Shown here: positions 1 to 64,000 of the stretch, piece by piece
Layout: the number at the start of each line of letters is the position of its first letter
Position numbering within the stretch: the stretch's first letter is position 1
NCBI GenBank assembly: GCA_965649825.1
Contig: OZ287697.1
Span: 372,001-436,000, forward strand
Direction: 5' to 3'
DNA: 64,000 nt
Origin: Penicillus capitatus
Taxonomy: Eukaryota; Plantae; Chlorophyta
Notes under the pieces: generated by a model
Databases searched by the model: none
Seen by the model: only the letters and a program-made list of their open reading frames with translations
What the model was told of the DNA's origin: nothing
Made by a program: the position numbers and the translations under genes

Positions 1-274
1 GAACATAAGCTGCCCTTAGCGCCAGACAATGCAAACAGTCGCTTCAACTGTATGACTCGCTGCATCGTCTTGTTAAACACATTGTGAACCTGACAATCAG
101 TCACATCATGGATGTCGAGCCTTCACATTCCGCGTAGAAGAATGCCTGTTTGGTATGCGCAGCCGTGTCTCGGCGGGACAATGCCTTGTGTAACTTCCAA
201 TAGTGTTCTCGAGTGGGTAATGGGAAAAACCTTTTATGATAGTGAAGCCAAGGGTTGCCTAAGGAGGGTAAACA

Positions 275-1200
275 AAATTTGCAGCAGCTTTGCCGCATAT
301 TTATGGCATCTGGTCGTGCAGGCTGTTATGAAGAAAATTGCATCCATTCGTACAGACTGTTATGAACAAAACGTAGTGGTCACTGCACCGAAAACGATAC
401 CAAAGCATTGTTGCTTAAACAACGCCGGTCGTGCAGGGATGCGGAACATGAACAATCCTGATTGCGTGCGGGTGTCGGACCCCTTCGCAAACAAAGGCGC
501 TATCCCTACCTCCTTCGAAGCAGGGTCGTACTAGTGGAATCTCCGTCGGTTTTGGGACCTAGATAAATCTTATCACGAGCTTCATTGGGCAATGCTATAT
601 ATACTGTACTGAATGACCGTCAACAAATGAAGGTTCGAAGGACGGATCGACATAGCACCTCGACGGCGTTGTTGTTCTGACGTTGTTTAGGGAATGGATA
701 TCATAGAAGTGCCGAATTAGAGCAGTAGCGGTGTGCATGCTAACTTACCTGGCTGGACAGCATGACCGATCTACATAACGACGAGTTGCAGAAATCTCGT
801 TTTGCAGCATCTAGTTCTGCCAATACAGACGATTCTGCTTCTGTTGGTGCAACCAGACGAACAACAGTCTTGTATCAAGGTCCTTGTCAAAGCTTTCGGA
901 ATTTTCTCAGACGTGGAATTACATGTAAATAGCCGTCTCATGTCTGAGTTGTAAGGACATTAGTGGCAATATCCCATTTCTTACCTTAGACGCGCATGCT
1001 TCAGCAAATAAATAAAGGTTATCATACATACATCGCTTTCTAAACGGGCAATACCTTTGCCAGTCCAATCACGTCACTGCCGCAAAACATCATCATGAAG
1101 GATAAGAATCCTTCTTATATTCAACATATACGATACCAAAAAACGGAAATCTTGTGCTATGTGTGACGGGCCAATTTAGCCGGTCATTATTATTCTCCTG
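275..1200 (+). repeat. Duplicated non-coding block upstream of CYP copy 1; partner at ~20865-22410
   Basis: Collinear matches by eye: 362 atgaacaaaacgtagtggtcactgcaccgaaaacgatac vs ~20921; core 620-893 nearly identical to ~21176-21451; 1050-1200 (aatacctttgccagt...ggataagaatcctt) vs 22254-22410. End points approximate. Confidence 0.85.
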
Positions 1201-1424
1201 CCCTCACGTCTCCGGACTTGTCTCTTCGCGCTCTATCCTGTCGACAGAATCGAATGGCGACATGTCGGGCTGTGTCAGAACGCAATCAAATCGTATCAGA
1301 GATTCGCCGGAACAAAAAGAGCTGCTGACTGGATTGATCGGCAAAGGCAGAAATTGAGCATTTAGGAAATGAATATCGATTCAAAAGAAACGCATTTCAT
1401 TAATTCTCTATTTGCAAAATAGAC

Positions 1425-3034
1425 ATGCTGGTTTATCTGCTGAGCTGTTTACTGCTCTTTGTATTGGCTCGTGTGGCCTGGGCGCGTTGGAAATATGACA
1501 TGCACAAGATACCTTCTATGCCCGAATGGCCGCTGGTCGGACACGGACTTCACTTCGTGAACGGAAAGACGAAAAACGAAATTACGAGGGTCAGAGCACG
1601 TTTCTTTAAAGAACTTGGCTATCCCAAGATCATGAAAGCAAGTTATGCATCTTCGACGGGAAAAACGCGATGCGATCCCTGTTCTACAGTTGAATTTGTT
1701 CGGAAAAATCTACCTCGAAATTGTTGATGTTCACACAGCTAAGTCCTTGATTTTAAAGTCTAGCGACATACCAAGGACGGATTTACTTCCGCTTTTTTCG
1801 ATAGTAAGTTCTTTACCCCAGTTTGTTCTCTTCTTGATCTCATTGCATGTAGTTATTAGGAAATGATCTGACGACGAAGGTGATGCTCGTAACCCAGAAC
1901 CTCACCCCCTATGTCAAGAAGATTCGACGCATCTACGCCTCGGCTTTCCTCGGCAGCCATCTCAAGCGCATGGTCCCCAAACTGAACAGCGCCTTGGACA
2001 AAATGCTGGAGATCATCGAATCTCATCGCAAGACAGGCCCCATCGACCTGCAGCGGCTCTGCATCCGGCTGACGCTTGACGCTATTGGCATCGTGGCTTT
2101 CGAGACGAATCTAGGTGGATTGGACGAAAGCAGTAACCTCTGTCAACTGCTGAACGAGGCAGCTTACATCGCAGGGAATCGTCTCATAAATCCGTTCAAA
2201 AAACTCAAATGCAAGCTTTTCCCAAAAAACGCTGAAGCTCAGAGGGATAACGCAATCATTGACGCCTTGACAGCTGAGTGGGTACGCTTGACACGAGATA
2301 TCCTCTCCCGAGACGATCCTTGCGATGGGGAAACGCCCTTGTGGTTCGGGTTGAAACAGTTGGCGGATCCGAGTGCGGCAGAACCACTGGGTTTTAAGAA
2401 ACTTATGGGGGAAGTTGCAACGGTAGTATCAGCTGGGATGGATACGACAGGACATCAACTCTGTTGGGCATTGGCTCTTCTGGCCTCTTATTCCGATGCG
2501 ATGCAGACGCTCCTGGAGGAGTTCAAAGGCCGCGGACTGTATGGCGAAGCGGCGACAAGGGTGTCTTACGAAGATCTTGGAGACATGCCCTATCTAACGG
2601 CCGTCGTCAAAGAAAGCATGAGAATGGCGTCTGTCGTCACTGGCGCCATGCGTGAAGCTCCGTGCGACATGAAGATTCTGGGTTATCGGATTCCGAAAGG
2701 GACATATTTGTCACTTCCTAGCAACAGATGGCTGGATGCCAAAGACGAATGGGGCGATCCAGAAGTTTTCCGTCCGGAAAGGTGGCTGGAAGAGGAAGAC
2801 ATCTCGCAGCGTTACTATCTTGGCTTCTCATGCGGACCGCGAGACTGTGCAGGGCAGAAGCTGGCGATGCTGGAGATGCGAGTGGCCCTCATCCGTCTGT
2901 TAGGCGCCTATCACTTTTCTTTGACAGTTCCGTTTGACAAGCTGATGGACGACAGTCAAAACGGAATAGCGATTCGGGTGGAGAATGGAGTGTGGTTTCA
3001 CGTTACTCCCAGAAATCAAGTGACTACGCAGTAG
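1425..3034 (+). CDS. Cytochrome P450, copy 1 (502 aa, 3 exons)
   Basis: Exons 1425-1637, 1690-1803, 1853-3034 (1509 nt, in frame). N-terminal membrane anchor, I-helix AGMDTT, K-helix ESMR, PERW, haem motif FSCGPRDCAG. Intron 1 is GC-AG. Confidence 0.93.
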
Positions 3035-6000
3035 ACTGAACAGAAAAAAGACTCACTTTATTACAATTTCTGCCTATCTTTGTTGTCTGTGTGTGTTTCA
3101 TTAACCATTGCCAGGGCTGGATTCTGTTTTTCCAGTGGGAAAACAAAACAATGCGTGGAGTTCTTTCTTTTTATCTTTTGAGCGAGTATGCAGTGTTAAC
3201 TGTGCTATGAAGAAACCTTTTAACACATGTTGGGTTTAACTGAGGCAGACGTATACGGATGTGACGGCCCATCAGCCTGATTATGAAAGCGGAAGCTTAA
3301 GTAGATTCTTTGATCTTAGTGCTTTACCGATCTCACGTTTCCGCACAACAACAGGTTTTGGAGCGACAAACAAGGTCTGACTGATATCTTACCTGAAGAC
3401 ACAACAAAATCGCGGTCGGCTGCTGCAAAGACAAAGCTACCATCCTACAAATCAATCTCACGCTAGCGCCATACGAATGGAAGAGGGAATAGTGGATGAG
3501 ACGAACGCAATTTACAATATTTTACTCGTTTACACTCCTTTATCAATAGTGGTGTGTAGAGCATTAGGTGCGATTTCATTTCTTTGTTCTACGAGGTCAT
3601 CGGCAATTCCGTTTGAGAAGTTGGCGTTCGTTGTTCCCGCAGAATGGAAGGTCTTCCTACCCCATCAACTCCATGGTCCAGTGCAATGAACGTGCCCCCT
3701 CAGTTCCGGAGGATTGCCCACTTACAGAAATTGACCAAGGCTAGGAGAACGTTGTTGTGTTGTTTCGATAGATGATGCGACAGTGGTTCTCAAGAAGATG
3801 AAAACATTAAAGCCATTGCCATTATAACGAACTTTCTAAGTTTAAGTCTGTCGGTCCTTACGGTGCAACGTCCTGTTGACGGAATTAGTCTTGTCTTCAC
3901 GTCTTCATTCTCCTTAGGCCCTAAAGCTAGTTGGCCAATTCTCCTTAACCTGTTGTGTCCTGTGTCTGCACACGACACAGGACTGCGAGGGCCGATCGAC
4001 GCGGAGCTCGATGCTGCGGAGACGAGATAAACGATTGGCGCGAAAACAGGAATCATTACATTGCATCAGAGGGATCCAATGTGTCACTAGGATAGCTGTC
4101 CACCTTCGCGCAGCTATCCACGGAGTGGTATAAATTCCAGACTATAATGCTGCGGACTGTTTCCGGTCGGCCGCGCAGCGAAAACCAGATTATAGCGGAA
4201 GTCTTACAAGTCTTCGAATCAAGGTCTCGAATGATGCAGATAACCTGTCAAATACTCATGTAGTGAGTGACATGACGTCCCTAGGCAGATGAGTCACCAC
4301 ACTGCCAGAACCAGAGAAAAGGGCGCTCTGGAAGCCAATGCGCCCATGTGACGTGACAACAAGCATCCTTTCCAACAGATGACCTTGATGCAGGGCAGTC
4401 CCATCGCCAGGGAAATCTTGGCGATGCAGACATTCTCCCTAATTAACCTGCCTTCGTCGTGAGTTGTTTTCTGCGCGTACGACGGCGGGGCTGCGACAGC
4501 CTTAACGCAACATCCAAACGATCATCGGGCGGTCGCATGTGAACTCGCGGTGCATTTCCTAACAGTTAAAAAACCTAGATTATGATTTCTTAACCGTCCC
4601 GAGTATTGAAAACAGTGTTCTCCCGATCGTCCTTGTGGCAGCATATGATTTTTGTCTGGGGGCAACATCGCCCTTTGGTTCTCCAGGTTTTAATGGCTGT
4701 TAATGTCGTTGACTTCCTGTTTGCCCTTGACGGTGGCGGCGCTTCTGGACGGAGCTTCTCCGACGGTTCTCTGGGTTACGACTGACGAAAGTGGACTGCG
4801 CGTTCTCGAGAAGGTGGGCGACGGTCAGATCCGAGGCGTGCATGGTTGGCGCTGTGATCTGGAGTGTGGACGACGTGTGTGCTGCGGAGAGCTGGAAGTG
4901 CAGGAACTGACAAAGACAGACGAAGCACGGCTCCGAGTTATTCTAACCTCGAGTCGGGATGGACTCTTTTTTTTCACTCGGCTCAGCCCACAACGGTTTT
5001 GGAGGGTTTGCGCTGTGGGAAGTTCTTGCAGCGAGAACAGAAATATAGCTGTTCCTTTTTTCTCTGCCGAGGGACATGGCATATACTTGTCAAGTGACGC
5101 CATGTAAAATATAAAAATCTTCTTCTCCTTCCCTTTGGTTCTTGTCATACTTGGGGTTGTCGTCGGTGCCCGCTTCTGTCGTGGAGTTCGTGGTATGACT
5201 CTTCCTTAGACGGATTTTGTTTAACGTCGCCTTTGGTGAGGGCTCTTGGAACGTTTATGTCTCGACAAGGGAGTTGAATGGCAACTAGATTTCCAGCGTT
5301 TCTGAAGAGCTCGAGAGCTGTGTGGCCAAACGATGTAACGAGGAAAACAGATGAAATCTTACACGATCAAAACAGTCTCATTAGTTCTCTCATCTCGCAC
5401 TTGTTCACGTCTCATCAACGTCAGTCCACATCAGTAAGGAATGCAGGGCTGCGATAGAAAGAGGATCGTATAGAACGGGTGCCCGAGAAGTGTGTCGCGC
5501 GTCCTCGTCTGCCAAAGTTAACTTGAACGCAGAAGGCAACTTTACAAACTGTATGAAAAACAAAATGTCCTCCTCGGCCTCCTTTTTATCCGGACCGTGT
5601 GACGTGACCCGACTTGCATAGAATGTCCCTCGTCCGTCTTCCTCAAGCTGGCGGCCCGTCGTGTTACAGTTTTCTCACGTCTCATCCTGTCCGTTTCATC
5701 GACAATCTCTATACATATCTTGTGTTCTTGTGTTGCAATCGTTTGTTCTTCTCCGCCGTCGATCACGTCAAAGTCGACTCGAGCTTATCGAGTTACGATA
5801 AGATTCTTGTCGGAGGTTGGTGTGCAAATCGCTTTTGACAACCATAACGACCGTTGCGCGCATTCAATAACCATCCAGGCGCTCCAAAGCCATCGAGAGC
5901 GACAGATGAAGAACCTCCTCGCAACTTCCTCATAACAATAGGGGAATGGTTGTCGAACTCGCGCACAACTTCGCAACTGTTAGGAACTAAAGTTGGGAAT

Positions 6001-6189
6001 CCTTAACCATCACGTGTATTTAATGACAGCATTCGTCCTGCAATTAATCTCGTATTCCCTTTGCTATCGTCTGAGTGTTCGTTTGCGTCGTCGTCACGTA
6101 CCGATTCGACGCCGTGTTTTTCTAAGTGTTTACACGATCCCGACAATTCTCAACAGAAGTGAAGACTCGTTTCTACTAACGTATGGCCG

Positions 6190-7250
6190 ACTCTTAGTAC
6201 GTTGACATGACTGGAGCGTAGCTTCGAAATGTGGATGGAGTCAAGCTGAACAGTTTTCAAACGTAAAGAAAAAGTAGGTCCGACCAGTTTTGCACTCTAA
6301 TGTGTATCTACCCACTTTTTCACTTTACCTTAAAAACGCGGTCATAGTGTTGTGTTATAGCAATTAATCGACTGTGGCTGTGACGTTCGTTGCGCGACAG
6401 GCTCATCATGCACGACGTTGGCATGAGAGGACTAACGTCATTCTGAGTACTTATGCGGGAACTGTTTTGTATCCGTCTAAGTATTTAATTATACATTGCC
6501 GACGGAGTTTCCCAGTGCGACTCGCCATCCGGTCCGGACTCGGCCGTCTGGCCGACCCTCACAGTGCCCTTAAGAACATGGGCCCATTAAGTACATTGCC
6601 ACTGTTACGACCTATTTAAAAGTCTGATTATATTTTTCACTGTGCAACAGAACTCAATTAAAAGGAAAAAAGCCGTATCAAAGACATCCATGATGGATGA
6701 AGACTGTTTAGATGATCGTTGTCCCTGGCTGACCTGACAGTGCAACAGATGACAACATCACTGAGATCGGTGATCTATGAAACTTGGCATACTCGCATTG
6801 AGATGTTGATTCATGTATCATGCTTTACTAACACGGAAATCATACATGGCCTCAAGATATGCGAGGATCCGATTTTTTCAAGGGGAAAGCCGATGCGACG
6901 TAAGCCGCTTACCTACCTGCATGTCGTGCAATCCTCTATTGGCCGAGTGCCAAATTTTAAATGCTCATGTACGCATCTAAACGATGGTGGTGACATGCAG
7001 ATTGCATTTACGAATCAAAAAGACATATTGAATGGACAGCAATGAGCGAAAATGAGTCTAGCATGCCTTATTGTTCGAGTTACATCATTTGACTCTCGTC
7101 AAATGATACATGGTATTATACAACCATCACTGCAAGACAATCACATAGGTGTTGTCCTTCACAATCCCAGCTCAAATAAAAAAGCGAAAATAGATGATGA
7201 CGGCTGATGGGTGAGCAGTGCAACCACAATGAAATGTGAACCTCATTTGG
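6190..7250 (+). repeat. Duplicated non-coding block 3' of ankyrin-like copy A; partner at ~13850-14600
   Basis: Shared segments: gactggagcgta..cttcga.atgtggatgg (~6210 vs ~13870); gacatc.atga.ggatgaa.actgttt..gatcgttgtc..gacctgacagtg (~6680 vs ~14043); gttcgagttacatcatttgactctcg (7073 vs 14413). Moderately diverged; boundaries approximate. Confidence 0.8.
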
Positions 7251-7283
7251 GCCCCCGTGTTCATCTTCATTAGAGCGAAGCAT

Positions 7284-8069
7284 TTAGCAAATACCTCCGT
7301 CCTCTACCAAAGTACCGTTGTTCTGTTTGATGATCTATAGACATGAAGAGATGCTGATGGCGCTGTAAGGGATATGGACCTTACGTCTTTGACAATCTTG
7401 TTGACTGCCATATCGTATGGCAATGTTCCGTTGCACTTCTTGCAGATGTCCGCCCCGTTCTCGACCAAATGAATGACAACGCCAGCGCAGTTTGGATCGT
7501 CTGTGGATGCGGCCACACACATTGAAGTGTACCCATCATCGTTCTCGAGCTCGACTTCGGCATCGGCTTCCAAAAAGACCTAAGCAAGACAGTCGGTATT
7601 GCGTAAGGAATCGAGGCAGTCGAAGGTCGCACGTGTGCCATGGGTGTATTGCACTCTGCAGCGGCGTGATGTAGCGGTGTTCTTTTCTTCGCGTCCAGTA
7701 CATCGACCGGACAGTTCGGCGGAGTGTCGAGCATCAAATTGGCGTAGGCCACGGATTCGTATATGGCGGTCACATGGAGAAACGTTTTGTTTGTGACCGG
7801 CACGGGGTCAGGGTCACACGTGCAGTTGCAGATGTTGGGTGTCCCTCTTTTAATGGCGCGCCTAATCTTTCCTTCGTCCCGTTTGGCACAGCTATGCAGA
7901 GATTTGCCTGGCAGGAATCGGGATTGTCTGGGTCGGGCGTATGCTTAGGACCAGCCGTGACTATACAGTATGGTAGGTAGCGGTGAATGCGCTCGAAGTA
8001 GGGTAACTTACTAAAGCTCGCTCCGACGACGAAGAGAATTACCAAAGCGAAGATGCGCACAGAAGACAT
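7284..8069 (-). pseudogene. Secreted Cys-rich ankyrin-like protein, copy A (frameshifted)
   Basis: Near-identical to copy C (14627-15413) but 786 vs 787 nt. One G is missing near 7888 (gtttggca-cagct vs gtttggcagcagct), shifting exon 2 to a stop at 7770. Could also be an assembly error. Confidence 0.72.
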
Positions 8070-8222
8070 CCTTGAATCGTTCTACTCAAATAGAACGTCG
8101 TCCGGTTCGTATGGTCTGAGCAACGTGCGTTAGTCGAGTAATGGATCAGATGGTAAGCGAGCGGTCTTTATGCGCCTGGACGAACCGTTGAGAGCCGACG
8201 TCACAACAGCGAATGGCTTAGA
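8066..8222 (+). repeat. 5'-flank segment shared by ankyrin-like copies A and D (partner ~20666-20822)
   Basis: cttgaatcgttcta.tcaaa.agaacgtcgtccggttcgta...gacgtcacaacagcgaatggcttagag occurs at both loci, directly upstream of the ATG on the minus strand; absent upstream of copy C. Confidence 0.88.
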
Positions 8223-8324
8223 GGTGTACGTCGCATCTTGCCAGTACAAACTTGGTTAACTTGTGAATCGATATCGATTTAAAAGAAACGCGTTTTATTG
8301 ATTCTTTATTTGCAAAATAGACAC

Positions 8325-9940
8325 ATGTTAGTTTATCTGCTGAGCTGTCTGCTGATCTTTTTATTGTCTCGTGCGGTCTGGGCGCGCTGGAAATATGACG
8401 TTCACAAGATACCTTCCCCACGCGGATGGCCGTTGGTCGGACACGGACCTTACTTCGTAAGCGGAAAAGTGAAAATCGAAGTCGCGCGGGTCAGAGGACG
8501 CCTCTTCAAAGAACTTGGTTATCCCAAGATCATGAAGGCAAGTTATGCATCTTCGACTAGAAAAACGTTATGCGACCACCTCTGATGTTCTACAGTTGAA
8601 TCTATTCGGGAGAACCTGCGTTTTTGTTGTCGACAGCCACACTACCAAGTCCTTAATTTTGAAGTCTGGCGATATCCCGAAGGGGGATTTCGGTCAAATT
8701 TTTAAGATAGTAAGCAATTCGCCGTGGCTCATTCTCTGCTTGATCTCTACGCATGTAGATGGTCGGAAACGATCCGACAACGAAAGCGGTTGCAGGAATC
8801 CGAAGTCTCACCCCCTATGTCAAGAAGATTCGACGCATCTACGCCTCGGCTTTCCTCGGCAGCCATCTCAAGCGCATGGTCCCCAAACTGAACAGCGCCT
8901 TGGACAAAATGCTGGAGATCATCGAATCTCATCGCAAGACAGGCCCCATCGACCTGCAGCGGCTCTGCATCCGGCTGACGCTTGACGCTATTGGCATCGT
9001 GGCTTTCGAGACGAATCTAGGTGGATTGGACGAAAGCAGTAACCTCTGTCAACTGGTAGACAAGACGGGTTGCATTGCGTTCGATCGTCTCATGAATCCG
9101 TTCAAAAGACTCAAACGCAGGCTTTTCCCAAAATCCGCTGAAGCTCAAAAGGATAACGCAATCATTGATGCCTTAACGGTTGAGTGGGTGCGCTTGACAC
9201 GAGACATTCTCTCCCGCGACGATCCTCCAGATGGAGAGACGCCCTTGTGGTTTGGTCTGAAACAGTTAGCTGATCCGAGTTCAGCAGAACCACTGGAGTT
9301 TAAGCAACTAAGAGCGGAAGTTGCAACGGCAGTTATTGCTGGTATGGATACGACAGGACATCAACTCTGTTGGACATTGGCCCTTCTGGCCTCTTATCCC
9401 GGTGCGATGCAGACGCTCCTTAAAGAGTTCAAAGGTCGCGGACTGTATGGCGAAGCAGCGAAAAGGGTTTCATACGAAGATCTTGGAGACATGCCCTATT
9501 TAACGGCCGTCATCAAAGAGAGCATGAGAATAGCGTCGATCATTACCAGCATCACGCGGGAAGCGCCGCGCGACATGACGATTCTAGGCTATCGGATTCC
9601 GAAAGGGACATATCTATTCTGTCCTGGAAACAGATGGCTGGACGCCAAAGACGAATGGGGAGATCCAGAAGTTTTTCGTCCGGAAAGGTGGCTGGAAGAG
9701 GAAGACATCTCGCAGCGTTACTACTTCGGCTTTTCTTACGGACCGCGAGACTGTGCAGGGCAGAAGCTGGCGATGCTGGAGATGCGAGTGGCCCTCATCC
9801 GTCTGTTAGGCGCGTATCATTTTTCTTTGACAGTTCCGTTCGACAAGCTGATGGACGACAGTCAAAACGGAATTGCGATTCGGGTGGAGAATGGAGTGTG
9901 GTTTCACCTTACTCCCAGAAGTCAAGTGGCTACGCAGTAG
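8325..9940 (+). CDS. Cytochrome P450, copy 2 (502 aa, 3 exons)
   Basis: Exons 8325-8537, 8596-8709, 8759-9940 (1509 nt). AGMDTT, ESMR, PERW, FSYGPRDCAG. AAG/GCAAGT GC-AG intron 1. Confidence 0.93.
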
Positions 9941-11243
9941 ACTGAACAGAAAAAAGACTCACTTTATTACAATTTCTGCCTATCTACGTTGTCTGTGTGT
10001 GTTTCATTAACCATTGCGAGGGCTGGATTCTGTTTTCTCCGACGAGAAAGCGGAACAATGTGTGGACTTCTTTCTTATGCACAATCCGAACAAGGATGCA
10101 GTATTTGTTGTTCGTTGAAAAAACGTGTAACACATGTTGGGTTTATCCAAGGCAAAAGCGTATGCGAAGGCCCATCGGCCTGAGTCTCCTACCTCAACGC
10201 GTTAACAGTTTCGTCGGAATGCATACCAAGGAAATGACGAATGACATTTTGTACGCATCTCTCCGATGGTGGCCAAGATACCTAGAGAAGGCAGAAGGAG
10301 TGCATGAGAGTTGTCCCGATTGATTCATGTCACAAGCGCAGTCAAAATTGCTGACGTTAAATTACAGAGAACGATACAAGAGCGCAATGAGAGATTCGAA
10401 ATCGGAGCACGACAAACAACCTTTGTAACAAACATAGAACGGCAAAGATCTCAGTTCAAACAATCTAACGACAATAGGAAAGCTTATGCTTATCAACGGA
10501 TGTGTTTTAAAGCTATTGCTTTTAGTGATGAGATTTGAAGGCTAGATATAAATCTGGGAAGTTCGCGAGTGACTTTCACGACGATGTTTCGCGTGTCGAT
10601 CGGTTCCAAAACGGCGTGAGAGTGTGCGAATATAGCTGTCATAGAAGGTCACAAGAGGTCGATTTCAAACATGCCGATGACTTAGTTTGTCGTCATCATT
10701 CGGAATTGAACAAAACGATGGGACGCAATGACGTCTGACGCCACAACAGGCTTTCCTTCGAGTTACTTACCAGTAGTTGTCTATCAAGCACTTCGGTTGT
10801 CTCAGATCTACCACCAGTCTCGTTTTCTCCTCCCCTGCCTCTGCTTATTACGTCATCCTGAGTACAGGTGTTAATGCTTGGATAATTAGAGAAAGACGAC
10901 AAGGATTGCAGTATCGATTACATAAGATGACCCACTCGCCGTGGACAGCTCTCGCATGAAATCGAAAAATTCGTTCAGAAAGGACAACCCCCGCCCCGCC
11001 CCGCCCCGCCTGATGAAATTTCGGTGTTCATTCGACACAAATGCATCGCTGCCAGCTGGCTCTTGCCGTGGCATGGCGACAACAAGTAAAGACGTATAAG
11101 ACATTTGTTAGAAGCGCATAGAAAGAACAAAGACAATTCTATGGGCAACAATCGCACAACGAAACGATCCTTCGCAGAGCATTGGAGTGCTTGTACGAAG
11201 GCAATCAGACTCAAAGAAAAGATAGTACTAGATCATTTCTGGC

Positions 11244-12892
11244 TTAGCAGGTTCCGCCATCTTCGACACGTTTGCCACCTTTCTGTCCAATGACCTGCAG
11301 TGATAGAACAAAGCTCAGACGTGATGAGACTCAGTTGAGAGCGTACACTCTTGACAACGAAATCTTGTGCGACCTCGTAGGGGAGAGCCGTCCCGTTTGC
11401 CGTGGGACAGGGAGCGCAAATGTCTGCCCCGAATTCTACTAGATGATTGACGATGCCTCCGCAATGCATATTCGTGCTGTTGGACGATGCCACGACACAG
11501 AGAGGTGTTCTGTCGTCATCGTTGAGTTTCTCCATATCAGCGCCTCGAACCAAGTAGAGCTGGAGAGTGCCATTAGACTAAGGAGTTGATAGAAGGGAGA
11601 CTTACGTAGGCCGTCGGTGTGTTGCAAATTTGGGCAGCATCATGTAGTGGCGAATTCCCAACGGCATCTTCGACGTCCACGTCGCATTCAGGCGGTGTTT
11701 CCAGCATCACACTACCGAAGGCGATTGCCTCGTATGTCACAGCCTCGTGAAGAAGAGTGTTGCCAGTTGTTGTGTCGCAGACGCAGTTGCAAATTCCAGT
11801 AACATTGTTCTGGATGGCTTTTCTGATGAAGAATTCATCGCGGCGGGTAACAGCACTACACAACTCAGATGGACACAGCATTGCAGCTGATCTGCGAACT
11901 GTCGGAGAAGGAGAAGGAACGGTGACATTCGGAGCTGCCACCGGAGAAGGAACTGTGACATTCGGCGCTGGCATCGGAGAAGGAACTGTGACATTCGGCG
12001 CTGGCATCGGAGAAGTGGTCACGTTCAGGGAGATGGACGGTGAAGGAACTGTGACATTCGGCGCTGGCATCGGAGAAACGGTCACGTTCAGGGAGATGGA
12101 CGGTGAAGGAACTGTGACATTCGGCGCTGGCATCGGAGAAGGAACTGTGACATTCGGCGCTGGCATCGGAGAAGGAACTGTGACATTCGGCGCTGGCATC
12201 GGAGAAACGGTCACGTTCGGGGAGATGGACGGTGAAGGAACTGTGACATTCGGCGCTGGCATCGGAGAAGCGGTCACGTTCGGGGAGAGGGACGGAGAAG
12301 GAACTGTGACATTCGGCGCTGGCATCGGAGAAGTGGTCACGTTCGGGGAGAGGGACGGAGAAGGAACTGTGACATTCGGCGCTGGCATCGGAGAAGTGGT
12401 CACGTTCGGGGAGATGGACGGTGAAGGAACGGTGACATTCGGCGCTGGCATCGGAGAAGGAACTGTGACATTCGGCGCTGGCATCGGAGAAGGAACTGTG
12501 ACATTCGGCGCTGGCATCGGAGAAACGGTCACGTTCAGGGAGATGGACGGAGAAGGGACTGTGACATTCGGTGCTGCCACTGGAGAAGCGGTCACGTTCG
12601 GAAAAACGGAAGGAGGCGGAGTGCTGGTAATTGGTCCGACTGACGGCGAAGGTGTTTCTTCGACAACCGGAGGCATGGGCGAAGCTCTCGATTTCACGGA
12701 TGTCACTAGTGACCCCAAAAAGGACACAAACGAAGCAGGTTTATCATCATTTGTCTCATGTCTCAAATGACGCGCCGGTACACCTCGCACTAAAGAACAA
12801 AGAGTCTAACAAAGTGCACAGAACAGTGTTAGCTCACTTTCAACGGCAAAGATGAGCAAGAAAAGAACAGTAACGACTCCCGACGAAGACAT
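11244..12892 (-). CDS. Secreted Cys-rich ankyrin-like protein with mucin-like stalk, copy B (500 aa)
   Basis: Introns 12790-12837, 11560-11605, 11295-11346 (GT-AG, total in frame). Signal peptide MSSSGVVTVLFLLIFAVE; Pro/Ser/Thr repeats; then CPSELC..ICNCVCD, ankyrin-like NTLLHEAV / NSPLHDAA / RTPLCVVA, and C-terminus EDGGTC*. Confidence 0.8.
11905..12602 (-). repeat. Coding tandem repeat: interleaved ~30-33 nt units encoding PSPMPAPNVTV and PSPS(I/L)S(P/L)NVT(V/T/A)
   Basis: Repeated gaaggaactgtgacattcggcgctggcatcgga and gtcacgttc(a/g)gggagatggacgg units; 22 NVT tripeptides counted in the translation. Confidence 0.95.
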
Positions 12893-14626
12893 TGTTTTTT
12901 GAACACGGGTCACCGAAGGTCGAATCTTTATCAGGGACTCCCAAAACAGAAATACTCAGCTTTCTTTAATATTGCCAGAGACGGAAAACCTCAGCTTATA
13001 TAGTGCGCTTCCGCAGCACAGCAGAAGTCGCTTACGCTACCTGTGACTAGAGTCTCCGTTCTCCATACGTGGCAGCTGCGCGTCGATTTGACAAGACAGA
13101 TGACAGTGAACTCTATGGCTGTTTTCGAAGATCCAGACTCATGTCATCGCCTCCCATTTCTTAAACAACGCGGCATGATGCAGCACATTCTTGCGCCAGC
13201 GAAGACCAGGGTGTGGCAAAGTGACAGACACCTGTAAAGCTTCTCCTGATATGCAGCCAACACCAATGACTTCCTTTTTAGATGCTTCCTGGAATCGAGG
13301 GTCATTAATATTAGACGACACGTAGATACATCAGGTGAAAGCTCACGCGATGCTCGACGGTTCTTGGCGACGAAGCTGCTTGTTATGCTTCTGAGTATGA
13401 CAGTCAGTTTACCACAGGTCTGCCCGTGAACGTGTCAGATGATAGATATCGCGCCCACTGAACTTTCTTCTGTACGCATGCAGCTTTGCGGCTGTGTTTT
13501 AGCCGGAAGTGCAAACGGGAAGAGCGGAAAACGGACAGTGAAGGACAAAGAAGCTTGTCGCACGGGAGCGCCGCAATTGTTCGCTGAGAAGATAGGACAG
13601 AGGCCAAGCAGCCCCATAACCTCTGGAAGACCTGTCATGGCTTTTGGCAGCTGAACTTGACGGCGTGTGGGTAGAGGAATGCTCGAGAACGAATAGACCA
13701 AGCATCCGAAACCGCTTGGTGTTTTGTTGCTTGCAGTGGATTGGAAGCTGTCGGCCAGTCGAAGAGATCTCCTTTTCATTCTTCATCACAGTTCTCCGTT
13801 TTTTGACACATTGGATGGAGTCCAATACGCTTTTTCTACCCTTGTGTGGCTCGCCGTACTTTGACGTGACTGGAGCGTATCTTCGACATGTGGATGGCGT
13901 CCAGCTGAGAACTTAGTTTTTGAACGTAAAGGGACAGGAGGTCCGACCAGTCCACACTCTAACGTGTATTCCACTCAGTCTCACACTTTACCTTATAAGC
14001 TTGCGTTACAGAATTCGATGAAAGGAACGAAGCCGCAGCAGGGACATCTATGACGGATGAAAACTGTTTTGGTGATCGTTGTCTTCTGATGACCTGACAG
14101 TGTAACATGTAACAACAACACTGAGATCAGCGATTTCTGAGACTGCGCAACTCGCATTGAGATGTTTAGAATTTCGTATCATGCATCAACGGCACGGATA
14201 TCGAACATGGCCATATCGATGTGATGACTCAAGCTATGAATGGGACAGCCGATGCGACGTACGCTTACCTGTGTGTCATGCATCCTTTGTTACATGAGAC
14301 TGAATTCTTATGCCCGTGTCTGAATGACAGTGACATGTGTGTTGTACTTGTTAACCGAGTGTATTGGGCCGACAGCGACGAGCGAGAGCATATAGGTCAA
14401 ACATGCATTGTCGTTCGAGTTACATCATTTGACTCTCGGCAAATGATACTTGGCAACAAATATCCATCACAGCAAAGCAATCATCCAGAAGTTGTCCGCC
14501 ACAATCACATCTTGTGAGTGAGTGGATACAAACGACGATAGCTGATGGATAATCAACGCAAAAAATAACAACAAGAATTACGATCCTCCTTCATGCCCCA
14601 TGTTCATCTTCATTAGAGCGAAGCAT

Positions 14627-15413
14627 TTAGCAAATACCTCCGTCCTCTACCAAAGTACCGTTGTTCTGTTTGATGATCTGTAGACAGGAAGAGATGCTGA
14701 TGGCGCTGTAAGGGATATGGACCTTACGTCTTTGACAATCTTGTTGACTGCCATATCGTATGGCAATGTTCCGTTGCACTTCTTGCAGATGTCCGCCCCG
14801 TTCTCGACCAAATGAATGACAACGCCAGCGCAGTTTGGATCGTCTGTGGATGCGGCCACACACATTGAAGTGTACCCATCATCGTTCTCGAGCTCGACTT
14901 CGGCATCGGCTTCCAAAAAGACCTAAGCAAGACAGTCGGTATTGCATAAGGAATCGAGGCAGTCGGAGGTCGCACGTGTGCCATGGGCGGATTGCACGAT
15001 GCGGCGGCGTCATGCAGCGGTGTGCTTTTCTTCGCGTCCTGTACATCGACCGAACAGTTCGGCGGGGTGTCGAGCATCAAATTGGCGTAGGCCACGGATT
15101 CGTATATGGCGGTCACATGGAGTAGCGTTTTGTTTGTGACCGGCACGGGGTCAGGGTCACACGTGCAGTTGCAGATGTTACGTGTCCCTCTTTTAATGGC
15201 GCGCCTAATCTTTCCTTCGTCCCGTTTGGCAGCAGCTCTGCAGAGATTTGCCGGGCAGGAATCGGGATTGTCTGGGTCGGGCGTATGCCTAGGACCAGCC
15301 GTGACTATACAGTGCAGAAGATAGCGGTGAATGCGCTCGAAGTAGGGTAACTTACCAAAGCTCGCTCCGACGACGAAGAGAATTACCAAAGCGAAGATGC
15401 GCACAGTATACAT
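14627..15413 (-). CDS. Secreted Cys-rich ankyrin-like protein, copy C (210 aa)
   Basis: Introns 15305-15355, 14923-14975, 14678-14727 give 633 nt. Signal peptide MYTVRIFALVILFVVGASF; KTLLHVTA, STPLHDAA, YTSMCVAA and TLPYDMA repeats; 12 Cys; ends EDGGIC*. Confidence 0.85.
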
Positions 15414-16104
15414 CCGACTTGTTGCCTGTGAAATGGCACGTCAGCTGGTATGGAAACCTCGATAATACTAGAACACCAATACGAGGACTCTGTTACAGGG
15501 TGGTCTTTTGTACGTCAAGATAGACCGTCGCCACCTGACGTCACGGAAACGATTGGCTCAGGCGTGAATGCTGTGCCTTCGTCAGGAAATCTTCATTGCG
15601 AACTTCGTATCGACGCATCTGTTTACTTATGTTCTTAACGTCAAATCGTATCTCAAGTTCACGACGCAAGTAGATCAAGTCTTTTCCATTCGTCTCATTC
15701 AGATAAGCTGCTTTATTCAAAGAGAATGCCGGTGGATGTCCACCCTCCATCTTACGACTCGCAAGAGTCAGCATCGGTATTCTGGAATGACGACGATTCG
15801 TAGAGGTCGATGCCGCAAATGACGTCTGAATCAACAGAACAGCGAAGCAATGGAACATCGCGATGTGACGTTCACCTCTGATTGAACAATCCGTTAAACC
15901 ACTATCGTTGTTTTAAACAATACCCAGTTCATGTCTTAACACATCTTCTGCAACATTCTTCGCATCCGTCTACCACGATTCATGCAAACATGTGAAAAAA
16001 GAACTTCTGAATGCAACGGAAGGGACCATGATCAACAAACGGTTCAGCCAACAACAAAAGATAGGAATCTAGTCGTGGCAGAGAGCGTCACAAAACTTCG
16101 CAGT

Positions 16105-16909
16105 TCAACAGTCCAGGAATTCCTCGACAACCTGTTGCATGGCAAAGAATGAAGGAAAACGCGAATGATGAAGAAATGCTCACCGCCTTGATAGTGGGAT
16201 CGCTTGCCGTCTCAGCGGCAGTTTTGCCGCCTTTGCAGATAGGACATATTTTCCTGGTGCCTCCTTCGGTAATTCTTTCAAGCATACTCCGAAGGAGAGC
16301 ACTGCCCACGGCTGGGCAATTCAGAGTACAGAGACAAAAAGCAGAGTTTCCGTCGCTGTCCACCTTCATGAGATCCTCGACGGAGTAATCGCCGGAGCCC
16401 AAGAGGTACTACAACATCGCGAAATAAGAGAGAATGAACAGAAAGGGAAAACTTCCTACTGCGGCCTTAAAGACATAGCAGGGGTTTTTTGCGCAAGCAA
16501 GGTGAAGGGGCGTTTGCTTTTTCACATTCAGGAGGTCAAGGTCACATCCCTCGTTCCGCAAACGCTCCAGGCCGACATTACCGTGCGGGTTGCCAGTGTC
16601 TGCTGCTTCGTGGGAAAGTGTATCGCCATTGGGAGGGCATGTGCACGTGCAGAGATCGGGTATGTCCGACAACTTCTCGGTGAATTTTACGCTGTCTTCT
16701 TGCACCCATGTACAAGCTTCATCTGGCACGCAGTCTGCTTTCAACGTACGCGTCGGTTTCATATTTGTCGCGGCGAAACTTTCCCGCGGCGTCGCGTGTC
16801 CTGTTCACAGCGTAGCTCACGTAAGCAGACGGGACGGGAATGACAGTTTACCCATCTCCGCAACGGAGACGACGCAGAGGAGAATCATCCAAACCGTGTA
16901 TGTCGACAT
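16105..16909 (-). CDS. Secreted Cys-rich ankyrin-like protein, copy E (divergent, 216 aa)
   Basis: Introns 16801-16851, 16409-16459, 16132-16183 give 651 nt. Signal peptide MSTYTVWMILLCVVSVAEMG; CVPDEAC, LCTCTCP, DTLSHEAA, QTPLHLAC, ICPIC; ends EFLDC*. Confidence 0.7.
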
Positions 16910-19880
16910 TGTCAGAGATTGCGGTTTCTGAATTCGATGCTTCGAGGAGAGGGAGGTCGGAAAGGAACTTGTGGTTCGGCAAAGCGCGTCTCCCTTTTAT
17001 ACCCCCGAAGCGAGGCGCTGCCGCGCAGCCTCGCGGAATATCCGTTTGCCATCCAGCGGATTGTCAACTGCTTCTTCTTTGCAGAGTTCACTGGAAGCGT
17101 GAAGGTCCTTAGCATTCGTTTTCTCTTTCGCCGCAGACGATTGGCTCGATGCGACTCCTCCTCTGGAGGTTAGACGAAGCGGCAGAGAAACGCGCTTCGC
17201 TAAGAAGCTTTGCGACGAAATGACTGTACCGCTGCCTCTGTCTACGGACTTCGAGGGAAGCCACGCATCGCCGCCAAACGTGGAGTCCTCCGCGGCGGAG
17301 AGGCCGCGTTCGCGCTTGTTTTGGCCGCAGAACGCTGCTTTCAGGAACGATATCGTATGCTGTCGCGACTTCCTGCCGACACGGTATCTCTCTGTCGACA
17401 CCGTGGCGAACTGCACACCACGCGACGGCGAAGAGACCGTCCGTCTGCTTCGTTCAGTAAAGACGGCAGCGTTCGTCGTTTTGTTGTTCTCAGTGTTGTT
17501 GCAAACGACGGATAACGGCGTCTCCGACACGGAGCTTCACACGATGGATATCTAATTTCCTTCGGAACAGTTGTGTTATGGCGGCTGTTGAGAGAGAACG
17601 GTCGATTTTAACATTCCGCGCCGTAGGCGACTTTACAAAAGCATACGCAGTTTTCGTTGCGCGCATTTTACCAACGTATTCTTCAAAGTCTCGGCATTGC
17701 GCCCAGATAGGTAAAAACTCGTCACTGTGAACAGTATTGTGTATACTTCTTGTAGGCCGAGCGAAGATTCGAAAAAACTTAGTTTTTGCGAACTGCGCAG
17801 AATAAAAAGCGAGTGTCCGTTCATGGAGGTAAGTGTGACGGCGCAATTTCTAGCAGCACTCGAGGGCGATTCGACTTGACGTGGTGCCCCATCATTTTTC
17901 GCATTGCGCGACAGTCGGAACTGTCTTAGCACAAGCAAGCACATCTAAATGTCAGCCGCACTGAAATCCTTTGCTTCACAGGTGTTCCGAACGCTGCCTG
18001 ACGAAGCAGCCTAGATATCAAGCAAAATCTTCCTAAACAGGTTTTCATTGCCTGCAATTCACGCGATTCTATCAAGTGAGACATCGATGTGTTTTCGAAT
18101 TCTGCACACGAAAAGGAACAGCTATGCCATACGAAATAGATGATCATGAGAGATCAGAGCAAAGGTCGAATCTCTGTGTGTCTGACAAGAAGAGACGAGA
18201 ACTTTTTAAGATCTGTTTCAGGAGCAGATGAACGAAGCACCTTGGCGAATATCGAACGATTCATGACAGATGCCACAGACATTGACAGATCAGTGGCAGA
18301 CTCGTGTGTTCTCTAGAAATGTGGAGAATCTAATGAAGAGGTTTGCGATGTCAGAACAATGTTGTCGTACCTTCTCATGCGCTGATTTGCTTCAGTCTGT
18401 AACGCACTTGCGTTCTGATCCATGAATGTCGATGAAGTGGTGGACAACATCATTTGGTTCTGTGTTGTGAACAAAACCCCTGACGAAAGGTTCATTGAAC
18501 TCCCTTTAGGTATGTCGCTAATTTAGAAACAATGGCCTCGCTTAATACGTGTGCGTCTTTACATCCATTCTTAAAACACTCCGTATCATCGTCCGCTTTC
18601 ATGGTATACGATCTCATTGTCGATTCTATGGAAACAACCAACACCATCCTTCCGAACAACTGCCTTCTATCAAATGTTATGGTGACGTCTTTCCTCTTTA
18701 TACCGTATAGGACTGCTGACGTCTTCGTCGTGAAGAGTAGAGATAAAGTGCAGAGCTTCAGGTAAACGTATCTCGCTGATCAGAGCTCCCGTGTGGTACG
18801 CACTCTTTGTACACTCTAATAAACAAGCTTATGATGACCGAAAAACAGAGTAACAGGTAGAATACACATAGTAGGTAAACAATCAACAAAGTCTTCACGA
18901 TAGCCCTTGAAGATCTCAGAATTACCTGCCTCAGGTATTAATAGACTTAATTGAAGAAACAGTGGCGTTGGCAGTCCACTGCAAAAACGATAGCTTCTAA
19001 CAACAATCGAAAGAAGAATGTCCACTCTCTTTGTTTCTTGGATATTGTGACTTACTTCTCAAACAACTTTCACCTCATTCAGTGCATGCGCCCCTACAGC
19101 GCGAATCGAAACTGAAACACTGCCCGCAGCATTACCGGACGCTAAAGGCTACGCCATAAACCTTACACCATCGAGCAACGCGTGAGCAACTGGCGACGGG
19201 TAGACCCTGGAGGACACGCCAATCTCCAAACAGCCGATCCCCCCATTGCCGAGACAACGGTGATTGCGTTGAACTAGCCTCGACCGTCGGACATGCTCAT
19301 GCCAACAACACTCTGTTTGCAGAGGTAGACGCCCTATCTGCGACTCGGTCCATCGCACAGCGCGTTCGACCTTGGCAGCGCGTGATGTGACGTTTGCGAA
19401 GCTGAAGGAAGACAGCAGACGTCACATGTCTGCTCTTCGACAACGAACACGATCTTCTGTCTCCGAGACGAAGTCCCATAGATCTCTGCGATAGAATAAA
19501 CAATGACTGCCGATGTGGTGATTGAGTAGGTGAGTATCCTTGTTTTTCGAGACCCCTTACCTGCACAGTCGTCACAGATGATTCGCATTCATGCGTCGAT
19601 CGCGAAATTGAATCGATAGAGTGAGAACGGCGTGTGGCACATCGAAACCAAGAGCCTCATCGTTGTGAATTACACCATTTGAATTTGGTCAATTGATACG
19701 TGGCACGGTAGATTTGTACCCGAAGAATCCTTCACTTTGGGACTCATACTAATGTCGAACAATGAGTAGCTCGTGATAACACGCGACGATTGACGATGTG
19801 TTTGTAACGAACGCAAAATGTCAAAAAACGTGGCACTGTCTTAGCGACAGTCGAGCGATACTGTGCAGAAAACGCTGCGT

Positions 19881-20669
19881 TTAGCACATACCCCCATCCT
19901 CCTTCTTCGTACCGTTGTTCATTTCAATAATCTGCACAATGAATGCAATGTTTAACTCCCGAGGCACGACTAGCAGCAACTTACGTCTTTGACAATCTTG
20001 TTGGCTGCCATATCGTATGGCAATGTTCCATTACACTTCTTACAGATGTCCGCCCCGTTCTCGACCAAATGAATGACAATGCCGGCGCAGTTGGGATCAT
20101 CTGTGGATGCGGCCATACACATTGGAGTGTATCCGTCATCGTTCTCGAGCTCAACTTCGGCATCGGCTTCCAAAAAGACCTAAGCAGGACAGTCCTCACA
20201 CTAAAAACTGAAAAAGCTAGATGAGGGACGTACGTATGCCATAGGCGTGTTGCACGCTGCCGCGGCGTCGTGCAAAGGCGTGAAGTTCTTAGCGTCCAGC
20301 ACATTGACCGAACAGTTCGGCGGTATGTCGAACATCAAGTTGGCGTAGGCTACGGATTCGTAGATGCCGGCCACATGGAGGAGCGTCTTGTTCGTGACCG
20401 GTTCGGGGTCAGCGTCGCACGTGCAGTTGCAAATATTGGGCATCCCTCTCTTGATGGCGCGTCGGATCTTTCCTTCGTCACGCTTAATAGCAGCTCTGCA
20501 GAGATTTGCCGGGCAGGAATCGGGATTGTCTGGGTTGGGAATGAACGCCGGGTTCGCCGTAACTGCAGTGCAGAAGATAGCGGTCGATACCCTCGGTTTA
20601 GGGTAACTTACCGAAGCTCGCTCCGACGACGAGGAGAATTACCAAAGTGAAGATGCGCACAGAAGACAT
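19881..20669 (-). CDS. Secreted Cys-rich ankyrin-like protein, copy D (210 aa)
   Basis: Introns of 49, 54 and 53 nt give 633 nt. Intron 1 contains an in-frame TAA, which supports splicing of this intron in the family. Same 12 Cys as copy C; ends EDGGMC*. Confidence 0.85.
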
Positions 20670-20864
20670 CCTTGAATCGTTCTAGTCAAAGAGAACGTCG
20701 TCCGGTTCGTAGGGTCTAAGCAACGTGCGTTGGCGGAGGAATGGATCGCTGGGAAGCGAGCGGTCTTTATGCGCCTGGGCGAACCGTAGAGAGCTGACGT
20801 CACAACAGCGAATGGCTTAGAGATGAACTTCGCATCTTTCAGTGCGAACTTGATACATTTGAGA

Positions 20865-22410
20865 ACGAATTTCGCAGCGGCTTTGCGGAATATCTGTAGC
20901 ACCTATTCTTACAGGTTGTGATGAACAAAACGTCGTGGCCACTGCATCGAAAACGATACGGATGTCTTGTCGTTTCGGCGAGGTCTGCCATTCAGGGATG
21001 TGTGTTAGACCCTAATCGCATACGGCTGTCCGACCCCTTTGGTGAATGAAGCCGCTATCTCTCACCTTTTTCGCGGCAGCGTCGTACTAGTGGACTCTCT
21101 GTCGGTTTTGGGACCTAGACCCCAATCATATGACGAGCTTCATTGGGTAATGCTGTACCATACTGACTGAATGACCGTCAAGAAATGAAGCTACGAAGGA
21201 CGGATCGACATAGCAACCTCGACGGCGTTGTTGTTCTGACGTTGTTTAGGGAATGGATATCATGGAAGTGCCGAATTAGAGCAGTGGCGTTGTGCATGCT
21301 AACTTACCTGGCTGGACAGCATGACTGATCTCCATAACGACGAGTTGCAGGAAACTCGTTTTGCAGCATCTAGTTCTGATAATACAGACGATTCTGCTTC
21401 TGTTGATGACACTAGACGAGCAACAGTCTTGTATCAAGGTCCATGTCAAAGCCGTCAGAGTTTTCTCAGTCGTCGAGTTCTATCTGCATGGCTGTTGTAC
21501 CTGAGTCTTGAGAACATTAGCGGGAGGATGACATTTCTTTCAATGGATGCGCTTGCTTCAAACTGTAAATAATATTCATCATATATACGCCGCTGCAGTC
21601 ACTTACTCTAGCGCCGAGTCTGGGAACACATAACTGCATCTCGGATGCAGTGTGCTTATTACACTCCTCGCACAATACCATTGTTGAAGGTTCGGGCTTT
21701 CGGCAAGTTCAAGACACACATCTCCTTTAGACCCAAGCTGATTACGGGGACTGGGCGGCTCTTTGGCAGACAGCGACAAGGCGAGGGGAGGGAAGGTATT
21801 TTGGATGCTAGCCAGTATGGATCTCAGCTTTGTCATAGCGACATGCGTTCGGCTTTCGTTACTCCTAGGGCCCTTTTCTCGACATTGCCCGCTGTCGATC
21901 AACAAGCACTTGGCATCGCGTCGTCATTTTGGACTTAGGACGGAACTGATCGTTGCGTTCCTTTATGCGTTAACAGATGTTGCAGTCCAATGCTCTTGTC
22001 GCTTTTATCGTCTCCGCCCATTCGATGAGCTCCATTCAGGCGTGTTAGATTATCCTCACCAGAGAATGATGCAGAGCAGGTGGCGAATTGAGACATGCCG
22101 TTTTAAGAAAGTCGTGAATAGTATTTTCTTGGATGCTCTATTCAGCCGGTCTTGAACAAAGCAATCAGCTTGTTCTTCAATGGCACAAAAAAGTTCTCGT
22201 ACGGAATGCATTACACAAAAAGGTAGCTGCTACAGTGATTGTCTAGAAGGAGAATACCTTTGCCAGTATCCAATCACATAGCTACTGCAAAACATCTCAC
22301 TACGGATAAGAATCCTTTGTACACCCACCAGACAACAAAAACAAAAAAAAAGAGTGGACATCGTGCTGTGCGTGACAGACCAATTCAGACTGTCATCGTT
22401 ATTCCCCTGC
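20865..22410 (+). repeat. Second copy of the CYP1-upstream block, with ~650 bp extra sequence (~21595-22250)
   Basis: Collinear with 275-1200; not followed by a P450 here. Confidence 0.8.
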
Positions 22411-22457
22411 TTCCTGATGACCACTCATCCACCACCGCCATAACCGGCATAAGCGCT

Positions 22458-23218
22458 CTAAGAACTGCAGCGGCCATGCCAGCCACCGTATTCTCTCTGA
22501 AGAAGGATCTGGTAGGCAGACATTGTATTCGAGGCATGCACTTGCCAAAGAGAGAAATGCACGCACGTTTTTGACGTTTTCGTCTCCAGACTGATCCGCC
22601 AGTTCTCTGGGCAGAAGATCGTTGCATCGATCGCAGATGTCGACGCCGCCAATATCAATGTACTGATTAATAAGGCCTCCACAGTCGGGATCGTCTATCA
22701 CAGCCGCACAGCACAGGGGCGTCAAACCATCGTTGTTTTCAATCGTCGTATCGGCGCCAAGATTCAGAAGAAGCTGCAAAACAGCACCACACGGCAGTCG
22801 GTAGAACTGGATGCAGTGAATAGACGTACGGCGTTCATGGGCGATTGGCAGAAGCGGCTTGTCGTATGCAAAGGCGTGTCGCCCCTGTCGTCTGTAACTT
22901 GCATGTCGCATTGAAAACGCTCGGCCTTGATGAGCTGTCTGGCAAAAGTGACGGCTTCGAACTGAGCTGCCAAGTGAAGCAGCGTCGTACCCATGTCGTC
23001 GCAGACGCACGTACAAACACTCGACCCATCTTCAATCGCCTCGAGCACGGACGCATCCCGGCGCTTAACTTTTTCACAGATTACAGATGGGCATTCGCCC
23101 GCCATTCCTACAGAGGTATACAGATCCTCTCCGCGGTTTCTTCCACGACGGGACACGCACCGGTGCTGAACGCGGCACAGAGACAGGAAACGACGAAGAA
23201 CAGGTGAAGTGACGACAT
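22458..23218 (-). CDS. Secreted Cys-rich ankyrin-like protein, copy F (197 aa)
   Basis: Introns 23108-23160, 22774-22829, 22509-22566 give 594 nt. Signal peptide MSSLHLFFVVSCLCAAFSTG; ECPSVIC, VCTCVCD, TTLLHLAA, DTPLHTTS, LTPLCCAA, ICDRC; ends HGRCSS*. Confidence 0.8.
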
Positions 23219-24206
23219 TTCGAAAAATCTTCGACTAAAGGATGATGGTCGAGAGCGCTGCACCACACAAGAAAGACAATGGCTGCAGAGTGGCCCTGGG
23301 GTTTATTTACTCGTTCGGCACGCGGACCGAACGCACCAACACAAAAAATACAACTGCCCGGGCGAATCTCGTGCTATTCTGGAAGACGTCTTCGTATCTT
23401 CGATGCGGTTTTGCTGGATCGCGTTTTATGAATGACGTCAACGATATCAATGGAGTCAAAGATTGACGGTTATCGACATCTGCACTCTGAAGTTCAGAAT
23501 GCCTGTCCCATCACGAGGTACTCCTTTAGCTTGCCCGCGTCGACCATCTGCGACCACTGGCTTGCGATATCAGATACACGAGGTGACGTACGCGGGAGAC
23601 ATCTGCTCTCTGCTCGCCAGACGTTTCTTCCACAACACAGCCAAATCTCCACTAGTCTCTATGAGAGAAAATTTGACTGTGTACATAAGGACGGCGGCGA
23701 CGTCCTGAGCTCTTTGTCGAAGAGGGCTTCTCGGGTCGAAGTGCCTCCTTGACTGGCGTGAAGTGAAAAACCGACGAGACCTATAGCCCCCCTCACCATA
23801 GACCTTTAAGACACGACCACTCTTTTAGGAACTGCGGCGCCGTCGCTCACCGCCATCCACTCAAACACAAAGCTTCGTTTATGCCAAAGAACACTAGGCT
23901 TGCAGACGAGCTGTCTAGTGAAAACAGAGTGCGTGTAGCTGCAGGGTAATTGCAGGAGAGCAGCATAACGCAAGGCAATCTCGGTACAATCTCGCGGAGA
24001 AGTCCGCTGGCGCTTTTATACGCATCGCGCTGCGGCGTAACGCGTTCGCGTTATCGATACAGCCGAAGAACTCATTCCTACAGGCCCCTGTTCTTCACAG
24101 ATCATCAATTGATAAACGCAACAATGATATCCCATCTGTGCTCAGGTTTATACCCTTGATCACAACACGACCAGTCCAAATACGAAAAGACATGCATCGT
24201 CAGATC

Positions 24207-25223
24207 TTAAGGACACCAATGCATGGGCTTGCATCTCGGTCCAGGCCAACAGGAAGCACAGACAGTGCTCGTAACAGGACTGCCGCCTACAACTGTCAGT
24301 CTTCGCTTGGCTCCACCCGAAACGAAATCCTGCACACACACTGCACCCGAGGGCAACCACGAGGAGCGACGCACCGTGTTGGCATCGGCTTTAACTATCT
24401 GCTTCATCAATGCCGTGTTTTCGAAATCCTCCGTGAATTGATCGATCAGTCTATCTTGCTCTTCCGATGTAAAAACTGCAGCACGTATGCGGATGACGAT
24501 TTTTGTTTCGCGATTGGATCCATACCTGCACACTGGCAATCGGGTGTGAGAGAAAGAATGGCGGCTGTGGCGAGTTTGCGAGCTTCGCCTGTACGGATAG
24601 CGGACAACGCAATCGCCTGTGTGACACACATGTACCGTGGTGGCATTGTGATGTGACAGCACTCCCTACCTTGTATGCCACAACATCCGGATCTTCGTTA
24701 CGTTGGCCACTCGGCTCGACGAGAGGAGATAATTCTTCAGGATAGGTCAATCCAGCAGCCAGACTCACAACTTGAGGACGCGCCAATACTTTTGCTGCTG
24801 CTTCCACATTGGCTTGAAAAATGTAAGTTCTCAGACTATTCTCCGTCGTCGAGAAATCGACCGGAAACGGCGGCTCCTTAGGCGCCGTCGGTTTGACTGG
24901 CGGCGGTGATGCGATAACGACGGACGGAGAGGGCGTCACGGGAGACGGCGAGACAGATGACGGTACAGAGCCCACTTTGGCCACGGTAGAGGCCTTGATT
25001 CTCTCGTTTTTGAAGTGCGCCGACGACTGCCGAGGACCTGTGGACTTGGCCGTCGCATTCAGCGTAACTCTATCACCTACATCCCACATTGCCATCAGCC
25101 ATGCCCTATCCGTTATCCACATAGCGAGCGCTCATTACCTTCAACAGACGTGGACGACTGTCCACACGCCTCCCGTGTCGAGACGAGCAAAAAGACAAGG
25201 CTCAGTAAAGTCGCCGTATGCAT
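24207..25223 (-). CDS. Secreted protein with Pro/Ser/Thr-rich linker and unknown C-terminal domain
   Basis: Signal-like MHTATLLSLVFLLVSTREACG, then a GTAATG..ATGTAG intron into ORF 24451-25122 (SPSPVTPSPSVVIASPPPVKPTAPKEPP), then a GTAGGG intron into ORF 24207-24662. 3' end uncertain. Confidence 0.55.
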
Positions 25224-25243
25224 TCTAAGATTGAGGAAACGAG

Positions 25244-26561
25244 ATGGTTGAAACCCAAATGTCTCTATTCTATTCCTTGACAAGAAGCTTCAGGCTTTTG
25301 CCACTTCTGCTATCTTCGATGACCCACACGTATCACAAGACTTCGACGGTAAACACGTTTGCTCAAATCAGCTTAGCATTCAACGATGCGTCAGTTCACC
25401 ACGTGTTCGCGGCGATACTGCTGAGCCTTGACGTGACGTGCCGAGGACGGCTGGAAGACCTTCGTAGTATGTGGCCGTTTCAAGCGTCGAAGTGTCAGCA
25501 GTTTCAGACGGGTGCTCGCTACCAGGAACTCGGCCCCACAGGCTCCGTACAGTATGTGCGTAATCGGCAGGACCTTCGACTGTGTCGTTACCTGTGGCCT
25601 GTCGCACGACCTCGTGGTATTGTCTTCTGTATCCACGGTTTCGGCGATGACACTGGCAGTCTTCTCCTCAAACGGTCCAAACCGCAACACAAGGGGAAGT
25701 ATGCCAAGTCAACGGTGGCGCTTCTGAACAAACGTGGCTATTCGGTGGCGTGCATGGACCTCCAGGGATGCGGTCGGTCCGAAGGCTACAAAAATCGCCG
25801 CGGATACTTTCGGCATTTTTCGGATCTCGTGACGGATTTTATCGATTTCGTGGACGACATCCGTGGACAGCTGCAAGGCTTCCCCGACTCTATCCCATCC
25901 TTTGTCTTTGGAGCGAGCTTGGGAGGATGCCTCGCCGTTCATGCAGTACAACACTGTCCGAATGTCTTTGCGGGCGTCGTTTTGTTGGCGCCGATGCTCT
26001 CGGTCGAAGGCATTCGACGATCTGGTCTCAATCGACTCCGCAACACATTTGCCGGCGTGCTCAATCTACTGGCCCCTGAACTGCCGCTGCCCACGGTGGC
26101 ACCTCGTGGCGATATCAAGCACGACATCCAGCCAGGATGCATGCCGCATCGACCGAGATCTAACGGATGTATTCGGGTACGTGTGGGTTATCAGTGTGTC
26201 AAAGCGATCCAATGGGCACGAGACAACGCCCATCGCATCTCCTTTCCGTATCTCATTATTCACGGTTCAGCAGATACCGTATGCGATCCACAGGTCGGTA
26301 CAGATCGCACGCCGCCGGGTGGGTCCATCTCAGGCGTGGCGTGGCCCGTAGGGATCGAAAGAATTCTATCACGCCTCGGTATCTGAGGACAAGACGTTGC
26401 ACATGGCAGACAACATGTGGCATCTGCTGACGATGGAACCCGGCCACGAGAAAGTAAACACAACGGGCAGTTTATTTTACCGGCGGCTGACGTTCTGCAT
26501 CTAGGTACTGCAGAAAGTACTGGAGTGGTGTGACCTAAGATCGACGTCGCAGGGAAAATGA
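25244..26561 (+). CDS. Alpha/beta hydrolase, monoacylglycerol lipase/lysophospholipase (Hydrolase_4) type
   Basis: IVFCIHGFG, DLQGCGRSEG, nucleophile GASLGG, HGSADTV (Asp) and MWHLLTMEP (His) after introns at ~26294 and ~26455; TGA at 26559-26561. True start probably downstream of 25244. Confidence 0.85.
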
Positions 26562-26620
26562 AGAAAGGCGCTGGGGGAAAACTGTTTAGTGCTTTTTTAG
26601 AACGCCATTGGCCTTAGGCA

Positions 26621-27729
26621 TCAGTTGTCATTCTTTTCATCCTCATCCGGAGGGTGACTGTCTTCTCTTTCAACCTTGTATTTGTTTCTCAAGGGCCTAG
26701 AAGTCCAGTTGCGACGTAACTGATCTCGAGACAGTACGTCTTACGTGCATGGGATGTAAGCGCCTTGATTGTCCCTACCCAAGAACATGGAAAACAGAAA
26801 GGGATGTTGAATTTGCTCAAAATCACGTCTTGTTAATTCCTTGACTTCTTCTAACAACTCCTGTGCCACGTAAGCGACGGGAGGTCCCTTCGTGTACGCC
26901 GGCCAGTCACGCTCATCCACCAGAACCTATGCTGGACGCGTTCTCGCTGTGATTGGACAGATGTGACGTTTACATGATAGAACGGCTGCTGCTCGCCTTG
27001 GCGAAGCGAACTGACGTCTATGCGCTCTTTCCACGGTTGCGTCTCGCAACATCCGAGATCCCAGCCACAGATGACGCCCCTGTACGCGCTCTATGACGAC
27101 GTAGTGTGCAAGGCGACGCACTGGTAGTCGAGGTTGACGTGTCGGACCAATTGACCGAGGCGAAGCTGCAGGGAATCTGGTGACGGTGCCACTGGATTCG
27201 TCGCACTGGCGACCCGTTCATTCAATTGCGCCAACTCATCACGCAAACGGGCGGCATCTTCATACCTCATCGATCACACCAGACTCACTCCTTTTTCCTT
27301 CCATGGGCGAAGGGGCACCGCTCCTCGTCGACTGCTTGACTCAAGGCATTGCGCAATTGGAGGCCTGTTGTCGTCAGATCCATAAACTCCATCGACAGTG
27401 GCGTCGCTCCAGACATTGGCCCTTTCTCCGTCTGGAATTTCTCCAGCAGGGCATCCACCTGCAGTCCATGCGGCAGTGTATGGAGATGTGACGTCCCGTA
27501 CTTCGTCCCGTTGAGCCCGGAGCTTCTGTGCGACGTCGAAAGAATCGAAGAGCATTGCCTGTTGCATACGGCTGTCATATTGCAACTGATAGAGAAACAG
27601 CGCCGTCTCTTGGAGAACGAGGTCGCTCCTGGCGTCGTCCAAGGCGCGACGACAGAGGAAACGAACGCCGCGTTGGGGACGGGTCAGTAGAGAACGCTGC
27701 AGCGAGGAAATTTGGACACGGCGCATCAT
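26621..27729 (-). CDS. CLPF: ClpF-like plastid Clp adaptor (UVR motifs + YccV-like domain)
   Basis: Spliced translation gives EERYEDAARLRDE (UVR), LRLGQLVRH..YQGVICGWD..QQPFYHVLVD..AYVAQELL (YccV) and HPFLFSMFLGRDNQGAYIP..PLRNKY. This domain order and tail match plant ClpF as I recall it. Confidence 0.8.
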
Positions 27730-27790
27730 GTTGGTGCGTTCAGACGTGACAGGCGATCACCGTTTTGCCCATCTCCTGACTTCTTTTTCG

Positions 27791-29423
27791 ATGTCCCTCT
27801 CCTGCCCCACCACCGGCGTCAAACCGAACGGCGTCTGGGCGTACCGTTCGACGGGACGTCCGAGAAATGGCGTCCGGTCGCGTTCCTACACGGCGGCGCG
27901 TTTGCGTGCTCTCCGCGTCGAAGGACTCGACCTCGTCGAGCAGAAAGATATGGTCACCAGCAGCGGCAGCGCAAAGGCCGATCCTCCCGTCATCGAACTC
28001 GCCTATGCGCACAATAAAGTACAAGACGTGGAGGAGCTGCATTCGACGGCGGAGCGACAGTTAACGGAGCTTCTCGATCTCTTTGGCAAAGCGAAACGCC
28101 GGAAGAGATCGCCTAAGTCCGCAGCAATTCGCAATACGCCCGTCAACGTGCATAAGAAACTGGAATGGGGAGAGGAAGAGAAAAAAGAGGGTGTTTTTGT
28201 CAAGACCTCACGGGAGGAGGAGGATCCAGAAGATCGCAGAAATGCTCTAACGCCGCCGCCAGATGAGAGGTACAAATATGCACATCCCGCCTTGCTTCCG
28301 ACCCTACGGCACAAATCTGGGCCGCTGCTCACGGCAGACGAAGAGAAGGAACTGGCATTCCTTGTGCAAAGGGCGCTGCAAATTGATGACCTGAAACGAT
28401 CGTTTTGCATTGTGTTCAAACGCGCCGCCACTTGGTCGGAACTGGCCATGATTTTTAAGACCGATGAGGTGAGTCTGAAGCAGGAGCATCACGTGGGACA
28501 TCAGGCAAAAATGACGATGCTTGAGCGCAACATGCGTTTGGTTTTTTCGATGGCCTTAAGATACAGGCCACGAGGAATATCTCTGTGGGATATGGTGGCG
28601 GATGGATCGGCCGGGCTCCTCCGAGCGATTGAGAAATTTGATCCGGAAAAGGGTTTTAAACTCTCGACCTATGCACACTGGTGGATCAAACAGGGCATGA
28701 AACGTGCCTTGTCAGAGCGGAAACGCCTTGTCAAGTCTGGCCTCGATGCATATGATCTGTACGGTATGCGTTGTGGACTAGGGTGCCGACAAATGTGACG
28801 GACGAATTCCGGAAAATCCTGCGAGCGAAGGAACGGCATATCGAGGAAAAACGCGAAATGCCGAGCGATGTCGAACTGGCGAAGCAGCTCGGATTGACGG
28901 AGAAACGGTTCGAAGCGATCATGAATGCGTATTGGCGTTCCGTGAGCATGGAGGCGCCTCTGTCCTTCGCGGACAGGAATTCGGGGAATCGAGGGGATAT
29001 GATCGAAGTGTGATCGATCGTTAAGTACGCGATGGGACAACACGTGATGTGACGTTTAGGATACTCAATCGGAATCGCCCGACGACTTTTTTACAAGGAA
29101 CATGTTGCGACATGATCTAGAACTGGTGCTCAGGACATTGCCTGAGAAGGAGGCCACAATTTTGAGACTGCGTTACGGATTGGAAGATGGCAACGAACGA
29201 ACACTGGAAGACATCGGCCTTCTTTTTCACGTCCCTGTCACATCACTCTTTTCAAAAGAGTGGCATCGTGTGCCTGTAGATTACGCGTGAACGTGTGCGG
29301 CAGATCGAAGTCAAGGCTCTGCGAAAACTCCGTTACCGCAGCGAATCGCTGGAAGAGTATCTGGAGCAACCGGAGCCTTTGCTCTACAGAACGCGAAGCT
29401 CTGCGACCTTAAAAACGACCTGA
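27791..29423 (+). CDS. Nuclear-encoded plastid RNA polymerase sigma-70 factor
   Basis: Region 1.2 LLTADEEKELA; region 2 RNMRLVFSMA..DMVADGSAGLLRAIEKFDPEKGFKLSTYAHWWIKQ; region 4 LPEKEATILRLRYGLEDGNERTLEDIG..ITRERVRQIEVKALRKLR; several GT-AG introns. Confidence 0.92.
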
Positions 29424-29548
29424 GCATCCTGAGTGACTTTTTTGTTGACGAGACTGTATCAACAGCTGTTTTGAATGCGGTCAACGTTCGAACAGAGTAT
29501 CGATCGCTTACACGTGCACACCTAAGCTTCTTTGCTGCGTCTTGTGCA

Positions 29549-31144
29549 TCACGCTAAATGATCCATCGGTTCATAACCAAACAGAACGAAATCTTTATTG
29601 AAGAATCTCGAAATGGTGTGCAAACACATCTGATGTGACTTGAACAGACGATAAGCATAGGACGTCTCTTCCATCAATCGCCGTCCATGCACATTCTTCT
29701 TCTTCAGATCGTTAACTAGGGGCGGCAGTTTTGGATCTCTAAACCACAAAGCCATGGAGGTGACCCGTGGATCGGTCGGCCAACCGTTAGGGATCGGCTC
29801 ACCGGCGTTTGTTAATTTCGGAAATGATTTCATCGAGATCGGCATCGAGATTCTCCACTTCGCCGATGTAATCGACAGCTGGCAAGAGGGTATCGGTGAA
29901 CATGCATGTGGACTGATCCATAAAGTGGCGATAGTGATGAGCGGTGGCGCCGCTCCAACAGCACTGGCGCACTCGGCAGAGACGGGCATGGATGTACGGT
30001 TCGCGACAGGTCTGCTCGAAACTTGGCCGTCCACATCGTTGCGGAATCATGTGTCCCACGTACTCCTAGAAAGAGCGCCCATGATCCGGCATCTCACACT
30101 TAGGTCACACTTCGGCGCTGGCAAAACGAGTATAGGGATTGCGCACGATGCCAAAAACAAAGTACTCTTTCCACCATCGCTTCAGATCTTTAACCGTCAT
30201 AGTCGAGTTCTTGAAAACGGCGTGACTGCAGAAAGTGAAATTCGCCGTGTTCGGTACTTTCCAATGATCGTCACAGAGCCATCCGAGTGGCGCTCTCATA
30301 GACGTACTACCTACCTAATACGTCACATCTCTCACTCTTTTTCAATAGAGTGTGAGATGCACGGTCTGACTTTGTGTCCCTTGATCCAAATGAATTTATA
30401 GTGGTGGTTCACGTAAACTTGACAATGCGGGAAAGGCGTCGGTGCATGGCTCACGAGATTTCCTACACCGTTACCTCACTCTTATTCCAAAAGTGTGACC
30501 ATTAGGCTAACCGACCATGCATGTAAACTTCAAGCCACTCTTCAAACGCTTTCTTTCGCGTGCCGGCGGTGTATGGGGTAAAGTACACAGGCGGGACCAG
30601 TCCTTTCTTCTTGACCAAGCCACGTACTCCAGCACCGCGAAACGCTCCCTATCTCACTCTTCTTAGATGTGTTCTCACTCTTTGCATATTACCTTTCCCT
30701 TTCGGCCATAATTATCCTCCTCCTCCTCAGGCGACGTCTTTGCCTCCGAGGCGTTCGGCGGCTGAGAGGAAGTGGACGGAATGTTCGCGGCCTCTTCGGT
30801 CGGTGACGCGAGCAGCAGCTCGACAGTGTTCGTTACCTTGACCGCACTCGCACCGTATTCCTTGGACAGCGATGCGTCTTTCTCTTCAGGCGTCGTGGCA
30901 TTTGTCGATTCTGAGCGACCAGTGGGATTCGCGTGCGCCGTCATGGCCTGTAGGACGAGTGGCTCGGCACGAAGGTCAATTCGGTGCGTCTCGGTCGTCG
31001 ACGCATTGAGCGTTGCGTTTTCGAAGGAGAACAGAACGACGGTCGTTAGCAGAAGAACCTAGATCACACCTGTCACATCAAAGCAAAGAACAGTCGTCGC
31101 TCGCGTACGAAAGAACACGAAACGATTGCCCAACGTTGCCACAT
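29549..31144 (-). CDS. Golgi-type carbohydrate sulfotransferase (Sulfotransfer_2-like)
   Basis: Type II anchor MWQRWAIVSCSF/VLLLTTVVLFSF; YVNHHYKFIWIKGHK (5'-PSB region); YFVFGIVRNPYTRFASA (3'-PB motif); DYIGEVENLDADL; FFNKDFVLFGY. Confidence 0.72.
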
Positions 31145-31306
31145 TGACCGGAAGGTTTGCAAAAGCAATGCGCCGCTCGGCACTGTCCCATCAAATCACT
31201 GGACGACGGACTGAATGTGCCGTCGAGTTACGCCTGACAGGACAGATGCCGACGGTGGGCAGCCCGTTTGATAAGACTAAGCTTCTGCAGGTCGGGCACA
31301 TGGACG

Positions 31307-33952
31307 ATGATCGCTCGCTCGGTGACACGACTCTGTGCCACAAAACAGAGCACTTCGCACAGAAGCCCCGCAATCGTCTCTTCAGTGACGTCGCGGGCAA
31401 ATGTCAGAAACCAGAAAGTTTCCCGACGGCATTTTGCCCTTGTGGCCGCCACTTCGACGCTTGTGATCGATAACTATGACAGTTACACCTATAATCTCTG
31501 CCAACTCATCGAAGAGACCCATGATCGTGTGCATACTTAAGTCAAACGCCATGTGTCACAGATTCTGTGCTTTGCCAGGGGCGCCTCTTGTCGTCTTGAA
31601 CGATGCCTGTTCAATTGAGGAGCTCGAAGAGATGGTCGTGGCCAATAGTATTCGATCCATCGTTATCTCTCCTGGCCCTGGAGGACCGTATCATCCCAGA
31701 GATATCGGTGGACGCTGTCCGATGTCACACTTGTGGGGTCAAAAGTGTGACATCTAGGAATCTGTGCGGAAGTTGTGCGTGCGTTTCCCCATCTGCCGAT
31801 TCTGGGCGTCTGTCTTGGACATCAGATCTTGGGAATGGTATATGGAGGGGAGATCTGTCGTGTGTCGCCTGTCCACGGACGGCGCTCGAGCATCCGACAT
31901 AACGGACACCCTCTGTTCCGTGCGATTCCTTCCTGTCCCGATTACCAAGTCGTCCGGTATCACTCTCTGGCAGTGGAAGGAAGCTCTTTACCGTCTTGTC
32001 TGCGGCCGATTGCCTGGACAAGTGGCGGAAGTTGTACAGTAAAGAGTGAGAAAGTGCGAGGCGCCGAGGAGCGTGTGTTGATGGGACTGGCACACAGGAG
32101 TGCACCGCATTACGGTGTTCAGTTTCATCCGGAGAGCATCGGCAGCCGTTACGGTAGGCAGCTTCTCACCAACTTCCAATCTCTCACACATTCCATCCCG
32201 TTCACACCGCGCGCCGCCACCTGCCGTATTGTCAGACGTCCAGAGAAAGAAGCTGAGAGGAAGCCAACGCTTGGCGTCGTCTGGAAGAAGATACGGGCGA
32301 ACAAGATCGACACCGATGCCCTCTTCGACCATCTCTTTGGTCAAAACGGATCGGACGATACCTTCTGGTTGGACAGGTCTGTGATGTGACGTTTCTTCTG
32401 CGATGATCATCACACATGGATGGATGGATCTTTAGTGCGGCACAAGAACGCTGTCGGTTTTCTTTCATGGGCGGACGAGAAGGCCCTTTGTGGAGACGCC
32501 TGAGCTACCGACTGGCTTCATCCTCGTCTGGCGATCTGACAGTGACCGATCGAGAGGGAGCAGAGGAGACATGGTCTGGCTCGCTGTGGGATTTCCTGAA
32601 TCAAGAGATCGATACCTACCGAGCAGCAGCTTCTGCAGAGCTTCCGTTCAATTTCTGTGGCGGGTAAGTGCCCTCGAAGGATGAAGCGTACATGGACCGA
32701 ATCCCTGCTGGCGAAGGTGGATTGGGTACTTTGGCTATGAACTTAAGGCATTGTGTGGCGGTCAGCTCGTACATCCATCCTCGACCCCCGACGCCGCCTT
32801 CTTCTTTGCGGATCGTTTTGTCGCCGTCGATCATCAACTGAATGAGATCTACTGTGTGGCTGTCTACCTTCTTAACCGTCATGATCTTTGCGACGATACC
32901 GAGAGATGGACGTCAGCAACACTGGAGCAGATCTCCTGCTTCCTGCAGCAAGAAGTGCCTCGTCCAGAGCCGTGTTGTCAAGGCGGAGGGGGACAGCATA
33001 TGAGTTTCTCCCTGCATCGTTCGCCATCTCAATACGCGGCAGATGTGCATCGTTGTCTGGAATTGCTGCACGCAGGGGAGAGCTACGAGATCTGCTTGAC
33101 AAATCGTTATCAGAAGAAAAGAGTGCGAGGCTCGGATCGAGAGCTCTATCGTCATCTCCGACGACGCAATCCTGCTCCCTACGGTGCTTGGCTGAAATTT
33201 GGCACCGGCGTCGCGTCTCTGACCATCTGCTGCTCTTCTCCGGAGCGTTTTCTCAGAGGAGAGCGCGATCGGACTCTAGAGGCGAAGCCTATTAAGGGCA
33301 CGTCTGCCAGATCGATGGATCCCCTTATCGATCGCGCATCGAAAACGGCGCTTCAGAATTCCGAAAAGGATCAAGCAGAGAACCTCATGATCGTCGATCT
33401 GCTGCGCAACGATCTGGGCCGTATCTGTGAGGTCTTCTCCGTCACTGTCCCCTCTCTCATGGAGGTCCCCATCCACACTTGCCTCGATACCATGCACGCC
33501 TTGCTCGTGCCATACAGGTGGAGTCTTTTGAGACGGTACATCAGTTGGTGAGCACCGTTCAAGGAAAGCGACGGAAAGAGGTATCGATCGTTGATGCCAT
33601 CCGGGCTGCCTTTCCCGGTGGATCCATGACCGGCGCGCCCAAGATCCGAACGATGGAGATCCTGGATCGACTCGAAGGTCTCTCCCCAACCCGCTCATTC
33701 CTTATCTCCGTGCCTTTCCTGTCAGGTGCTCCGCGTGGTGTCTACTCTGGCAGTCTTGGTTATCTCAGTGTCAACGACACCTTTGATCTGAACATCGTTA
33801 TTCGTTCCGTCGTCCTAACGCACGACGACATCACGATCGGCGCTGGCGGCGCCATCGTACTGCAGTCCGATGCGGCAGATGAGTTCAGTGAGATGCAGCT
33901 CAAAGCGCGTGCCCTCATGGAAGCGATCGACTGCTGGGAAGAGCATTTCTAA
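31307..33952 (+). CDS. ADCS: Aminodeoxychorismate synthase, fused PabA-PabB, plastid type
   Basis: LVIDNYDSYTYNL, VISPGPGGP, ILGVCLGHQ and GVQFHPES (GATase); GESYEICLT, CSSPERFL, KPIKGT, EKDQAENLMIVDLLRNDLGR, FPGGSMTGAPKIRTMEIL and GAGGAIV (chorismate-binding domain). Confidence 0.93.
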
Positions 33953-34066
33953 GATGACACGCGTGAACGGAATCTAGTACAATCGTCGGATTATTTCTTT
34001 ACAGGCACGTCACATTATTTTGCTGATGGCGCATGGTCATGCGCTCAGTATTCCTTTCACCCCGTT

Positions 34067-35167
34067 TCAGACATTATTGTTGGCAAAGATGCATCTTGCC
34101 TGGTCGTAGATACCATACATAACTTCAAAGCAGTGATCGATGTGCAAAATCAGAGACTTTGTGATAAAGGCGCCTTTACCGGTGGTCGTGACCCAGGATC
34201 CCACCAGATCGCCTTTGGAGAAATCCATGACCACAGAATTCGAGTTATAGAAGATAAAAAACCAATAGATGGCAAAAAAGCCGCCACAGAAGAGAGCGAT
34301 GCCCAACAGGGCATAGATGTATATAACGGCACCCAAACCAAAAAAGATGATGCTGATGAAGAGGGCCCCAATGCCGCCCCACAAAAATCTGAAATTCGTC
34401 ACGCGTTGCACAGTGATGTGTCTCAAGTTCTCGTACAGAAAAGAAGCTTCGACGGTGAAGAGGTTCATTCCACAAAGCTTGCTGCGTTGTTTGATAACGA
34501 TACGTCGATGTGTGAGCATGATGTATGAGACGAGGTGATAGATCTGGAAGACATCGGCCAGCGATCCGGCGCAACGCAGCAGGACTTGCTCATTGTCCAA
34601 CGGCTTCAGACTACCGGCCGCCATCCAGGGGTCATTGGGATCTGTTGTGCTTGTCTGGGTGCGCGTCATCATGGCATTATCGACGAGAAATCCTTGCACC
34701 AGGCCCGGGGGGTCATGACCCGTTGTTGGCCTCGGGGCATTGTCCGCCTGTGAAGATGCTGTTGGTGAGGAGGAAGGGGGAGCTAGCGTTACAGGTGGCG
34801 GTGGATGATAGGTCGTTGGCGCTGCGTGTGGTGCGACTTGGCCAGCGACAGGAGAGGAGTCTGGCACTTGCGTCGACGGAGGTGGCGGTTGTGGTGGTCG
34901 GTGCCATGCTTCGGTGGGCTGTGACAAATAACGCGCCCGTTCCTCTAGAGACGCCCCCGATATTTTGTGCGCTTTCCCGCCGCCTCCGCCGCCTCCGCCT
35001 TGTCGTTGGTGGAGGTCCACGTCGAGTTCGAAATTGAAGCTGCTGGAAGTGGTGGTCCTTGCTTCCTGAGTCATCGGGGCTTCGTGCGGCAACGAGACAT
35101 TTTCGTTTGAGACGGGGACGCCATTCTCCGGGTCGAAACTATATGTCCCGCTTCCGTGTTCAGACAT
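34067..35167 (-). CDS. Membrane-hairpin PH/GRAM-like family member P1 (long Pro/Ser-rich N-terminus)
   Basis: LTHRRIV..EASFLYENLRHITV, two hydrophobic helices, VVMDFSK..SW..GAFITKSL; same motif order as P2-P8. Confidence 0.75.
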   Translation of the reverse strand: MSEHGSGTYSFDPENGVPVSNENVSLPHEAPMTQEARTTTSSSFNFELDVDLHQRQGGGGGGGGKAHKISGASLEERARYLSQPTEAWHRPPQPPPPSTQVPDSSPVAGQVAPHAAPTTYHPPPPVTLAPPSSSPTASSQADNAPRPTTGHDPPGLVQGFLVDNAMMTRTQTSTTDPNDPWMAAGSLKPLDNEQVLLRCAGSLADVFQIYHLVSYIMLTHRRIVIKQRSKLCGMNLFTVEASFLYENLRHITVQRVTNFRFLWGGIGALFISIIFFGLGAVIYIYALLGIALFCGGFFAIYWFFIFYNSNSVVMDFSKGDLVGSWVTTTGKGAFITKSLILHIDHCFEVMYGIYDQARCIFANNNV

Positions 35168-35379
35168 GAGAAAAAGGCGTTCAGTGAATGCGACAGGAAG
35201 GAAAAGTCACGGGAAGGCGTTGCTGAAGAGACGACGGTACCGGCGTCGCGTCAAAGGCGGTTTGAAAAATACACCGTCGCTTCGCTGTCGTTGCGATCAT
35301 CATTGCTCTCACCACGATCAAGACGACGCAAAAAAGAGTGAGATGTCATTTCAAACGCAGCCCAAAGTGTGAGAAATTT

Positions 35380-38300
35380 TCATTTGAGTGTGGCGTGGTA
35401 GAGCTCGATGTAATCCAATCCTGGTCGGTTCCAACTCCAGTCTTGCTCCATCACTCTTTTCTGCAATGCACGGAACCACGGCCGATCGTTGTACCACGCA
35501 TCGATCGCACGGTTCAGTGCATAGTCCAAATCTCCTGTACCCGTGCCCTACAGTTCGAGCATTTCGCACTCGAACCAGAATCTCACACTTTTGAAAAAGT
35601 GATTACCGAAAAGGCAAATCCATTGGTGGCATCGACGCCGTCATTGATGTAATCGGAAGAGCCTTCGATCTCCCACGCGGCACGATCTTTATCAAATTCC
35701 ACATCGAAGACGGTATCCCGCAAGCCGCCGGTGTGACGCACGACGGGGATAGAACCGTATCGCATAGCAATCATCTGCGTGAGACCGCAAGGTTCAAACA
35801 TCGACGGCACGAGAACGATATCGGAGGCAGCGTAGATCAGATGCGACAACGGTTCGTCAAAGGCGAAGCAGAAACGAACGTTGGAGCCAGCATAGCCCAA
35901 GGAAGTGGCCAGTCCTTCGAAATCTGCCTGGATCTTGGGATCAGGGGCGGATCCCAAAAGGACAAAGACGCCGCCGCGTTCGAGCACACGCCACGCGGCG
36001 TGTTTGATGAGATTCACTCCTTTCTGTGCCGTGAGACGCGAGACGACACTGACCAGCGGTGCCTCTCTGGCGCCATCGATGCCAATTCTGTTGGCCAGGG
36101 CCATTCGCGCAGCTTGTTTGCCCTCTTCTAGTGTCGACGCATCGAAGCCTTGCGGCAAAAACTGATCGTTTTCTGGATCCCAGATCTCTGTATCGATGCC
36201 GTTGCGGATGCCCATGAACTTCCCGACGTTTGGCGCAATGGCGGCGTTGCTGCCCACTTCGAAGGCATACGTCGGCGAGACCGTCGTAAATCTCTGCGAG
36301 TAATGCGCCGCCTCGCCGATCTGAATCTGGCCGTAGTTAAGATTGTGGATGGTGAAAACGACCCGTGGCTTCCACAGACCCCAATGGTGATACTCTTCCC
36401 AGTAAGCTTTGGCGATGCCCGCCGTCGGCCAGTCATGACAATGGAGGATGTCTGGCTGACGACCGGACATCAAGAGAAACTGCAACGCCGCACGATTGAA
36501 GAAATCGAAGCGCTCTCCATCGTCTGTGCGACCATAGACGCTGTTGACACTGAACATGTGATTCTTGGGCTCGATGAAAAACACACGGAGGCCTTCGACC
36601 ATCTGCGTCGTCACATAGATCTGCGTCCCGCCCCATTCGTACTCGCAATCGTACTGCAGATTTGTCAGTAGCGGTGAACTGTTAAAGAAATCAAATCTAG
36701 AAAAGGTGTGATAAAGTGTGAGATAACGAACGGTATGGGCTGCTTACCGTGGCAAGATGACCTCGACCAGATGGCCCTGTTCTTTGACAGCTCTGCCTAG
36801 CGATGTCACCACATCGCCCAGTCCACCGACCTTGGCGATCGGCGCCATCTCGACAGAGACGTGGACAATGTGAAGGGGCGGTTCCTTGGCCAGGGATCCC
36901 GTAATGGGGATATGGTAATCAAATCCACCACGGTTGTCGTACGATCCAGGACCGTCCTCGACGTCTGCAAAGACGAAATCCATCATGAAAACGTCGACAG
37001 GGATGTCCACCGTCGCCCTCCAGTGATTCCCTCCATCTCCAGGGGGCTGCATCGCGATGGGGCCCAGCTTCTTTCGGTGGGACCAGCGATTCCAGCCGCC
37101 AGTAAGGTAGAGCTGTTCTTTGCCGTTGAGGCAGGTGTCGTTCGGTGAGTAGTAGATCGTCACCTTCTCGCCAGCTTCCAGCACTGGCGGATCGGTGAAG
37201 AGGACGTGCTTGATTTGGCGGCGGCCGACTGCCATGGCACGATCCATGGCAGCCCGTCGCAACTTCTCACGCCTCTCCTGTCGTTCTCTCACTTTCTGTT
37301 CCTTCTCTCGCCGTCTGTTTCGCTCAACTTCTGTCAATGGACCACTCAAACGTTCTAGCCACGTCTCCCACGACCCTGCCGATGCAGGAGGATGCACAAT
37401 GGCACGGTAGTCGAGTCGGTTGTTGTTATCAAAGGCATCGCCGTAACAGAAAACGAAATTCAGTGCGGCTGCATCGATGGGGATATCCACTTCGGCACTC
37501 CACAGATGGTTCTCTCCTATGACGTGCGTCATCTCATAGTCCCGTGCCTCTTGCCATCCATTCATGCCAATCTTGAGCGTGAGGTTATCCGAGGGCGAAA
37601 TCTTGAGATGCGCCAGTCCTGCCGATTTGCTATCGTAGAGCACCGTCACCCGTTTCCCTGCGACGGCTGGCGGCTGCATCTTCCAAATCATCACGCCCGC
37701 GTCGTTCATCAGCTCATCTGTTCCACCTGTCAGCGAGGCACGACACAGGTAGGTGAGACACATTGTAAGGGGATGAATAGACCCACCCGCTTGCCATTCC
37801 TGATAGTGGGCCTTCAATTCGCCGATCTTCCAATTGGCTTTGTCTGAATCTTCCTTCTCCAACTGCTTCTGTTGTCGTCGCTCGGCTTCATCGGCTGCCT
37901 CTTCGGCTTCGGCCATACGACGGTCCATATCGGCTGCTGCTCGGGCATTGGCACCATCCATCCATTCATCCCGAGTCGTCCCCCAATGGACGGGAGACAA
38001 AAAATCTTGTCCGTAGTTGTTATCAAATGCCCCTTCGCCATCCGTGAACACAAAGTTCATCTCGTAGCTCTCCTGAGGAACCAAGAAACTGCAAAACCAC
38101 CAATCGGACCCATCTTCCCTCGGTGCAGCTGTCGGCTCAAGAGTGAGCGTCTCTTTCTCCAGTTCCCATTCATTAAACGCACGGATCATCTTAACCGTAG
38201 GACGGAATTTGAGCGATTCGCTGACGCCTTTGTTAAAGTACACAGCACAGTGTGCTCCGGCGACGGGCACTTCAGGGATCGAAAACCAAAGCCATTCCCC

Positions 38301-38636
38301 ACGTCCATCTGCTAACTCCACCACATCGTGATCTTCAAACTCCATCTCAGCCGCCGCAACTTTCGCCTCTTTCTCCGTTTCGATGCCGTTCGGAGCACCC
38401 TTCTCAGACGATGCGCCTTTGTCCAGTGCCTCCGAGAGTTTGGAGAAGGAAAAGACTCTGTGCTTCCCTCCTCCGCCTGTCATCACCACCTCCGGGGTCA
38501 CCTTCTTGACAGCTTCCTCTTTCGAAGATGGAATGCTATCGACAGCCTCTCCCGTTTCCACGATCTCATGATCGGCTGCCAGGATACCCTTTCTGCGTCG
38601 TGTCTTCATTTTGGAGTGCTTTTTTGGCACAGCCTA
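35380..38636 (-). CDS. SSIII: Soluble starch synthase III (CBM53 repeats + GT5 catalytic domain); 5' exons upstream of 38636 unresolved
   Basis: Three CBM-like repeats (FDNNYGQDF, FDNNNRLDY, YDNRGGFDY); VEMAPIAKVGGLGDVV, ILHCHDW, VFTIHNL, SRLTAQKG and PSMFEPCGLTQMIAMRYG; last exon ..MEQDWSWNRPGLDYIELYHATLK* ends at 35380. Confidence 0.92.
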
Positions 38637-39457
38637 TGTCCAGATCTCTGCAAATGCGCTGAGGAATGATGATATCCCACGCACTTCTCTCCGTTTTTCA
38701 TTTTCCTGGAAGATGTGTCCTGGATCGTCGCCGCCTCTGCCACCAGATGATGTGACACCCCCCTGTCACCTTCAAACGGTAAACACCGAGCTCACTGGAA
38801 GGATCCTACCGTTGATAAAGATGTGACTTTGACACGGCGGAGGCGACGGGGCCGTACATACATATGCCTGTCAATAAATGATGCCCCTTCTGCCATGCAG
38901 CGTCGTCCGATCGCCAGACGTCCCGTCATTCCTTGACCACACCATAACTTGCATGTCGTTAAGGGAAGGCTTTACTGGGAAATGCTCTTTTTGGGAAGGA
39001 AGCGCTCGTCGCACGTGGCCTCGCGACTCTGCCGTACAATTTCTGGTGCGGAACAAACTTCAAGACGAGCGGCGTCAAAGATGAGCCTTACGTGCGAGGA
39101 GAATAGCTGTGACGATGCGAGCGCTTTCATCGCGAAGAGCCCGTGTTCTATGTTTGATCAATCGGCCCGCTTCATCTACGGCGCTTAATGCACAGCCACT
39201 ACTGCAACTGTCACATCACACCAACGTCGACGCAACACAAGGGAAAACAGACAGTGAGGACATGAAACGTTCGGCAAACGGTTAGAACGGGAACGAACAT
39301 AAATCCCGGTGCAGCTGCAACCTCTTCCGCAGGGCTAAACGATTTGCGTTAAGACCAACGCCTTTGCGTTTATTTCTTCGCCTTCGGCCCTTCAGAATGG
39401 AAGCGATGAATATCCAGACAGTACGTTATCCGTACCCTCGTCCACCAATCCGTATCG

Positions 39458-40183
39458 ATGCTCAAGGGGACGGCACTCGCTTCTCGAGGAGAGACGTCTC
39501 AGCGTCCAGAGCAAGACACCCAAAGCGAACAACAATCCACTGACGTGCGCGTTGCCGCAGGTCTCTGTCTTTGCTCGAATCCAAATCCTCACACTTTTGC
39601 AATAGCAGATATTCTGGATCTGTTAACAGGAGAACACCTGCTGTCCAGTTATAGAGGCGTTGATTACAAATGCTTTGGAGACAATTGCCTTATGGCCCGG
39701 CGAGACACCATCTGGCTGACCAATCGCCGCATCGTTATTCAGGAGACGATGACTGTTCTCGGATTACGTGTGGTCTCATCACAAGCGTCCTTTCGATACA
39801 AGGACCTGCAGCATCTCTCACTCAAAATTGACTACCGTCTGAAATTTCTCTTTGTTACTGCCGTGAGTCTCTATGGCCAATCGGAACTCATTGGACGAGA
39901 CAACCACTTTCTCGCGTTTCTGGGAGTGATACTCTTCATCATTGGCGTCCTGTGCTTTCTCTACTATCTAGCCAAGTTCTTCTTGAAAGAGGAACTGCAT
40001 TTGGATTTCTACAAGGAGGAGACGGTGAATACTTGGTTGTATCTGCTCGAAGGGTTCTTTCGCCGTCGATATGGATCGTCCATTACAAAGAGCTTGAATC
40101 TCACACTGGAAGACAGCTACGCCGTCATCAAGGAACTCTACGAACACGATCTCACTCAATTTGCCGAAGACAAAATCGAATAA
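39458..40183 (+). CDS. Membrane-hairpin PH/GRAM-like family member P2
   Basis: LLTGEHLL..WLTNRRIVI..ASFRYKDLQHLS..2 TM..LHLDFYKEETVNTW..GSSITKSL..LYEHDLTQFAEDK. N-terminal exon structure uncertain. Confidence 0.8.
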   Translation: MLKGTALASRGETSQRPEQDTQSEQQSTDVRVAAGLCLCSNPNPHTFAIADILDLLTGEHLLSSYRGVDYKCFGDNCLMARRDTIWLTNRRIVIQETMTVLGLRVVSSQASFRYKDLQHLSLKIDYRLKFLFVTAVSLYGQSELIGRDNHFLAFLGVILFIIGVLCFLYYLAKFFLKEELHLDFYKEETVNTWLYLLEGFFRRRYGSSITKSLNLTLEDSYAVIKELYEHDLTQFAEDKIE

Positions 40184-40416
40184 CTTGTCGACCTAAATCG
40201 AAAACCCGATGTGGCCCAACGCCCTTTGTTCTCACTCAAAAATGATGTGCCGTGTCAGACGCTCTTGTATCTCTGTACCGGTAACAAGTCATTGGTAAAA
40301 AGTGTGATCTCACATGCAGTCGATTCTCACGAAAATAGGGTGGTCATTCCTACTAGGCAACGACGAGGCAACCGCAAGACATATTTCTATAAACGCGAAC
40401 TTCTCTAAGAACGACG

Positions 40417-41232
40417 TTGCCTTTCACAACGCCTTCTGCCTTCACTCACCCTTCCCTTCGTTACATGGCGAATACCGGAACTCAGATACCGTCTGAACCA
40501 ACGTCAGAAAGAGTCCGTGATAGACCAAGCTCTTCATCCCTAACCGCCGGGCAGTCCGCCGTTCTTCCTTCCGCGCCCGTTATTCGTTCGTTGCCCTCTC
40601 CTCTCTTCCCGACCTCCTTTCCTTTTTGCCGTTTAGGACATCACACTCCTCTGGCATTGCTACCGGGCGAAGATCTCATTCTATCGGCCGGAATCAAAGA
40701 CAGTTGGAGGGTCAGCCTTACACATCTGCCTTACATCTTGACAACCATACCGACGATTCGAATCACGGATCGTCGTATCATCATCCAAGTGAAGAAGAAA
40801 TTTCTGGGGATCACGTTCTACATGAAGGAAGAGTCCTTCAACTGTGATGACCTTCAACAGCTCTCTCTGCGGAGTTCCTTGGATTTTCCTCGCGGTTTCT
40901 TCTCTCTGTTGCTCTTCGTTGGGGTGATCGTCGTGACTGCACTCAAGCTTGCGCAATCTATCTGCTTAGCTTTCCTCATTTCTGCTATTCTAGTCTCCCT
41001 CGCTGCTGTCGTGAACACTGCTTCTAACAGCACGTTAAATCTGGATTTCTACAGAAATGAGACCGTGCATTCGTGGCTGCCTTTTCTGGGATTTGGAGCT
41101 GGGGCATTGAGACACGGCTCATCGATTCGGAAGAAAATTGAAATGCCAACGGGCGAATGCATGTCCTGTCTTATTGTACTTTACGAGCACGACAAGACAC
41201 AGTTCGCCGAAGACAAGAGAACGCAAGAATGA
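40417..41232 (+). CDS. Membrane-hairpin PH/GRAM-like family member P3
   Basis: LLPGEDLI..ITDRRIII..EESFNCDDLQQLS..2 TM..LNLDFYRNETVHSW..GSSIRKKI..LYEHDKTQFAEDK. Start likely at MANTG; a short 5' intron is possible. Confidence 0.8.
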   Translation: MPFTTPSAFTHPSLRYMANTGTQIPSEPTSERVRDRPSSSSLTAGQSAVLPSAPVIRSLPSPLFPTSFPFCRLGHHTPLALLPGEDLILSAGIKDSWRVSLTHLPYILTTIPTIRITDRRIIIQVKKKFLGITFYMKEESFNCDDLQQLSLRSSLDFPRGFFSLLLFVGVIVVTALKLAQSICLAFLISAILVSLAAVVNTASNSTLNLDFYRNETVHSWLPFLGFGAGALRHGSSIRKKIEMPTGECMSCLIVLYEHDKTQFAEDKRTQE

Positions 41233-41639
41233 GACAGAATTCACCCACTTCTCTAAGAGCTATTCTATTGTGACCATTATCTCGAGATGACTTCATCTCA
41301 TGCTGTCGAGCAAACCGCATTATCACCGCAGTTGTACATGACGCGGCGGACGGTTGATATGAGGTTGTAGCACGTGAGAAAGGGTGAAAGTCTGAGTGTG
41401 GGTTCTGTTTTGGGAGTGTCGTTGTAATACATTGGTGAACGAGGTTGCAGTCGTTACGAGGTAACAGGTTCCGTGTCGATAATCTTTTCGTAAGTGGAAT
41501 GTCCAATGCAGCGCCGTAGGCACCAACGATGGAATCTGTCGTGCGACACGGTAGCATTTATCAAAGGACCCAAACAACACGTCCTATAGCATCTGCGGGC
41601 ATCACACGTGTGAGAAGCATCCACTGTATAGAACACTGA

Positions 41640-42335
41640 ATGAGCGGTGTAGGTGTTTTCCCTGGCTTTGTTTGTTTGCCTGGGGAGAGGATTTTTCTGG
41701 CGTGCGACTCAAGCACATACTGCGATTCCTTGACAACGGCCATGAATCTGCATACTAGATGCGATGCTTCCTACTTCTGTTGTTTTATGTGTTATTGCCT
41801 ATGCCCCCCTTTCTCTTGTTGTTGCGCATCATGTGTCCCTTCTTCTCGTTGGAGGGTGACTCTCACCGATAGACGCATCGTCATCGAGGAAACAGTCAAA
41901 TTTCTCTGCATTCCTGTCATTACTGTCCAAGAGTCTTTCAGATACAAGGACCTCCAACATGTCTCTGCGCAGAAGGATTTGGATTTCCTTAGAGCGACGA
42001 CTGGATTTGCACTTCTTTCTTTCGCTGTACCGTGGGCGTTTGTTCTTTTTCCGTTGGGAATTATGTTGGCCATGCCCTTTCTCATCACTGCTGTGATTTT
42101 TTGGTTCTTTGCATGGATGAACACACAGAGGCTAAGAACTCTGACCCTCGACTTCTACAAGAAGCAGACCGTACAGTCATGGCTTCCGTTTATGGATTCG
42201 GTGCTCACGCCAGTAGTCATTGGCTCAACAATTCGAAAGCACATCCGATTGCCACCTCCTGTCTGTCGTGCCATCATGCAGTTGATCTACGACAACGATC
42301 TGACACAGTTCGCTGAAGACAAGGACGAATTGTAG
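41640..42335 (+). CDS. Membrane-hairpin PH/GRAM-like family member P4 (Cys-rich insert)
   Basis: CLPGERIF..LTDRRIVI..ESFRYKDLQHVS..2 TM..LTLDFYKKQTVQSW..GSTIRKHI..YDNDLTQFAEDK. A first exon from ATG ~41529 is possible. Confidence 0.8.
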   Translation: MSGVGVFPGFVCLPGERIFLACDSSTYCDSLTTAMNLHTRCDASYFCCFMCYCLCPPFSCCCASCVPSSRWRVTLTDRRIVIEETVKFLCIPVITVQESFRYKDLQHVSAQKDLDFLRATTGFALLSFAVPWAFVLFPLGIMLAMPFLITAVIFWFFAWMNTQRLRTLTLDFYKKQTVQSWLPFMDSVLTPVVIGSTIRKHIRLPPPVCRAIMQLIYDNDLTQFAEDKDEL

Positions 42336-42447
42336 CGTCTCACTCTTTTAAGTAATGGTCGAGTCTCATGCGCCAATCTAGCATTACATCAAAACGAGCA
42401 TCATTCAGCGCCACGCGTTTCAAAGATAAGAGACCGCGCACGCCTCT

Positions 42448-43257
42448 TTGTCTGCCTCGCATCGAAAGAGTGAGACGCGTAGAGAAACGAAAACCACGTA
42501 CTCAAAGAAGGAAACTATTACCGCATCTTTCTGGTCTCCTCTCTTGAAGGCGTATGACAGTCGCCGCGGCCGAAACATGGAACACATTTCGTCGCTGCCA
42601 AACGAGACAGTTCTACACCGCTTTACAACATCGTCCTATGTGAACGGAGAAGAGGTCTCTGTTTATTTTTGCTTCCTGAGTTTTCTGTGGACACTGCATC
42701 TCACCGATCGTCGTATTGCCATACGAGTCGTCAAGAAGCTCTTCGGATTCTCGTTCCACGAGAGGGAAGAGTCTTTCAGATACAAGGACCTGAAACATGT
42801 TTCCATTTCGACAAATATCGCCTACTGGAAATTCTTCTTCAGTCTGTTCTCTTTGACAACTGTCCTTTGCATCGTGGATGTCATTCGATATCTCAGTGGT
42901 GACACTGAGAATGGATCTGACATTTCCTTTTTTTCGACTGCTGTATTCGAAATGTTTGCCATTGTGGAGATGATCTTAGTCCTTGTTGGGGTCGTTCTAT
43001 CATACGTTCTGTTCGTTATGGCTTTGGTGGAGTCTTTTTACTTCAAGAGCGTTAGTTTAGACTTTTATAAGAAGGAACGTGTTGAGTCATGGCACTTCTT
43101 CGCTGCGTATACCGGTCGATTTGGATCGCCCACGACAAGAACTTTGAGATTCTCTACTGAGCAATGCCATGCGATTGCGAAGGCGCTGCACGAACACGGC
43201 AAAACACAGTTATTGGACGATTCAGTGAGCTCAAATCCGTCGCGAACAATAGAGTGA
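42448..43257 (+). CDS. Membrane-hairpin PH/GRAM-like family member P5
   Basis: SLPNETVL..LTDRRIAI..EESFRYKDLKHVS..hydrophobic segments..VSLDFYKKERVESW..GSPTTRTL..LHEHGKTQLLDD. Start uncertain. Confidence 0.8.
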   Translation: MSASHRKSETRRETKTTYSKKETITASFWSPLLKAYDSRRGRNMEHISSLPNETVLHRFTTSSYVNGEEVSVYFCFLSFLWTLHLTDRRIAIRVVKKLFGFSFHEREESFRYKDLKHVSISTNIAYWKFFFSLFSLTTVLCIVDVIRYLSGDTENGSDISFFSTAVFEMFAIVEMILVLVGVVLSYVLFVMALVESFYFKSVSLDFYKKERVESWHFFAAYTGRFGSPTTRTLRFSTEQCHAIAKALHEHGKTQLLDDSVSSNPSRTIE

Positions 43258-43760
43258 CGTCAACAATATGCATCGTGACATTTTGCTGTTAGATTTTGTG
43301 CCATACATTCGATGTACTCTCCATAGTCCTGTTGGCAGTGGAAGCGTTAAACCTTTATCACACTTTCTCACACTTTATCTGCAGCAAAAAGTCTCCTCTT
43401 TTCAGATCTGTCCATGCAAAGACGTCCATACGCCATTCACGAAGACGATCAAGAAGCTCCAATGATGTCATACAGTCTACGGCGGAGATAGATCGGCCCA
43501 AAGGCTTAGCGCTTTGCAACACTTTCAAGCAAGGGCGCTGAGAATTGGAAGTTGCAGATGGTATCAGGTCCTTTACTTGTTTTAACTTCAGTGTGTGTCA
43601 TTGAGCTCATTGCCACGTTGCCTGTCACCATGAACAGTGTGCCCGAGTGCTTAACCGTTTCTGCTATGAAGCGGCCTGTCTTGTCGACAACGTTCTTTCG
43701 CCGAAGCACGCATCTCACTCCTCTTCGCGTTTTAAGGAAAGGAGACCCAGAATCCCCGCG

Positions 43761-44575
43761 ATGCAAGAACAGCAACCCATTGCTGCTAAACCGTCTTTTG
43801 CCCACAATGCCAACTCTTCACAAACCGAAACACGGGAAGGTCACTCTCCCGAAGGACCGCTAACTGCGACAACGGCGCCGGATTGCCCGGATTCAGTTTC
43901 AGCATCCATGTCTGCCGGGTGCCGACAACCAGGTTTACTGCTGCCTGACATTTTGAGCGCTTCGTGAAATGTGTTGCAGTGAGCCTCGAAGGCACGGCGC
44001 TGTTGCCCGATGAGATCGTTCTGGTGTCCTACAGGAAACAGAAGTTTTCGCCCGAATTCCTCACTTTTCCGCCGTTCCTCTGGATTTGGAAAACCGTAGA
44101 TGTCATACATCTCACCAATCGCCGCATCGTCATCAAGAAAGCGAGGAACTTTTTTTCCATGCCCATCACATCAAAGGAACAGTACTTTCGCTACAACGAT
44201 CTTCAACACATCTCTGTCCGTAGCAACGTCGATTTTCTGTATCTGATTGTATCCATTGCTCTCGGTCTTTTGCTCGGAGGATGTCGTCTGTTAAAAATCG
44301 ATACGTGCCAGAACACGTCGTTTCTTTGGGGGTTCTCTTTCTTGAGCGCCGCCATTTTCCTCAGCGGATGGATCGCTGCGTTTGTAGGGAGTCATTTGGA
44401 TTTGGATTTTTCCAAAAGGCAGACAGTCCATTCTTGGTCGATTCTGAAGGGCTGGGGACTCTTGGCCTTAAAAATCGGCTCGTCCACGACACAGTCCGTC
44501 CGATTAGCCCCTGAGGACTGCTATGAAGCAATGTACTGGCTCTACCAATACCCAAAAACGACATTCTCTTGGTAG
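43761..44575 (+). CDS. Membrane-hairpin PH/GRAM-like family member P6 (255 aa)
   Basis: Phase-1 intron 43933-43979 joins MQEQQ..RQP to VSLEGTALLPDEIVL..LTNRRIVI..QYFRYNDLQHIS..2 TM..LDLDFSKRQTVHSW..GSSTTQSV (768 nt, in frame). Confidence 0.78.
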
Positions 44576-44971
44576 CACAAAGACGGTGGCGACATTTGAT
44601 GATGCTGACTGGCTTTAATGCCTACGCAAACGACGGCGCCGCCGATGCTCGACCTTTTTTGGCAGCTGATCTGTCGTGGATCGTAATAGTAAGACGGCTG
44701 TATTGCGAGGCTTCTGGATGAGGACCGTGAAAGGAGGTCACTGTCGACGATGTGACACTCGACGTGTAGCAGGTCGACAGTTGGTTACAATCATTGGTCT
44801 TAAGTCATCAAACGGTTAGTTTTCAAAATCTTTGCATCATCGATACGTCCGACCCACGTTTACATTTCCTATCCGACACGCCGAGGCATTTCCCACGCGG
44901 TTACCTTGACGTGCTCCGCCACTCGACATAAACGCGTCTGGCTCTTTTTCGTCACCCTCTACCTTCTAAAG

Positions 44972-46529
44972 ATGTCTACCACTCAGAACCCGGTGCGCAA
45001 CTTTGTGTGACCGTCTCCAGCGGATTGCACCTGACTGCTTGGATTGTCTCTTAGGCTAAAGACACCGATACTGCGGCAACGATTGACGCCGGCGAAGAAT
45101 GTGCGGGTAAGGGCAAGAGCACTACCCCCGCCGGCGAAGCGTCGGTTACCGTCGGCACGGACTCGCCCGGCGTTCGCCTTCAAGACGAGAGACTTGACAA
45201 TACGTTCAAAGGAATTGACCTCGAATGCTACAACCGCATCGGCATTCTCTCAACGCACGACGAAATCTCTCTGACAAACAGACGCATCGCTACGAAGCGC
45301 AATGTCAAACTGTGTGGCCTGTCGATCATGAACACGGAGGAATCGTTCCTCTATCAGGACCTCCAACACATCTCTGTCAAATCCGAACACAGATTTGGAT
45401 TTCTCGTCGGGAGTCTGTTGGGTCTGTACGCCCAGTCTGGGCTTCTCTTGGAAGCGGGAGCATTCTATGTTTTCCTCGCCGTGGTCGTCATTATCCTCAG
45501 CATCCTTGCACTGTTGTATTTTCTCCGTGGTTTGTGTGACCGTGGGGCGCTCTCATTGGATTTTCATAGAAAGGGCGTGGCGGATCGATGGTATTGGCTT
45601 TCCAATCCTATCCTCAGGGCTAAAAATGGATCGTCTTTGACAAAGACCGTTCATCTGAACAGAAATGATAGGGCCACGGTGACAAGAATGCTCTATGAAC
45701 ACCCACTGTCCAATTTTGCTATGTCTGACTTCCATCCCGGAGAGAGTAGCCAGGTAAGCAATTCATCACATAATGTCGTCCTCCGTTTCACTCCACCTCT
45801 TTGTACTGTCATGCAGAAAGCCTCCAATGTCGAGATAGATCCACTGCCATCACAAGAGGACAAAGACACTAAGGAAGGTAATCACACACCGTCGTCTTCA
45901 ATGCGCAAAAATAATAACCGTTGAGTTGAGTAGATGATGGTCCACAACTTATGTCTGGTGAACGCATTGAGAGAGCATTCGGTGGCGTGGAGATCAGTGG
46001 AAAGTGTGATGCTGGTTTGGGTATCACAGAGTTGGCGTCGATGGAAGATCGAATTTATCTGACGAACAAACGCATCTTCATCAGGAAAAAGCGCTCGCTC
46101 TGTGGCGTCCCCATTTTTTCCTCCGAAGCGTCGTTTCTCTTTCAGGATCTCCAACATATTTCTGTCAAGATGGAACGCAAGAGTCGATTTGCTGTGACGG
46201 GACTTGGGTGTCTTGTGGTCGGTATCATCTGGAATGCGTTAACATTCAGCGATGCCGGAACGGCGCTGTCGGTGACACTCATGATCGTTGGCATTCTGCT
46301 GTTGTTTTCCATCTTCCAGATCTTCGTTGCCAAACCGATGCTGCATCTGGATTTCTACAAAAAGGCGACAGTGAATCAATGGCTCTTCGGATTGGACGCC
46401 ATTTCCGTACTCAAGGAAGGATCTGCCGTTACTGAAACGGTCCATCTCAACACGGATGATTTGGTGTCCATCACACGTATGCTCTATGCACACCCACTCG
46501 CTCAGTATGTCGAAGATCGAGAACGTTGA
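44972..46529 (+). CDS. Membrane-hairpin PH/GRAM-like family member P7, predicted two-domain fusion (458 aa)
   Basis: Introns 44993-45054, 45754-45816 and 45878-45933 join ORFs 45328-45924 and 45951-46529 in frame (1377 nt). Each half has LTN(R/K)RI, SF(L)xQDLQHIS, two TM helices, LDF and GS-x-T motifs. Confidence 0.72.
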
Positions 46530-47274
46530 AAGCAGTTGCTAAGAATTTCGTTACGATATCTGTCGCTCAAAGACAGCCATACTTTCATCAATCGCTCTCC
46601 TGCTGCAAATGTCAAACGATTTCTATACTGTCTTTCTTCGATGGGTCTGTTTCTGCTATGCTGAGACGGGACAGGGAATTTGTGGAGGCTTATACCATAT
46701 CACGCATTTTTGCCGTTTATCTTATCCATTACTGACACTCGCTGTTTGCATCGCTCCCTCTCTTCAGCATATTGAAATATACTGAGGTGATTGTCTTTGG
46801 GTCGTTTTAACGATTTCTAGCTATAATCTCCTATCAATGTCTCTAAGTTTTTGAAGTAACCGTCACTGAGCTCATTCACCGTCCACGTGTACTCGCGTCA
46901 TGCTTACCTATAGACGGTGCATGTGCGTCGTTGACGAACATCTCACGAGCAGCTGCCCTCGACGGTTGTGTGTTCCGTCGGATAGTCATTGAGGTGACGG
47001 TTCTTGTTTAGAGATAAAAGTTCGCTCCGGGCATCCCCTCGCAGCTTATCATTTATTTGCTTTCTCTGTTCCTCACGCACTCTTCTGATTCGCGTTTCCG
47101 GTGAACCGTCGCGGAAGGCATTTCCAGCCACACTTTGGCGAGTTTTTTACAACTCTAAACCTGTCCTTCGACCAGTCAGTGTCCGAGACAACACTCAATT
47201 CACCGTAAGGACCGCCGCCGTACATACGACCTCTGACTTCGTTGGTGTAATGAACAGCATCCGACGTCAGAATA

Positions 47275-48018
47275 ATGGCACAGAGTTCTCGACCATCGCC
47301 GGAGACAAAAGCTCATGCATCACCGCCACTTACACAAGGTGCGCGACGTTCACAAACACACTTAAGCAACGCAGAACCGTTCATCACAGAGCATTGCACA
47401 ACCATCGCTCGGCATCCCGGAGAGAATTACATAGAGAGTTTTAAATCGCCCAGCTGCAGTCCTTGGTGCAGCCGGATGGTCACATTTGTGCTCACAGACC
47501 AAAGACTCGTTGTCAGAGAGGAGGTGACGGTGCCATGCTGCACGATGAGTTATACAGAAGAGTTCTTTCGCCTAAAGGACCTGCAACATATCTCTTTGAG
47601 CAAAGCTGGGATCCCCTTCATCTCTTCAATGTCCCTGCTACCTCTCCTTCTTCCGTTTTCCCCATACGGATTGGGCTTTTATCTCTTTGTAATCGGAATC
47701 CTTATCGCTGTTTTTACTTCTCCCGTCGCTGGTATCATATGCATTCTTTTTTGTGCCGCCCTCGTATCCATTGTCCTTGGTCGCAGTTTCTGTTGTCCAA
47801 GCGTCGAGGTTTCTGTTGATTTCTATCGTAAAGAAACTGTGAGATCATGGCTTTCAGAAGTTGTCGATATGCCCATCGTGGGGTTTTTTGTCTATCCATT
47901 CAGGGAAGGTAGCTTCACAAGCAAAACCATCAGATTAGATACTAAAAACGCTCACCAACTCGTCCAGCTTCTGTATGGTCACCCTCTGACGCAATACGCC
48001 GAAGACAGAACTGTCTGA
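47275..48018 (+). CDS. Membrane-hairpin PH/GRAM-like family member P8
   Basis: RHPGENYI..LTDQRLVV..EEFFRLKDLQHIS..TM helices..VSVDFYRKETVRSW..GSFTSKTI..LYGHPLTQYAEDR. Confidence 0.8.
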   Translation: MAQSSRPSPETKAHASPPLTQGARRSQTHLSNAEPFITEHCTTIARHPGENYIESFKSPSCSPWCSRMVTFVLTDQRLVVREEVTVPCCTMSYTEEFFRLKDLQHISLSKAGIPFISSMSLLPLLLPFSPYGLGFYLFVIGILIAVFTSPVAGIICILFCAALVSIVLGRSFCCPSVEVSVDFYRKETVRSWLSEVVDMPIVGFFVYPFREGSFTSKTIRLDTKNAHQLVQLLYGHPLTQYAEDRTV

Positions 48019-48702
48019 TTCCATGAACTATCTTATCTTATTCAAACATGGCGCAACGCTCTTATCTCACTGTTCTGCTGTTACTATTGCAAATGAACAT
48101 TTGGCTTTATTGGTGTTATCGACACATCTGATTTTTTTTGTTTTGAACAGACGGATAGAGTTATTCTGTTTTCGCGGCTCTGCTCACGCATACCACGAAC
48201 AGAGTCACTCTTCTGTCGAAGCAATGGCGCCGAAAGTGGTGCGTGGATAAAAGAGGGCTCCTCTGTCAGATCATTCTGTATGCTTGGCCGATCTTGACAG
48301 ATCAGCGCTTTTTTGTCGGAAAATCTATGTATTGTCTGCAGTTTGGTAATAATGCACAATGGAACAAGATTTCACATGATGTCGTTGAAAGATTTTAACA
48401 TGACTCTTGGCCGTTTGCGTCTAAGTGCTTTTGCTTTCGAGTGCATGGCAAGGAGGTGAGTATCACAAGGTACCACAAAGGAACGACAATCCTGTTTCAT
48501 CTAAGCTTCGACATATCCATCTATCTTTGCAGGTTTTGTTACTCTGCAGGTAATGTTTCGTCCAAGAGACTAAAAACAAGCCGCAAGGCGAACAGACGAC
48601 ATCTGCAGAGAAGGCTGTTGATGTGAAGGGTCCACACATGTATTCATACACAACCAGACAACCGAGTCGAGGATTCGGTCAGGACAGCCAATTCATACTT
48701 TC

Positions 48703-50067
48703 TCACTCAAAAACATGAAAAACAGATGACAAGATTTCATTTGAGAGAAGGAACCCCTCCGGATCTTTGAGACGCATCCGAAAAGCCTCTCCCTCTTCTC
48801 CTTTCCACTCGACCATCAATCTCGACTCTCGATCGATGCATTCGATCAGTCCTTTATTGAAGTAATCTCTCAGCACCGACAACAGATTCTTCTCAGCTTC
48901 CTTCCCATACATATCACGAAACGCATCCAATGCAATGCCATCTCTCAAACGCAACCGTAGCATGACATCCTCCAGCACACACTCTTTCTCCTCAACAGAA
49001 GACGGCGATGTATCCGTGGCGTGCATGGATTGAACCCATTCCGCGTATGGTTTTATCTTTCCAGGCCTCGAGATGCGTTGTCCAGCTGTGTAAGAAGCGG
49101 CTCCCATTCCAAATCCGTAATACGGTCGATGCGTCCAGTATGTCATGTTGTGTCGACAGCGATGACCATCTCGGGCGTAGTTGCTGATCTCATAGTGTTC
49201 ATATCCAGCCTTACGAAGCAGATCCGATGCCAGAATGTACATCTCTGCTGAGAGATCGTGCGAAGGCAGAGGGGACATTTCAGGTTGGTATCGACGCCCA
49301 AAAAGCGTTCCCTCCTCGATCTGAAGATCATAGACCGAGATATGATCTGGTCGACACTCGACTGCCATTTCCAATGATCTCTGCCACGACTCCAGTGAAG
49401 CGTGCGGTAGACTTGAGATCAGATCTAGGCTCCACGATGGAACGTCAGTGGACTGGATGTCGCGTATCGCCTGCCAGACGTCTTCGAGTGTGTGAGACCT
49501 GCCACACAGCTGAAGTGTCACATCATCGAAAGCCTGTACACCCAAACTGATGCGATTGACTCCCAGGGAAAGAAACTGACTCAGCTTGTCGCGATCAAAG
49601 GTTCCTGGATCCGCTTCCATGCTCATCTCCACGTCCTCCTCTAAGCCAAACCGCTGCTGCAGTGTATGGACGATGATTTCGAGTTCGTGAGGAGAAATGA
49701 GAGACGGTGTGCCGCCTCCGAAGAAGACGGTCTCTAAGGGACGCTCTTTCGCGGATGCCGTGTTCTGTATCTCTTGGCAGAGCAAAGCGACGTAATCCGA
49801 GACCGTTTTGTCCGTCGCTGCCGTTGCTCTCGATCCGAGCACGTGAACGGGAAAATCACAGTAGTGGCAACGTCGCTTGCAAAACGGAAGGTGCACGTAG
49901 GCACTCCTGGGCACCCGTTCCGCTTGGTGGACGGTATTGTCGCAAGGGGTCGCCTCCTGAACGTAGCATCGTCGTGTCGCCGACGTCGCAGAGTGTACGC
50001 GTTCGAATGTCGCCGAACCAAACGCATGCCACGATCGAGACGCGGGCAGGCGAGCAAACCGAATCAT
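48703..50067 (-). CDS. hemW: Radical SAM heme chaperone HemW/RSAD1-like (HemN family), organelle-targeted
   Basis: YVHLPFCKRRCHYCDF (CxxxCxxC), FFGGGTPS, YEHYEISNY and HNMTYW (HNxxYW is characteristic of HemW); transit-peptide-like N-terminus; single open frame. Confidence 0.88.
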   Translation of the reverse strand: MIRFARLPASRSWHAFGSATFERVHSATSATRRCYVQEATPCDNTVHQAERVPRSAYVHLPFCKRRCHYCDFPVHVLGSRATAATDKTVSDYVALLCQEIQNTASAKERPLETVFFGGGTPSLISPHELEIIVHTLQQRFGLEEDVEMSMEADPGTFDRDKLSQFLSLGVNRISLGVQAFDDVTLQLCGRSHTLEDVWQAIRDIQSTDVPSWSLDLISSLPHASLESWQRSLEMAVECRPDHISVYDLQIEEGTLFGRRYQPEMSPLPSHDLSAEMYILASDLLRKAGYEHYEISNYARDGHRCRHNMTYWTHRPYYGFGMGAASYTAGQRISRPGKIKPYAEWVQSMHATDTSPSSVEEKECVLEDVMLRLRLRDGIALDAFRDMYGKEAEKNLLSVLRDYFNKGLIECIDRESRLMVEWKGEEGEAFRMRLKDPEGFLLSNEILSSVFHVFE

Positions 50068-50596
50068 GTCTTACGGGAGCATGACAAACCTCTCTCTCCA
50101 TGGCCATAGACTTGAACGCCGGCGGTATCCTCGCAGGTCACGTACCGGGAGATCTCTCGAGTCGGCAAAGTGGAGCGAAGCTCGGCAGCAGTCGATCCGT
50201 GAGATCGCAGGTAGTATGCTTAAATCTCTCTAGCGCCTACGGCGCTTTCGTCTATCGGCTGACTTGCTAGGTGTTAAAAATGATGGTGAAATCCGAAGGG
50301 TAGATCCCAGAAGACGTTCTTTGATGCACATCGACATGTACGGAATCCTTTGCAAAGAGATAGCTGTAGATGTTGCTCTGGGATATGGCTTCTGGGCGAT
50401 ATCCCCTGTCGACGAGGCTGTCGTCTCGGTCTTCTCACACCGTATCCACTTCCGCATCCGACGCTGCGACTGCTTTGACTGTGAGATCAACAAAACGGCA
50501 ATGCGAAAGGCTTATGTTCAAGGCGTCGCACTGTCGGTCAGGATGTCGTATGACCAAGAGTTGGTGTGTTGATCGTGTCTGGGTAGAGGTCCCCGC

Positions 50597-50861
50597 TGTC
50601 GCCAAGATTTTCATTGGCGATGTGACTGTCTCGTTCTTGAAGGGGCGCGTTTGTGTTGAGACGCTTGTTGTCACGTCAGAGGCGTTTCTGTTCTGTGAAG
50701 GGGTCTATTTCTCTGGCTCTGCAACGAGCTGACTCATTTGCCTAGAAAGTCTTTTCATCATGCGCATACTTAATCAGCGATTCGAACCATTCCAGACCTT
50801 GCTCTGATTTACTTGTAAGACTTCCGCTGTTATCGTTTCCGTTCGGCGCGTCCGCGCGACA
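50597..50861 (+). repeat. 5' LTR
   Basis: Read base by base, identical to 52122-52386. Confidence 0.95.
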
Positions 50862-51018
50862 TGGTTTCGGAGCTGAGATAACGCTCCTCAGTTTGAACTC
50901 CGTCTCAGTGACGTTGCGCGCGTGCTGTGTGCACTAAAAAGCGCCTTACTTTGTGGAAGTCGAGTCCTGTCTAGACACGTTCTAGACATACCTAGGAATT
51001 TCAAGAGTCAGTTGCAAA

Positions 51019-52059
51019 ATGAGTCAAGCACGACGAGAAAGAAGAACGGGGCAAGGTCGGTGGGAGGAAAACAGAAGCGGGATTTACGGTATCTACGGAT
51101 GCCTCGAAAGTTTCCTCGTCTACTGTCGCGAAGACGAGGGGCTCTGCCCCAGACTTCGCGGGCGGAGAACGTGGATATTGCCGGATGGCTGGTCCAGGAC
51201 AGAGGACGAGTGTTTCTTGGTGGATCTCCTCGACATGTGCGATTTTGTCCACTACGTTTGCCCACGGCTGCAAGAGAGGCGCGAACTGCGAGAAACGACA
51301 GGACGGTTGCGCGAGGAAAGAGAGAGGCTACGCCAGCAGGTGGCGACCCTCGAAGCAGAAAAGGAAGGGTTACGAGCGACGCTCAAGATGTCTGAGGCAA
51401 GTGCTCTTGCAAGGGGACTGTCAGTCGGGGTCTTACAGCAAGAGGTAGCCGAGGCGACAGCAGAAAATGAGCGGCTCTCAGGGCTCAATACGCAGTTACA
51501 ACAAGGCATTGTCGAGGCACAGCGAGACGCAAACGAGGCACGCGTGGAAGCCTCCTCTACTCATGAGAAGCTTAGAGAGACTGAGACCGCCTTCGCAGAG
51601 GCAGAGAAGAAGTTTATTTCGGCACCTGATTTGGTGCCATGTCTACAGTCACTGGCTGACGAGGTGAAGACGCTACAAAGGGATGTCAGGACGACAACCG
51701 AGTTGATGGCGAAGATACCAGAGGGGAATCGACGAAGTGAAAAGACTTTGCAACAGATGAAACGAGTATTGCACGACGTTGGGCGGTACCCGCGGCGACG
51801 GCGAAGAGAGAAGACGGCCGACGCGGCAGACGATGGCAGAGGAGCCATGAGACGCGGACGGATCTGCTACAGCTGTCGATGTAAGGGGCACCTGGCACAG
51901 AATTGTCCGCAAGTGCGGGCTACAGATATGGTTGAGTCATCGAATCCGACGACATCGGATTCGCAGCAGAGAGCGGGGGAACCGAACACAGAAGCATCAT
52001 CATCCTCGGGCTGGACCATCTTCTCGACGCTGCGACGATTCACCTCGGGCATAGACTGA
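51019..52059 (+). CDS. Retroelement ORF: long coiled coil + CCHC zinc knuckle (Gag-like)
   Basis: 346-aa intronless ORF between the LTRs; heptad-rich segment ~aa 85-240; CYSCRCKGHLAQNCP = CX2CX4HX4C. Confidence 0.78.
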   Translation: MSQARRERRTGQGRWEENRSGIYGIYGCLESFLVYCREDEGLCPRLRGRRTWILPDGWSRTEDECFLVDLLDMCDFVHYVCPRLQERRELRETTGRLREERERLRQQVATLEAEKEGLRATLKMSEASALARGLSVGVLQQEVAEATAENERLSGLNTQLQQGIVEAQRDANEARVEASSTHEKLRETETAFAEAEKKFISAPDLVPCLQSLADEVKTLQRDVRTTTELMAKIPEGNRRSEKTLQQMKRVLHDVGRYPRRRRREKTADAADDGRGAMRRGRICYSCRCKGHLAQNCPQVRATDMVESSNPTTSDSQQRAGEPNTEASSSSGWTIFSTLRRFTSGID

Positions 52060-52121
52060 TTTCATTGTGCTGTTTTCGCGGAGGCTTTTTGACTGTTTTC
52101 GGAGTTTGGCGGGAAGCGTGG

Positions 52122-52386
52122 TGTCGCCAAGATTTTCATTGGCGATGTGACTGTCTCGTTCTTGAAGGGGCGCGTTTGTGTTGAGACGCTTGTTGTCACG
52201 TCAGAGGCGTTTCTGTTCTGTGAAGGGGTCTATTTCTCTGGCTCTGCAACGAGCTGACTCATTTGCCTAGAAAGTCTTTTCATCATGCGCATACTTAATC
52301 AGCGATTCGAACCATTCCAGACCTTGCTCTGATTTACTTGTAAGACTTCCGCTGTTATCGTTTCCGTTCGGCGCGTCCGCGCGACA
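52122..52386 (+). repeat. 3' LTR
   Basis: Identical to 50597-50861. Confidence 0.95.
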
Positions 52387-52863
52387 CCCGCATCGCGGCC
52401 ATTGCGATTGGCAAAGGGATCTGCACCAAAATGATGAGACGCAAAAAGAAGCGCATCCTTACCTTCTTTGCCTTAAGAAAAGCGCATGTAAGGTGTTTAA
52501 AGGTGAAGCAGCAGAGAGTTGCTTGCCTCGAATGGGTGTGTTCGCCGTTGAACGGCACAAGTAGACCAAAGTTCGAGCAAAGATGTGAGAGACGGGATAT
52601 ATTTGAAGAACAAATGCACTCTCCTCTAACGTCGTCGAGTTGAAGGTTCCAACTGAAGAGCCTTCCTAATCGCGTATGCCTCCGTAAATCCCAACATGTG
52701 TTACACGTTTCTTCAAAGCAGAAACATTGCAAATTTGATCAATTGGTACAAAAAAAATCCCACACGTTCCGTTTTCTCGACAGAGAAAACTGAAATCCCG
52801 CCTATGTACATAGAAAATGCACGGCGACGAGAGAACGTTTAAAAAATTCCTTTTCTCCTGGCT

Positions 52864-54471
52864 TTACTCCGTAGTCATTTGACTTCTGGGAGTAATGTGA
52901 AACCACATTCCATTCTCCACCCGAATCGCGATTCCATTTCGACTGTCATCCATCAGCTTGTCAAACGGAACTGTCAAAGAAAATTGATAGGCGCCCAGCA
53001 GACGGATGAGGGCCACTCTCATTTCCAGCATCGCCAGCTTCTGTCCTGCACAGTCTCGCGGTCCGTAAGCAAAGCCAAGATAGTAACGCTGCGAGATGTC
53101 TTTCTCTTCCAGCCACCTTCCCGGACGGAAAACTTCTGGATCTCCCCATTCGTCTTTGGCATCCAGCCATCTGTTGCCAGGAAATGACAAATATGTCCCT
53201 TTTGGAATCCGATAGCCCAGAATCGTCATGTCGCACGGAGTTTCACGCATGGCGCCCGTGAGGACATACGCCATTCTCATACTCTCTTTAATGACGGCTG
53301 CGAGATAGGGCATCTCTCCAAGATCTTCATAAGATACCTTCTTCGCTGCTTCCCCGTACAGTCCGCGGCCTTTGAATTCCTCTAGGAGAGTCTGCATTGC
53401 ATCGGGACAAGAGGCGAGAAGGGCCAGTGTCCAGCAAAGTTGATGTCCTGTCGTATCCATACCAGCTATTACTACTGATGCAACTTCCCCCCTTAGTCTT
53501 TCGAACTCCAGTGGTTCTGCCGCACTCGGATCAGCTAACTGTTTCAGACCAAACCACAAGGGCGTCTCTCCATCTGGAGGATCGTCGCGGGAGAGGATGT
53601 CTCGTGTCAAGCGCACCCACTCAGCCGTTAAGGCGTGTAGGGCTGCATTATCCTTCTGAGCTTCGGCGCAGTGTGGGAAAAGCTTGCATTTGAGTCGTTT
53701 GTAAGGATTCGTGAGACGATCAAAGGCAATGCAACTAGCCTCGTTCAGCAATTGACAGAGTGTTCTACTTCCGTCCAATCCTCCCAGATTCGTCTCGAAA
53801 GCCACGATGCCGATGGCGTCGAGCGTCAACCGAATGCAGAGCTGCTGCATGTCGATGGGGCCTCCTGTCTTGCGATGAGACTCCAGGATCTCCAACATCT
53901 TGTCCAAGGCGCTGTTCAATTTCGGGACGATGCGCTTGAGATGGCTGCCGAGGAAAGCAGAGGCGTAGACGCGTCGGATCTTCTTGACATAAGGTGTAGG
54001 ATTTGGGATTAAGAGCATCAGCCTCTCTGTCGGGTCGTTTCTTGTTAACTACATACAGAGCATGATGAAGAGGATAAGCTAGGGTAGAGAACTCACTGTC
54101 GAAAAAAGCTGAAACACACTTGCTCTTGGTATGTCGTTAGACTTAATCAAGGACTTGGCAGCGTGAACGTCGACAACGTCGACGTAGGTTGCCCCAAACA
54201 GGTTTAACTGCCGGACAGAGATCGCATAACGTTATCCCGTCGACCTTACGAAACTTGCCTTCATGATCTTAGGGTAACCAAGGTCTTTAAAGAATTGCCC
54301 TTTGACACGCGTCACTTCGTTTTTCGTCTTTCCGTTCACGAAGTAAAGTCCGTGCCCGATCAGCGGCCATTCGGGCGGAGAGGGTATCTTGTGTACGTCA
54401 TATTTCCAGCGTGCCCAGGCCACACGAGCCAACACAAAGAGCACCACGCAGCTCAACAAATAGAACAACAT
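52864..54471 (-). CDS. Cytochrome P450, copy 3 (502 aa, 3 exons)
   Basis: Exons 54471-54259, 54207-54097, 54048-52864 (1509 nt). AGMDTT, ESMR, PGRW (PERF-like motif altered), FAYGPRDCAG; GC-AG intron 1. Confidence 0.93.
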
Positions 54472-55097
54472 TTGTTGTATAACAACAAATAAAGAATCAG
54501 TTAACGCATTCATTCCCCGTAGAATAGATATCGATTCTCTACTGCTATAGGTTCTGCTTTTGACGATCCATCCAGCCAGAAACGCTCAGCTTTTTGCAGC
54601 TGTTGCGATGGTAGTTGATAGCACCACTGTCTCCTTTGGCAGATGACAGACTTCCTGCTTAACAGCCGTCGCGTCACGGTCATGGCTATTTGTCGACGAC
54701 ACCGTTGCCATGATGCCTCCTCCCCTTCATTTTCTGCCGAGAGACACATCTCTCGCGAAATGGGAGTAAGATGTATGGACTGGAAGCTGTGCGTGGGTTG
54801 CCTATGTCGAGGCGTGGTTTGTACCGTACACTTCGTGCACAGGATCTGACGCCTTTTGACGTCTGTCTAATAGCCTGAATTCGTCGACCTCCGGCCATCG
54901 AGATTCGCTCGTGAGATTCGTTCCCGTCGACGTGGGATCAAATGATGTTCAATAAAAAGTTAAAGGGCAGGTGCATTTGTCCTGCAAGTACAGCAATCGA
55001 TAAGTCCTCTCGGAAATCAACACTCGACAACGGGCTATGGACTTCAAACCTGTGCATAGTCGTTCAGGGATGGTATTGTCCAGATCCTGTTCGACGA

Positions 55098-55900
55098 TTA
55101 TGTCCAAACTCCGCAGATACAATGCGAAGACGTCGCACTTGGGCGCTGGCGATGATACTCGATCGGTTCGATCGGATGGTCCCCGCGATGATCTGCATCA
55201 TGACCACCTGACATGCGCCTTCCACGCAGAGAACCGTGCGCAAAACGATCTCTGAGACAATTCCCACCCGTCAGCTTCGAAACGCGCACAAGAATCCGCA
55301 CCTACCGATCGCGCCTCTCGTGAGGATGATGCTCGTCTGTCGAGTCAAGGCTACGCGTGCGATGGAATCTCTCACTCGGACGCATGTCGCCACCATGCTT
55401 CGCGCGTTCAATGGCTTCTCTCTGTTCAACTCTCGCAATTGTCGAGGACCAAGTGTCAAGAAATGCGTGGTCGACCTCGAAGCGTCTCGTCAGGGCGTCC
55501 AACTGACGTCGCTGTTTTTCGATTTCTTTCGACAAAAAGACGCGCGTCGTCGCGTCCGTCGAAGCATGAAGGCCGTTTTCCATCTCGGCAATGAAATCCT
55601 CTATGTTCTTTTTCTCAGCGAACTGACTTGGACTCAGGCGCAACTGAGGTGCAAAGGCCTCGCACCATAATCGGCGTTAAGTATTGGCCTCACGTGGAGC
55701 TTCTCGTGCAGTGCCTCCTCGACGAGAATATCCTTTTCGTCCTTTCCTCTTCGCTGAGCCAAAACGATCTCGCGAGGACAGGCGTCGCCGAAAATGCTGC
55801 TCTGTTATGCATCGCTGTGAAAAGGGCCACGATGGGCAGAACGTATAACTCGCTGTGATTGGGTCGCATCGCCTTTGGTTGTCTTTTCCGTCCCGCGCAC
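55098..55900 (-). CDS. Hypothetical protein with coiled-coil segment; model uncertain
   Basis: ORF 55302-55643 (KKNIEDFIAEMENGL..LSKEIEKQRRQLDAL) is protein-like and is preceded by a GTGAGG donor near 55690; no family recognised. Confidence 0.33.
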
Positions 55901-56069
55901 CTCGCGTTCACTCGATTCCATGGATTTATGGCACCACAGAGGTGGCACAAGTCTAGCTGGATACAGGCCCGTCCCGTGACGGATTCCATGTCGCGTTGTC
56001 TGAGTGGGCACGACGCAAGCAGCGCTCGTTCAACGTCACATCACACGAAACCGAATAACATACATCATG

Positions 56070-57649
56070 TTAGACATCCGAAAACAGAGAAGCGTGAACC
56101 CGAGCCTGCCAAATCACGAGATTCTCGCTGCCTTGAATCTCGACTGAGATCGAATCGGGCAGGAACCAAACGTCACCACAGCTGCAGCGCACAGAGGTCT
56201 CTCCCTCAAGTGCCATCTGGGATCGTCGTTGCACAAGCGTGCCTTCCCCTCGATAGACCAACAGCAGCGATGGCCCCTGTATCGCAACGCTTAGATCTGT
56301 GGCAGAGAGGACGTGGCGACATGGTTCGATGGGATGGTGTAGGGATCCTCTCCGACCGAAGGTGCGATTCTCCGCACTTCAAATTCTTCAAAGGGTGGTC
56401 GATAGACAACAGCACCTTCTGCATCTTTCTCTCCTTTCAAGATGGTCGGCATTCCCTTGAAGATCGATTCGGTTATGAGTATGTGTATGTCTGCGAGAGA
56501 TGCATGTACCATAGTGTATGTCAATGAGTTGCAGAGGACGGTGGTGTCTCTGAGTTTGGGAGTCAGTCCAGCACGGATGACGTTGTCCGATGTGGCCATA
56601 CATTCCACAATGTCTCCTGCGATGTATGCATGTGGTTCGTTTGCAGGAAGATAAATCGCTTCCCCTGGCTGCAGCTTGACATGATTGAGAAAACACGCTG
56701 CCAAGATACCGATGTCTTGCGGATACTGTGCATTCAACCTCATCAACAGATCTTCCTTTTTGCCTCGATCTTCATCTCTCTTCTGGGAAAGCCGCTCCGT
56801 CAGAGCAGCGATGGAAGCTGAGGTGATCTCGCTGGGACAGAGCATCAATTCTGTAAACAGCTGACGCAGTACCTAGAAGGAGATTGGTGTGGGGACGACG
56901 AGAAAGCGAGATCTACATGCGCATGTGTGACGGGTGCGGCGAGAGACATGTTCTGTAAAGAGGTCTCCTGAACGCACTGCTTCACTTCGGGAAACTGCTC
57001 AAAGGCGCTGGTTATCTCCTCGAAGGGAGCAAATCCACACAGTGCTTCGAAATCTGTCAAGGCGATCGCCATCTCTGGCTTGTGATTCGGATCTTTGTAC
57101 AGCTAAGATCATCTCACACTTCACCCAATCCGGCACATATTGCCGTCAAACCTCGGGATGTTCTGCGTGGAGTTGTTCAGCTAAGGCCTTATCTGGATGT
57201 GACTGAATGGACAGGGCTGTTCTCACTGAGAGAACCTGTACTCAGATGTCATACCATGTCCCAGGTGTGATCGAACCTTGAACAGGAAAGGCAGTTGATT
57301 CTGAAAGCGTTTTTGTACAGCCGATCCCAGAGACTCTGGATGTTGTTCAATCCACGCTTGCAGCGTCTCGCCGGTGTCTGCCAGCGAAGAAGGGCCGTTT
57401 GGATGTGTCCCCATCCTGTAATGTACGATCGTATACGGTCCATGCACATACGATTCGAACCAAAACTCGGCATACGGTTGCGTCGAGTCGACATCGTTGA
57501 CGTCGTGATTTATGCCAAAAAGCTCGGCAACCTGTGCGTCCATATGATCATACGGACGTATCGCGTTGTACGGCGAGATTGTCTACTTCGCTATCCGGCG
57601 GATACTTGCCCCAAGCATAATTTTGCGCGACACATTTGAGAGGCAACAT
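56070..57649 (-). CDS. PMI: Mannose-6-phosphate isomerase, type I
   Basis: [70 protein letters not shown] and [26 protein letters not shown], across several introns. Confidence 0.93.
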
Positions 57650-57684
57650 GACAAAATGACAGAGAGCACGAGACATCACAGCAT

Positions 57685-58608
57685 TCACATGTCATCGTCA
57701 CCCACCGAGCTCCCCGCGATCAAGATCTCCCAGATCATGCATTGCAGTATGTCCCCTCGTGTCAAGATCCCGATCACCTTATCGCCCTCCACCACTGGAA
57801 ATCGATTAACCTAAGAGAAGATTGACCTGGTATAGCGATGGGGAATGGAAACGCACTTCGCTTTTGATCATGAGAATTGCCGCTTCGACGATGGACAGTT
57901 CAGGATCGATGGAGATCGGTTCCTTGGTCATGACATCCTGAAATCACACACTCATCTTGTTCTCACTCTTTAATGAGATGCAGCGTTGCTTTGATGAGGG
58001 TATCGAGTAGGAGTTTGGTTTTGGGTTTCTTCTGCAGATCGGAAGGGAGTTGCTGGATGTTGAGATTGTTGTTGGCCCACGAAGCACGTTTCAATGCATC
58101 GATAACGCCTGAAGCTTCACATCAGAAACGCGTGATAGATGTGTGAGATGCGCTGCACTTTGCCTGCTTCTTTCTTGATGATATCTGTCTCGGACAGAAT
58201 CCCCACCAACCGTCGACCGTCATCCAAAACGGGAGCGCCCGATACACCACTGCTCAGAAAGATCTGAATTGCATGTCTAAAACAGATACGGCCATTCATG
58301 CAGACGCCATTTCGAAGGGAATAACGTTCATTACCGTATGGTGTGGTTCTCTCGCAGAAAAATGACATCTCTGTTCATGACCTGACATGCTCCTGCTGGA
58401 TGAGTTGGCGATGGAGTGGTGATGGTACTTGGCGGACGACGGGATTGAGGTCTTCGGGATATAGAGCCACATCTGAGAGCGTGTTTCCCCGTCGAGAGAG
58501 AACATGAGCGCGGCTAGCTCGCGACGGCCTTGGACGACGTAGAGAGGCATAGCGAAAGGGAAAAGGAGAGATGAGATATCGAGAGGACGGAAAGAGGCGA
58601 TTCAACAT
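57685..58608 (-). CDS. Tandem CBS-domain protein (CBSX-like), transit-peptide-like N-terminus
   Basis: VSGAPVLDDGRRLVGILSETDII; DVMTKEPISIDPELSIVEAAILM; RFPVVEGDKVIGILTRGDIL; TGA at 57685. Confidence 0.8.
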
Positions 58609-59059
58609 CTGAAAGCAGCGCGAGAGGTGCGATGCGTCACACGTCGGCTCTGGTATCATCTTTATCATTAAATGCCGCCTGCCGAGTGATTTCGTTACGC
58701 GACGAGGAATTAGAACTATTATGTTGCAGAACCTTTAACAAAAAAAAACAACATCCCGACGCCATTCATTATTGCTACCAGGAAGTATACCTGTTTGAAG
58801 ATTGTGGCTGGGATAAACGAGAATGCTACAAGATGGTATAAAGTCGTTACTTTGAGTTTCTATTATGTAACGGAACGGGAAATGTAGTTAAAGAAGGACC
58901 GGACGAGGAGGGCCCGTTCCTGGACGTGTGCAAGCTGTCGGACGAGAAGAACAAGGGAATCGTCGAAGTCTAGATATCTTTGCGAGAAGGGCGACATGTT
59001 ACGCTGTGCAATAGGTCATTATTAAGGACGTAGTCAGGGAAAATTTTCGTCATGGCACT

Positions 59060-60641
59060 ATGTTCCACCGGAGTGGCATTCTCATAGTAGACCACACATG
59101 GTTAGAAGCATCAAGCTTCGTGCCGAACGAATTAAGGACGTGTTGCTTCTGGGCTAGGGAAATCGAGATCGTTCTTGAAGAACCGCCTCCTTTGTGCTGC
59201 TGTCGTGCTATAAAAGGAATCTGCGGTGAAAATCCAGATCAAAGCTGCGCTATGGGTACTGCACGTTGTTTCGTGAGATGCCTTTGTCTCCCTATGACTT
59301 TTTTGATTTGGCTCCTAAAACCGTTCTATGGCCGTTGTTGGTGTCGTGAGAGATGCACTTCAGTGAAACTGAAACTACTGAGTGACGGTCACCCAAGAGT
59401 TCAATGTGTGACAACATTCTTCCACAACAAACATAGATGCTTGAATCAAACAAGAAGTGAGTCCGCACGACTCCAAGTTTGCATTTTGACGCCTGTCCTC
59501 CATGTCAGAAAAGAAGAAGACCTTGGAAAGGAATGATGAGCTGGAAATAAAGCATCTGTCAAAACACTACTTCGGCAGAACACCATTGTCAAGTTTTATA
59601 CGGGAGAACACTTTGCAGATCAACTTGCAGTTAACGATCACCAATTATCGGACAGTGCTTAATCCGAAAGAACAAGAAATGATGGAAATCGATCCTGTGA
59701 ATGTGCACATCATCACGGATGATGTCGCCAGAGAACATGTTGCTCGATCTGTTTGTTTTGGAGTTGCACCCATTCATCACAAAGTGGCATTCTGCCTACC
59801 TCGCGACGAGATCATCAGCGATTTCCATCGAAAGGTGGTCGAGAATTCTAGCTTTGAGATTCGAGCATTCTTGATAGGTTCGAGAAGAGTACGAAAAAGC
59901 CGCTGTGGACATGAGAATGTGGCATTGCATCCAGACAAAGAAGGGCATGAAAGTGGGAAAGCTGTTAGAGCCATCCTCTATGAAGGGAAGGCTTAAAGAT
60001 TATACTTTCGACGAAGAAAACCTCAATGGTCAAAGTTTTATCTTCCAACGACACTCGTACAAAAGAAAATGTGATACAGGGGAAACAATAGCTGATGGAA
60101 TGACCTTTTACATGAAGGATGTTTTTGAGCCAGGCTGTCCGGAGGAAAAAATGACAGCAACTAAGATGATAATCTTTCTCAAGCATTTTGACGCGGCCAG
60201 AACTGAAATGTCGCTTGTGGGGACAACATACATGGAGCCCAGCGACAGTTGCGGCTGTCTGTTTGACGCAGCAAGCGCAAAGACGTCCCATCTGAGAGCT
60301 TCTTCTAGCTCGCCACCTCTCACCTCGATTGCGTTGCTTTTGGAAGTTGAACCCTCGAGGCTCCAGCCTATCGGCGGAAGGATAACATTAAAAAAAGTAT
60401 GGCTCCCTATCATTTGGAAACCTTGACGATCTTTTGTCTTACGTAGGCCGGCCTTACCTCGGGAGCTGTTGTGGTGATCTATCCAATGGATCCATCGAAT
60501 CCAAAATCATTTGAGACCATCAAACATGAACTGGAAAAGTTGTACGACGTCAACATGCCTTCTGTCTACAGAGAACCATCTTGTGTTCCCTCTGTTCCAC
60601 CGCTGGACACGGCCGGACCTTCGGGCTCAGGTTCGAAATGA
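59060..60641 (+). CDS. Protein with USP7/UBP12-like C-terminal ubiquitin-like domains, no USP catalytic domain seen; model partial
   Basis: VHIITDDVAREHVARSVCFGV..KVAFCLPRDEIISDFHRKV and IIFLKHFDAARTEMSLVGTTYM..IALLLEVEP..KKVGLTSGAVVVIYP align by eye with my recollection of the UBP12 Ubl1-2 (ICP0-binding) region. The frame junction near 59889-59970 needs an intron. Confidence 0.45.
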
Positions 60642-60945
60642 ACATATAACTAGAATGTCGTCAATACATGGAACAGTCAGCAAACAGTCACAACAGTTCT
60701 GCTGAAAATGCACAAAACCCTACTCCGTATCGCATTCATTGATAAGATTTCATTGGTATTATACTAGTCCGACCTCTCGATTGCTCTATGAGTCTTACAT
60801 TTCCTGCGCGACCGAGCCCTTTTATTCATTGCTAGGCCGATTTTTCTCTTCCGTGGCGTGTTCGAATGCCAGGCTCTGCATTATTCATGTCATGAATTCT
60901 CACAACACAATGTGCCGTCTCTAATTCGGGATTTTGTCAATCCTG

Positions 60946-62170
60946 CTAATATCCTCGTATCTCGTCGATGAGTGTCGAATTAAAGACGCTGGCCATCGAG
61001 TCAGCTGTAGCGCAGTTATCAGAAAACCGATCACTCTTTCGTGAACTTTGCACTGTCTGTTGCTGGATTGACAGCGATACTTCTTCGATATACACCAAAT
61101 CGCGATCTTCAGTGTCGAAGATCGTCGTCAGAACGATACATGGCATCTTCCTAACTTCAGTTTCGAAGATCTATCTGGGAGTTTATATTTTAAGCCAGAG
61201 GTCAGGTCCATGTTCCGGAGACCTGGGACACCACAGACTTAGACGTTGTTGATGTCAACTTCTGTATTTCGCTGTATTGTCATCATATCAACTGTCATAA
61301 CGGTTCTGCGCACAAGGTTAGCTGTAAGTGCCTCGTAGATATGCCTCCATTTTCAACGATGTTTTTCCTTTTAGTTCCCTGACTCCCTCGAGATCGAACT
61401 GGATTTCATGAAATTGACTGCCTTTCAGCCCGTAAACAGTTACTTGTCTTACTTCAAACTGTCGATTTGGAGTACGCATGTCCATATGCATGGTGTTCCT
61501 GTTGTTACCGGAGACTGGATTCGCAGGCATGCATTACAAGCACACTTACATCTTCTATGAACACATTGGACGATCTGTCCAGTACATGGTACAGCGTAAG
61601 TGCCACGGGCGACTATTGAAGACAGTAACGGGTAGGTACTAGGAGAACAAAATACTCTCGAATGACAATGACTTTTTCTCTTTTTAGGATTCTTTGCTTG
61701 ACTGGCTCGAAATAGACGATAGTGATATAGCTCATACCCTGCGATCGTTGCCGATAACGGTCGACACCGTTCACAAGCAGACAGGATACCCAGACTGCTG
61801 AAGACACTCTCTCGGCGAACTGAGGCACTGCTTGAGAAATGTGACCAATCATCACGCCCTGAACTCGGGCTCGCCTTCAGGCCACTTCTCTCATAGCAGA
61901 TGTCGAATGTGATAGTACCTTCTTTTCTATGATAAAACAAAGACAATCTCACAGCCAATCCAGATTTAAAGACTTCTCAAGACACAATTGATCCAGGTCC
62001 AGAATGAATGATAGAGTGTATACCAATATCGACCTTCATGCAATACATCCGATCACACCTTGACATTATCTCCTTTCAATCCGTCCCCGAAGGCCAGATA
62101 CACACAGGTACGGTCCAGCTGCTCAGATATCTCGCAGACAACAGTTTGGCAACAAACCGTTGTTTTCATC
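60946..62170 (-). CDS. Hypothetical multi-exon gene, possibly a second USP7-Ubl-like paralogue
   Basis: Protein-like ORF pieces (61613-61855 YITIVYFEPVKQRILKREKVIV; 61318-61530; 60946-61146) and a GTAAGA donor at ~61452. No full model assembled. Confidence 0.25.
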
Positions 62171-62455
62171 TTCTTACAAACAGAATGTCTTTTATTAATT
62201 TAAGATTCAAGTCTGTCATCAAGACTTTATCGAATACAGAAAAAATCGTTTGCCCCATGGGGCAGCTAGATGCCAGGAAAGATCATCATGTGCCGAACAC
62301 TATCATCATCTGACTACAAAACTTTCATCCACGAGCCGGTTATTATCACCTAATCCTCGCTGTCGTCAAGTGCAATGGGTTTATTCTAGACGTTCAGGCA
62401 ACTCCAAAGTCACGACACTGGAAATCAATTCTTCTATTCGAATCTTTGCTTATTA

Positions 62456-63602
62456 TTAATTGGCTTTATTCTTCTTCTTTGATCCTGCGGCTTTGGTATC
62501 GTCGATGTCTACCGTCGTCGTTCCGGTGAATGCTTCCGAGTGCACTAGAAGGTTCAGAGATGTCAAGAGCATGAAACAGAAGGCATTCTTACGGATCAAT
62601 TTCATCCACTTTGTAAATTTGCGGACATTCGTTGCGATGGAAATGCTGTTTGTATCATCACATCGTCCGACAGTGTAGGAAGCAATCGCAATGAGGCTAT
62701 CTTCGTAAACTGGCGTAAATGGTGCGTGCATGATAGGACTACCCTCATCTCCTAGAAGCAGGCGATATGTGTGACGTTAAAACGAAACGAATCTAAACGG
62801 GACAAACCTGCGCAAATGCCTGCAACTCCGCCGGCTGTTTTGAAACAGACTGAATCCCGACCCATTTTGACGGGCAGGTTGAAGTTTTTGTTACACTCCG
62901 ATCGAGTTATGTACTTCAAGTGTCCCCCTTGGAGCTCTGATGAGAACTCTCCAGAGGAACCCGTTCTTCCAAAGCCGAAGGCGGTAAAATGGTCTTGCTC
63001 CGAGTCTCTCTTGCCGATAAACTTGACAGGCTGAACGCAGGTCGGCCTGTCCAGCTTGATGATGGCGATATCGTAGCCGAGCAGCTGGTTCCCTTCCCAC
63101 TTATCATGCATGAAGATCTTTTCTGCCACCCGTTCCTGAGAAGCAGCGGGTTGCCGATGGCAGAGGAGAAGGTCGGGCCGACCTGGATGGGTTCGTCGAT
63201 CCTTCGGCCACCGATGAAGATGATGGGCCTCTCGGCTGCTCTCGCTTTGATGCGTCTATCGACGCAGCCAGCCGAGGTGAGCACAGCATCCTCGGCTATC
63301 ACAATCCCTCCGCAGCTGTGTTTGCCATCCACATCTCTTCAGACGGAAACATCTGTCAGACTGGAGACTGGTGTGGTTGGTGCTCACCGAATGGAGCACA
63401 CGTAGGGCGCATACATCCGGGGACATTCGGTCTCTTTGCTCGTCGCCAGCAGAGTTCGTCGCGGAAGCGAAGAGGCTTCTGTCGCAGACAGGGCGTGTTT
63501 AGTTGACACGCTTCGAGGTTCGAGGTTCTTAGGACCTGTGAAGGCGGTGGGCGAGAGCGAGATTCCCAGCAGTGCGAACAGGAGAAATGCGTTCAGTTCC
63601 AT
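62456..63602 (-). CDS. Secreted trypsin-fold (S1) serine protease homologue, catalytically degenerate
   Basis: Introns 63337-63387, 63136-63182, 62752-62807 (in frame), plus a probable 48-nt intron near 62590. Signal peptide; HSCGG; TSAGC (for TAAHC); YDIAIIKL; GFGRT; CAGDEGSP (for GDSGGP). Confidence 0.85.
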
Positions 63603-64000
63603 GTTGGCGCTGCGACGATTTGAATGAATGCGTTTAACTGTGTTGCTGAGTAGGTGCGAAAGACGAGAGCGAGAGCGACGACGACAAGAAGTCCAACGGT
63701 TGGGCGATGAGCCTCAACTGTACGGACGAGGTTTCATTTGCTTTCTTAAGGCACGTCGAGTTTGCGTTTTTACGGTTTGCATCGTGCCAGTGAAGCAGCG
63801 CACACCGTCCTGTTTATCCGTCCTCTGAGGCCCTAGTGTCGTGACCGTCTGTTTTTCTAAACATCTGACTGACTTAATTTTCGCTAACTGCCATCGATGG
63901 GACTTTTGTTCTTAGCGAAATTCAATGGAAACAACGTCAGCTTCAGAAAAGTGCGCTACACGTTCGTTCATTAACCACACAAGATGACCCCTATCATGAG

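Follow-up and report, generated by a model that had tools for sequence, protein, structure and literature searches.

Small ankyrin-repeat proteins with a signal-peptide-like start constitute a real, apparently lineage-restricted multigene family of a green alga, and this start together with 12 fixed Cys positions makes them resemble an uncommon kind of ankyrin domain, extracellular and braced by disulfides. What is new in them is a variant on the known ankyrin fold. Database and literature searches matched no described family, in keeping with the preliminary description of this DNA, which had put the genes forward as a candidate undescribed system. Relatives carrying the Cys motifs were found only in two ENA metagenome assemblies, in a search of limited sensitivity, the HMM search being swamped by giant ankyrin arrays.

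A tblastn search over the window (the whole 64-kb stretch of DNA that was analysed) found six members, all on the minus strand (Table 1). As had been described, they share one architecture and fill exactly positions 7284 to 23218, the former being the last base of the gene A stop codon and the latter the A of the gene F ATG. In the spliced models each of the six genes has four exons and three introns, and the 18 introns, which measure 46-66 nt, have GT-AG borders without exception and are homologous in position, with phases 1/0/0. Exon 1 (55-58 nt) encodes M and a hydrophobic stretch, and the last exon (27-51 nt) ends in Cys and stop in genes A to E, as had been claimed for the whole group, but not in F. 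Because the product of F terminates in ...RCSS and that of its ortholog in ...SCGFSSVYG, the family Cys is near-terminal, not strictly terminal. The mature product has about 190 residues per gene family-wide, and the four very divergent types share 25-50% identity (27% between C and E). The same exon-intron structure recurs in seven further copies or orthologs, and at least five extra family loci lie elsewhere in the same assembly. The gene context is green-algal, with a starch synthase III carrying 3xCBM53.

All six paralogs are present as reported earlier, but gene A is out of frame, a 1-nt deletion after CQANLC having shifted its remainder. Its allele on the other haplotype (H; haplotig L003 4431-5217) is intact, and exons 3-4 of gene A are 100% identical to those of gene C. 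Tandem duplication with one pseudogene allele is ordinary gene-family dynamics.

Table 1. Members of the ankyrin family and the tandem repeat of gene B, in window coordinates.
Feature	Position	Strand	Product or character	Structure
Gene A	7284..8069	-	C-type, frameshifted pseudogene allele	exons 8069-8012, 7960-7633, 7579-7385, 7334-7284
Gene B	11244..12892	-	500 aa	exons 12892-12838, 12789-11606, 11559-11347, 11294-11244
Gene B, exon 2 tandem repeat	11910..12601	-	(PSPMPAPNVTV / PSPSISPNVTV)n stalk	TRF: period 63 nt, 10.8 copies, 86% matches
Gene C	14627..15413	-	210 aa	exons 15413-15356, 15304-14976, 14922-14728, 14677-14627
Gene E	16105..16909	-	211 aa, most divergent member, 14 mature Cys	exons 16909-16852, 16800-16475, 16408-16184, 16131-16105
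Gene D	19881..20669	-	210 aa	exons 20669-20612, 20562-20234, 20179-19985, 19931-19881
Gene F	22458..23218	-	197 aa, 13 mature Cys	exons 23218-23161, 23107-22830, 22773-22567, 22508-22458

The ankyrin-like character that had been proposed was upheld by profile searches, in which Pfam Ank_2 (PF12796) scored 39.1 bits in C, 34.6 in B, 35.9 in E and 53.3 in F against a gathering score of 27.3 bits. Three of these proteins (C, B and F) also exceeded the threshold of Ank (PF00023), and phmmer matched PDB ankyrins. The AF2 prediction for C, computed from an input alignment of only five sequences and confident in one of five models (pLDDT 87 versus 38-59), has a pTM of 0.85 and five helix pairs. Its best Foldseek matches in the PDB were N3C DARPins (TM 0.73/0.84, rmsd 2.2-2.6 Å, about 165 columns), and the best 50 matches were all ankyrin or DARPin structures (TM 0.71-0.76). 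The model of E reached a pLDDT of 71.5, with DARPin matches at TM 0.55-0.65. Two canonical T-x-L-H motifs and three degenerate repeats make up the five helix pairs, a count that replaces the 3-4 TLLH/TPLH-type repeats first given. The predicted structures thus show the domain as a single five-repeat, DARPin-like ankyrin solenoid, in which an N-cap repeat is followed by the two canonical T-x-L-H repeats, a repeat with Cys in place of His and a C-cap. With canonical ankyrin domains (Pfam Ank/Ank_2, CL0465; AnkyrinR/B, tankyrase ARCs, N3C DARPins), which are cytosolic and Cys-poor, the algal proteins share the 33-residue helix-turn-helix repeats and T-x-L-H, whereas the signal-like exon, 12 invariant Cys and conserved N-glycosylation sequons are additions of their own, as are a His-to-Cys change in two repeats, Cys-rich loops after the N-cap and repeat 3, and the near-terminal Cys carried by its own mini-exon.

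Total Cys number 12 in B, C and D and 15 in E and F, of which one in E and two in F fall in the signal region, so the mature counts of the preliminary description (12 in B, C and D, 14 in E, 13 in F) were reproduced exactly. The 12 positions said to be traceable from B to F could indeed be followed: an alignment of nine sequences, members and orthologs together, has 22 invariant columns in about 171, and Cys occupies 10 of the 22, the remaining two framework Cys being offset by 1-4 residues in E only. All 12 persist between orthologs and between members with no more than 25-37% identity; at the C versus E identity, chance retention of all of them would be about 0.27^12. Mature Cys counts are even in B, C, D and E and odd (13) in F, Fr, H, I, J and K, and the extra Cys of F and of its ortholog Fr occupy positions not conserved between the two. 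In both repeats where the His of TPLH is replaced by Cys, an I-C-x(1-2)-C loop follows, and the 12 Cys are dispersed over the whole solenoid, not clustered as four-ligand sites. The CxCxC, CxxC and CPxxxC motifs could alternatively bind metal.

Every member starts with M and a hydrophobic core of 10-13 residues (KD11 2.7-3.3), after which small-x-small candidate cleavage sites are found in all members (between VGA and S, IFA and V, SVA and E, or CAA and F), as assessed by hydropathy and the -3/-1 rule. The n-region carries no basic charge in B, E and F. Outside the N-terminus there is no 19-residue window with KD>1.6, and no family member has a KDEL/HDEL signal or GPI-like tail; CaaX, CC and CXC prenylation motifs are likewise absent from the C-termini (GGIC, GGTC, GGMC, FLDC, GRCSS and SCGFSSVYG). 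Comparison of C-type members revealed the signal region to be the most variable part of the protein, its hydrophobicity nonetheless being kept. These members have conserved sequons (NKT, NGT and NGT), while E and F have none and Fr has one. Because the proteins combine signal-peptide-like N-termini and conserved sequons with a remainder that has neither KDEL nor a further hydrophobic segment, and because of the stalk of B, we infer that the family members are probably secreted.

This stalk distinguishes B from the other members. Between the signal-like exon and the Cys-framed ankyrin domain lies a Pro-rich repeat linker of about 300 residues, whose tandem array encodes about 22 P-rich NVT units; the protein has 25 N-x-S/T sequons in all, and no other member has a repetitive Pro-rich shaft. 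Judged from its sequence, such an array is hard to explain in a cytosolic protein, and a long Pro-rich stalk is a hallmark of green-lineage wall and extracellular glycoproteins (HRGPs). B may resemble the head-and-shaft HRGPs (pherophorins, GP1, agglutinins) in design, in that it combines a signal-like N-terminus, a long, repetitive, heavily glycosylatable Pro/Ser-rich shaft and a Cys-containing globular head. In B, however, an ankyrin domain takes the place of the pherophorin and other heads known from HRGPs, the unit is PSPMPAPNVTV, classical SPPP/(SP)n blocks being absent from the stalk, and the shaft is missing from the rest of the family.

A related genome contains syntenic one-to-one orthologs of D and F with the same structure. 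The ortholog of D (Dr, L007 3092-2302) shares 91% protein identity with it at a dN/dS of 0.08, the differences being distributed over codon positions as 18:3:54 and the identity being 84-90% in exons and 54-65% in introns. The ortholog of F (Fr, L007 5614-4838) shares 74% protein identity at a dN/dS of 0.37, and housekeeping neighbours show 0.17-0.38 at the same dS (about 0.45-0.55). Synteny, common structure and these ratios together demonstrate that the genes are real and constrained, and D is under strong purifying selection. Among C-type paralogs dN/dS is 0.16-0.20, and variation among eight C-type sequences is confined to columns of the signal peptide and the pre-domain linker, the repeat surface being nearly invariant. 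The family evolves conservatively, unlike immune receptors.

The best explanation of these observations, to which we give somewhat better than even credence, is that the proteins are secreted, disulfide-braced, glycosylated ankyrin modules of the wall or matrix. The hydrophobic N-terminus of 16-22 residues, for which a separate exon codes, would act as a cleavable signal peptide directing the protein to the ER, where the 12 invariant Cys would form about six disulfides stapling the caps and inter-repeat loops. Repeat register alone suggests the pairs C7-C39, C12-C35, C37-C74, C94-C131, C121-C146 and C149-C181 (numbering of mature C). Conserved N-x-S/T sites would be glycosylated and the protein would leave the cell for the wall or the extracellular matrix, where the groove, conserved and not hypervariable, may bind a conserved endogenous partner. 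In member B this head would sit at the end of the long Pro-rich stalk, itself glycosylated, as in the head-and-shaft plan by which the hydroxyproline-rich wall glycoproteins of green algae are built.

Residence in an endomembrane compartment (ER, Golgi, vacuole or another lumen) as disulfide-stabilised binding proteins, without secretion, appears unlikely to us. A signal-like N-terminus and a Cys framework would suit any oxidising lumen equally, the lack of sequons in E and F fits such a location, and the strong purifying selection on D suits a housekeeping lumenal partner; however, neither KDEL/HDEL nor a transmembrane segment nor an obvious sorting motif is seen, and the Pro-rich NVT stalk of B carries the mark of wall or extracellular glycoproteins. 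We consider it quite improbable that the hydrophobic stretch remains attached as an anchor or goes unused, leaving a cytosolic ankyrin domain with zinc-binding or lipidated Cys clusters. Ankyrin repeats are overwhelmingly cytosolic, the CPxxxC, CxCxC, CxxC and C-terminal Cys resemble metal-binding or palmitoylation-type clusters, and the n-region of B, E and F is not basic, but a core of this length is too short to span a membrane and is followed by small residues at -3/-1, the C-termini are not CaaX boxes, the spread of the 12 Cys along the solenoid does not form four-ligand groups, and a cytosolic location would leave the NVT stalk and the conserved sequons with little purpose.

The birth-and-death recognition family of immune or symbiosis type that had been envisaged, with a fast-evolving concave face, is very unlikely. 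Its tandem cluster, the divergence of its four types, one pseudogene allele, additional C-type copies on other contigs and the faster evolution of F than of D are what such a family might display, yet D and F have one-to-one syntenic orthologs with ratios to be set against those of their housekeeping neighbours, paralogs give ratios of 0.16-0.20, and C-type variation avoids the repeat surface where the binding face was expected to vary. We give hardly any credence to effectors delivered to a host or partner, were the alga a symbiont or parasite. Signal peptides joined to ankyrin repeats occur in the PbPEs of Plasmodiophora brassicae and in oomycete "secreted ankyrin" proteins (PMC8282356, PMC4471660, PMC11139960) and are a known effector architecture (PMC8282356, PMC11139960), and the genome derives from a metagenome sample; on the other hand, a disulfide frame and glycosylation are unusual in effectors that work in the cytosol of a host, a look for translocation motifs revealed none, D is more strongly conserved than is typical of effectors, and the genes lie in an organism with a complete photosynthetic and starch gene background. 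The pathogen proteins share with the algal ones the combination of a classical (here signal-like) peptide with ankyrin repeats, but their site of action is the interior of host cells and they lack a conserved framework of disulfides, whereas the algal genes sit in a photosynthetic host with syntenic orthologs under purifying selection; in sequence the two groups have nothing in common but the generic repeat.

Under the wall or matrix reading, the Cys-rich N- and C-caps would serve the ankyrin solenoid as LRRNT/LRRCT caps serve extracellular LRR solenoids (plant LRR-RLK ectodomains, Slit, VLRs). The shared principle is disulfide-bonded caps at both ends; the repeat fold is another one and there is no homology, making this an analogy of mechanism only. 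We advance tentatively, at a little less than an even chance, that this is the first natural extracellular, disulfide-stapled ankyrin family, made up of wall or matrix binding modules of a free-living photosynthetic eukaryote and including B, a chimera of an HRGP-like stalk and an ankyrin head. If true, it would represent a third route to extracellular repeat scaffolds, beside LRR and beta-propeller ectodomains, and a natural counterpart to the engineered DARPins. Spider-venom latrotoxins also have ankyrin repeats working outside the producing cell, but, unlike the algal proteins, they exceed 1000 residues, form a pore-forming assembly, have about 20 repeats, lack caps framed by Cys and belong to a lineage with no relation to the alga, and they serve as a comparison only; they appeared among the PDB sequence matches solely through generic repeat similarity.

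Searching the window by tblastn with three divergent members as queries revealed six copies of the ankyrin family (genes A to F) and no others; they occupy 7284 to 23218, all in minus orientation. These limits of the cluster, already proposed in the preliminary description, proved exact, 7284 being the end of the stop codon of A and 23218 the ATG of F. Spliced models were built by hand from three-frame translations and the DNA. All six genes consist of four exons, and their 18 introns are all of the GT-AG type, 46-66 nt long, at homologous positions and in phases 1, 0 and 0. Exon 1 (55-58 nt) supplies a Met and a run of hydrophobic residues, the ankyrin domain spans exons 2 and 3, and exon 4 (27-51 nt, stop included) holds the last Cys. 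Gene A is out of frame through a 1-nt deletion immediately 3' of CQANLC. In gene B, the signal exon and the domain are separated by a 692-bp tandem array (10.8 copies of a 63-nt unit), the product of which is a series of PSPMPAPNVTV/PSPSISPNVTV units with about 22 N-V-T sequons. A 337-aa ORF antisense to this array was rejected as a gene, since it arises mechanically from the 63-nt repeat. The possibility that the ORFs of A to F are themselves artefacts of the repeat or of a larger gene was also rejected, because every copy and ortholog keeps a stop codon directly 3' of its terminal Cys.

TGTAA, the usual polyadenylation signal of chlorophytes, was found 200 to 322 nt past the stops at 7284, 11244, 14627, 19881 and 22458, against a background of 0.75 per kb per strand; of the six ankyrin genes only E lacks it, with no TGTAA within 600 nt 3' of its stop. 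The presence of this signal 3' of five genes is weakly indicative of a green-algal host. A scan for sigma-70 promoters and terminators gave chance-level matches, the bacterial model being irrelevant to a eukaryotic host.

The ankyrin fold proposed from the sequence was borne out by profile and structure searches. B, C, E and F scored over the gathering threshold of Pfam Ank_2, and phmmer against PDB sequences matched ankyrins, DARPins and other ankyrin proteins. AlphaFold2, supplied with an alignment of five window paralogs, modeled mature C as five helix pairs (pLDDT 87, pTM 0.85; one of five models confident), and Foldseek matched this model to N3C DARPins and tankyrase ARCs (TM 0.73/0.84, rmsd 2.2-2.6 A over about 165 columns). 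For E, the member that diverges most, pLDDT was 71.5 and the matches were of the same kind. Along the domain, the N-cap has P-A-N-L-C-R-A-A in place of the consensus T-P-L-H-x-A-A, repeats 1 and 2 retain T-L-L-H and T-P-L-H, repeat 3 reads T-S-M-C-V-A-A, and the C-cap L-P-Y-D-M-A.

Twelve framework Cys (C7, C12, C35, C37, C39, C74, C94, C121, C131, C146, C149 and C181, numbered on mature C, which begins PDNPDSC) are kept in every intact member and ortholog, at pairwise identities down to 25-37%. In a nine-sequence alignment, Cys occupies 10 of the 22 invariant columns, and the other two framework Cys lie a few residues off position in E only. The mature Cys counts reported previously (12 in B, C and D, 14 in E and 13 in F) were recovered unchanged. 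In two repeats the His of TPLH is replaced by Cys (C12 and C121), and after each comes an I-C-x(1-2)-C loop around repeat position 31 (C35/C37 and C146/C149), a layout that suggests a recurring staple within repeats. The inter-helix turns of adjacent repeats hold C94 and C131. Judged from repeat register, the disulfides would be C12-C35, C121-C146, C94-C131, C37-C74, C7-C39 and C149-C181. The two extra Cys of E sit on helix 1 of neighboring repeats and might pair as a seventh disulfide, and F, its ortholog Fr, the A allele H and the C-type copies I, J and K each carry one unpaired extra Cys at non-conserved positions.

Every member starts with a hydrophobic core of 10-13 residues followed by small-x-small sites, and no second hydrophobic segment, KDEL/HDEL or GPI-like tail was found. 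CaaX prenylation was rejected, as the C-termini have no CaaX box. The C-type members have three conserved sequons in common, one opening repeat 1 (NKT), one past the CxxC (NGT) and one in the final exon (NGT), and E and F have none. The Pro-rich, glycosylatable stalk of B we take to be the classic shaft of green-lineage wall glycoproteins. Together, the hydrophobic N-terminus, the lack of retention or anchor signals, the sequons and the B stalk favor entry into the secretory pathway and export. The best explanation, we infer, is a secretory, disulfide-framed ankyrin domain, a chain of reasoning that as a whole is moderately probable; that these are real genes with an ankyrin fold is very likely.

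Further copies were found outside the window. Positions 1-12650 of contig L003 (21x) align to window positions 12724-1 (41x) with 96.5-97.6% identity, reflecting either a haplotype divergence of about 3% or two co-occurring strains, and carry H, an intact allele of the frameshifted A. A lone member, G, lies on contig L001. A second cluster (L004 1-10418, ERZ25074695 ctg327768_20x), with 72-78% nucleotide identity to that of the window, contains the intact C-type genes I, J and K, an E-like fragment and a B-like fragment, and is either an old segmental duplication or part of a related organism at half coverage. A related genome in a second assembly, ERZ26696514, has the same gene order as the window, with protein identities of 96% for the starch synthase and 86% for the hydrolase. 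Via the hydrolase ortholog we reached contig L007, where the orthologs Dr and Fr match D and F in order, spacing and four-exon structure.

D and Dr share 91% protein identity, with nucleotide differences of 18:3:54 per codon position; their exons are gap-free and 84-90% identical, and their introns gapped and 54-65% identical. From dS of 0.55 and dN of 0.045, dN/dS is 0.08 for this pair, compared to 0.37 for F and Fr (74% identity) and 0.16-0.20 among C-type paralogs. Neighboring genes of the same two genomes gave 0.17 (hydrolase), 0.38 (sigma factor) and 0.25 (ADC synthase), with dS of 0.44-0.47. D is thus under tighter constraint than its housekeeping neighbors and F is inside their range, and the family is one of real, constrained genes. 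The preliminary description had envisaged a recognition family diversifying by birth-and-death in immunity or symbiosis, and called for dN/dS analysis. These low ratios speak against such diversification, as does the alignment of eight C-type sequences, in which the repeat surface is nearly invariant and the variable columns fall in the signal region and the short linker preceding the first Cys. Duplication in tandem, a single pseudogene allele and a possible gene conversion all belong to the ordinary dynamics of a gene family. On the last point, exons 3-4 of A (7284-7579) are 100% identical to those of C (14627-14922), with 96% identity in the intervening intron, whereas H and A are only 95% identical in this region; the A/C identity points to gene conversion or to a partial duplication of very recent date.

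A word-indexed search with C returned only three matches, all of them prokaryote-style ORF fragments belonging to the same ENA sample, as the source genome is an unannotated eukaryotic one; as a negative this search is weak, having missed a 73%-identical ortholog later recovered by synteny. A profile search with a five-member alignment against 1.84 billion representatives gave 207,262 matches, the best 150 of which were giant ankyrin arrays (1000-6500 aa) that fill the top ranks because whole-sequence scores sum across repeats, making the search uninformative on the distribution of the family. Motif-anchored scans with C/D/B and F/Fr alignments found no relatives bearing ICNC[TV]CD, HDAA..CN, VE.GADIC, VCTCVCD or LHLAAQFE in JGI metagenomes, IMG/VR or GTDB genomes (one per prokaryotic species), their sole match being a generic Cys-free ankyrin protein (L009). 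A giant-virus or bacterial origin is therefore without support, and the family appears so far confined to two related genomes of algae, both in metagenome assemblies. A full-text literature search yielded no algal family of secreted, Cys-framed ankyrin proteins; it returned effectors combining a signal peptide with ankyrin repeats (Plasmodiophora, oomycetes), bacterial Ank effectors and latrotoxins. Receptor kinases of chlorophytes have been noted to carry ankyrin-like annotations in their extracellular regions (PMC12757656).

The family is a new version of a known fold. Ankyrin repeats are very common protein-binding modules, almost always intracellular and Cys-poor. If the proposed reading is true, the family shows how this fold can adapt to an oxidising extracellular environment, and would be relevant to fold evolution, to algal wall and matrix biology (as an unrecognised HRGP-like head domain) and, as naturally stapled scaffolds, to protein engineering. 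Its importance is tempered by an evolutionary pattern of ordinary purifying selection, and would grow with demonstrated disulfides and extracellular localisation, or with a ligand. Long-read metagenome assemblies contain whole unannotated algal genomes, with gene families missed by databases built on prokaryotic gene callers.

Coordinates of neighboring genes, additional copies and other ORFs
Feature	Location	Positions	Strand	Remarks
337-aa ORF	window	11757-12770	+	GEGTVTFGAGI units
P450 paralog	window	1880-3034	+	one of three, closely related
P450 paralog	window	8759-9940	+	one of three, closely related
P450 paralog	window	52864-54018	-	one of three, closely related
P450	L003	2564-3751
P450	L003	9612-10763
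Intact C-type gene	L004	1001-1792		second cluster
Intact C-type gene	L004	2802-3592		second cluster
Intact C-type gene	L004	9627-10418		second cluster
Tandem family, about 9 small proteins	window	39458-48018	+	190-366 aa
Tandem family, same	window	34067-35167	-
346-aa ORF	window	51019-52059	+	coiled-coil-like middle

The cluster is accompanied by genes for a starch synthase III (three CBM53 modules and a GT5 domain), a plastid-type sigma factor, an aminodeoxychorismate-synthase-like protein, P450s and an alpha/beta hydrolase. The best named matches of the starch synthase (52-66% identical) were from Haematococcus, the Scenedesmaceae transcriptomes GHRQ/GHUV (PMC7382218), land plants and Chlamydomonas; by these matches the host is an alga of the green lineage with no close relative sequenced. 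A radical-SAM protein encoded in the window was found only on the 1.46-Mb contig ctg340516_41x_l of the ENA metagenome assembly ERZ25074695, and the window therefore belongs to a eukaryotic genome lodged, unannotated, in a long-read metagenome. Two of the three P450 paralogs are interleaved with the ankyrin cluster, and the P450-ankyrin arrangement recurs on the alternative haplotype, L003. The small proteins of the tandem family share LTNRRIVI, FRYKDLQHIS, LDFYK..TV.SW and LYEH.LTQFAEDK as well as hydrophobic segments, one or two in number; Pfam searches with two of the proteins gave no match at E<=0.001. The family is another lineage-specific expansion. The 346-aa ORF, which has a zinc-knuckle-like CCHC motif in its C-terminal part (CYSCRCKGHLAQNC), had no Pfam match and may be gag-like or derive from a retroelement.

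What the first reader, a model, noticed from the sequence alone, without database searches (positions are those of the whole stretch)
34067..48018. Tandem array of eight genes encoding a PH/GRAM-like domain split by a transmembrane hairpin
Seen: nine domain copies share the consensus L-x-P-G/D-E...LT(N/D)RRI...ESF-x-Y-x-DLQH(I/V)S-[two hydrophobic helices]-L-x-LDFY-x-K-x-TV-x-x-W...GS-x-(I/T)-x-K...LYEH-x-LTQ(F/Y)AED, with variable disordered N-termini. Seven genes are head-to-tail (39.4-48 kb); P1 is inverted on the far side of starch synthase III. The paralogues are very divergent, so the expansion is old and retained, and the conserved domain appears intron-free. Established: LxxGE, LTxxRI and IxxxDIxxI motifs typify GRAM and bacterial PH (bPH) domains. 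Inference: the membrane hairpin is inserted inside the beta-sandwich, with the last strands and the C-terminal helix after it, giving a membrane-embedded lipid- or protein-binding module that may oligomerise. I know of no characterised eukaryotic family with this topology, and a prokaryotic origin is possible.
Basis: partly seen in the sequence, partly recalled or inferred. Interest (0 to 1): 0.8.

Follow-up and report, generated by a model that had tools for sequence, protein, structure and literature searches.

The report
Algal membrane-anchored PH-like protein gene array
A green-alga genome fragment carries eight neighbouring genes (nine domain copies) of a very rare, unnamed protein family. 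A small PH-like beta-sandwich appears to be interrupted by a two-helix membrane anchor, an unusual design shared with an equally unnamed bacterial family, and its function is still unknown.

Summary
Nine paralogous domain copies lie at 34067-48018. P1 is inverted beyond starch synthase III, and P2-P9 run head-to-tail. P7 and P8 join into one two-domain gene through two small introns that a sister genome conserves, giving eight genes.

The family is real and under purifying selection (dN/dS 0.12-0.49). It is extremely rare: 48 cluster representatives among 1.84 billion. The named members are all green algae, and no Pfam, NCBIfam or PDB sequence match is significant.

AlphaFold2 (pLDDT 78-80) predicts five strands, a helical hairpin, two more strands and a C-terminal helix. 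A conserved Glu...Thr-x-x-Arg triad sits where bacterial PH and GRAM domains keep their buried Glu-Arg pair. Foldseek gives no significant match, although PH-like domains have the highest probabilities. The PH assignment is therefore likely, not proven.

A homologous bacterial family with the same split layout exists, mostly in Actinomycetota and Bacillota (hhalign 97-98%). It too is unannotated and only weakly resembles Pfam DUF6232.

The array copies evolve fast and expand separately in each lineage. Only P1 keeps conserved synteny. Function is unknown. My best guess is a cytosol-facing, membrane-stapled and possibly S-acylated module that oligomerises. I rate it a new variant of a known kind.

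The parts
34067..35167 (-). P1 gene (366 aa). It has a Pro/Gly-rich low-complexity N-terminus, and the conserved domain is encoded at 34067-34621. It is the slow-evolving, synteny-conserved subtype.
   Evidence: ORF. HMM E=2.8e-61. Hydrophobic hairpin encoded at 34250-34390. Orthologues lie in L002/L004 (83% identity, dN/dS 0.12) and in L011 (44%). In all of them the gene sits between SSIII and ADC synthase.
35583..38630 (-). Starch synthase III (CBM53 plus GT5/GT1), read as two ORFs about 130 bp apart. It is a conserved neighbour of P1 and not a family member.
   Evidence: Pfam annotation. Best named relatives are Haematococcus (62%), land plants (55-59%) and Chlamydomonas (52%). It serves as the yardstick for evolutionary rate (dN/dS 0.04).
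39458..40183 (+). P2 gene (241 aa), the first gene of the head-to-tail array and the copy that was modelled.
   Evidence: called gene. HMM E=1e-74. Hairpin at 39842-39976. AF2 model. Orthologue 81% identical in L002.
40465..41232 (+). P3 gene (255 aa counted from the ATG at 40465; the open frame starts at 40393).
   Evidence: Hairpin at 40888-41016.
41640..42335 (+). P4 gene (231 aa). It carries a 12-cysteine insertion at the tip of the beta1-beta2 hairpin.
   Evidence: Hairpin at 41988-42122. Cys-rich segment.
42577..43257 (+). P5 gene (226 aa from the ATG). It has an enlarged, acidic loop between the two hydrophobic helices.
   Evidence: Hairpin region at 42826-43020. Orthologues carry 149-204-residue hairpin regions containing acidic insertions.
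43761..44575 (+). P6 gene. The domain exon is 43980-44575, and its open frame has no ATG before the domain. A putative first exon is 43761-43932, with a 47-nt intron at 43933-43979.
   Evidence: ORF. HMM E=4e-58. The splice model is one of several in-frame options and has no RNA support. Hairpin at 44237-44386.
45055..46529 (+). P7-P8 gene encoding two domain copies. Exons are 45055-45753, 45817-45877 and 45934-46529. The exon carrying the start codon lies upstream and was not identified.
   Evidence: An AG acceptor lies at 45053-45054, and there is no ATG before 45328. In-frame joining through two small introns is conserved in L002, where the P8 orthologue lacks an ATG. Hairpins at 45397-45531 and 46185-46322.
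47275..48018 (+). P9 gene (247 aa), the last and fastest-evolving array member.
   Evidence: Hairpin at 47608-47763. Orthologue 58% identical, dN/dS 0.49.

Best explanation
The locus encodes eight small integral-membrane proteins (nine domain copies) of an undescribed family in an uncultured green alga.

Predicted anatomy. Each domain is most likely a bacterial-PH/GRAM-type PH-like beta-sandwich. Strands beta1-beta5 come first, then a helix-loop-helix hydrophobic hairpin of about 45 residues inserted in the beta5-beta6 loop, then beta6, beta7 and the capping C-terminal helix.

Inferred topology. The two halves must meet to form one fold, so both ends of the hairpin must lie on the same side of the membrane. 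There is no signal peptide-like N-terminus, the N-terminal tails are long and polar, and both hairpin flanks carry Lys/Arg. The sandwich therefore probably sits on the cytosolic face, stapled directly to the bilayer.

Inferred second anchor. The cysteine clusters at the beta1-beta2 tip, which is the membrane-contacting loop of classical PH domains, are probably S-acylated.

Mechanism, by analogy only. Soluble bacterial PH domains form rings through their free beta-edges, and membrane-bound bacterial PH proteins are needed for peptide export. By analogy, these proteins may assemble into homo- or hetero-oligomeric membrane rings that scaffold or gate transport. The most conserved motifs (ESFRYxDLQH and LDFYKxxTVxSW) would then form a site at the membrane surface.

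Evolution, shown. There is one slow, synteny-fixed copy (P1) and a fast-evolving array that expands lineage by lineage.
For: - Real, constrained genes. There are 1:1 orthologues in a sister genome with dN/dS 0.12-0.49, against 0.04 for SSIII. Distant members come from transcriptomes of Chlamydomonas leiostraca and Pyramimonas obovata.
- Layout. The AF2 full-domain model has pLDDT 78, with strands 17-29, 32-44, 47-56, 59-69 and 73-81, helices 84-101 and 106-129, strands 133-142 and 163-169, and a helix at 173-185. The hairpin-deleted model has pLDDT 80 and pTM 0.76.
- Hydrophobic hairpin. Hydropathy shows one or two hydrophobic peaks in this stretch in every copy, and its length is conserved at about 40-56 residues in most of the 42 aligned members.
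- PH signature. Glu15, Thr44 and Arg47 are conserved in at least 90% of sequences. In the model they fall before beta1, at the end of beta2 and at the start of beta3. This matches Glu31, Thr47 and Arg50 of PHb1, an ion pair shared with GRAM, GLUE and TFIIH PH domains (PMC2817789).
- Fold search. The highest-probability Foldseek matches are PH-like: hSac2 0.94, Exo84 0.93, ECT2 0.66 and Sin1 0.44.
- Pfam. The only recurrent weak hits are DUF6232 (8 of 42 members) and bPH_3 (3 of 42).
- Bacterial relatives. The bacterial family with the same layout gives hhalign 97.9% (E=3e-13). The pre-hairpin part alone gives 94.4% (E=1e-7). Wider alignments give 96.9%, including the post-hairpin strand and helix.
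- Cysteines. Cysteines occur at the beta1-beta2 tip in most of the 42 members, and many carry clusters.
- Precedents. PHb domains form rings, and membrane PHb proteins have been hypothesised to be pores or transporters (PMC2817789). DdE and DdF are required for enterocin export (PMC8657885).
Against: - No Foldseek match is significant. The best E-value is 0.03 with the hairpin and 0.11 without it, TM-scores are at most 0.47 and rmsd is about 10 A.
- No Pfam PH-clan model reaches its threshold, even with the hairpin removed. There is no GRAM hit.
- No PDB sequence match has E below 0.6.
- The alignments behind the models are shallow (9-14 sequences).
- Helix 1 is only marginally hydrophobic, and in the P2 subtype it is poor (approximate Hessa scale). 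A re-entrant or interfacial hairpin is therefore possible.
- Side of the membrane, acylation, oligomerisation and any transport role are all inference.
- Bacterial gene neighbourhoods give no functional clue.
Confidence: 0.55

Rival explanations
1. The soluble part is not a PH-like fold. It is a different or new beta-meander (for example a calycin-like barrel) that only mimics the PGE/TxxR motifs. On this reading the family is a structurally novel two-pass membrane protein.
For: Foldseek finds nothing significant. The best E-value hit for the hairpin-deleted model is the VtrC beta-barrel (E=0.11), and all TM-scores are below 0.5. The strands are unusually long, and the hairpin-deleted model shows about ten strand segments. 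All Pfam PH-family hits are sub-threshold.
Against: The full model has the strand order and count of a PH domain, seven strands plus a capping helix. The Glu/Thr/Arg triad falls at the equivalent structural positions. The highest Foldseek probabilities are PH-like domains. The recurrent weak Pfam hits are to bPH families rather than other folds.
Confidence: 0.25
2. The hydrophobic stretch is not a bilayer-spanning hairpin. It would be a monotopic or re-entrant wedge, as in oleosin, caveolin or reticulon-type hairpins, targeting the proteins to ER subdomains, lipid droplets or plastid envelope or plastoglobule surfaces.
For: Helix 1 is marginal or poor as a transmembrane segment in most array copies (approximate apparent dG from about 0 to +8). 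The loop between the helices is short in most members. The fold requires both ends on one side in any case.
Against: Helix 2 is strongly hydrophobic and 19-25 residues long in every copy. P1-type proteins have two good segments. P5-type proteins carry 149-204-residue hairpin regions with large acidic insertions between the helices, which fits an exposed loop on the far side better than a buried turn.
Confidence: 0.2
3. The array is a set of decaying or spurious ORFs, or a recently acquired foreign (viral or bacterial) island, rather than functional host genes.
For: P6 and P7 lack an in-frame ATG in their domain ORFs. Gene callers miss or truncate several copies. The family is absent from almost all sequenced organisms.
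Against: All nine copies keep open frames and the conserved motifs, and all have dN/dS below 0.5 against 1:1 orthologues. Splice sites that restore the frames are conserved between genomes. GC content is like the surroundings. The flanks are host housekeeping genes in conserved synteny. No viral relatives were found.
Confidence: 0.03
4. Functional rival: the proteins are not ring-forming transport scaffolds. The array copies would instead be rapidly diversifying membrane receptors or tags involved in biotic interactions or self/non-self recognition, with the variable N-terminal tails and variable loops as the working parts.
For: Array copies evolve fast (58-81% identity where SSIII is 96%; dN/dS 0.28-0.49). 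Tandem expansions are lineage-specific in two related algae. N-termini and the beta6-beta7 loop are highly variable.
Against: No site-level test for positive selection was done, and mean dN/dS is below 1. There is no hit to known defence families. The conserved motifs flank the membrane rather than sit in exposed variable regions.
Confidence: 0.2

Closest known systems
Bacterial PH (PHb/bPH) domains: Pfam bPH_1 to bPH_7, structures PHb1/PHb2 (Xu et al. 2010, PMC2817789)
   Same: The predicted seven strands plus C-terminal helix are shared. The conserved Glu before beta1 and the Thr-x-x-Arg at the beta2/beta3 junction are shared. Most bPH families are membrane proteins with a cytoplasmic domain. 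Weak bPH_3 and bPH_7 hits are seen.
   Different: According to Xu et al., most other bPH families are predicted membrane proteins. From memory, not tested here, their transmembrane helices lie outside the domain, as in YdbS/YdbT-type bPH_2. Here a two-helix hairpin sits inside the fold, in the beta5-beta6 loop. No bPH model reaches its threshold. The hosts here are eukaryotic algae.
Pfam DUF6232 (PF19744), an uncharacterised bacterial family
   Same: It is the most frequent weak Pfam hit for both the algal proteins (8/42) and their bacterial relatives (11/18 and 8/21). One match spans profile positions 3-114 of 117 across the pre-hairpin strands, the hairpin and the post-hairpin part, which suggests the same split layout.
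   Different: All scores are below the gathering threshold of 27.4 bits. The only listed bit scores are 18.7 and 15.3, and the best E-value is 6e-4 for bacterial and 0.02 for algal members. DUF6232 has no known function or structure, and no paper in the searchable library mentions it.
Unannotated bacterial family represented by P0047/P0052 (Arthrobacter, Sanguibacter, Corynebacterium, Bifidobacterium, Actinomyces, Collinsella; Bacillus and Niallia plasmids)
   Same: Homology is demonstrable: hhalign 97.9%, 96.9%, and 94.4% on the pre-hairpin part alone. The order of elements is identical: APGE, TNRR, PNTLLGIIPLG, hairpin, GG, helix.
   Different: Identity in the hhalign alignments is only 16-21%. 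The bacterial proteins are single-copy, often carry Q/P-rich tails, and some lie on plasmids or mobile elements. They lack the LDFYK..W and LYEH.LTQFAED motifs. All are annotated 'hypothetical protein'.
Eukaryotic GRAM domains and split PH domains (myotubularin GRAM-PH, Vps36 GLUE, PLC-gamma, syntrophin)
   Same: The LxxGE / LTxxR sequence logic and the buried Glu-Arg pair are shared with GRAM and GLUE. Split PH domains show that PH folds tolerate large insertions in loops. That last point is from my own knowledge and was not tested here.
   Different: There is no GRAM (PF02893) hit even at E<=10. To my knowledge, known split PH domains carry soluble inserts (zinc fingers, SH2/SH3, PDZ) at other loops, not a membrane hairpin.
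DdE/DdF PH-domain membrane proteins of leaderless-bacteriocin clusters (PMC8657885)
   Same: They are small membrane-bound bacterial PH-domain proteins with a demonstrated role: they are required for peptide export. They are the only functional precedent for membrane bPH proteins that I found.
   Different: No sequence relationship was tested or shown. No bacteriocin-like or ABC-transporter genes accompany the algal array or the bacterial relatives.

Membership tests
PH-like superfamily, bacterial-PH/GRAM type | Seven-stranded beta-sandwich of two sheets capped by a C-terminal amphipathic helix (PMC2817789) | tested here: inconclusive
   The AF2 model has seven strands and a C-terminal helix in the right order (pLDDT 78). 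Foldseek against the PDB gives no significant match: E>=0.03, TM<=0.47, with PH-like hSac2 and Exo84 at probability 0.93-0.94.
PH-like superfamily, bacterial-PH/GRAM type | Buried Glu on the loop before beta1, paired with a conserved Thr at the end of beta2 and an Arg at the start of beta3 (Glu31/Thr47/Arg50 in PHb1) | tested here: met
   E15 (PGE), T44 and R47 (LTxRR) are invariant or at least 90% conserved. The same residues are conserved in the bacterial relatives. In the model they fall before strand 17-29, at the end of 32-44 and at the start of 47-56. Physical contact in the model could not be measured.
PH-like superfamily, bacterial-PH/GRAM type | Significant match to a Pfam PH-clan model (bPH_1-7, GRAM, PH) | tested here: not met
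   The best hits are bPH_3 at E=0.016-0.14 and bPH_7 at E=7e-4 in one bacterial relative. All are below gathering scores. Removing the hairpin does not help, and there is no GRAM hit.
Pfam DUF6232 (PF19744) | Score at or above the curated gathering threshold (27.4 bits) | tested here: not met
   Algal members reach at best E=0.02 (8 of 42 hit weakly). For the bacterial relatives the listed bit scores are 18.7 and 15.3, and the best E-value is 6e-4.
bPH_2 / YdbS-YdbT-type membrane bPH proteins | Transmembrane helices N-terminal to, and outside, an uninterrupted bPH domain | tested here: not met
   In every copy the hydrophobic hairpin lies between the ESFRYxDLQH strand and the LDFYK strand, so it is inside the domain. 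There is no bPH_2 hit. The definition of the bPH_2 layout is from my own knowledge.
Two-pass (hairpin) integral membrane protein | Two hydrophobic helices long enough to span a bilayer, joined by a short loop | tested here: inconclusive
   Helix 2 qualifies in all copies. No dedicated topology predictor was available.
Oligomeric ring assemblies of PHb domains | Cyclic homo-oligomer formed by beta-edge extension (C5 or C12 rings in PHb1/PHb2) | not testable with these tools
   No multimer prediction was available. This is an analogy to PMC2817789 only.

The most novel reading that the evidence does not exclude
This would be a previously undescribed class of PH-like domain that is itself an integral membrane module. 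A transmembrane hairpin is inserted in the beta5-beta6 loop of a bacterial-type PH sandwich. The design is shared by an unannotated bacterial family (Actinomycetota and Bacillota, some copies plasmid-borne) and by a chlorophyte family that has expanded into fast-evolving tandem arrays. If the domains form rings as soluble bacterial PH domains do, the hairpins would line a membrane pore. That would give a new kind of small channel or export scaffold, and a clear case of a bacterial membrane-protein design shared with, or transferred to, green algae.
Probability: 0.3. Interest if true: 0.7.

Novelty: new variant of a known kind. Interest (0 to 1): 0.55.

Why it matters
PH-like domains are among the commonest membrane-targeting modules, but they are known as peripheral, soluble domains. 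A PH-like sandwich with a membrane hairpin built into one of its loops would extend what this fold is known to do. It would also link an unnamed algal family with an unnamed, partly plasmid-borne bacterial family and the uncharacterised Pfam DUF6232.

The locus gives nine natural sequence variants of the design in one 14-kb stretch, together with orthologues. That is a good starting set for structure determination, topology mapping and tests of oligomerisation.

For algal biology it flags a lineage-specific, rapidly evolving family of small membrane proteins whose function is entirely open. If the fold assignment fails, it is still a very rare, conserved membrane-protein family with no annotation anywhere.

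Tried and rejected
- Pfam and NCBIfam on all copies and on 42 family members: nothing significant.
- Pfam on hairpin-deleted sequences: only bPH_3, E>=0.04.
- PDB sequence searches with three profiles: only chance hits at E>=0.65, not pursued.
- Foldseek against the PDB with and without the hairpin, and against the viral BFVD library: no significant match.
- Rfam and tRNA scans of the window: nothing found.
- Viral origin: no related viral contigs for P2. The alignment-based scans could not run for lack of a conserved stretch.
- Defence or phage families (PADLOC, PHROGs): nothing meaningful.
- Conserved gene neighbours of the bacterial relatives: none beyond the family itself.
- Literature: no paper mentions DUF6232, the sample accessions, or a PH domain with a transmembrane hairpin.
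- Functional link to starch synthase: rejected as unsupported. Only P1 keeps the SSIII neighbourhood. The arrays in the related alga lie next to unrelated genes: a VWA/lectin gene, a tRNA synthetase fragment and an MFS transporter.
- Exact organism: not resolved. It is a Viridiplantae alga with no close named relative.
I reran it with the nine window-derived rows only.
Full report

Yes.
- P1 34067-35167 on the minus strand
- P2 39458-40183
- P3 40417-41232 (ATG at 40465)
- P4 41640-42335
- P5 42448-43257 (ATG at 42577)
- P6 43964-44575
- P7 (open frame from 45055) to 45924
- P8 45951-46529
- P9 47275-48018, all but P1 on the plus strand

The alignments reproduce the consensus L-x-P-G-E ... LT(N/D)RRI ... 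ESFRYxDLQHIS, then a hydrophobic stretch, then LDFYKxxTVxSW ... GS..TK ... LYEH.LTQFAED. Paralogues are 25-41% identical. BLASTP gives E=2e-35 for P2 vs P8 and E=4e-5 for P1 vs P9, among the least similar pairs. An HMM scan over all six-frame ORFs of the window finds exactly these nine copies.

**2. Gene structure.**

- Each domain copy lies in one uninterrupted ORF.
- P7 has no ATG before residue 92 of its frame, and it begins right after a pyrimidine-rich AG acceptor at 45053-45054. Its start codon must therefore lie in an upstream exon that I could not identify with confidence.
- Two small introns, 45754-45816 (63 nt, GTAAGC...CAG) and 45878-45933 (56 nt), join P7 to P8 in frame.
- In the sister genome the same two introns exist (60 and 56 nt). 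There the P7 orthologue's stop codon lies inside the first intron, and the P8 orthologue has ACG where the window has ATG.
- P6 also lacks an ATG before its domain. One plausible model uses a first exon at 43761-43932 and a 47-nt intron, but this has no RNA support.

**3. Where the window comes from.**

- The window is part of a 1.46-Mb contig of an ENA metagenome assembly.
- Its genes are eukaryotic and algal: a fused ADC synthase, starch synthase III with CBM53, a plastid-type sigma factor, three P450s and a HemN-like radical SAM enzyme.
- The SSIII catalytic domain is closest to unnamed metagenomic proteins. Among named proteins it is closest to Haematococcus (62%), land plants (55-59%) and Chlamydomonas (52%).
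- The organism is therefore a green-lineage alga with no close sequenced named relative.

**4. Are these working genes?**

- A sister genome, represented by two contigs of ERZ26696514 (L002 and L004), has the same nine copies in the same order, 1:1 orthologous. They are 58-83% identical, while SSIII is 96% identical.
- Nei-Gojobori dN/dS is 0.12 for P1 and 0.28-0.49 for the array copies, against 0.04 for SSIII. Selection is purifying but relaxed.
- Distant members come from transcriptomes, so the family is expressed somewhere.
- Spurious ORFs, pseudogenes or a foreign island are rejected.

**5. How rare is the family, and who has it?**

- A profile search of 1.84 billion cluster representatives finds only 48 proteins at E<=1e-3. 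The word-indexed search of 5.8 billion clusters finds eight.
- Named sources are Chlamydomonas leiostraca and Pyramimonas obovata (MMETSP transcriptomes) and Caulerpa lentillifera. These span three chlorophyte classes (class assignment from my own knowledge). The rest are environmental.
- A second related alga (runs SRR33785045/46; SSIII 89% identical) has at least eleven copies. Four are tandem on L003, four on L010, two on L009, and a P1-type gene on L011 sits in the same SSIII - P1 - ADC synthase - sigma factor order.
- Only P1 has a clear reciprocal orthologue there, at 44% identity. Array copies mostly pair best with copies of their own genome.
- There are thus two subtypes: a slow, synteny-fixed P1 type, and an array type that evolves by lineage-specific birth-and-death.
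The array is older than the split from the sister genome, but the family evolves so fast that divergence overstates age.

**6. Structure.**

- AlphaFold2 on the 14-sequence alignment gives mean pLDDT 78 and pTM 0.65. It predicts strands 17-29, 32-44, 47-56, 59-69 and 73-81, helices 84-101 and 106-129, strands 133-142 and 163-169, and helices 173-185 and 190-196.
- A model with the hairpin removed, built from window-derived rows only, has pLDDT 80 and pTM 0.76.
- Hydropathy finds one or two hydrophobic peaks in this stretch in every copy. Helix 1 is good in P1, P3 and P9, marginal in most others and poor in the P2 type.
- The hairpin region is 38-56 residues in most of the 42 aligned members. 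P5-type proteins differ: the window copy has 69 residues, and its orthologues have 149-204 residues with many acidic residues.

**7. Is it a PH-like fold?**

For:
- The strand count and order fit.
- Xu et al. 2010 (PMC2817789) describe the structural signature of bacterial PH domains. It is a buried Glu on the loop before beta1 (Glu31), bonded to the backbone of a conserved Thr (Thr47) and to an Arg at the start of beta3 (Arg50). The ion pair is shared with GRAM-PH, GLUE and TFIIH domains.
- In this family Glu15 (of PGE), Thr44 and Arg47 (of LTxRR) are the most conserved residues. In the model they fall before beta1, at the end of beta2 and at the start of beta3, with the same T-x-x-R spacing.
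- The highest-probability Foldseek matches are PH-like domains: hSac2 0.94, Exo84 Ral-binding PH 0.93, ECT2 PH 0.66 and Sin1 PH 0.44.
- The only recurrent Pfam hints are DUF6232, bPH_3 and bPH_7.

Against:
- No Foldseek match is significant. The best E-values are 0.03 and 0.11, and TM-scores are at most 0.47.
- No Pfam PH-clan model reaches its threshold, even after the hairpin is removed.
- There is no GRAM hit.
- No PDB sequence match is better than E=0.65.

I put the PH-like assignment at about 0.7. The split layout itself is more secure.

**8. Bacterial relatives.**

- The two weakest hits of the profile search (P0047 and P0052) are bacterial. One lies in a plasmid- or ICE-like context.
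- Their family occurs in Arthrobacter, Sanguibacter, Corynebacterium, Bifidobacterium, Rothia, Actinomyces and Collinsella. It also occurs in some Bacillota, Armatimonadota and Chloroflexota, and on Bacillus and Niallia plasmids. It is always annotated 'hypothetical protein'.
- The order of elements is the same: APGE, TNRR, PNTLLGIIPLG, a hydrophobic hairpin, a GG strand and a helix.
- Profile-profile comparison gives 97.9% (E=3e-13, 156 columns).
- The pre-hairpin part alone gives 94.4% (E=1e-7), so the signal is not just hydrophobic composition.
- Wider alignments give 96.9%, reaching through the post-hairpin strand and helix.
- Eleven of 18 and eight of 21 bacterial members weakly match DUF6232. 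One match covers profile positions 3-114 of 117 across the hairpin. DUF6232 probably has the same layout, but no score reaches its threshold.
- The split design therefore exists in bacteria, and a prokaryotic link is real. The direction and age of the link are not resolved.

**9. How it most likely works.**

Shown: small proteins with a predicted beta-sandwich interrupted by a hydrophobic helical hairpin, and conserved motifs that hug both ends of the hairpin.

Inferred:
- One fold needs both halves on the same side, so the hairpin must return to its starting side.
- The N-terminal tails are long and polar with no signal-like segment, and both flanks carry Lys/Arg. The domain is therefore probably cytosolic.
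- Cysteines, often clusters (CC to CCCC; twelve in P4, ten in P0020), occupy the beta1-beta2 tip in most of the 42 members. In classical PH domains this loop touches the membrane, so S-acylation as a second anchor is plausible.

By analogy only:
- Soluble PHb domains form C5 and C12 rings through free beta-edges, and Xu et al. proposed that membrane PHb proteins act as pores or transporters.
- The PH-domain membrane proteins DdE and DdF are required for export of enterocin DD14 (PMC8657885).

I therefore favour an oligomeric, membrane-stapled scaffold or gate. My confidence in that mechanism is low, about 0.25. The fast, lineage-specific evolution of the array copies keeps open a role in diversifying recognition.

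**10. Comparison with what is known, and novelty.**

- The family works like, and probably descends from, bacterial-type PH domains.
- It fails formal membership of every curated family tested: bPH_1-7, GRAM and DUF6232.
- It differs from known membrane bPH proteins by having the membrane segment inside the fold.
- To my knowledge, known split PH domains carry soluble inserts.
- I found no paper describing this layout.
- I rate it a new variant of a known kind. It is of moderate interest for fold evolution and algal cell biology, and its function is open.

Noticed in passing
window 1880-3034(+), 8759-9940(+), 52864-54018(-): Three cytochrome P450 paralogues (Pfam E about 1e-62 each) are scattered through the window. 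A P450 also lies next to SSIII in the related alga (L011 2631-3806). This suggests a second locally duplicated family.
   Followed up: no
window 35583-36614 and 36744-38630 (-); 31775-33952 (+): Starch synthase III and the GATase/chorismate-binding ADC synthase are each broken into two or three ORFs a short distance apart or overlapping. This is consistent with short introns like the 47-63-nt ones inferred in the array. Prokaryote-style gene callers therefore fragment the genes of this contig.
   Followed up: partly
L002 12982-13899 and L004 982-2064 (orthologues of P5, window 42577-43257): The hairpin regions of the P5 orthologues are 149-204 residues long and carry 29-37 acidic residues between the two hydrophobic helices. 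The window copy has 69 residues. This is a rapidly changing loop, presumably exposed on the far side of the membrane.
   Followed up: partly
window 41780-41870 (P4 residues about 48-76); also P0020, P0029, P0041: Dense cysteine clusters (up to 12 Cys in about 30 residues) are inserted at the tip of the first beta-hairpin. They are candidate S-acylation or metal-binding sites.
   Followed up: partly
L005/L006/L007 6001-6462; plasmid hits H1-H15: The bacterial homologue P0047 sits in an identical plasmid- or ICE-like block (DNA methyltransferase, primase, ParA-like ATPase) in several sequencing runs. Relatives are on Bacillus cereus-group and Niallia plasmids, so the bacterial family is partly mobile.
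   Followed up: partly
P0050 (426 aa) and P0051 (375 aa), distant family members: These are two-domain proteins with two copies of the strands-hairpin-strands unit, like the inferred P7-P8 fusion. Tandem fusion seems to recur in the family. Their source organisms are unknown (an MMETSP transcript and a Logan contig).
   Followed up: no
window 11573-12790(-), 51019-52059(+), 55859-56527(+): These are large ORFs (222-405 aa) with no Pfam match at E<=1e-3. They were not examined further.
   Followed up: no
bacterial relatives P0061, P0064-P0073 (alignment A7 columns 270-400); P0074-P0076: Many bacterial homologues end in long Gln/Pro-rich low-complexity tails. Two carry a C-terminal SHOCT domain and one an N-terminal zinc ribbon.
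   Followed up: no
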